Shown here piece by piece: positions 1 through 32,000 of a DNA stretch of 32,000 nt (its first letter is position 1; every line of letters starts with the position of its first letter). Both the position numbers and the translations under genes were made by a program. The notes below the pieces were generated by a model. The model worked only from the letters and a program-made list of their open reading frames with translations, had not been told where the DNA came from and searched no databases. The stretch is from NCBI GenBank assembly GCA_021650915.1, contig CP091279.1, forward strand, positions 450,001-482,000, read 5' to 3'. The DNA comes from Candidatus Brocadia sp. Its GTDB lineage: Bacteria > Planctomycetota > Brocadiia > Brocadiales > Brocadiaceae.

Positions 1-1
1 A

Positions 2-2065
2 ACGTATCAGGATAAACTCCGCATACTCGAAGATGCGGTGCGCGCTCATCCGAAGAACCCCGACGACCTGGCCAACCTGGCAGAGTATATTATCTCGGAA
101 TCTGATAACCGCGGGGAATCGGTTGAGCCCCGACGGGAATTGCTCACCTACCGCTGGCAGGAATCGAAAGAAAAGGAGCGCCTTCGGGCGGTGGAAATTC
201 TCGACCGTGCTTTGACGCTCAACCCGAAACACATAAAGGCAATGATTCAAAAGGCCATTGCGTTGAGCACCCTCAAACAGTATGACCAGGCGGAACAACT
301 TGCGGATGAGGCATTGAAGTTGTCCGGCAAGAATTACGATGCGTTGCGTCTTTATGCGAAATTTCGTTCCATGCGGGCAAATCAATATTCTGCCGAGGCA
401 ATGAGCCTGAGACAGACAGAATGCACAAGCTCCACCTCTACAGAAACCCGACACGACGGGATCTATGAAGTTACGACAACGACCTGTTACCCGCCTTCGC
501 CTGCCGATCTGGAGAGGGCGAACCAGCTCGACGCTGCGGCCTCAGGACTGCGGGATAGGGCGCGTGCCGCTATGGAAGCAGCGGTCAAAGCTGCGAGGGG
601 CACGGTGGACAAGTATCTTATTCAGGCGGATCTCCAGCTATGGTCCGGCGACTATGACGCCGCCCAGCAAACGCTCATGGATGGCGTTAAATTGTATCCA
701 GAGTCTCTGGAAGCGCAGGATGCCCTGGTTGATTTTTTTGCAAAGACGGGGCAAAAGGTGAAGGCAGAAGAGCAACAGGCTATTGCCCGCCAGCTAATCC
801 ACACCACCGCCGCTCCCTTGCTCCGTCTGGCATGGGATCAGATCGCAAAAACCGCCTGGCAGGGGGCGCGTGCAAGGCTGGCAGCAGCGCGTCAGATTGA
901 CCCGGCTGACGCTAGGATTTCTGCCTATAGCGGAATGGTTTTGGAAGGTGAAGGCAAGACCAAAGAGGCGATTGCCGCCTTTCGGGTTGCGCTGGCGCTG
1001 GAGGAAGCGCGCGTTCGCCTCGATGAACCTCCGATAAACAGCGAAATGCCTCTGACCCGTGACCCGCTTGATTTTGGGTTGGCCATCCAGTCCCGTTTTC
1101 ATCTTGCACATCTTCTGGAACAGGGCGGAAAGCAGCAGGAAGAGCTTGATCAGTACCTTGCTTCTCTCAGGTATGAACCGAGAATGCTGCCGGGTTGGGA
1201 ATCGTGGCAAATGTTTACTGCCATGCTGCCGGATCAGAAACCAGAAAAAGGCGCCGAGATGATTGCCCCGGTAAATGCCGCCACGTTAATCGCGGAAGCC
1301 CATCTGCGTGCCGGTAAACTCTTTGCATCCCTCGGTAAACAAGATAAGGCGATAGAACAGTTTTCAGCCGCAGCCCGGTTGGGTCCGCAGCGTATGGCCA
1401 ATATTCCTATGGTAGGAAATGCGCAGGGTGATACGAACTTTGGCGGATTAGCCGGGGCGCCGGCCTCAGAGGCATCATTTTACCTGGCGCGGGCCCTTCT
1501 GGCTAAGGGCGATGCAGAGGGCGCCAGTAATACCCTTTACGAAATAGGAAGAACAATTCCTGAAGACCTCCGGGACGATCTCAACCAACTCAACATGGCC
1601 ATTGCACGGGCTCATTCACAGCAACAGCAAGAGCAACAGGATCCGTACGCCGGAATGAGTCAGGAACAACGCTCCTATGCGGATCGTCAATATCAGCGTG
1701 ACCGTGAGCGTCAGCAGATGGCAGCACGGCAATTTGCGTCCAAAGCAAAGGTTGTTCCGGAGTTGGTGGGCGTCTGGGAGATGTCTCCTGACAACAAATT
1801 TCTGCCCTGGAAGAAAACCCTGACCATCGAGTCGAACGCCAATTTCACGATCGCTTCTCACAATGAGGGTTCAGCACGCCGGGGAAAAGTAGATGTCCAG
1901 CAGGCAGGGAGTATGGCACAGGGAGTGCCTGATAATGTCAACGGACAAATGATGATGTTCGACGAGTCGGGCTCCGTTTCCACCATGTGGTATGAATTTA
2001 TAGATCGTGACCGAATGCGGATTACCGATTTGGACGGAACTCTTTACGAAGCGCGCCGTCGCTGA
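2..2065 (+). CDS. TPR-repeat protein, 5'-partial (runs off the left window edge)
   Basis: The frame is open from nt 2 (TYQDKLRILEDAVRAHPKNPDDLANLAEY...), so the GTG at 38 is only the first in-window start. It has repeated ~34-aa helical A/L/Y-rich units (e.g. ALTLNPKHIKAMIQKAIALSTLKQYDQAEQLADEALKL; ARQIDPADARISAYSGMVLEGEGKTKEAIAAFRVAL) typical of TPR. These are followed by a Gln/Arg-rich linker (HSQQQQEQQD...RERQQMAARQ) and a ~100-aa C-terminal domain. Stop at 2063-2065. Confidence 0.75.
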   Translation, partial: TYQDKLRILEDAVRAHPKNPDDLANLAEYIISESDNRGESVEPRRELLTYRWQESKEKERLRAVEILDRALTLNPKHIKAMIQKAIALSTLKQYDQAEQLADEALKLSGKNYDALRLYAKFRSMRANQYSAEAMSLRQTECTSSTSTETRHDGIYEVTTTTCYPPSPADLERANQLDAAASGLRDRARAAMEAAVKAARGTVDKYLIQADLQLWSGDYDAAQQTLMDGVKLYPESLEAQDALVDFFAKTGQKVKAEEQQAIARQLIHTTAAPLLRLAWDQIAKTAWQGARARLAAARQIDPADARISAYSGMVLEGEGKTKEAIAAFRVALALEEARVRLDEPPINSEMPLTRDPLDFGLAIQSRFHLAHLLEQGGKQQEELDQYLASLRYEPRMLPGWESWQMFTAMLPDQKPEKGAEMIAPVNAATLIAEAHLRAGKLFASLGKQDKAIEQFSAAARLGPQRMANIPMVGNAQGDTNFGGLAGAPASEASFYLARALLAKGDAEGASNTLYEIGRTIPEDLRDDLNQLNMAIARAHSQQQQEQQDPYAGMSQEQRSYADRQYQRDRERQQMAARQFASKAKVVPELVGVWEMSPDNKFLPWKKTLTIESNANFTIASHNEGSARRGKVDVQQAGSMAQGVPDNVNGQMMMFDESGSVSTMWYEFIDRDRMRITDLDGTLYEARRR

Positions 2066-2116
2066 TGATTCACCCGTAAATTATTTCAAAGTCTGGTTCA
2101 GATTTTATTAATAATG

Positions 2117-2143
2117 TAGAAAACCACGTCCTGTGGGCGTGGT
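2117..2143 (-). terminator. Hairpin plus short T-tract, candidate intrinsic terminator on the minus strand
   Basis: accacgtcc/tgt/gggcgtggt (2123-2143) forms a 9-bp stem with one G.U pair and a 3-nt loop. On the minus strand it is followed by TTTTCT (complement of 2117-2122). It lies ~420 nt downstream of the transporter stop, so which transcript it ends is unclear. Confidence 0.3.
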
Positions 2144-2407
2144 CAGAGAACAACGGCTATGCCAGTTATCCCCTTCGATAAGTATGACGGAACTGGTTTT
2201 CGCCATGCCGGTATTTTCCCCAAGAGATGTTCAATTTTGAGTATAAAACGTTGAAAATACAAATAGGCTTACCGCTCATATCCCAAAGAAGCATTTTGGT
2301 TGCATGAAAACGAATCGCAGTTAGTTCTACACACTACGGGAATTACTTACAGTTTGCGTAATGAGTACAAATGGCAAACTTATCCCCTTTTAGGGGTTAA
2401 CCCAAAG

Positions 2408-2440
2408 CCACCTGCTCCGCGGGTGGATTCTTTACTTTTC
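2408..2440 (+). terminator. Hairpin plus T-rich tail, candidate intrinsic terminator on the plus strand
   Basis: ccacctg/ctccg/cgggtgg (2408-2426) forms a 7-bp stem with one G.U pair, followed by attctttacttttc. It lies ~345 nt downstream of the TPR gene stop. Confidence 0.3.
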
Positions 2441-2564
2441 ACGGTATAAGAAGCATTTAATCATTGAAGATAAAGAGATTTCTTTGTATTGTGCGGTGTA
2501 AGATGGAATGCTGAACACACAGCATCCGTTCACACACTCCGCGTAGGAACGAGAGGGAAATATA

Positions 2565-3185
2565 CTAATGCACCATGAAAGAGATGATCCCGATAACGAT
2601 GAGTATGCCGCCAATGATCTCTTTTTCGTACTCTTCAATACTGCAGAGGTTGATCTTCTTTACCCCGTTATAGGCAAGGATGGTCAGCACCAGCATGCCA
2701 GAAATGGTTGTCACGGACAAAATGATAGAGAGCAGTAGCAGTTTGCCCCAGCTGAAGGCACTGGCTGCCAGAAATATCGGCAACGCAGCAACACAGGGTG
2801 ACGAGCTTAACATGACGAAGAGCGAGATTGCAATGGTCTTGTCTGAAAATTTTGCATGGTTATGATTGTGCGTTCCATGCCGTAGTCTTCCAACAACGAC
2901 ATAGATAATACCCAGCACAATCAGGATGCCGCCCGCCAGAGGCTCCGCGAAGGTTTCAGCATATTTTGTTATGTGAAATCCAAGAATAGCAATGATGAAG
3001 CCCAAAATTGTCGTTGCTATAGAATGCCCCAGCCCTGCAATGGTTGTGATAAAGACGGTTTTCGTCAGGCTCCACTTCTGCCCTTTTCCGATCAGCGCAA
3101 AGGGCATCCAGTGATTTGGCATGATGGCATGCGTCAGGGCAATAAGAAAGGTTGCTCCGATAAGACTGATGGTTGTATTGTACAT
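2565..3185 (-). CDS. Polytopic membrane protein, putative Ni/Co transporter of the NicO/RcnA-like superfamily
   Basis: 206 aa, almost entirely hydrophobic helices. THAIMPNHW in the first helix (H-x4-N-H) is a variant of the NiCoT/NicO H-x4-D-H signature. A central His-rich loop (RLRHGTHNHNHAKF) resembles that of RcnA-type exporters. The family call rests on motif recall only. Confidence 0.5.
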   Translation of the reverse strand: MYNTTISLIGATFLIALTHAIMPNHWMPFALIGKGQKWSLTKTVFITTIAGLGHSIATTILGFIIAILGFHITKYAETFAEPLAGGILIVLGIIYVVVGRLRHGTHNHNHAKFSDKTIAISLFVMLSSSPCVAALPIFLAASAFSWGKLLLLSIILSVTTISGMLVLTILAYNGVKKINLCSIEEYEKEIIGGILIVIGIISFMVH

Positions 3186-3291
3186 GGTTAAAAATGTTTC
3201 ACTACCGAGGAGGTTACTTCAAAAGATTAAACACAAAAACCGCGGGTATTATCAAAATTACCTCTTGTTCAAGAGAATGATACGGGACGTA

Positions 3292-4110
3292 TTACAAGCC
3301 AACCATGGCAATCTTTGCGTCATCGGCGGCCTTGATTGTTTCTTCAATATCCAGGATAAGAGTTTTCTCGGCTTCTAAGGCGAGAGCAGAAGCAGAGGAC
3401 TCCTGCAATGACTTGATGGTTTCTAATCCAACCGTAGGGATATCAAACCGCGGATCAAAATCGTGCTTGCTGACCTTGATAACGACAATGCCGTCTTTCC
3501 CAAGATTCCCCCCGCGACGGATTGCTTCATCCGTCCCTTCCAGGGCCTCCACGGACAACACGACCTTTTCCTTTACCACAATGCATTGGCCAATGCCGAG
3601 CCTGGCAATCTCTTTGGCAATAGGCCATCCAAACCTGATATCTTCCATCTCTGTTTCTGTGGGCTGTCTTCGGGTCAATGTGCCCTTTTGCGCAAGGAGT
3701 TGCGGCACGTAGAGGGTAGAGTTTTGCAGTTCTATACCGTCTTTTAATAATTCGTCAGCGACGGCCCCAAGCAAGGAGTGATCGTCTCTCCGTTTTACAT
3801 GCCGGTACCAAAGGTTAATCGTCCTCAGATCCGGCAGGAAGCGGAGATTTCTCCACGAAGAGAACATATTGGTCTTTTTCAGTCCTCCTGCCATGACGGC
3901 CTTGGAAACCTGTTCCTGTTTAAACACCTTGATAAGTTTACCGATCTGGGCAATACCAACCCAGTAAAGCTTTTCTACGTATTGCTCGATTTCCGGAGAC
4001 GTCTCTCCTTCGATGCCCACGGCAATGACCGGCACGTTATTATCCCGTGCTCCTTTTGCAAATAAAATAGGAAACCGCCCATTTCCCGCAATTAATCCGA
4101 TTTTATCCAT
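3292..4110 (-). CDS. lpxI: UDP-2,3-diacylglucosamine pyrophosphatase LpxI (DUF1009 family)
   Basis: 272 aa. The N-terminus MDKIGLIAGNGRFPILFAKGAR..IAVGIEGETSPEIE and the C-terminal ..IVVIKVSKHDFDPRFDIPTVGLETI.. match the LpxI/DUF1009 pattern I know. It lies 37 nt downstream of lpxD on the same strand. Confidence 0.8.
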   Translation of the reverse strand: MDKIGLIAGNGRFPILFAKGARDNNVPVIAVGIEGETSPEIEQYVEKLYWVGIAQIGKLIKVFKQEQVSKAVMAGGLKKTNMFSSWRNLRFLPDLRTINLWYRHVKRRDDHSLLGAVADELLKDGIELQNSTLYVPQLLAQKGTLTRRQPTETEMEDIRFGWPIAKEIARLGIGQCIVVKEKVVLSVEALEGTDEAIRRGGNLGKDGIVVIKVSKHDFDPRFDIPTVGLETIKSLQESSASALALEAEKTLILDIEETIKAADDAKIAMVGL

Positions 4111-4147
4111 ACATTGTTTTTTTGTTTTTCTGATTTATTGTAACAAT

Positions 4148-5218
4148 TTATTTAGTTTGTGCCGTCTCATTACGCCCTTCCAATTGCGCAATCCTTTTTT
4201 CGAGGGTTTTGATAAGGTCCCTCATTTCAGGTAATTTTTCAATGATCACGTAACATTTCCGCATCCGCCGGATGGGGAGTGCAGGCGCCCCCAGATACGT
4301 TTCGTTGCTGGGGATGTCATTGATCACCCCCGAATACCCGCCAACCGTGACATTATCGCCAACGGTAACATGACCCACAACCCCGGATCCGCCGGCAAGG
4401 GTTACGTGTCTGCCGATCTTGGCAGAACCGGCAATTCCGACCTGCGATACAATCAGGGAATTTTCACCGATCTCTACGTTGTGCGAGATAACTACCTGAC
4501 TATCGATCTTCGTACCCTTTCTGATTACCGTTTCACCCATGACGGCACGATTGATGGTGGTATTTGCCCCAATGTCTACGTCATCTTCAATGATGGTACT
4601 GCCGATCTGTGGTATCTTGTAATACCCCTGGCCGTCCGGTGCATAGCCGAAGCCGCTGCTGCCGATGACGGTATTGCTGTGAATGGTTACCCGTTTGCCA
4701 ATGATCGTTTCATCGTAAATCACGGCATTGGGATAAATAATGGTATCGTCGCCAATGATACAGCCATTACCAATATAGACGCAAGGGTGTAAAACCACGC
4801 GATTGCCGATGCGGGCATTTTTGCCAATGGTGACGTATGGCTGGACGGAAATCTGGTGACCCAGTACGGCAGTTTTGTCAATTCTGGCAGAAGGATCGAC
4901 ACCCTCAGGGTAGACGGGCTTCTTGTATATCAGGAGGTCTATAAGCTTTGCAAAGGCCAGATAAGGATTGTTGCATACTAAAAGGTTCCTTTTCGTTTGT
5001 TGAGAAAGGAATATGTTGGTATCTCTCAGTTTTGGCGAGACAATGATGGCAGAGGCCTTTGTCTGATCGATTTTCCGGATATATTTATCGTTCGATATAA
5101 AGGTAATATCTCCCTCACGGGCGTCATCAATACCCATCACGCCGCTGATCTTAACGGAAGGATCTCCAACGACCGTACCGCCAACGTGTTCAGAAAGCTC
5201 TTGCAGGGTCTTTTCCAT
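4148..5218 (-). CDS. lpxD: UDP-3-O-acylglucosamine N-acyltransferase LpxD
   Basis: The N-terminal [47 protein letters not shown] is typical of LpxD. It is followed by long left-handed beta-helix hexapeptide repeats ([50 protein letters not shown]...). I chose the ATG at 5218 (Met44 of the 399-aa track ORF) because the upstream 43 codons overlap the CPBP gene and have no LpxD-like sequence. Confidence 0.9.
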
Positions 5219-6149
5219 GGTACGTTGCCTTCGTGATAAATCGTATGAGAATGAATGTAAACAATAAAAAAATCCATCCAAGCACCCCGGTAACGATATA
5301 GTGATCGCCGAACAACCATTCGAAATGCTTGCCCGCATGGTGATCAAAGAGGAGCTTATTTGTCTTCATGAGAAATACCCATCCTGCATGGAGACCGATG
5401 GCGAGGTACAGAGATTTTGTGCGGAGGCACGAGTATGACAATACCGCGCCAACAAGAAAAAGCCCAATGAGGGCAGGCCAGATGGCAACGAAATCGATGA
5501 CGATGTATTTGAAGGACTGGTAAATAATGATAAATCCGATAAACGGTTGAATTCCTGATGACACTAAATATTTTACCTTAAAGAAATGCAACGAAGAAAA
5601 AAAGAGACTGCTGATAGCTATGGCGGAAACGGCGCGCATATCCACTAACATGCTTTGGAATATGAATCCCCTGAACAGGAGTTCTTCAATGCCTCCGACA
5701 AGACCAGCGATGAGTATCAGCGTCAGGAGCCGAACGACAATATCTGCGAATGACCTGGTATCTGGCCGGAATGTCTGGATACCACTGAGCCAGAGGATGG
5801 CAACATAGATAACAAACATCCCCGTACCGAGGAGGAAACCCGTTTGTAATTGTTTCCGCCAGCCCCGGATCGGTTTTATCCCGCTCATGATCAAAGAACC
5901 GATCTTCAGCGGTTTTCTCAGAAAAAAAATCAGGAGAATGGCAACAGCCATCATGATGCGGCGCATGACCCTCCCGAAGTCGTAACTTTCCTGCTTGAAA
6001 TTAAGCAAGCTTTTGATGAAAGGACTTGATGTCAACAAGGTATCCAGGATGGCCTTGATTAGGGGGGCAAGCAGGCTGCTCAGGACTAACACCAGAAAGA
6101 ATAAAAGGAATATTTTGTTGTATTGCTTTAAGCCGCTCCATGAATTCAT
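5190..6149 (-). CDS. CPBP-family intramembrane glutamic endopeptidase (CAAX protease / Abi-domain membrane protein)
   Basis: A multi-TM protein with the diagnostic motifs [11 protein letters not shown] (EExxxR), FFSSLHF (FxxxH) and [10 protein letters not shown] (HxxxN/D-like). I chose the start at ATG 6149 ([21 protein letters not shown]..., a signal-anchor-like sequence). The 3' end overlaps the lpxD start by 29 nt. Confidence 0.8.
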
Positions 6150-6296
6150 TCTGAAAATGATAGTCTTGTAAAAAGAAGATGTCAACTGAAAATAGTTTTT
6201 GGCTGAGTAACATTGTCTATATGAAGGTGGGGTTCTGTTTGCTCCTTGACAAGAGTAAATCATAGCTGTAGATTATGACAAAGCAATTATGCCTTA

Positions 6297-6821
6297 TTGA
6301 AACGCAAAAGGCAGTTTTTTATGTTGGTGCATTTGGAGGAATTACATCTGCCTGCATCAAATTCTAAAGTCACGTTATTTCATCAGAAAATTCTTGCCCA
6401 CGAACTTACCCTCAAACGTCCCGCTCACGAACTGAGAAAATTAAATCAAACCCTCGCTTCTTCTACCGTTGACCTGAATCCTCGCCAGATAGACGCCGCC
6501 TTATTTGCCTTCAATTGTCCTCTTTCAAGAGGTGCAATCCTTTGTGATGAAGTCGGTCTTGGAAAGACTATCGAAGTGGGACTGATAATAAGCCAGCTCT
6601 GGGCAGAAGGGAAAAGGAAGATAATCATCGTAGTCCCTGCATCATTGAGAAAACAATGGCAGAATGAACTCTTTGAGAAATTTAACATCCCCGGTGTTAT
6701 TGTCGATGGCTCAGAATACAAAACATCGAAAAAGGATGCATTAAACCCTTTTGATCGTGACAACCTTGCAGTTATTGTCTCCACCCCTTTTGCCTTTCCA
6801 AAAAGGATTAAAAGCAAGTGA
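6297..6821 (+). pseudogene. N-terminal stub (174 codons) of an SNF2-family helicase
   Basis: ..VDLNPRQIDAALFAFNCPLSRGAILCDEVGLGKTIEVGLIISQLWAEGKRKIIIVVPASLRKQWQNELFEKF.. contains the Q-motif and Walker A/motif I-Ia of SNF2 ATPases (canonical LADEVGLGKTIEAG). Such proteins are normally >800 aa. Here the ORF stops after motif Ia, and its stop overlaps the hsdR start (6818). Confidence 0.7.
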
Positions 6822-8182
6822 GTAATAAAAAAGATTTGTCGGAAAGAGATATATGCACGCAGTTCATCTTGCCTGCGCTGGTTAAGTCCGGATGGGATGT
6901 TGAGAAGCAAGTCCGGGAAGAGGTCTTCTTTACAGACGGTCGAATCTTTGTCAAAGGCAAAAAGACTGTCCGGGGTAAAAGAAAACGTGCCGACTTTATT
7001 CTCTACCTCAAACCGAATATTCCCTTAGCTGTTATTGAAGCAAAGGACAACAATCATTCCGTAGGAGCCGGATTACAGCAGGCGTTAGAATATGCAGAGA
7101 TGCTTGACGTTCCGGTTGCGTTTAGCTCAAACGGCGATGGCTTTGTTCAGCATGATCGCTCTGGTTTCTCTGCGCAAATCGAAACGGAATTGTCTTTAGA
7201 TGCCTTCCCCTCTTCTGCCGAACTTTGGAAGTTGTATAAAAAGTATAAGAGGATTGAAACGCCCGAGCAGGAAGAGATCGCTTCTTTTAATTATTTCTTT
7301 GACGGATCGGGGCGGGCGCCTCGTTATTATCAGCAGAGAGCCATTAACCGAACCGTGGAAGCCGTCGCCCGCGGGCAGAACAGAATCCTCCTCGTGATGG
7401 CTACCGGAACGGGAAAGACCTATACCGCCTTCCAGATTATTTATCGTCTCTGGAAAAACGGACGTAAAAAACGGATTCTCTTTCTGGCGGACCGCAATGT
7501 GCTTATCGACCAGACCAGACGCAATGACTTTAAACATTTCAAAGATCGCATGACGGTCATCAAAAAGAAAAAGATTGATAAGGCATTTGAGATATACCTT
7601 GCCCTTTATCAAGGATTAACAAACTATAACGAGGACAAGGACGCATACAAAGAGTTTAGCAGAGATTTCTTTGATCTTGTGGTAGTTGACGAGTGCCATC
7701 GTGGAAGCGCTGCCGCCGATAGCGCATGGAGGGCTATCCTTGATTATTTTCGTTCTGCGACGCATATCGGCCTTACTGCAACGCCGAGAGAGACAAGAGA
7801 GATATCCAATATCGCATATTTCGGCGAACCGGTTTATACCTACACGCTCAGACAAGGTATCGAAGATGGATTTCTGGCCCCCTATAAAGTTATACGCGTT
7901 GGATTCAATGTAGATCTTGAAGGTTGGCGTCCGGAAGCAGGCAAGACAGATAAAGACGGCATCGAGGTTGATGACCGTATTTATAACACCAGGGATTTCG
8001 ATAAAAACCTCGTGATTGATGAGCGAACAAAACTGGTCGCCAAAAAGGTGTCGGAATATTTACGGAAAACAAACCGATACGATAAAACGATAGTTTTTTG
8101 TGTGGATATTGAACACGCAGAGCGGATGAGGCAAGCCATTGCTAACGAAAACCCGGATTTGGCGCTTGAAAACGGTAAGTAG
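6818..8182 (+). pseudogene. hsdR: Type I restriction enzyme R subunit, N-terminal part (nuclease domain plus helicase motifs I-III), interrupted by IS
   Basis: (M)[26 protein letters not shown].. is a classic HsdR N-terminus. A PD-(D/E)xK region is present (RADFILY...AVIEAKD). The sequence also carries [10 protein letters not shown], Walker [11 protein letters not shown], and DEAH-box VVDECHRG. The frame ends ..[10 protein letters not shown] then TAG, where the TAG is created by the IS junction. Confidence 0.9.
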
Positions 8183-8365
8183 TGTTTGAACGGAAACCCC
8201 CCAGAGCCCTGTAAAGTAAGGAGAAGCTGGTGAAAAATGTTCATGAAAGTCATTGAATTTTTTCGGGTAAAAGGGTAAAATATGGCGAAAATGAAGGGAT
8301 TCTGGGTATAAAGAGTCCAAATATTCGGTTCATTAACCCACTAGCCAAAGGACATTCGATAGAAG

Positions 8366-9106
8366 ATGAGAAAGAGATTTGAGCAGCAATTGAAGCTTGG
8401 CATCATACCCATTTCAGGGGTAAAACTGCCAATAAAGAGTCGAGATGAGCTACCACCGATACTGAGGGCGTTGCAACATATCTATGTTACACCGGAGTTG
8501 AACGAGGAGGTATTCCGGATATTAGAGGCGAAGGTAACGAAGGGGAAGAAAAAGACGGGAAGATATGGGATGGATTTATGGCATATTTTGGTGTTGTCGG
8601 TGGTAAGATTAGGGTTAGATGCCGATTATGACAGGTTGGAGGATTTTGCCAACCATCACAAACTTATCAGGCAGATAATGGGGGTTGAGACGGCATTTGG
8701 AGAGGCGAAGGTTTTTTCGATGCAGAGCATCAAGGACAATATAAGATTGTTGGATGAGGAGACCCTCAGGCAGATAAATGAAGTGGTGATATCATCGGGG
8801 CATCAGTTGGTTAAAAAAAAGGACGAAGGACTGTGTATTAAGGTGGATACGTATGTGTTAGAGACGAATGTACACTTTCCGACCGATATGAATTTATTGT
8901 GGGATGCGGGACGCAAGAGTCTGGACATGATAGAGGATGCAATAGAGGAAGGCATCCTGGCGGGGAAAGGATGGCGCAAGAGCAAATATTGGAGGAGAGA
9001 GTTAAAAAAGCTGATGAGGATAAGCGCAAAGGCGTCAAGCAGCGGGGGGGAAAAACAAGGAAGAGCATGTGAGGAGTTACTTGGAATTATCGAGGGGTTT
9101 GAGTGA
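8366..9106 (+). CDS. DDE transposase, N-terminal frame (ORF A) of the IS in hsdR
   Basis: 246 aa. ..KSRDELPPILRALQHIYVTPEL..GRYGMDLWHILVLSVVRLGLDADYDRLEDFANHH..VDTYVLETNVHFPTDMNLLWD.. (first catalytic D region). From memory it resembles proteins annotated as ISNCY-family transposases. The frame breaks just after the G7A5 tract at 9044-9055. Confidence 0.75.
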   Translation: MRKRFEQQLKLGIIPISGVKLPIKSRDELPPILRALQHIYVTPELNEEVFRILEAKVTKGKKKTGRYGMDLWHILVLSVVRLGLDADYDRLEDFANHHKLIRQIMGVETAFGEAKVFSMQSIKDNIRLLDEETLRQINEVVISSGHQLVKKKDEGLCIKVDTYVLETNVHFPTDMNLLWDAGRKSLDMIEDAIEEGILAGKGWRKSKYWRRELKKLMRISAKASSSGGEKQGRACEELLGIIEGFE

Positions 9107-9830
9107 AAAGATAGGAGCGAGTCTGTTAGCCATCTACGAAAAGGTGCTAACGACGAACCAGGTAGACAAGCATGCAGGGAAAATAGGGACACTGGAGTAT
9201 TTTCACGGGATGTTGAATAAACAGATAGACCTGGTGGAGAGAAGGGTGATCCGGGATGAGGTAATACCGGCGGCAGAAAAGGTTCATTCGTTGTTTGAGC
9301 CGCATACGGAGTGGCTGTACAAAGGCAAGTCAAACAAAAGGGTAGAGTTGGGACATAATATTCTGGTAGCAAGCGATCAGTGGGGTTTCATCGTGGACCA
9401 TGTGGTAGGAGAAAAACAGGCGGATGTATCGTTGGTAATTCCATTGGCAGATAGGTTGTTGAGCCGTTACGGAGAAGGCACAATAAAGAGTATAAGTTTT
9501 GATAAAGGTTTTTACAAGAAAGAGAATAAAGAGTTGCTGAGTTTGTATATACCAGAGGTAATCCTTCCCAAGAAGGGCAAGAAGAATAAGGCGGAACAGG
9601 AAGAGGAATCGGGTAAGACATTTAAGAAGCTAAGGCACAAGCACTCGGCGGTAGAATCGGATATCAATCGTTTGGAGCATCACGGCTTGGATAGGTGTCC
9701 GGACAAAGGGCTGCATGCCTTTAAAAGATATTGTGCAATGGGCGTGTTAGCTGCGAATTTGCACAAGCTGGGAAACGTGCTGCAGGAGAAGGCACGGAAG
9801 CAGTGCGAAAAGTTGCGAAAAGCCGCCTAA
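9069..9830 (+). CDS. DDE transposase, C-terminal frame (ORF B) of the IS in hsdR
   Basis: 253 aa, with the frame open from 9024. It overlaps ORF A in the +1 frame. ..ISFDKGFYKKENKELL.. is the second D region and ..RHKHSAVESDINRLEHHGLDRCPDKGLHAFKRYCAMGVLAANLHKLG is the E/K region typical of IS4/IS5-type DDE enzymes. ORF A and ORF B together form one transposase if one G is removed from the G7 run. Confidence 0.75.
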   Translation: MRSYLELSRGLSEKIGASLLAIYEKVLTTNQVDKHAGKIGTLEYFHGMLNKQIDLVERRVIRDEVIPAAEKVHSLFEPHTEWLYKGKSNKRVELGHNILVASDQWGFIVDHVVGEKQADVSLVIPLADRLLSRYGEGTIKSISFDKGFYKKENKELLSLYIPEVILPKKGKKNKAEQEEESGKTFKKLRHKHSAVESDINRLEHHGLDRCPDKGLHAFKRYCAMGVLAANLHKLGNVLQEKARKQCEKLRKAA

Positions 9831-10035
9831 GCAAGCAAAAAACACGAAGAAAAACAGTCTGCCGGGAGGCAGGTACGCCCAGACAAGGCTAAAATAAAGG
9901 GGAAAACAAGGGAAATATGTAAAAGAACAGTATTTTTGCCAAAAACCCTAATCTCAAATCTTAAAATTATCTATTGGTAAATAGAAAATCGACCTCGCAC
10001 TTTTACAAAAAGTGCGTTTTCGTTCAGACACTATG

Positions 10036-11076
10036 TATGTCATGCGCATTACCGGTGATGATGAGCAAGCCAAACGCGAGGTGGATAATTTCATAAATCC
10101 TGAGGAGCGTTATCCGGTTATCGCTACCACGTCAAAATTGATGACCACCGGCGTTGATGCACAGACCTGCAAATTGATCGTGCTTGATTCAAACATCAGG
10201 TCAATGACCGAGTTCAAGCAGATTATCGGACGCGGGACTCGTATTAACGAAGAGTATGGCAAGACGTTCTTTGCCATTATGGACTTTCGCAATGTGACAG
10301 ATCTTTTTGCGGATCCGGCTTTTGACGGCGATCCGGTTATGGTCAGGGAGGTTACGGGCGAAGACGAATTAACGGATCAGGATATTCATCCTGAAGAAGA
10401 CCAGGAGATTATTGATCCGGAGACTGGACGGCCCGTGGATTTTGAAGAAGAAACACCGGATGAATACCCCCCACCGGACATTATTCAGGGTGGTGAAATT
10501 GTGTCTGAGCCCCGGCAGAAGATATATGTGGCAGGGGTGGATGTTTCGGTGTTAAACGAGCGGGTTCAGCATCTGGACGCAAACGGAAACCTTATCACCG
10601 AAAGCCTCAAAGATTACACAAAAAAGGGCATCTTGCGGGAGTTCCGATCACTCGATGATTTCCTTACCCGATGGAACGGCGCTCATAAAAAGAAAGCGGT
10701 TATCGAGGAATTGGAATCGCAGGGGATTATTCCGGAAAACCTGATGTCAGGGGTAAAGAAGGATTTGGATGTATTTGACCTTATTTGCCACATTGCGTGG
10801 GACATGCCTGCGCTTACCCGTCGGGAGCGTGCGGAAAATGTAAAGAAGCGCAATTATTTCATGAAATATGGGGAGAAGGCGCGGAAGGTTATTGATGTCC
10901 TCCTGGATAAATATGCTGATGAGGGCATTGAAAATATAGAAGACCTTGCAATTTTGAGAATAGAACCGTTTAGTCAAATCGGGACGCCAACGGAAATCGT
11001 GCAGATATTCGGAGGCAGAGAGCAATATCTTCATGTTATTGAAGAACTGGAGCATGCACTCTATACAGCGGCGTAA
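10036..11076 (+). pseudogene. hsdR: Type I restriction enzyme R subunit, C-terminal part (helicase motifs V-VI plus C-terminal domain)
   Basis: YVMRITGDDEQAKREVDNFINPEERYPVIATTSKLMTTGVDAQTCKLIVLDSNIRSMTEFKQIIGRGTRI is the canonical HsdR motif V/VI block. The track ORF starts at 10012, but its first 8 codons are IS-end sequence. Confidence 0.9.
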
Positions 11077-11079
11077 AGG

Positions 11080-11100
11080 TCTCTCACAAAGTGCACAAAG
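11080..11100. repeat. Left arm of a 21-nt inverted repeat bracketing the GxxExxY gene (partner at 13559-13579)
   Basis: tctctcacaaagtgcacaaag. The reverse complement of 13559-13579 is tctctcacaaagtgcacagag. They match at 20/21, with 18 consecutive matches. The arm contains the tandem heptad cacaaag. Confidence 0.85.
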
Positions 11101-11115
11101 CCCACGGAGAAAAAA

Positions 11116-11526
11116 ATGAATGAAAATGAATTAAGTGAAAAAATTATTGGGTTGGCTATTAAAGTTCATTCTGCTTTGGGTCCTGGTCTTTTAGAATCCG
11201 CGTATGAAAAAGCGCTTGTTTTTGAGTTGAGCAGAAATGGTTATAAAGCAGAGGTGCAAAAAAGTATTTCAATAAATTATGAGGGAATAATCATAGATGA
11301 AGGATATCGGGCAGATATCGTCGTAAATGATATTGTTCTGATAGAATTAAAATCGGTTAAACAAATTGAGGATATTCATTTAAAACAGCTTTTAACTTAT
11401 TTGCGTCTTTCGGGCAAGAAACTGGGATTACTCATTAATTTTAACGAAATCTTGCTAAAGAATGGTATTCGACGAGTTATCAACGGAACTATAGAGCTGG
11501 CGCATAAGCGAAAAGATTCGTTGTAA
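11116..11526 (+). CDS. GxxExxY protein (PD-(D/E)xK nuclease-superfamily small protein)
   Basis: 136 aa. ..IIGLAIKVHSALGPGLLESAYEKALVFEL.. carries the eponymous G-x2-E-x2-Y motif. ..YRADIVVNDIVLIELKSVKQIEDIHLKQLLTYLRLSGKKLGLLINF.. is the D..ExK core. This family is often found inside type I R-M loci. Confidence 0.9.
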   Translation: MNENELSEKIIGLAIKVHSALGPGLLESAYEKALVFELSRNGYKAEVQKSISINYEGIIIDEGYRADIVVNDIVLIELKSVKQIEDIHLKQLLTYLRLSGKKLGLLINFNEILLKNGIRRVINGTIELAHKRKDSL

Positions 11527-11597
11527 ATCAGGGAGAAGAGGCGATAGGACGGGGTAATAATTTTGTAAAGTCTACAAAAAGATATCAAGAACGGCAG

Positions 11598-13512
11598 CAT
11601 GAAAAGGCTTGTTTTTCAGGGGAGATGAAAAAATATTTGAAGAAAAGAGGGGAAAAATTACAAAATAGTCGTGCCCATCTTGTATAATAAATCAGGCAAA
11701 CTATTCGAAATACCATACAAGGGAGGGCACAGTGAAATGATACCATTATTGAGGAACACAAGCCAGCAAAAACCATTATTCCATATCATTCATGAAGACG
11801 ACAGATATTTGCTGAATACCGATGATGCGGAGTGGTTTCAGGTATTGTACCATTTTCGATACGAAAGATATGTGGGGTTTGGAGTAGACTATTATAATGC
11901 GCTGCATGAATTTAACCAGAAGCAGGCCAGGGAGCGAGAAGAGCGAGGAGTTGAGGGGGAGAAAGATGCGAGGGAGACCAAGGAGGAAGCGCGGCAGAGA
12001 TTGCTCTTTTCACGGGTAACCATGCAGGCAGAGGGTGAGAGAGGAGAAGGGGTTTTATTCGAGGTAAAAAGAGAAGATTTGTCGCTATCGGGGGTATCTC
12101 CGGAGAGTATAGCGCCTGGCAAGGTGCCATTTCGATTTGGGGGGAAAAAGCCGAAGTGTTTTTTTGCTTTGCTGAAGAGTTTTATCGGTGCAACGATAAT
12201 GGGGTTTCCCGCCGAGCCGGAAAAGGTGTACCGGTTATTGAAGAGCAATCCCAGTTTTGCGCGGGTATGTGGATTTATTCCCAGACACGTCAGGGACGAG
12301 TATTGCAGTGAGCACATACCAAGCCTTCGGAAGCTGGAGCAGTTTGACCAGATCATGAAAGAAAGCGGGATATGGGCGAGGATAAAAGTGGAAGAGGTGA
12401 AAGCGAACATAACGAGTGGGATCATAAGAAAGGAAAATGAGTTGGTGGGAGACACGACCCATTATTACGCGTATTCGGGCTTTGAGACCGTAGTATATAA
12501 AGATGCGAGTGGCAAAGAGCAGAAGAAATCGCAGTCAAAGGTAACCAAGAGGTGTGGTTGCGAAGATAAGCAGGGGTGCAGTCATTCGTGGGGATTGAGT
12601 GATGATGGGGCGGGGACAATCGTAAAATCCGGGGGAAAGATGTATTGGGGTCACAAGGCAAGTGTGCTTGGGTATCCCCGTCAAGGGATACCCTTAGATG
12701 CGCGTGCGATAAAGGATGCGGCGACCTTTGATGGAATGACCTTATACCCGCACGTGAAGGAAGTCTTTGAGATGTATCCGGAGATTCAACCGTCGGTAGA
12801 AAGGGTATTGTATGATAGCGCAGGCGACAGTGATGAAATCAAGAAGAAATTCAGGGAGGATCTGGGTATAGAGGTAAAGGTGTCTTTCAATCCAAGAAGG
12901 AAAAAGGAGATCACGGAAGATTTGCCACGAGGAATAGACAAGATTACACCGTATGGTATTCCGGTGTGTAAGGCGGGATACGAGATGGAATATCAGGGGA
13001 TGAGATACGAACATGAGAAGTTTATCTATCAAGCGCCAAAGGATTCAGACAATGCGCCGGTATGTCGCGCTTGTTATCATCGCGAGGATTGTTGCCCAAA
13101 CGCTACCGGTGGCAGGATAATCAATATCTCGTTTGATCTCTTGCCACACATAGACCCCAAAGACCCTCCGATGGCGAAGAGGTACAAGGCCATCATGTCC
13201 CGTCGTCCTGCGGTGGAAAGGATGATAAAACGGTTGAAGTGTGACTTTGGGGATGATCGGCTCACGAAGCGGGGAAACGATTCGTTCCAGGCATACCTGG
13301 ATAAAACCATGATTGCGTTTCATGTCTTGTTAAGAAACTAAATCTGGTTTTCAGCGTAAAAGAGTCGTCGTGTGGAGGGATGGTACGTCTGGAATTCGGC
13401 TTATTTGGTCTGGTGTCCTCTGACGAATCGTTTTTCTCTCTCTTTGACCTCGCTTTTGAGTGAAATCCGTTTCTCTGTCAATGCACACATGATGCAGTTC
13501 CGCCTTTTCATG
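11598..13512 (+). mobile_element. Second IS (IS1182/IS4-superfamily-like) in the hsdR-hsdM spacer; boundaries uncertain
   Basis: It contains a 556-aa DDE transposase. The only terminal inverted repeat I could find is 11 bp: catgaaaaggc (11598-11608) against gccttttcatg (13502-13512). I identified no clean target duplication, so the extent is approximate. Confidence 0.35.
11671..13341 (+). CDS. DDE transposase (IS4/IS5/IS1182-type, DDE_Tnp_1-like) with a Cys-rich insert
   Basis: 556 aa, apparently intact. The catalytic regions are ..LVGDTTHYYAYSG.. (D1), ..MYWGHKASVLG.., ..VLYDSAGDSDEI.. (D2), the Cys cluster PVCRACYHREDCCPN, and ..MSRRPAVERMIKRLKCDFGDDRLTKRGNDSFQAYLDKTMIAFHVL (E/K). The start codon is uncertain (GTG 11671 or a downstream ATG). 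Confidence 0.8.
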   Translation: MPILYNKSGKLFEIPYKGGHSEMIPLLRNTSQQKPLFHIIHEDDRYLLNTDDAEWFQVLYHFRYERYVGFGVDYYNALHEFNQKQAREREERGVEGEKDARETKEEARQRLLFSRVTMQAEGERGEGVLFEVKREDLSLSGVSPESIAPGKVPFRFGGKKPKCFFALLKSFIGATIMGFPAEPEKVYRLLKSNPSFARVCGFIPRHVRDEYCSEHIPSLRKLEQFDQIMKESGIWARIKVEEVKANITSGIIRKENELVGDTTHYYAYSGFETVVYKDASGKEQKKSQSKVTKRCGCEDKQGCSHSWGLSDDGAGTIVKSGGKMYWGHKASVLGYPRQGIPLDARAIKDAATFDGMTLYPHVKEVFEMYPEIQPSVERVLYDSAGDSDEIKKKFREDLGIEVKVSFNPRRKKEITEDLPRGIDKITPYGIPVCKAGYEMEYQGMRYEHEKFIYQAPKDSDNAPVCRACYHREDCCPNATGGRIINISFDLLPHIDPKDPPMAKRYKAIMSRRPAVERMIKRLKCDFGDDRLTKRGNDSFQAYLDKTMIAFHVLLRN

Positions 13513-13558
13513 GCTTGTTTTTTAGTTTATGCGCAGGCTCTATATAGCACTTTGTGAA

Positions 13559-13579
13559 CTCTGTGCACTTTGTGAGAGA
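13559..13579. repeat. Right arm of the 21-nt inverted repeat (partner at 11080-11100)
   Basis: ctctgtgcactttgtgagaga. The local tandem gcactttgtga occurs at 13547-13557 and 13565-13575. The arm ends 9 nt before the hsdM ATG. Confidence 0.85.
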
Positions 13580-13587
13580 GAAACAAG

Positions 13588-15021
13588 ATGAAAAACATTG
13601 GAAATATCATAAAAACATTACAAAACATCATGCGTAAAGACCCCGGTGTTTCCGGGGACGCCCAGCGCATTGAGCAGTTGGGCTGGATGATCAGCCTCAA
13701 AATCCTTGACGACAAGGACAAAGAGATCGAGATTCTCAACGACAAATATGTCTCACCCATGCCAAAGAAATTGCAATGGCGGGCTTGGGCGGCTGATGAC
13801 GAAGGCATAACCGGAGATGAGCTTAAAAACTTTATTGACAGTGATTTGATACCAAGGCTCAAAAATCTCGATGTGAGTTCCGGCAATAAACGCGCCCTTA
13901 TAATCCGCGAGATATTTGACGGCACCAATAACTACATGAAGAACGGGACGATCATCCGTCAGGTGCTCAATGAATTAAACCAGATCGACTTTAATAATTT
14001 GGAAGACCGTCATGTCTTTGGCGATATCTATGAAACCATCCTGCGTGATCTTCAAAGTGCGGGAAATTACGGAGAGTTTTATACCCCACGCGCCTTAACA
14101 GAATTTATTACGGAAATGATCAACCCCAGGTTGGGCGAAAAGGTGCTGGATCCCGCCTGCGGCACCGGCGGATTCTTAACCAGCGCTATAGAAAATATCC
14201 GCAAACAAGATGTCAAAGGCGTTGAAGACCTTAAGACGCTGGAGAAAACCATTCATGGCATGGAATTCAAACCGCTTCCCTTCATGCTCTGCGTAACCAA
14301 TCTGATATTGCACGACATCGAAGTGCCAAATGTGGATTATACCGACAGCTTAAACCGCGAATATACCTCAATCGGACAAAAAGACCGGGTGGACGTCATC
14401 CTTGCCAATCCTCCTTTTGGCGCCTCGGTTACCGATGGGGCAGAGACCAACTTTCCCCAAAATTTTCGCACAACGGAAAGCGCCGATCTTTTCTTGATGC
14501 TTATGGTGCGATATCTGAAAGACGGCGGCCGTGCCGGCATTGTATTGCCGGATGGTTCGCTGACAGGAGAAGGTGTAAAACAGCGCATTCGCCAGCATTT
14601 TTTAGAGAATTGTAATCTTCATACTATTGTTCGTCTGCCAAATTCAGTCTTTCAACCGTATGCCAGTGTGGCGACCAATCTGCTCTTTTTTGAAAAAGGC
14701 AAACCGACAAAAGAAATCTGGTACTGGGAACACAAACTACCAGAAGGCGTTAAGGCATACAGTAAAACGAAGCCGATTCAAAAAAGCGAGTTTGACGGTC
14801 TTAAAAAATGGTGGAAGAAACGCAAGGAGAATGAACAGGCGTGGAAGGTGTCTATTGATGCGATTGCTGCAAATAGCTATAACCTCGACATAAAAAATCC
14901 GCATACGCCAGACGAAAAACACGTGTATACAAGCGCCGAACTGGTAACGATGCTCCACGAATCATTCCGTAAAAGCGATGGACTTCTTCAACAATTGAGA
15001 AAGGAGTTGGAGAATGGATAA
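13588..15021 (+). CDS. hsdM: Type I R-M system N6-adenine DNA methyltransferase subunit M
   Basis: 477 aa. The AdoMet motif I is VLDPACGTGGFL and the catalytic motif IV is ILANPPFGAS. An HsdM-type N-terminal domain is present (..DAQRIEQLGWMISLKILDD..). Its stop overlaps the next gene's ATG. Confidence 0.95.
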   Translation: MKNIGNIIKTLQNIMRKDPGVSGDAQRIEQLGWMISLKILDDKDKEIEILNDKYVSPMPKKLQWRAWAADDEGITGDELKNFIDSDLIPRLKNLDVSSGNKRALIIREIFDGTNNYMKNGTIIRQVLNELNQIDFNNLEDRHVFGDIYETILRDLQSAGNYGEFYTPRALTEFITEMINPRLGEKVLDPACGTGGFLTSAIENIRKQDVKGVEDLKTLEKTIHGMEFKPLPFMLCVTNLILHDIEVPNVDYTDSLNREYTSIGQKDRVDVILANPPFGASVTDGAETNFPQNFRTTESADLFLMLMVRYLKDGGRAGIVLPDGSLTGEGVKQRIRQHFLENCNLHTIVRLPNSVFQPYASVATNLLFFEKGKPTKEIWYWEHKLPEGVKAYSKTKPIQKSEFDGLKKWWKKRKENEQAWKVSIDAIAANSYNLDIKNPHTPDEKHVYTSAELVTMLHESFRKSDGLLQQLRKELENG

Positions 15022-16057
15022 CGCAGAAAATAAATCACAACTCATTATTTATCGGGCAGAAGATGGAAAAATTAAAATTGACGTTCGTTTTCAGGATGAA
15101 ACTGTCTGGCTGACTCAAAAATTAATGGCTGAATTATTTCAGACCACAATCGCCAACATTAATATTCATATTAAAAATGTCTTTGATGAGGGAGAACTCT
15201 CGCAAGATTCAGTTATTAAGGATTTCTTAATAACTGCCTCTGATGGGAAAAAGTATCACACAAACTTTTACAACCTGGATATGATCATATCGGTTGGATA
15301 TCGCGTTAAATCCCACGTCGCCACACGTTTCCGCCAATGGGCGACTCAGCAGTTAAGGGAATATATTGTCAAAGGGTTTGTGATGGATGATGAACGGCTT
15401 AAGCATGGCGCAAACATTGGTTCTGATTATTTTGACGAGCTTCTTGAACGTATCCGCGATATCCGTTCCAGTGAGAAACGTTTTTATCAAAAAATCCGGG
15501 ATATTTATAAGCTGGCAGTTGATTATGATCCGAAGGCTGAAGAAACCCTGGAATTTTTCAAAATTGTTCAAAACAAGCTCCATTTTGCTATATCCGGCAA
15601 GACGGCGGCAGAGATTATTTCCGGGCGGGCTGATGCGTCAAAACCCAACATGGGTCTTACTTCGTGGAAAGGCGCAAAGGTGCGCCAGGGCGATGTGACC
15701 ATTGCCAAGAATTACCTCAATGAAAAAGAAATGGAACAGCTTAACAGAATCGTGACTATGTACCTTGATTATGCTGAAGACCAGGCGAAACGCCACCGTC
15801 AGATATTCATGCGCGACTGGCGCAAAAAGCTTGACGCCTTTCTCAAGTTTAATGAACGCGATATCCTTGAGCATGCCGGAACTGTAACCAAAGAAGTTGC
15901 AGACGCACTGGCTTTGGAGCAGTATGAGGTATTTCATAAACAGCGGTTGAAGGATGAAGCCGAAGCAGAAGCGCTTGCCGATGATGAGGTATTGAAGGAA
16001 ATCGAACAGAAAGCGGCGAAACGATTATCGAAGAAAAAGGGGCGGAAGAATGGCTAA
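15014..16057 (+). CDS. rhuM: RhuM-family protein (virulence protein RhuM / Fic-DOC-associated family) embedded between hsdM and hsdS
   Basis: 347 aa. ..LIIYRAEDGKIKIDVRFQDETVWLTQKLMAELFQTTIANINIHIKNVFDEGEL..YNLDMIISVGYRVKSHVATRFRQWATQQLREYIVKGFVMDDERLK.. is the characteristic RhuM N-terminal block. It overlaps both neighbours by 8 nt. Confidence 0.85.
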   Translation: MDNAENKSQLIIYRAEDGKIKIDVRFQDETVWLTQKLMAELFQTTIANINIHIKNVFDEGELSQDSVIKDFLITASDGKKYHTNFYNLDMIISVGYRVKSHVATRFRQWATQQLREYIVKGFVMDDERLKHGANIGSDYFDELLERIRDIRSSEKRFYQKIRDIYKLAVDYDPKAEETLEFFKIVQNKLHFAISGKTAAEIISGRADASKPNMGLTSWKGAKVRQGDVTIAKNYLNEKEMEQLNRIVTMYLDYAEDQAKRHRQIFMRDWRKKLDAFLKFNERDILEHAGTVTKEVADALALEQYEVFHKQRLKDEAEAEALADDEVLKEIEQKAAKRLSKKKGRKNG

Positions 16058-17558
16058 GGTCTCTTACATCGATCATATAAAGAAGAACGATATCTCTGTG
16101 ATTTTGGCCGAAGTTATTTTTCGGAATTTAAAAAAAGATTATAAGTCTCTTCCTTTATTTGAATTGGCTGAAACCTTAAGTGGAGGTACGCCAAACAGAG
16201 CAAATCAAAGCTACTATGGCGGGAAAATTCCTTGGTTTAAATCTGGTGAGCTAAATGATTCAATAATTACCATGTCGGAAGAATTTATTACTGAAGAAGG
16301 ATTAAATAATTCTTCAGCAAAAGTATTTCCAAAAGGCACTCTACTCGTAGCTATGTACGGTGCTACTGCGGGGAAGACAGCAATTCTTGACATTGATGCG
16401 GCTACAAATCAAGCAATCTGTGCAGTTGTCCCTAAGAATAAAAGCATTCGGAAGGATTTTTTATTCTGGTTTTTGCGAGCACATCGATACTACTATATTG
16501 ATATAAGTCGTGGTGGTGCACAACCAAATATAAGTCAAACTGTTATTAAAAATACTGAAGTTCCGCTTATTGATGAAAATGAACAGAAAAGCATCGTGGA
16601 ATTTTTGACAAGGATTGAGAAAACAAAGGAAATAAACTATTCCCTAATTCCAAAACAATTGCATAAAACTATTAAACTAGCTTTTGAACATTTGGATTGC
16701 TTGCAAAAGTTAGAAAACGAAAATTTAAATCAGTCTTCTTATTTCTCCTTTCTTCGTCAATCCATTCTCCAGGAAGCCATCGAAGGCAAGCTTACAGCCA
16801 AATGGCGGAAGACGAATTCTGAGTTGATCAGCGGAGATAACCACGCCTCGAAATTGCTTGAGAAGATCAAAGCAGAAAAAGAGCGGCTCACGAAGAGCAC
16901 AAAGGGCGCGAAGAATGCAAAAGCACTACCACCCATCAGTGAAGAAAAAAAGCCGTTTGACTTGCCTGAGGGGTGGGCGTGGTGTCGTTTGGGAGAGGCA
17001 GCCCAAGGATTTGAATATGGTTCAAGTGCAAAGTCTATAAAAACAGGCAAAGTACCTGTTTTACGAATGGGAAACTTGCAGGACGGAGTCGTTGTTTGGG
17101 AGAATTTGGTTTATACAAATGATGATGGTGAAATACAACAATATTTACTAATGTCAGAAGACCTTCTTTTTAATAGAACTAATAGCAGAGAGTTGGTTGG
17201 GAAAACGGCACTCTTCGATTGTGAGGAAAAAGCAATCTATGCAGGATATATTGTTCGTTTTCATATGTGCGGGCAAATTAGTGCCCATTTTTCCAATTAT
17301 GTAATGAATTCAATTTATCACAGGAAATGGTGTAATATGGTAAAGGCCGATGCTCTTGGTCAATCAAATATAAATGCAACAAAATTGAGAGAATTTGTTT
17401 TCCCTCTTCCGCCTCTAGCTGAACAACAGGCTATTGTTGATTGCGTTGAGAAGCTGGTGGCCATGATCGACGAATTAGAAAAACAAGTATCCGCACGCAA
17501 AGAACAATCTGAAATGCTGATGCAGTCAGTTTTACGAGAGGCGTTTGCGAAAGGATGA
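16050..17558 (+). CDS. hsdS: Type I R-M specificity subunit S (two target-recognition domains)
   Basis: 502 aa with two TRDs, each carrying the ..GGTPNRANQSYYGGKIPWFKSGEL.. / ..FEYGSSAKSIKTGKVPVLRMGNL.. type entry. They are separated by a coiled-coil conserved region (LRQSILQEAIEGKLTAKWR..LLEKIKAEKERL). The protein closes with PPLAEQQAIVDCVEKLVAMIDELEKQV..LMQSVLREAF. Confidence 0.95.
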   Translation: MAKVSYIDHIKKNDISVILAEVIFRNLKKDYKSLPLFELAETLSGGTPNRANQSYYGGKIPWFKSGELNDSIITMSEEFITEEGLNNSSAKVFPKGTLLVAMYGATAGKTAILDIDAATNQAICAVVPKNKSIRKDFLFWFLRAHRYYYIDISRGGAQPNISQTVIKNTEVPLIDENEQKSIVEFLTRIEKTKEINYSLIPKQLHKTIKLAFEHLDCLQKLENENLNQSSYFSFLRQSILQEAIEGKLTAKWRKTNSELISGDNHASKLLEKIKAEKERLTKSTKGAKNAKALPPISEEKKPFDLPEGWAWCRLGEAAQGFEYGSSAKSIKTGKVPVLRMGNLQDGVVVWENLVYTNDDGEIQQYLLMSEDLLFNRTNSRELVGKTALFDCEEKAIYAGYIVRFHMCGQISAHFSNYVMNSIYHRKWCNMVKADALGQSNINATKLREFVFPLPPLAEQQAIVDCVEKLVAMIDELEKQVSARKEQSEMLMQSVLREAFAKG

Positions 17559-17651
17559 GGATGATTATGAAAGTGTTGCTTTATACAAAACTATTACAAT
17601 GCATTTAATTGTAAATTTTAGTAGCATTTTTTAGTTGATGTACAATTTTTT

Positions 17652-19367
17652 ATGACATATCAACGACAATTTTTATCTCGAAACAATTTCATTCTAGCCT
17701 TCGAGCGAATAGTTCGAGGTGGTAATAAAGAATACAAGCAGTTCTATCGGCATCTTTACCCGTCATATAATTTAAGTTTACAAGAAAATTTAGATGACCT
17801 TATACACGATATAAAATCTGGCACTTACAAACCAAGTAAACCTACAATTGTTTTTCAACCCAAAAAAACGCTGATTCTACGGCCTCTTGCCATATTATCT
17901 CTTACCGACCTTATTGTTTATCAAGCGATAACTAACCATATTGCAAACAAGTTTGAGTCTGAACAAACCAAATATGCGTTTAGCAAGAGTTTTGGGGCTA
18001 TTTACGCAGGAAAGCACAGCCCTTTTTTCTATCGTTCATGGAAGGTTTGTTACAGCGCTTATAACAAAGCTATTGAAAGGGCATTCAATACTGGTAATAC
18101 CTTTGTTGCCGACTTCGATCTTGTCTCATTTTATGAACTAATAGATCACAATTTACTAAAAGAAAAACTTGTTGAAAAAATTAAAAATGTGGAATTTTTG
18201 AATCTCTTATTTGAATGTCTCGAAAGATGGACTAGTGATGCTGCTGGGAGTCATATTCATCATGGTATTCCTCAGGGACCAGAGCCATCTGCCTTTCTTG
18301 CAGAGTGTTTTCTTTTTCATTTTGATGCTAAACATTTTAAAGATGTTAAATATTTCCGGTACGTTGATGATATAAAATTAATGGCTAAAAGCGATATTCC
18401 TTTGCGACGTGCACTGCTTCACCTGGACTTATCATCAAAAGAATTGGGACTTGTTCCACAAGCTCAAAAAATAGAGCTTCGAGAAACTACATGCCTTGAA
18501 GAAGTCCTAAAAAATATTCCAAGTTCTTTAGTACTACATATCGAAGAAAATATTGGTAATAAATTATCTCAACACAAACTATTAAATATGCTCAGGAAAA
18601 GCATTAAAAGGTTGAATAAACAGATGGTAATTGATGATGTTACGAAATTTAAGTATTCCTTGGTCAGGCTTGATCCGCGAAAGGATGTACTTAAGAAAAT
18701 TACTCCATTACTCGCGCATCGTCCAGACCTTTCTGGAATTTTTGCAAGTTATTTGAAGAAGTTCCCAAATAATAAATTAGCAGCCGATATTTTACTTGAA
18801 ACACTCAGAACAGACCCAATTTATGATGCGGCAGCAACAAATTATATTGATGCCATGGATATCTGTGAGCCAAACAATAATCAATATCCTTATAGACGTG
18901 TAATACAAACTGCAAATAGAAGGTCTGTAGAAAAAAGTATTTTAATAAAAATTGCATCTCAAGTATATAAAGGACGAAGGGTGGGTGCTAAAGATGCTGC
19001 AAAAATTATAGAGAAAGAGGAGCATCCAATCGTCTGTAGCATCCTTATTCATAGATTATTTGGGGATTCTGGTAGTGCTCCATATAAGATCGGGCATATC
19101 AAGACATTAATACAACAAAAGAGTTATGAAAAAGATGCCAACTTAGCTCGATACTGTGCCTCATTGTTATTTTTGAACTTTTCATGGAATGAGTTAAAGG
19201 GATGGAAACCAGGAAGTAAAACTCATCAGTCTGTAAAATTATTGATGTTTGGATTAGGTCTAAGAGCAAGAATGCCAAAAAAGACAACCGTACTGGATAC
19301 CTTTTTCAAAGATCGTATGAAGATTGGAATATCCATCTCGTGGCGAAAAGCTTTGGGTAAAGATTAG
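17652..19367 (+). CDS. Reverse transcriptase of the defence-associated UG/Abi type (AbiA-like): RT domain plus helical-repeat (alpha-Rep-like) region
   Basis: 571 aa. The RT motifs are in order: ..KKTLILRPLAILSLTDLIVYQAI.. (1/2), FVADFDLVSFYELIDH (A, ~18102-18149), HHGIPQGPEPSAFLAECFL (B, from ~18258), and FRYVDDIKLMA (C, YVDD at 18360-18371). The C-terminal ~280 aa look like helical repeats (..ITPLLAHRPDLSGIFASYLKKFPNNKLAADILLETLRTDPIYDAAATNYIDAM..). There is no maturase/X or En domain and no flanking intron or retron RNA structure. The gene is visibly AT-rich. It ends at TAG 19365-19367, which is in frame with the next ORF. Confidence 0.85.
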   Translation: MTYQRQFLSRNNFILAFERIVRGGNKEYKQFYRHLYPSYNLSLQENLDDLIHDIKSGTYKPSKPTIVFQPKKTLILRPLAILSLTDLIVYQAITNHIANKFESEQTKYAFSKSFGAIYAGKHSPFFYRSWKVCYSAYNKAIERAFNTGNTFVADFDLVSFYELIDHNLLKEKLVEKIKNVEFLNLLFECLERWTSDAAGSHIHHGIPQGPEPSAFLAECFLFHFDAKHFKDVKYFRYVDDIKLMAKSDIPLRRALLHLDLSSKELGLVPQAQKIELRETTCLEEVLKNIPSSLVLHIEENIGNKLSQHKLLNMLRKSIKRLNKQMVIDDVTKFKYSLVRLDPRKDVLKKITPLLAHRPDLSGIFASYLKKFPNNKLAADILLETLRTDPIYDAAATNYIDAMDICEPNNNQYPYRRVIQTANRRSVEKSILIKIASQVYKGRRVGAKDAAKIIEKEEHPIVCSILIHRLFGDSGSAPYKIGHIKTLIQQKSYEKDANLARYCASLLFLNFSWNELKGWKPGSKTHQSVKLLMFGLGLRARMPKKTTVLDTFFKDRMKIGISISWRKALGKD

Positions 19368-19388
19368 CATGACGCAGAAAGAAGGTGT

Positions 19389-19778
19389 TTGCGATTACAG
19401 CAACTTTTGGTAGGAGATCCCACTGCAAAAATTTTAATGTTAGACACATTCAATGAGGTACTTCTCCAATGTTTTTCCAGAAAGCACAAACAATTAACTT
19501 CGCAGTATTCTAAGGCAGCTGGTAATAAGCCACACCCAGATTTTGGTAATTGGTTAAATCATTCTCAATTGGCAATGGTATTACCAAAAGGAATCCAATG
19601 GTTTCAAGAAGTACATAACAATCGTGTTAAAGCCGATCTCGCCCATGCAAAGATAAAAGGAGGTAAAACAAAAGGAAAACCTACAAAGCCAATATCATAT
19701 GAAAAAGCCGATAAGATAGTAAAACGTGCTAAAATAGCATGGGCCGAATTAATTTCGGAGTGGAAGAAAATATTATAG
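19389..19778 (+). CDS. In-frame continuation of the RT gene: small helical domain with a HEPN-like R-x6-H motif (possible AbiA-type C-terminal HEPN)
   Basis: It is in the same reading frame as the RT (19389-17652 = 1737 = 3 x 579). Only one stop (TAG 19365-67) and 7 sense codons (HDAERRC) separate the two ORFs. The motif ..WFQEVHNNRVKADLAHAK.. has R at 19623-25 and H at 19644-46, which fits HEPN Rx4-6H at its upper limit. There is no convincing RBS or ATG of its own (the track start is TTG). The domain call is tentative. Confidence 0.45.
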   Translation: MRLQQLLVGDPTAKILMLDTFNEVLLQCFSRKHKQLTSQYSKAAGNKPHPDFGNWLNHSQLAMVLPKGIQWFQEVHNNRVKADLAHAKIKGGKTKGKPTKPISYEKADKIVKRAKIAWAELISEWKKIL

Positions 19779-20448
19779 AGGAATCAGCCTTTAACTTTCT
19801 ATTGAACCTCTTTCTTATTAACACATTAAAAGTAAAGCAATTCTGTTCAGCTTACTCAACCTTTTCAAGAACAAAAGTTTTTAGATTTGAACTGAAGGTA
19901 TGGCCAAATATAACATTTACAAAATCGAGAAGGCCAAGGAACCAAGCTTGCTTGAAAAACTACAAACTGTCGGCCTCTCTCTTGCTGCTCAGAAAAGTGT
20001 TGGCGGTTTTAGCCTTTCGTTTTATTTTTCAAAAGAACCGGAGGACATTGATATTTGGTGGGCCGATTTGTACAAAGATTTCTGAAATCAAATCATTGAT
20101 TTTCTTGATGAAACTTGCTGAGTGGCAAAGACAATGTTCTAACGCGGGATATGAGGCTATTGTTCGTGTAGGATATAGACAGAAATAGGCTGCCATCGAA
20201 TTAGTTTCGCAGGATAGGCGAGGCCGAGCGAACGCAACGATGTTGTTTGTCAGCAAAGCCTTTGGCATGCAAGACGGTCAAATGTCGGCTTTCAATGCCA
20301 GTGTGGCAAACTTCAGTGCTGATATTTGAAATATGAATCGTTTTTTATCAAAATGATTTGATAGAATATCGCTTAACTCAAGCAAAGAGTTATAGTGCTT
20401 ATTTCTCGATATCAAACTTCTAAAATTAAAAGCCATTTTAAAAGATTC

Positions 20449-20477
20449 TTGCATAACAAATTATTTATGTTTAAAAA
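20449..20477 (+). promoter_or_regulatory. Candidate sigma70-type promoter for the RHH-mazF operon
   Basis: TTGCAT (20449-54), a 17-nt spacer, then TAAAAA(T) (20472-77). A strong RBS AGGAGG at 20482-87 lies 5 nt before ATG 20493. Confidence 0.4.
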
Positions 20478-20492
20478 TTATAGGAGGCTCTT

Positions 20493-20753
20493 ATGAGTTC
20501 GACAGTACAAAAGGCAAAAAAGGCAAAAAAGATAACTATTTCTTTACCAACGGAAATTTTAAAAGAAGTTGAGGAATTAGAGAAAAAACTAAAAATGCCA
20601 AAATCGGAAATTTTAAGTAAGGCTCTTGAAAAATTTTCGAGGGATTACAAGGCAAAAAAACTACAAAAAATTGCTAAAATGATGGCCCCTGAATACATGT
20701 TGGATAGCGATCTTGTAGCGATGACTTCTCTTGATTCTGAGGAATTCAGATGA
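20493..20753 (+). CDS. Ribbon-helix-helix (CopG/MazE-like) antitoxin
   Basis: 86 aa. KKITISLPTEILKEVEELEKKLKMPKSEILSKALEKF is an RHH fold signature. It has an AGGAGG RBS, and its stop overlaps the toxin ATG (ATGA at 20750). Confidence 0.8.
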   Translation: MSSTVQKAKKAKKITISLPTEILKEVEELEKKLKMPKSEILSKALEKFSRDYKAKKLQKIAKMMAPEYMLDSDLVAMTSLDSEEFR

Positions 20754-21088
20754 AGCAAAAAGAAATATGGTTAATAAATTTAGACCCATCAATTGGAGCA
20801 GAAATTAAAAAAACCAGACCTTGCGTTATTTTGAATGATGATAGCATAGGTGTTTTACCGCTCAAGGTCGTTGCGCCTATTACTGATTACAAAGAAAAGT
20901 ATGAAATAGTGCCATGGATGGTACAACTCATTCCAGATAAATTAAATAACCTGAAAAAAATTTCAGTAATAGATGTATTTCAGGTGAGGTCTGTTTCGGA
21001 AAAAAGGTTGATAAGGAAATTGGGTGTTATTAGAGAAGATGATATCCTGAAAGCAAAAGAGGCACTGAAATTGGTATTTGGCCTATGA
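20750..21088 (+). CDS. mazF: MazF/PemK-family endoribonuclease toxin
   Basis: 112 aa. MKQKEIWLINLDPSIGAEIKKTRPCVILNDD..LPLKVVAPITD.. is the canonical PemK/MazF N-terminal pattern (GxE/KxxKxRPxVIL). Confidence 0.9.
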   Translation: MKQKEIWLINLDPSIGAEIKKTRPCVILNDDSIGVLPLKVVAPITDYKEKYEIVPWMVQLIPDKLNNLKKISVIDVFQVRSVSEKRLIRKLGVIREDDILKAKEALKLVFGL

Positions 21089-21263
21089 ATGAATCCCCAA
21101 CAAACCCATCCACTTTATTTACTCTATAATGGTCAATGTATTGAATATTGCTTGAATCCTGCAAAGCAACTGAAATCTATTGTTCGGCAATAGTTGTCTA
21201 TAAAGGATTACGTTGAGTTATTCGATAATATTTCCGATTCGTAACTGGATATTCATTAGTTAG

Positions 21264-21603
21264 GGCTTTCTGAAGTGGTTTGAACGCGAAATTGGAGCAG
21301 AGATTGAAAATCTTACAAACAAGACTGCCATAAAGGAGTACCATGAGTACGACTTTAATCAACTCCTCGAAGTCCTCAAGAAGAATAGTACAAATTGTCC
21401 ATAATCCTTCTGTTCGAAAGGCCTACGAACATATTGAAAATCATTACACAGAGGGCATGTCAATTCTCGAACCATTAAAAGCCGGAATTAAAGCCACAGA
21501 CGAATTGATAGACGAGATTGTTTACCGGCTATATAGACTAACAGAAGAGGAAATTGAGGTTGTCAGGGTAAATGATCGGAATAGTCGATTTTTGTCTGTC
21601 TAA
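21264..21603 (+). pseudogene. C-terminal remnant of a type IIG/Eco57I- or PglX-like R-M methyltransferase, frameshifted
   Basis: Frame A reads ..LKWFEREIGAEIENLTNKTAIKEYHEYDFNQLLEVLKKN... After a shift near 21395, frame B reads ..SVRKAYEHIENHYTEGMSILEPLKAGIKATDELIDEIVYRLYRLTEEEIEVV. The ending IDxxVYxLYxLTEEEIxxV is the stereotyped C-terminus of these enzymes. Only ~100 of the expected >900 codons are present. Confidence 0.6.
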
Positions 21604-21639
21604 TTGTGATAATAATGATAAAATACGCATAGTAAATTT
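21596..21639 (+). repeat. Copy 1 of a 44-bp direct repeat forming the leader of a TA cassette (upstream of mntA)
   Basis: ctgtctaattgtgataataatgataaaatacgcatagtaaattt compared with 22307-22350 matches at 42/44. The similarity continues loosely (gaga..gggataa.aa.ATGAAAA) into the start codon. Confidence 0.9.
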
Positions 21640-21660
21640 TGAGAATGAAGGGATAAGAAC

Positions 21661-21954
21661 ATGAAAAACCTTGAGAAAATAAAGGAAATTATTGCTAAAC
21701 ATAAAAACAAATTACATGATAAATATTCCGTTATAGAGATTGGGATTTTTGGTTCATATGTGAGAGAAGAACAAAAGGAGACAAGTGATGTAGACATTTT
21801 GGTTGAGTTTGAAAAACCAGTAAGCCTGCTTCAAATAGTTTCTCTTGAAAATTATCTTTCTGATATTCTCGGAGTCAAAGTTGATGTTGTTCCTAAAAAA
21901 AATATTCGTAAAGAACTTAAGGATTATATCTTGAAGGAGGCAGTTCCTGTATGA
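21661..21954 (+). CDS. mntA: Minimal nucleotidyltransferase antitoxin MntA (type VII TA)
   Basis: 97 aa. IGIFGSYVREEQKETSDVDILVEF matches the GSxxRGx(n)SDxDxxV NTase signature. It overlaps the downstream HEPN gene (ATGA at 21951). Confidence 0.9.
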   Translation: MKNLEKIKEIIAKHKNKLHDKYSVIEIGIFGSYVREEQKETSDVDILVEFEKPVSLLQIVSLENYLSDILGVKVDVVPKKNIRKELKDYILKEAVPV

Positions 21955-22304
21955 AAAGGAACGCAAAGCTTTACATCAGCGACATCCTTGAATATATGGA
22001 AAGGGCAGAAAGCCATATTAAGAGTCTCGGCTTTGAGGAATTTCTTAAAGAAGAGAAAACATGTGATGCGGTTATAAGGTGCATCGAAGTTATCGGGGAA
22101 GCTACTAAAAACATACCTGACGAGATAAGAAGTAAATATCACTTTATCCCATGGCGTGATATGGCAGGTATGAGGGATAAAATAATTCATGCTTACTTTA
22201 CTGTGGATTTTGAGACAGTTTGGCTTGTTGTAAAAGAAGAAATCCCAAGGTTAAAGCCAATGATAAAAAGGGTTTCGGAGGATTTAGAGAACGAATTGAG
22301 ATGA
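21951..22304 (+). CDS. hepT: HEPN-domain (DUF86) toxin HepT
   Basis: 117 aa. ..WRDMAGMRDKIIHAYFTVDFETVW.. contains the R-x4-H-x-Y HEPN catalytic motif. Confidence 0.9.
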   Translation: MKRNAKLYISDILEYMERAESHIKSLGFEEFLKEEKTCDAVIRCIEVIGEATKNIPDEIRSKYHFIPWRDMAGMRDKIIHAYFTVDFETVWLVVKEEIPRLKPMIKRVSEDLENELR

Positions 22305-22306
22305 AT

Positions 22307-22350
22307 CTGTCTCATTGTGATAATAATGTTAAAATACGCATAGTAAATTT
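22307..22350 (+). repeat. Copy 2 of the 44-bp TA-leader direct repeat (upstream of hicB)
   Basis: ctgtctcattgtgataataatgttaaaatacgcatagtaaattt. It matches 21596-21639 at 42/44. Confidence 0.9.
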
Positions 22351-22373
22351 AGAGAGCATGGGTGGATAAAAAA

Positions 22374-22577
22374 ATGAAAATTCAAGTAATCTTAGAACCA
22401 AGTGATGAAGGGGGCTTTACGGCAATCGTTCCTTCACTTCCCGGTTGTATAAGTGAAGGCAATACGAAGGAGGAGGCATTAAAAAATATCAGAGAAGCCA
22501 TTGAATTATATCTCGAACCAGTTGACGATGATCTGAGGTTTAGTCCAGATGCACAGGTCTTAGAAATTGCCATATGA
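22374..22577 (+). CDS. hicB: HicB-family (UPF0150) antitoxin
   Basis: MKIQVILEPSDEGGFTAIVPSLPGCISEGNTKEEALKNIREAIELYLE is the typical HicB N-terminal RNase-H-like fold sequence. I prefer ATG 22374 over the track's GTG 22362. The stop overlaps the next ATG (ATGA). Confidence 0.85.
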   Translation: MKIQVILEPSDEGGFTAIVPSLPGCISEGNTKEEALKNIREAIELYLEPVDDDLRFSPDAQVLEIAI

Positions 22578-22801
22578 CAAAAGTCCCGAATTTGAATTAT
22601 GGACAGGTCATTCATGCTTTGCGTTGTGATTGATGGGTAATTGTCCGGCAAAAAGGTTGTTACATACGCCTGCAAAAGCATACGACAGAAAGAACACGAA
22701 AACTCACAGTCCCAGCGCACAACCCCATCAAGAGGTCTACATTATCCCATATTATTAAACAAGCGCATTTATCTGTTGATGAATTTACAAGATTGTTATA
22801 G
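22574..22801 (+). pseudogene. hicA: hicA (YcfA-like) toxin inactivated by an in-frame TGA and loss of the catalytic GSH motif
   Basis: A single frame reads MTKVPNLNYGQVIHALRCD*WVIVRQKGCYIRLQKHTTERTRKLTVPAHNPIKRSTLSHIIKQAHLSVDEFTRLL*. The TGA at 22631-33 sits where HicA proteins have Gly (..G-W/F-x-x-x-R). The conserved K-G-S-H is K-G-C-Y here. Confidence 0.75.
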
Positions 22802-22955
22802 AAATCGAAACGCGTTTTCCTGAAAAGTCAGAATTAAAGATACCAGGCTTGTTTAACCCGACTTTCGCAATTCGCGCCAAAAAAAGTTTATTTTTGGGCA
22901 AGAGTCGCCAGGAAACCCGTGATATTCAAGGGGTGAATTTTCAAAACGGCTTGTA

Positions 22956-25009
22956 GTGCCGACCTACCCTCTTGACGCATGCAGGGGGAAGTGCGAAAAT
23001 GCTCGCATGCTTCTCCGGGAAAAGACACGAACGAAAGATGGAAAAACCCACCGTTATTGGAGCATGGTAGAGAACCGCCGGGTCAGCGGAAGAAGGGTGG
23101 TGCAGCGGCAGGTTCTCTCTTTGGGAGAACTCAATGACAATCAACGGGCTGGGTGGGTTCGGACGATAGAGACGGTGTCGGGTAAAGAACCCAGGCCAAG
23201 ACAACTGGCGTTGTTTCCCCGGACGACCGAGAAGCCAGGCCGATACCGGATGGTGAGACAGTCCGGATGAGATTGGACAAAATAGAGCTGCGCCATCCGC
23301 GGGAGTGGGGAGCGAGCTGGTTGGGATTGTATGTATAGTATTACTGTATAAAAACTTCTTTTTTCTGTGAGTTTTTTCACAAACCCCTTTCAGGAGGTAC
23401 CGTTTTTTATGAGTGAAAGATTGCTTCGCTTCACTCGCAATGACAACATGCAGTGTACCATCAAAGTGCATGGCCGGTGTCATTGCGAGGGCCTTTTCCG
23501 AAGCAATCTCCCCGCTTTCATAAAGGAAATTTGGTTGCGGCTGTGCCGCGCTATGGAATATGCTGGAACTGGACACATTCTGGAGGATGCGTCTGCCGTC
23601 AAGCCGGAAGGGGACAAGCTGGTTGAATATACTGAAGGCGCTTGTCTGTTACCGGTTGATCGATCCGGGAAGCGAATTTCGTTTTCACCGTGAGTGGTAC
23701 GTGCGGAGCGCAACAGGCGATCTGCTGGGAGAGGATTATTCCCTGGCGCAGAAGGACAAGGCGTATCGTTGTTTGGATTTGTTGCTTGAGCATCGGGACG
23801 AGCTGTTTGCCTATTTAAAGGAGAAGTGGGGCAAGCTCTTTGGGGCGAAGTACGATGTGCTGCTGTATGATTTGACGAGTACGTATTTTGAAAAGTGACC
23901 CACCTCCGACTGGATCGGGGAGTAAGAAACGGTTTGGATATAGTCGGGACAAACGTTCGGATTGCGTGCAGGTGGTAGTGGCATTGGTGTTAACGCCGGA
24001 AGGATTTCCCGTTGCCTACGAAGTGTATCCGGGCAATACCAGAGACACCGCAACGCTGGAGGAATTTCTGGATCGGATTGAAAAGCAGTATGGGAAATTC
24101 CGGCGCACCTGGCTCATGGATAGAGGTATTCCAACGGAGGAGATGTTGGAAAAGATGCGTGAGCGAGGGATTGATTATTTGGTTGGTACTCCGAAGGGGC
24201 ATTTGACGAGAGTAGAAAAACCGCTGCTCGAACAAACCTGGATGCGGGCGAGGGAGAGCGTCCGCGTGAAAGTTCTTCGGCAGGAATCGGAGTTTTACGT
24301 TTACGTGGAAAGCCATGACCGGGTGTCTAAGGAGCGTGCCATGCGTAGGCGCAGACTCAGACGTTTGTGGATGGGCCTGCGCGAACTTCGCAATCGAAAA
24401 GCCCTCACGCGCGATGACCTGCTCATGCATATTGGCGCGTTAAAGAAAGAAGCCGGACGAGACTACAGACTGGTCACGATCTCCATTCCCAAACCGCAGG
24501 AACCGGTCAATGAGAATACGTTCCGGTTCAGTTTGGATCGGGAACGCCTGAGGCAGGCGTATCGGCGCGAGGGGCGTTATTTGCTTCGTTCCAACATGCA
24601 GGCCGCCGCGCCAGAAACCGTCTGGGAAAATTATTTGCTGTTGACGCGGATAGAACAGGCATTTAAGGACTTGAAGGGGTCTCTTTCCGTCCGCCCCCTA
24701 TGGCATCAATTGGAACGGAGAATTGAAGCCCATATCTTTGTTTCCTTTTTGGCTTTTTGTCTCCACACGACACTGCGCAATCTTGCGCGGGGGAGGGCCG
24801 GAGGGCTGACGTCTGAAGCGATTTTGGAAAAACTGTCGGGCATTCAAATGATAGACGTTCATTTACCGACCACGGATGGCCGTCATATTGTCATGAGTCG
24901 TTATACCCAGCCGGAGAAGGACGTTTTACTCCTTTTGGCACAATTGGGATTAACGCTTCCTGAACAACCGCCGCCCAAGGTTTACGCATCCGGACAGGTC
25001 GGCCTGTAG
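22956..25009 (+). pseudogene. IS1634-family DDE transposase broken into at least 3 frames (track fragments 22956-23270, 23560-23898, 23888-25009)
   Basis: The N-terminus ..LLREKTRTKDGKTHRYWSMVENRRVSGRRVVQRQVLSLGEL.. is typical of IS1634. It continues in another frame as ..RMRLDKIELRHPREWGASWLGLY. A 218-nt insertion follows, then LWNMLELDTFW..YDLTSTYFEK* with a shift at the T4/A4 tract 23886-23894. The last frame reads ..KRFGYSRDKRSDCVQVVVALVLTPEGFPVAYEVYPGNTRD...RPLWHQLERRIEAHIFVSFLAF. Confidence 0.8.
23333..23550. repeat. ~218-bp non-coding insertion (MITE-like) carrying a long imperfect hairpin, nested in the IS1634-like transposase gene
   Basis: It interrupts ..WLGLY|LWNMLELD... The hairpin arms are agattgcttcgcttcactcgcaatgac (23418-23444) and gtcattgcgagggccttttccgaagcaatct (23479-23509). 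The outer 11 nt and inner 11 nt of the arms pair perfectly around an internal bulge. This is the widespread cattgcgag...gaagcaatc repeat type that yields spurious LLRF(A/T)RNDN and VIASEAKQS peptides, both of which appear in track ORFs here. The insertion ends are approximate. Confidence 0.6.
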
Positions 25010-25127
25010 TGCCGACCTTTTTGCATGACCCCTTGATTTTCCTGGCTCAGAGGGTTGCATACCCCTCGAATTGCGAAAGTCGGGTTAATCAGTTTCTTTG
25101 CAGTTAACGGCTACGGAGTCTCTCCGC

Positions 25128-25136
25128 TTGAATCGT
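25128..25136. repeat. Left copy of the 9-bp target-site duplication of the ISAs1-like element
   Basis: ttgaatcgt is immediately followed by the IS end cagggctacgtcaag. An identical 9-mer lies at 27178-27186. Confidence 0.9.
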
Positions 25137-25214
25137 CAGGGCTACGTCAAGTATAAGCGCAAGTACTGACACGTAAAAAAGAAAAGGAATAAACTGGCTT
25201 TTTCAAAATGGTTC

Positions 25215-26582
25215 TTGTATAATAGTTTCATGAACCATGAAGAGACACGAAAAAGCGTAGTACCATCGGGCGGTCTTCACGGCATTGAAGTAAGACCCAT
25301 CCGTCGGGAAGAACGAACCCGATGGGACGAACTCATGCGCCAATACCATTATCCTGGGCTTCACTCTCTGATCGGGGAAAGCATCCGGTATCTGGCGATA
25401 CACCAGGGACAATGGCTTGCCTTGATCGGATGGTCAGCAGCGGCATTCAAATGCAAGGTACGAGACCGCTGGATAGGATGGCCTTGCTTTCTTCAGTACC
25501 GGCGGTTGTCTTTTGTTGCCAATAACAGCCGTTTCCTGATCTTCCCTCATGTCCGTATACCCAACCTTGCCTCTTATGTCCTCGCCCGGAATCTCAAACG
25601 ATTATCCCAAGACTGGCAAACCATCTATAACCATCCGATCTATCTTGCAGAGACCTTTGTCGATCCGCGCTCTTTCAAGGGCACCTGTTACAAGGCCCAG
25701 GGCTGGGAGTTTCTGGGATATACCCGCGGGTTTGCAAAATGCGCTCACCGGTATTATTCCCACAACCAACCCAAGATGGTCTTTGTTCGTCCTGTTCTTC
25801 CCGATGGGAAAAGAAAACTCTCTGAACCGTATCTCGAAACCCGAAACACCCCAAAGGAGGTAAAACCGATGCGCCTTTCTCTGAAAGATGCTGAATCACT
25901 GAAAGAACGATTATCCCAGATTCCTGATCCCCGTCTATCACGCGGCAAACGACACAGAAAGCTTTCCGTCATGACCATTTCTCTTTGCGCCCTTCTGTGT
26001 TCTGCCACAAGCTTTGCCGCTATCGCTGAGTGGGCAAAATCATGCAGTCAAAATATGCTCAAACGTCTCGGCTGTCGTCTGAACCCAAAGACCGGCATCT
26101 ATGAACCTCCCAGCGAACCTACCATCCGCAGGTTCCTGCAAGACGTTGATGCCGAAGCGGTAGATACGGCCCTCTACGGCTGGCTTCAGTCCCTTGCCGG
26201 AGAAGATACTGCCCTTGCCATTGACGGGAAGACCCTCAAGGGCGCATACCAGGAAAACGGGCAGAAAATTCATCTCCTCTCTGCCTTTCTCCAGCAAAAA
26301 GGCGTCGTTATCGCCCAATGTCCCGTTGACCAGAAAACCAACGAAATCCCAACGCTGAAAACCCTCCTTGACCCCTTAGACATCAAGGACAAGGTGGTCA
26401 CTCTCGATGCCCTGCATACCCAAAAAGAGACGGCGCGGTATCTCGTTGAAGACAAGAAAGCCGATTACCTCTTTACCGTAAAAGACAACCAACCCACTCT
26501 CAGACAACATATCGAAGACCTCCGCCTGGTCTCTTTTCCCCCCTCAGCACAAAACCATCGACAAACATCACGGACGCATTGA
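25215..26582 (+). CDS. DUF4338 (DruA-like) domain fused to the ISAs1-family DDE transposase, first frame
   Basis: Residues ~20-200 (..IEVRPIRREERTRWDELMRQYHYPGLHSLIGESIRYLAIHQGQWLALIGWSAAAFKCKVRDRWIGW..ANNSRFLIFP..LAETFVDPRSFKGTCYKAQGWEFLGYTRGF..) match my recollection of DUF4338. The next stretch, ..IPDPRLSRGKRHRKLSVMTISLCALLCSATSFAAIAEWAK..LAIDGKTLKGA..VTLDALHTQKETARYL..DYLFTVKDNQPTL, is classic ISAs1/H-repeat transposase. The frame is lost at the T4C6 tract 26534-26543. Confidence 0.8.
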   Translation: MYNSFMNHEETRKSVVPSGGLHGIEVRPIRREERTRWDELMRQYHYPGLHSLIGESIRYLAIHQGQWLALIGWSAAAFKCKVRDRWIGWPCFLQYRRLSFVANNSRFLIFPHVRIPNLASYVLARNLKRLSQDWQTIYNHPIYLAETFVDPRSFKGTCYKAQGWEFLGYTRGFAKCAHRYYSHNQPKMVFVRPVLPDGKRKLSEPYLETRNTPKEVKPMRLSLKDAESLKERLSQIPDPRLSRGKRHRKLSVMTISLCALLCSATSFAAIAEWAKSCSQNMLKRLGCRLNPKTGIYEPPSEPTIRRFLQDVDAEAVDTALYGWLQSLAGEDTALAIDGKTLKGAYQENGQKIHLLSAFLQQKGVVIAQCPVDQKTNEIPTLKTLLDPLDIKDKVVTLDALHTQKETARYLVEDKKADYLFTVKDNQPTLRQHIEDLRLVSFPPSAQNHRQTSRTH

Positions 26583-26634
26583 AATCCGCCAGGTCTGGAC
26601 CAGCGCCGATTTAAACCATTACCTTGCATTCCCC

Positions 26635-26991
26635 TTGGTTGGACAGGTCTTTTGTATCCACAGAAAATTTACCTACCTCAAATCCCGAAAAACAACCGAA
26701 GAAACGGTCTATGGCATTACCAGCCTTACGCAACAAAAGGCAGACCCTGCCCGCATACTCCGCTTGAACCGGGGACATTGGAGTATTGAAAACAGCCTCC
26801 ATTACGTTCGTGATGTCACCTTTGATGAAGACCGCTCCCCGATTCGAACAAACCATGCACCCAGGGTTATGGCCTCCCTCAAAAATTGCATCATCAGCAT
26901 CTTTCGCTCACTGGGAAGAACCGCTATCGCACAAACTCTTAGAAATTTAACCTACCAACCTCACCTTGCCCTGAAACTCCTTCGCTTATAA
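26635..26991 (+). CDS. C-terminal frame of the ISAs1-family transposase
   Basis: The frame is actually open from ~26542 (PQHKTIDKHHGRIEIRQVWTSADLNHYLAFPLVGQVF..). ..YGITSLTQQKADPARILRLNRGHWSIENSLHYVRDVTFDEDRSPIRT.. is the conserved ISAs1 C-terminal block containing the catalytic E. Confidence 0.8.
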   Translation: MVGQVFCIHRKFTYLKSRKTTEETVYGITSLTQQKADPARILRLNRGHWSIENSLHYVRDVTFDEDRSPIRTNHAPRVMASLKNCIISIFRSLGRTAIAQTLRNLTYQPHLALKLLRL

Positions 26992-27177
26992 CGTCTCTTT
27001 CTTCCCCTTCCCCCCTTATTTCCCATGCCCTTCGAGGCACATGGGGATTCCCTTGTCTTTTATGCCTTTTTTTGTCATCTTTTCGTGTCTTTGCTCGTTT
27101 TTCCCTCTTCAAACCCCTTCTTTCCCTTGCCCTGACACTCCCCCTTTTTTGCCTAGCATGACTTTGACGTTACCCTG

Positions 27178-27186
27178 TTGAATCGT
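27178..27186. repeat. Right copy of the 9-bp target-site duplication of the ISAs1-like element
   Basis: ttgaatcgt directly follows the IS end ..gttaccctg. Confidence 0.9.
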
Positions 27187-27195
27187 TGAATTCTA

Positions 27196-27224
27196 TTGAC
27201 TCACTCTCTATATTCAGCTATAGT
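27196..27224 (+). promoter_or_regulatory. Near-consensus sigma70 promoter for argH-lysA
   Basis: TTGACT (27196-27201), exactly 17 nt of spacer, then TATAGT (27219-27224). It lies 48 nt upstream of the argH ATG and 10 nt downstream of the IS target duplication. Confidence 0.55.
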
Positions 27225-27272
27225 ACTTCACTTATTTTTAGATGTGTCAATATCAGAGGACAGCAGATAACT

Positions 27273-28658
27273 ATGAAACAAAAAAAGCCCTGGGGAGGGC
27301 GATTTACTAAACAGACGGCGGCATCAGTGGAAACCTTTACGGAATCCGTTTCCTTCGACTGGCGGCTGTATCAATATGATATCGAGGGTAGTATAGCCCA
27401 TGCAAACATGCTTGCCCGGTGCAAGCTTATTACCGAGAGAGAAAAGGATGTGATCGTCAAGGGTCTGAAGAAAATTCTTGCGGAAATAGAAGCCGGGACG
27501 TTTGCGTTCAAAGAGTCCCTTGAAGACGTACATATGAATATTGAGTCGGCATTGATTGCACGGGTTGGTGACGCCGGTAAAAAGCTCCATACCGCCAGGA
27601 GCCGGAACGATCAGGTCGCCCTTGATCTGCGGCTCTGGACGCGCAATCAGGCGCATGAAGTGACAGGCCTCCTAAAAACGTTGCAAAGGGAATTCGTGAA
27701 AAAGGGGAAGGCGTTTTTTGGGTTGATTATGCCCGGTTTTACCCACCTGCAACATGCACAGCCGGTATTGTTGTCACATTATTTACTCGCTTACGTGGAG
27801 ATGTTTGAGCGGGATAAAGAGCGGCTTCAGGATTGCTACGTCCGGCTGAACAGGTCACCGCTGGGTGCGTGTGCCCTTGCAGGCACGACACTCCCGACGG
27901 ATCCCGTGTTTACGGCAAAATTGCTCGGATTTGATGGGGTTTGTGAAAACAGTATGGATGCCGTGAGCGATAGGGACTTTTGTGTTGAGTATGCGTTTTG
28001 TCTCTCCATGATTGCCATGCATCTCTCCCGCCTTGCTGAGGAATGGATTATCTGGTGCAACGACGAAATGAAGTTTATCGAAATCAGCGATGCCTATTGT
28101 ACGGGTTCCAGTATCATGCCTCAAAAGAAGAATCCTGATGTGCTTGAGCTGATCCGGGGTAAGTGCGGTCGCGTGTTCGGCCATTTGACGTCGCTGCTTA
28201 CGTTGCTCAAAGGATTGCCGTTAAGCTACAATCGGGACATGCAGGAAGACAAGATGGCGATATTTGACGCTGCGGATACCGTCCGGTCGACCTTGTCTGT
28301 CCTTGCTGAACTTGTGGCAAATACCAATTTCCATGGCGAACGGATGATGCTGGCATGTGAGAAAGGATTTATTGACGCTACTGCGCTGGCAGAGTATCTG
28401 GTTAAAAAAGGCGTGCCTTTTCGTATGGCCCATGAGATTGTGGGGAAGATTGTGCGGGAATGTATTCGGACGCAGTGCCGGCTGATGGATTTGCGATTGG
28501 AGAGTTTTCAGGCATTTTCTTCCGTCATAGAAAAGGATGTTTTTGCCGTGCTGGGGGTAGAAAATTGTATTAAGAATTATAAAAGTTACGGCTCTACGTC
28601 GCCGGGTTTTGTGAAAAAACGTATTGCGTATTGGGAAAAGAAACTGAGTAAAGGATAA
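27273..28658 (+). CDS. argH: Argininosuccinate lyase
   Basis: It starts MKQKKPWGGRFTKQT... The sequence carries TARSRNDQVALD and the fumarate-lyase signature GSSIMPQKKNPD. I prefer ATG 27273 because the track's upstream extension starts inside the IS target duplication and covers the promoter. Confidence 0.95.
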   Translation: MKQKKPWGGRFTKQTAASVETFTESVSFDWRLYQYDIEGSIAHANMLARCKLITEREKDVIVKGLKKILAEIEAGTFAFKESLEDVHMNIESALIARVGDAGKKLHTARSRNDQVALDLRLWTRNQAHEVTGLLKTLQREFVKKGKAFFGLIMPGFTHLQHAQPVLLSHYLLAYVEMFERDKERLQDCYVRLNRSPLGACALAGTTLPTDPVFTAKLLGFDGVCENSMDAVSDRDFCVEYAFCLSMIAMHLSRLAEEWIIWCNDEMKFIEISDAYCTGSSIMPQKKNPDVLELIRGKCGRVFGHLTSLLTLLKGLPLSYNRDMQEDKMAIFDAADTVRSTLSVLAELVANTNFHGERMMLACEKGFIDATALAEYLVKKGVPFRMAHEIVGKIVRECIRTQCRLMDLRLESFQAFSSVIEKDVFAVLGVENCIKNYKSYGSTSPGFVKKRIAYWEKKLSKG

Positions 28659-28674
28659 ATCGGGTAAATAGTCT

Positions 28675-29967
28675 ATGGATGCTTTTGAATATCGTGACAA
28701 GACGCTCTTTTGTGAGAAGGTAAAGATAGAGGATATTATTTCAGAGGTGGGCACTCCTGCCTATATCTACAGTAAAAATGCGATTTTAGCGCGCTACCAT
28801 GAACTCAAGGCAGCCTTCGGGGATGTCGATAGCCTGATCTGTTTTTCGGTTAAATCTAATTCTAACCTTTCTCTTTGTAAAATACTGGCAGAGGCGGGAT
28901 CGGGTTTTGACGTGGTTTCCGGAGGTGAGTTATTCAGGACAATCAAGGCCGGTGGCGACCCTTCGAAAATTGTTTTTGCAGGGGTGGGGAAAACTGATGG
29001 GGAGATACGAGATGCCCTTGCGAACGATATCTTCATGTTTAATGTTGAGTCCCTGGCGGAACTTGAGCATATTGACCGCCTGGCAAGGGATGTGGGTAAG
29101 GTGGCGAAAGTGGCCTTGCGAATCAATCCGGACATTGATGCAAAAACCCATGCAAAGACGACGACGGGGAAAAAGGAGAATAAATTCGGCATTGATTTTA
29201 CCGAGGCTGAAGGGCTTATCAAACAGTCATCAAGATATCCGGGTATTGAACTGTGCGGTTTACACGTGCATTTAGGCTCGCCTATTTATACCGTTGACCC
29301 GTATGTGAACGCCCTCCGGAAGATCATAAAACTCATTGAAAAATGCAGAGATGCGGGACTGGACATTGAGTATATGAACATAGGGGGCGGCTATTGTATC
29401 TCGTATACCGGAGAAGAAGTCATACGGCCAAGGGATTACGCATCGAAGATTCTTCCGCTCGTGAAAGAGATGCAATGTAATCTTCTTATGGAACCCGGCC
29501 GGTTTATCACAGGAAATTCGGGGATTTTAATTACCAGGGTGACGTATACGAAAGAGACTGTGCATGGGAAGAAGTTTATTATCTGCGATGCCGCTATGAA
29601 CGACTTGTTACGGCCAGCTTTGTATGATGCCTTTCACCGGATATGGCCGGTAACTACGGGCATTCCTATGCCGAAGGTGGAAGAGCCTGAAAAAGCAGCG
29701 GTAAAAAAGGGGACAGAATTGGTGGATATCGTGGGCCCGGTATGCGAAAGCAGCGATGTCTTTGCAAGCAAAAGGGCATTACCCAAAGTTGGAGAGGGGG
29801 ATTTGCTGGCAATATTCAGCGCCGGTGCGTATGGCTTTTCGATGAGTTCTCAGTACAATTCCCGTCCGCGCCCCTGTGAAGTGCTGGTGGATAGGGATCA
29901 ATACCGCATTATCAGAGAGCGGGAAACATATGACGATTTAATTAAGGGTGAAATTATTCCTGAGTGA
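28675..29967 (+). CDS. lysA: Diaminopimelate decarboxylase
   Basis: 430 aa. Matching blocks are ..TPAYIYSKNAIL..FSVKSNSNLSL..GFDVVSGGEL..NVESLAELEHI..LRINPDIDAKTHAKTTTGKKENKFGI..GLHVHLGS..NIGGGY..EPGRFI..DAAMNDLLRPALYDAFH..VGPVCESSD..AGAYGFSMSSQYNSRPRP.EVLV. Confidence 0.9.
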   Translation: MDAFEYRDKTLFCEKVKIEDIISEVGTPAYIYSKNAILARYHELKAAFGDVDSLICFSVKSNSNLSLCKILAEAGSGFDVVSGGELFRTIKAGGDPSKIVFAGVGKTDGEIRDALANDIFMFNVESLAELEHIDRLARDVGKVAKVALRINPDIDAKTHAKTTTGKKENKFGIDFTEAEGLIKQSSRYPGIELCGLHVHLGSPIYTVDPYVNALRKIIKLIEKCRDAGLDIEYMNIGGGYCISYTGEEVIRPRDYASKILPLVKEMQCNLLMEPGRFITGNSGILITRVTYTKETVHGKKFIICDAAMNDLLRPALYDAFHRIWPVTTGIPMPKVEEPEKAAVKKGTELVDIVGPVCESSDVFASKRALPKVGEGDLLAIFSAGAYGFSMSSQYNSRPRPCEVLVDRDQYRIIRERETYDDLIKGEIIPE

Positions 29968-30617
29968 ACCATACGATGGCAAAATATTATCCGATATTCC
30001 TGAACATTCAGGACAAAAAATGTGTGGTGGTGGGTGGTGGCAATGTTGCGTGGCGCAAGGTGTGCAGCCTGAAAGAGGCGGGCGCAAAAGTTACCGTAGT
30101 GTCGCCTGACTTTTGTCCGGAACTGGAAAGAGAAACGGGTGTGGAACGGATTCAGCAGAAATACACTACGGATATCCTGAAAGGTGCCGCTCTTGTGGTT
30201 GCCTCTACGGACGATGGCGTGGTGAATAAAAAGGTTTATAGCGATGCAATGGAGCGCGGGATTTTAGTGAATGTTGTCGATAAACCGGATTTGTGTTCCT
30301 TTATTGTGCCGGCATCTATTCAGCGGGGCGATCTGTGCATCAGTATCTCAACGGGTGGGGCAAGTCCGGCGTTGGCCAGGAATATCAGAGAATACCTTGA
30401 AGGACAATTCGGTGCAGAGTACGGTGAATTTACGCACCTTTTGTCAGAGGTGCGACAAAAAATGCTTTTGGAAATAAAAGATGAAGCAATAAGACGTGAT
30501 ATCTTACAGCGTATTGCAGGGTTTGATATCCTTGAAATAATAAAGCGGAAGGGTGTATCGGAGGCGAAAAGGAAGATATTGGAGATCGTCTCTGAAAAAA
30601 TTCCCGGTGATAAATAA
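29964..30617 (+). CDS. Precorrin-2 dehydrogenase / sirohydrochlorin ferrochelatase (SirC/Met8/CysG N-terminal domain type)
   Basis: 217 aa. YYPIFLNIQDKKCVVVGGGNVAWRKVCSLKEAGAKVTVVSP is the diagnostic Rossmann start of siroheme synthase N-domains. ..SFIVPASIQRGDLCISISTGGASPALARNIR.. is the conserved central block. Confidence 0.85.
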   Translation: MNHTMAKYYPIFLNIQDKKCVVVGGGNVAWRKVCSLKEAGAKVTVVSPDFCPELERETGVERIQQKYTTDILKGAALVVASTDDGVVNKKVYSDAMERGILVNVVDKPDLCSFIVPASIQRGDLCISISTGGASPALARNIREYLEGQFGAEYGEFTHLLSEVRQKMLLEIKDEAIRRDILQRIAGFDILEIIKRKGVSEAKRKILEIVSEKIPGDK

Positions 30618-30774
30618 GTCGACAAAATCTATAGACTTCTTTTTGCTTGCAAGATTTTTTTTAGCGTGTTAAGATTAAAACTATTTAGTTTACATTACCC
30701 AACGTGTGGTATGGGTGGCATTTATTTAACGATTATTCGACATGACGATTCGTGTCATAAGACTGGGAGTTTAA

Positions 30775-31665
30775 ATGGCTGAAAAGAGTGCAAAGCAAAG
30801 AGTAGACCTGAACGAATTAAAGTCAGGCGGTTTCATAAAACAGAATCAGAAAGACCTGTTTACGGTTAGGTTGAAAGTGCCGGGAGGAAGGATTACCCCG
30901 GAAAAGTTGGCGCAGATTGCAGAGATTGCTAAAAAATACAGTCGGATGGGATTTTGTCATTTAAGCTTCAGGCAATCGGTGGAAATCGTTGGTGTGCATA
31001 TTGATGATTTTGATGCTGTGGTAAAAGAGTTGGCTGCGGTGGGACAAAAGGTTGCTTCCTGCGGTCCAAGGGTACGAGTCCCTACGGCATGCGGGGGCTG
31101 TGAATATAATCCCAACGGGATTATGGATACGCAATCAAAGGCATTGGAGGTCGACGAAAAGTTTTTTGGCATCCCATGTCCCCATAAATTTAAGATTGGA
31201 TTTTCTGGTTGCCCGATTGATTGTACGAGGACGCGGGAAATGGACTTGGGCTTTCAGGGAGTGGTTTACCCGGTATGGAGCAAGGATTTGTGTAACGGCT
31301 GTACCCTATGCGCTAAGGCGTGTCAGGAAGGCGCGATTATCTCTGATAAGGAGGGCAGACCGGTATTTGACGAATCTAAGTGCGTGTATTGCGGCGATTG
31401 TATCCGTGCGTGTCCAACAGACGCCTGGAAGGACAAGAAAAAGGGCTGGCTGGTGCGTACGGGGGGGAAACACGGAAGACATCCGCGCGAGGCCGATTCG
31501 GTGTTAAATTTTCTGCCGGATAATAAGGTTAACGATTTTGTTGACGCTACCGTAAAATGGTACAAGGAGAACGGCAAGCCGAAAGAGAGAATGGGTTCCT
31601 GCATAGACCGCGTTGGTTTAGAAAAGTTTAAGAAAGACGTCGTTGGTGCATTTCTAAAAAACTGA
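30775..31665 (+). CDS. Small siroheme nitrite/sulfite-reductase-family protein with a ferredoxin insert (AsrC / Dsr-like protein type)
   Basis: 296 aa. ..FTVRLKVPGGRITPEKLAQIAEIAKKY..LSFRQSVEIVGV.. is the NIR_SIR ferredoxin-like half domain. GFSGCPIDCTR is the C-x3-C siroheme/4Fe-4S motif. Two ferredoxin clusters are present: CNGCTLCAKACQEGAI and CVYCGDCIRACP. It is adjacent to a siroheme-synthesis gene. Confidence 0.65.
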   Translation: MAEKSAKQRVDLNELKSGGFIKQNQKDLFTVRLKVPGGRITPEKLAQIAEIAKKYSRMGFCHLSFRQSVEIVGVHIDDFDAVVKELAAVGQKVASCGPRVRVPTACGGCEYNPNGIMDTQSKALEVDEKFFGIPCPHKFKIGFSGCPIDCTRTREMDLGFQGVVYPVWSKDLCNGCTLCAKACQEGAIISDKEGRPVFDESKCVYCGDCIRACPTDAWKDKKKGWLVRTGGKHGRHPREADSVLNFLPDNKVNDFVDATVKWYKENGKPKERMGSCIDRVGLEKFKKDVVGAFLKN

Positions 31666-31688
31666 CCTAAAAACTGATATTGATAATC

Positions 31689-32000
31689 ATGAAAAACAGA
31701 AAAAAATTTGTTATCTTTGCACATAGCGGAACGTATGATAAATTGTATCAGATTATTACGTTGGCTATTACGGCGGCATCGATGGGAAAAGAGACCTACA
31801 TTTTCCTCTTTTTCTGGGCATTAAAAAGATTCGTGAACGAAGAGTTTGATCCTGCAAGACTCGTTGGTGAATGCGGTGCAGAGGGTGAAAAATTGTTGAA
31901 AAAAATGCAGGCGCTAAATCCCATTTCACTCAAAGAATTACTGCATGACGTAAGGGCCATGGGAAATTTAAAAGTGTATGCTTGTACTGGCGCGGTGAAA
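31689..32000 (+). CDS. DsrE/DsrF-like family protein, 3'-partial (runs off the right window edge)
   Basis: It is not in the ORF track because no stop is reached. My hand translation gives MKNRKKFVIFAHSGTYDKLYQIITLAITAASMGKETYIFLFFWALKRFVNEEFDP...MGNLKVYACTGAVK (104 codons, no stop). The short flavodoxin-like start and the ..VYAC.. motif resemble DsrE-family sulfur-relay or peroxiredoxin-like proteins. Confidence 0.55.
   Translation, partial: MKNRKKFVIFAHSGTYDKLYQIITLAITAASMGKETYIFLFFWALKRFVNEEFDPARLVGECGAEGEKLLKKMQALNPISLKELLHDVRAMGNLKVYACTGAVK

Follow-up and report, generated by a model that had tools for sequence, protein, structure and literature searches.

The gene at positions 17,652 to 19,778 of the window, i.e. 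of the whole 32,000-nt stretch of DNA analysed here, encodes a defence-associated reverse transcriptase (RT) of the UG19 type (Class 1 UG/Abi), and a recent TGG-to-TAG change has cut the RT off from its C-terminal tail. Our preferred reading, to which we give a probability of roughly 0.6, is that the truncated RT is most likely inactive and the gene a young pseudogene in a decaying defence island. This reading builds on comparison with intact homologues and on analogy with AbiA.

The UG19 gene and its surroundings

The features of the locus, all on the forward strand, are listed by position.

6818-11076, +: hsdR, split; located by tblastn with the intact 800-aa HsdR of locus L001
13588-17558, +: part of the type I restriction-modification (R-M) operon preceding the RT gene (hsdM, rhuM-family gene, hsdS)
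13588-15021, +: hsdM; Pfam labels on identical loci, synteny with L001
15014-16057, +: rhuM-family gene; same evidence
16050-17558, +: hsdS; same evidence
17559-17651, +: AT-rich spacer of 93 nt between hsdS and the RT gene; not conserved with the syntenic L001, the blastn block starting at 17651
17652-19364, +: UG19 RT, first 571 codons; PADLOC RT_UG19, Pfam RVT_1, AF2 model of the intact relative P0001, Foldseek
About aa 1-300 of this ORF, +: RT fingers and palm, with RYVDD at 18357-18371
About aa 305-555, +: alpha-helical repeat domain; AF2 model of P0001
End of the 571-codon ORF, +: initial 8 residues of helix 1 of the C-terminal domain
19365-19367, +: in-frame TAG, codon 572; TGG (Trp) in the closest intact genes
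19368-19778, +: UG19-specific C-terminal helical domain, 136 codons plus the natural TAG stop; alignments, profile search, domain-only model
19389-19391, +: TTG (L579), first in-frame alternative start past the TAG; 129-aa product without the invariant E576
19437-19439, +: ATG (M596), first in-frame ATG past the TAG; 113-aa product without most of the first helix
19900-20085, +: 61-aa remnant of the gene after the RT; aa 1-61 only, 88.5% identity to the L001 gene

The RT open reading frame (ORF; 17652-19367) starts with the ATG at 17652 and comprises 571 sense codons before the TAG at 19365-67. Beyond this codon the same frame stays open for 136 sense codons, up to the natural TAG at 19776-78. 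Seven sense codons (19368-19388) lie between the first TAG and TTG 19389; the offset of the two ORFs is 1737 nt, or 3 x 579, which places them in one frame, and the RT ORF and tail combined form a fused query of 708 aa. Recomputation confirmed these coordinates and this arithmetic as the initial annotation had given them, as well as the distance of 93 nt from the end of hsdS (17558), and all the motifs that it had named were found in the translation (RPL, FVADFDLVSFY, GIPQGPEPSAF and RYVDD). It had also described the downstream ORF as devoid of an ATG or ribosome-binding site. An in-frame ATG is in fact present at 19437-39 (M596, in the context MLDTFNE); it is the start chosen by NCBI, the 113-aa product being KKO21096.1, whereas the JGI annotators chose TTG 19389. 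The AGAAGG located 3 nt ahead of the TTG is coding sequence for the conserved residues ERRC and is kept in the intact L001.

RT_UG19 is the best PADLOC match of the 571-aa ORF (E=3.9e-122, 407 bits), followed by UG21 (4.7e-48), and AbiA is not among the best 25 of 50 PADLOC matches. Pfam RVT_1 matches the ORF with E=9e-10. In the intact relative P0001, 90% identical, the match covers positions 5-561 of the 562 of the RT_UG19 profile (E=2.6e-130). RYVDD, FDLVSFY and GIPQGPEPS are kept, and all invariant RT columns are intact in alignments of 31 and 69 sequences. The AF2 model of P0001 (pLDDT 88.7) shows a run of helices over residues 307-555, and Foldseek matched it to AbiA, AbiK, Abi-P2, UG15/DRT4 and group II intron RTs. 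PADLOC, the model and Foldseek together bear out the Class 1 UG/Abi architecture initially proposed, with an RT, helical repeats and an extra C-terminal domain. A retron or group II intron RT can be rejected, as the NCBIfam scores (85.7 bits for group_II_RT_mat, cutoff 300; 22 for retron_St85, cutoff 235) are below the cutoffs and the UG19 profile scores far higher. UG19 is a catalogued Class 1 UG/Abi RT, of which one form has the tail fused and another has it as an ORF of its own (Mestre et al. 2022, NAR, PMC9226505). Membership of the AbiA family, as first suggested, must be replaced by UG19; given the RT_UG19 match and this published description, the ideas of a diverged, unclassified RT family and of an undescribed system have to be abandoned. 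A role of UG19 in defence is a prediction, made by inspecting its loci in defence islands (PMC9226505), and UG19 is one of many RTs with such a predicted role.

The surroundings of the gene carry several scars. An insert of about 1.85 kb with a DDE transposase ORF (Pfam DDE_Tnp_1, 9069-9830) interrupts hsdR, leaving one piece for aa 1-454 (6818-8179) and another for aa 455-800 (10036-11073); no terminal inverted repeats of this insert were found. A further insert separates hsdR from hsdM. Downstream of the RT, the L001 counterpart of the 61-aa remnant is 185 aa long, with a weak match to DUF6119. A scan for promoters and terminators around the RT gene gave nothing better than shuffled sequences. 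With hsdR split, the gene behind the RT cut short and further lesions in relatives, the context favours decay of the defence island. The position directly behind hsdS recurs in relatives. More generally, hsd genes adjoin the UG19 RT in at least 10 other loci, and the RT of L041 lies between hsdR and hsdM. The AT-richness ascribed to the RT module is real (G+C 0.35-0.39) but is not a property of the RT alone, since it runs from about 16 kb to about 23 kb of the window and takes in hsdS, the RT and the toxin-antitoxin genes.

One ancestral gene and a real, recent stop

More than 100 homologues cover 100% of the fused 708-aa query, and every one of them is 700-711 aa long. In L001, L123 and P0319, the three intact genes nearest to that of the window, codon 572 reads TGG (Trp), the closest intact homologues being 90% and 89% identical to the window gene, and the change to TAG is a single G-to-A transition. 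The contiguous homologues and the sense codon at the site of the TAG show, as had been proposed, that the ancestral gene was one fused ORF of about 708 codons.

A difference of one base from close relatives is also what a sequencing or assembly error in an intact gene would be expected to look like. However, the exact 571-aa product is recorded on about 28 contigs across NCBI, JGI and Logan, including the NCBI records KKO21097.1 and UJS21147.1, the latter on a 4.05-Mb Candidatus Brocadia sp. contig. NCBI GCA_000987375.1, a JGI metagenome and several Logan assemblies of different sequencing runs all have this identical TAG allele, and four independent Candidatus Brocadia assemblies (L002-L005) show 0 differences over 2127 nt. 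Because independent assemblies carry the identical allele, the TAG is real, and an artefact is effectively refuted.

The stop is also recent. The window branch has accumulated 18 synonymous and 9 non-synonymous changes in the tail, against 50 and 25 upstream of the stop, where dN/dS relative to L001 is 0.13; under neutrality, non-synonymous changes would be expected to outnumber synonymous ones about fourfold. Neither pairwise dN/dS, nor branch-specific amino-acid changes, nor branch-specific counts of synonymous and non-synonymous changes gave a signal of relaxed selection in the tail, and no second lesion was seen there. A tail without decay implies that the stop is recent or that the tail is still used; from the branch counts, we estimate that the stop is no older than about 13% of the window branch. 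At three highly conserved sites that branch carries replacements, P4Q, A396T and D497N, by residues that none of 28 homologues has there, and the two intact sister branches have 0 such replacements; this hints at relaxed constraint.

Lesions are common in the family. Stops or frameshifts occur at scattered positions in 16 of 67 full-length loci, several of which are long-read assemblies in which the lesion may be an error. The stops include TAA at 436 and TGA at 405, 553 and 642; among the lesions in close relatives of the window gene are an insertion near column 597 and a frameshift near column 360.

The C-terminal domain and the fate of the gene

The part of the gene beyond the stop belongs to a helical domain specific to UG19, of about 145 aa, for which a domain-only model has a pLDDT of 90. 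The RT_UG19 profile needs the attached tail for its last 75 positions to match, and a profile search found the domain only at the C-termini of UG19-type proteins or as short ORFs. The window encodes the whole of it in 136 codons with all the tail invariants (D598, N601, P629, G632, H655, R658, H665, G675 and T678), split from the RT by TAG 19365-67. The tail contains NNRVKADLAHAK, in which R658 is at 19623-25 and H665 at 19644-46; with H655 (19614-16) they form the invariant motif H655-x2-R658-x6-H665. The conservation of the R-x6-H noted initially is upheld by alignments of both full-length and tail sequences: R658-x6-H665 is invariant in 69 full-length sequences, and in 20 tail sequences H665 is invariant and R658 present in at least 90% (P0133 has T). 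A distant clade keeps the motif as KRLESDLSH.

The proposal that this tail is a HEPN RNase is not established. The tail has no match in Pfam, NCBIfam or PADLOC; Pfam searches with 20 tail homologues at E up to 10 gave no match, and distant relatives likewise gave none. hhalign of the tail against the window's own HepT returned a probability of 0.4%, a profile search of PDB sequences yielded no HEPN chain, and the HEPN fold likeness of the tail model in Foldseek is sub-threshold (E>1). HEPN by sequence is rejected on the grounds of the sequence searches, and the short R-x6-H motif, which alone does not establish homology, leaves membership unproven. In AbiA, the HEPN domain that carries R-x6-H showed no RNase activity, and R581A/H588A is without effect on defence; that C-terminal HEPN-type domain is needed for dimerisation and polymerase activity, and AbiA deprived of it is monomeric and polymerase-dead (PMC11077055). 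As the AbiA domain has a structural role and showed no RNase activity, the tail could be a genuine HEPN domain and still lack nuclease activity.

How would the stop affect the protein? The intact gene, placed just behind a type I R-M operon in an AT-rich island of defence and toxin-antitoxin genes in Candidatus Brocadia, would encode an RT, alpha-helical repeats and a C-terminal domain of about 145 aa with the invariant H-x2-R-x6-H. It would presumably share the mode of action of other Class 1 Abi RTs, namely protein-primed, untemplated DNA synthesis, and the C-terminal domain might serve in oligomerisation or as an effector. Codon 572 is inside helix 564-584 of the AF2 model of P0001, and with the change to TAG translation would stop once 8 residues of the C-terminal domain's first helix had been made. 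The resulting 571-aa product would lack that domain and, by analogy with AbiA, is most likely inactive, the amber codon being probably one lesion among several in an island undergoing decay.

Sequence alone does not separate silencing of the tail by a nonsense mutation from its dosing by readthrough, the two options initially put forward; we lean towards silencing. Were the gene functionally split, low amber readthrough would supply a small dose of full-length protein, or a restart at TTG 19389 or ATG 19437 would supply a separate tail polypeptide, the stop holding down the dose of a costly effector, and the locus would be akin to the published arrangement 'UG19-small plus co-located tail gene'. 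We consider this unlikely, although several observations speak for it. In L006, an independent lineage about 62% identical, codon 572 has likewise gone from TGG to TAG, and the tail is intact. The nominal chance of such a same-codon pair is 0.4-1.2%; it amounts to 4-11% with five stops and, in our own extension, to about 6-16% with six in-frame stops (15 pairs). Both tails are without a second lesion, with non-synonymous to synonymous ratios far below neutral. A UG19 with its tail in a separate ORF has been published (Mestre 2022, PMC9226505), and stand-alone tails of 139-150 aa occur in a distant UG19 clade. However, both TAG alleles are young, as each has a sister gene of at least 90% identity that is intact, and their intact tails can be explained without selection. 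Among 74 loci drawn regardless of length, column 572 holds W in 27, L in 22 and a stop in none; the conservation of the stop across diverged homologues that would go with programmed readthrough is not seen, as only two lineages carry it. The contexts past the stop differ (TAG CAT GAC in the window, TAG TCG GAT in L006), and a conserved readthrough context shared with L006 is rejected. TAG is an ordinary stop that ends 5 of the 26 ORFs in the window, including the RT gene at its natural end, so that its reassignment in this genome is rejected, and a scan of the window detected no tRNA. The cut falls inside a helix, any restart, at L579 or M596, would lose invariant residues such as E576, and the separate-tail ORFs with readable flanks are lesions or leftovers.

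Alternatively, the 571-aa protein may keep a function with its RT and helical repeats, for instance as a 'small' form that is RT only, the loss of the tail being an adaptive disarming of a toxic or autoimmune effector, which strikes us as improbable. The intact RT invariants and the low dN/dS upstream of the stop are consistent with it, and two lineages having lost precisely the tail would agree with selection acting against it. Yet a low dN/dS over a long branch is uninformative on the short time since the stop, and the three unusual upstream replacements hint at relaxed constraint. AbiA minus its C-terminal domain has no polymerase activity (PMC11077055), and the tail is fused and highly conserved in all full-length homologues.

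It is tempting to speculate that Trp572 is a recurrent, selected switch point, a notion that we hold to be very doubtful. The amber codon would then represent a reversible off or low state, or be leaky through readthrough; the effector-like C-terminal domain would be uncoupled or strongly down-dosed while its coding sequence is kept intact, and a costly defence RT would remain one G/A transition away from 'on'. If so, the locus would be a snapshot of the passage from a 'large' fused UG/Abi protein to a 'small RT plus separate tail', and the repeated amber at Trp572, if it is no coincidence, would point to selection on the tail domain (cost, toxicity or dose control). On our preferred reading of a young pseudogene, the locus as it stands represents ordinary defence-gene decay in an IS-ridden island of an anammox bacterium. 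It nonetheless adds a natural allele series, with intact (89-90% identity), amber, insertion and frameshift forms, that could guide experiments on the role of the C-terminal domain.

Comparison with known systems

Second-line defence genes such as PrrC/EcoprrI are found inside or beside type I R-M operons. The window RT is likewise a defence gene at hsd genes; however, the window hsdR is itself broken, and any functional coupling between the RT and the R-M enzyme would be conjectural. AbiK, Abi-P2, DRT4/UG15 and DRT6 are Class 1 protein-primed, untemplated DNA polymerases. They share the RT and helical-repeat core of the window gene (Foldseek E about 1e-7 to 1e-9, query-normalised TM-scores 0.32-0.41) but are without the UG19 C-terminal domain.

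AbiA of Lactococcus (8OZ7, PMC11077055) has the same three-part layout as UG19, i.e. an RT, a helical domain and a C-terminal helical domain with R-x6-H, which reads RNSNPVSH in AbiA and RVKADLAH in the window. With a whole-chain Foldseek TM-score of 0.42 (query-normalised) and 13% identity, the likeness is at class level only. AbiA belongs to another UG/Abi group, and the window tail has no detectable sequence similarity to HEPN families. The analogy between the two crosses family boundaries.

The closest counterpart is UG19-large, which gives the best profile, has the same RT, alpha-helical repeats and fused C-terminal domain, described as an 'unknown domain with very distant HEPN homology', and is found in defence islands (PMC9226505). 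The window gene differs in that the fusion is broken by the TAG at codon 572. In UG19-small, the tail is encoded by a co-located 'cluster 1465' gene (PMC9226505), and annotation of the window locus has the same two-ORF look (571 aa plus 113 or 129 aa). However, the window ORFs are in one frame, are separated by one stop inside a helix and are 90% identical to a fused gene; judging from these features, the two-ORF state is a lesion and not a separate architecture.

Other two-ORF cases with readable flanks are all lesions or leftovers of a fused gene. As natural two-gene systems we rejected L117 (IS insertion), L114-L116 (remnants without an intact RT), L118/L119 (also remnants without an intact RT, beside an integrase), L120 (noisy long-read sequence), L121 (deletion of columns 407-568) and L122 (1-nt insertion in a C4G4 run). 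The clustering of these cases just upstream of column 573 is an effect of the tail-only search, which picks short ORFs, and was left uncounted. Five sequences, P0231, P0234, P0244, P0252 and P0268, may be true stand-alone tails and start before the equivalent of W564. The inspected cases of 'RT-small plus separate tail gene' call for caution, as they represent lesions or leftovers of the fused UG19 gene, like the window locus itself, and no distinct architecture.

A UG19 gene with an in-frame stop

The gene behind hsdS reads as two parts of a single frame, in the ORF list, the sequence and the in-frame translation:
17652 (ATG) to 19365-19367 (TAG), RT ORF, 571 codons
from there in the same frame to 19776-19778 (TAG), tail, 136 sense codons

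The ORF, its stop, the same-frame tail, the RT motifs and the 93-nt gap after the end of hsdS (17558), all proposed in the initial annotation, are borne out by the ORF list and the translation. The motifs include RYVDD at 18357-18371, and the NNRVKADLAHAK stretch was found too. The tail had been said to have no ATG of its own, which is only partly right: an in-frame ATG at 19437 (M596) was used by the NCBI annotators and is the source of their 113-aa ORF. The low G+C described for the RT module is real (0.35-0.39), but the RT is not alone in it: the stretch extends over ~16-23 kb of the window and takes in hsdS and several toxin-antitoxin genes.

The best PADLOC profile for the 571-aa product is RT_UG19 (E=3.9e-122), followed by UG21 (4.7e-48), and its only Pfam match is RVT_1. 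It scores far under every cutoff of the NCBIfam group II intron, retron and DRT models, which argues against the retron or group II intron placement that had been named as a refuting outcome. The window gene falls squarely in the UG19 family of Mestre et al. 2022 (PMC9226505), Class 1 UG/Abi RTs whose C-terminal domain those authors call 'unknown'. Thus, the label 'AbiA-like' is appropriate for the class but not for the family, and the RT is neither unclassified nor undescribed.

The proposal of one ancestral gene of ~708 codons was right. The 708-aa query joining RT and tail retrieved over 100 proteins, all 700-711 aa long and with 100% query coverage, the closest at 90% and 89% identity. Homologues have a sense codon at the stop column, encoding W in the two nearest relatives and any of W, L, F, V, A or R elsewhere in the alignment, and all invariant residues of the C-terminal 136 aa are retained in the window. 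The intact 90%-identical relative, P0001, spans positions 5-561 of the 562-position UG19 profile and the truncated window ORF stops at position 487; therefore, the tail belongs to the UG19 model.

The C-terminal domain

A confident AlphaFold2 model of P0001 with 69 homologues (pLDDT 88.7, pTM 0.86) comprises the RT domain, a helical-repeat domain to ~555 and C-terminal helices at 564-584, 590-611, 616-623, 631-643, 648-662 and 683-707. Codon 572 falls within helix 564-584 rather than in a linker. H655 and R658 lie on helix 648-662, and H665 on the following loop. Even the most distant clade retains the H-x2-R-x6-H pattern ('HQKRLESDLSH'). When 1.84 billion cluster representatives were scanned in full with a HMMER profile of the domain, 186 proteins proved to contain it; in the best 150 of these it forms the C-terminus of ~685-740-aa proteins or stands in short ORFs, and all three long matches checked against Pfam have an RT domain.

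Whether this is a HEPN domain, as initially suggested, is unproven. The R-x6-H motif is there, but sequence methods found no link between the tail and HEPN families. A domain-only model (P0122, pLDDT 90) had no PDB match at E<1; its sub-threshold matches mix generic helical bundles with the HEPN proteins sacsin (3o10), HI0074, Csm6 and YutE. Mestre et al. 2022 (PMC9226505) reported 'very distant homology with HEPN' for this domain, which is fused to the RT in 'UG19-large' and comes from a co-located gene, cluster 1465, in 'UG19-small'; they predicted the defence role of UG19 by inspecting loci.

Structural matches to the whole P0001 model are group II intron RTs, AbiA, UG15/DRT4, AbiK, Abi-P2, DRT6 and DRT9, with a TM-score of 0.42 (query-length normalised) to AbiA (8oz7). 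The window tail shares R-x6-H with the HEPN domain of AbiA. The latter shows no RNase activity, and defence is unaffected by R581A and H588A; it serves in dimerisation, AbiA without it being monomeric and polymerase-dead (PMC11077055).

The surrounding defence island

The gene order of L001 (GCA_046052845.1), the locus of P0001, is that of the window: hsdR, hsdM, rhuM, hsdS and RT, the RT there being intact. Comparison of the two, with the genes 3' of the RT, yields the following features:
6818-8179, hsdR part 1, residues 1-454
8366-9106 and 9069-9830, two ORFs of a ~1.85-kb insert in hsdR, the latter DDE_Tnp_1
10036-11073, hsdR part 2, residues 455-800
within 11077-13587, insertion between hsdR and hsdM, ~2.4 kb more than L001
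11116-11526, PD-(D/E)XK (PDDEXK_3) gene inside that insertion
11671-13341, transposase-like ORF of 556 aa inside that insertion
15014-16057, RhuM-family gene between hsdM and hsdS, overlapping both
19900-20085, remnant of the RT's 3' neighbour, first 61 residues of a 185-aa gene of L001 (weak DUF6119 match), 88.5% identity
20493-21088, RHH/PemK toxin-antitoxin module
21661-22304, MNT/HepT module, HepT being a true HEPN toxin
22362-22577, lone HicB-like antitoxin with no obvious HicA
23888-26582, two further transposase genes, the second (25215-26582) with a DruA-like N-terminal region, DDE_Tnp_1_assoc and DDE_Tnp_1

The hsdR insert was searched for terminal inverted repeats, and none were found. 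The restriction subunit of the window is probably dead, with hsdM and hsdS apparently intact. GC skew is strikingly positive (0.17-0.35) across 8-13 kb. Despite the like arrangement, identity between the window and L001 is 93% for hsdM, 55% for the RhuM-family gene and 36% for hsdS; judging from these values, the R-M operon is a mosaic. Among the fetched family loci, type I R-M genes adjoin UG19 RTs in at least 10 others, so the position behind hsdS is a recurring neighbourhood rather than a one-off. In L041 (343-7078), hsdR and hsdM of the R-M operon flank the RT.

History and consequences of the stop

The exact 571-aa product occurs on about 28 contigs from NCBI, JGI and several Logan assemblies, including KKO21097.1 (Candidatus Brocadia fulgida) and UJS21147.1 (Ca. 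Brocadia sp., 4.05-Mb contig). All four independent contigs compared are identical to the window across 2127 nt, TAG included. This shared allele, in four independent contigs and ~28 records, rules out a sequencing artefact, to which we give a negligible chance. Codon 572 is TGG in L001, in L123 (encoding P0002) and in P0319; by this comparison, the TAG is one G-to-A transition away.

Pairwise dN/dS between the window and L001 is 0.13 for the part 5' of the stop; for the tail it is 0.12. When changes on the window branch were polarised with L001 and L123, the synonymous to non-synonymous ratio was equal upstream (50/25) and in the tail (18/9), against a neutral expectation of ~4 non-synonymous changes for each synonymous one. 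From these counts we estimate that purifying selection has acted on the tail over at least ~87% of the branch. Hence, either the stop arose recently or the tail remains in use. Three window-specific replacements at highly conserved positions (P4Q, A396T and D497N) introduce residues absent from all 28 homologues, with no comparable replacement in two intact sister branches; in this post hoc comparison of small numbers, they are a faint sign of relaxed constraint across the gene.

Lesions are frequent elsewhere in the family. Stops or frameshifts at scattered positions affect 16 of the 67 full-length loci surveyed, several of them long-read assemblies whose lesions may be errors. In the P0002 lineage, close relatives are interrupted near column 597 by an insertion and near column 360 by a frameshift. 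Single in-frame stops occur in L036, L051, L039 and L017 (TAA at column 436, TGA at the nearly invariant Cys405, TGA at 642 and TGA at 553). Nonsense alleles thus appear common in UG19. The 'stand-alone tail' proteins from a tail-only search are lesions or leftovers wherever flanks are readable:
L117, split by an IS insertion
L114-L116, remnants, no intact RT alongside
L118/L119, remnants, no intact RT alongside, integrase adjoining
L120, long-read noise
L121, ~660-680, out-of-frame deletion of columns 407-568, giving a 436-aa RT ORF and a 109-aa tail ORF
L122, 1-nt insertion in a C4G4 run at ~column 568

The L121-type allele is recorded on four contigs, on one directly 3' of a type I hsdR. 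As the tail-only search favours short ORFs, clustering of break-points near column 573 is no evidence. Five tail-only proteins of a distant UG19 clade (P0231, P0234, P0244, P0252 and P0268; 139-150 aa), which start just before the W564 equivalent, may be true separate 'cluster 1465' partners.

We favour, with a probability of about 0.6, the reading that a UG19 defence RT has been disabled by a nonsense mutation of recent date, within a Brocadia defence island that insertion sequences are eroding. The main rival, to us an unlikely one, is that leaky termination or restart still produces the tail, as a dose-limited or two-piece system. One suggestive point for it is L006 (JGI 3300061535, Ga0597031_0008031), a ~62%-identical gene (product P0096) in which TAG occupies this same column (…ALGGD*SDAERRC…, 4241-4243), ahead of an intact tail. 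Its sister in one 90%-identity cluster, P0323, is an intact protein of 716 aa with W at that column, so the two TGG-to-TAG events are independent and each young. The probability that two nonsense events fall on a shared codon is 0.4-1.2% under a mutational model from the L001 gene; any coincidence among five in-frame stops has one of 4-11%, or ~6-16% by our extension to the six eventually counted, and we regard the shared amber as suggestive though not significant. Among 74 loci collected regardless of length, none has a stop at column 572. The bases after the stop are unlike in the window and L006, and TAG serves as a normal stop in the window. Relaxation of the L006 tail is not significant either (non-synonymous/synonymous 1.0 versus 0.6 upstream, p=0.22). 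A function of the truncated RT on its own seems less likely still. UG19 is already a known family; new here are the window allele and an amber recurring at one codon in a second lineage.
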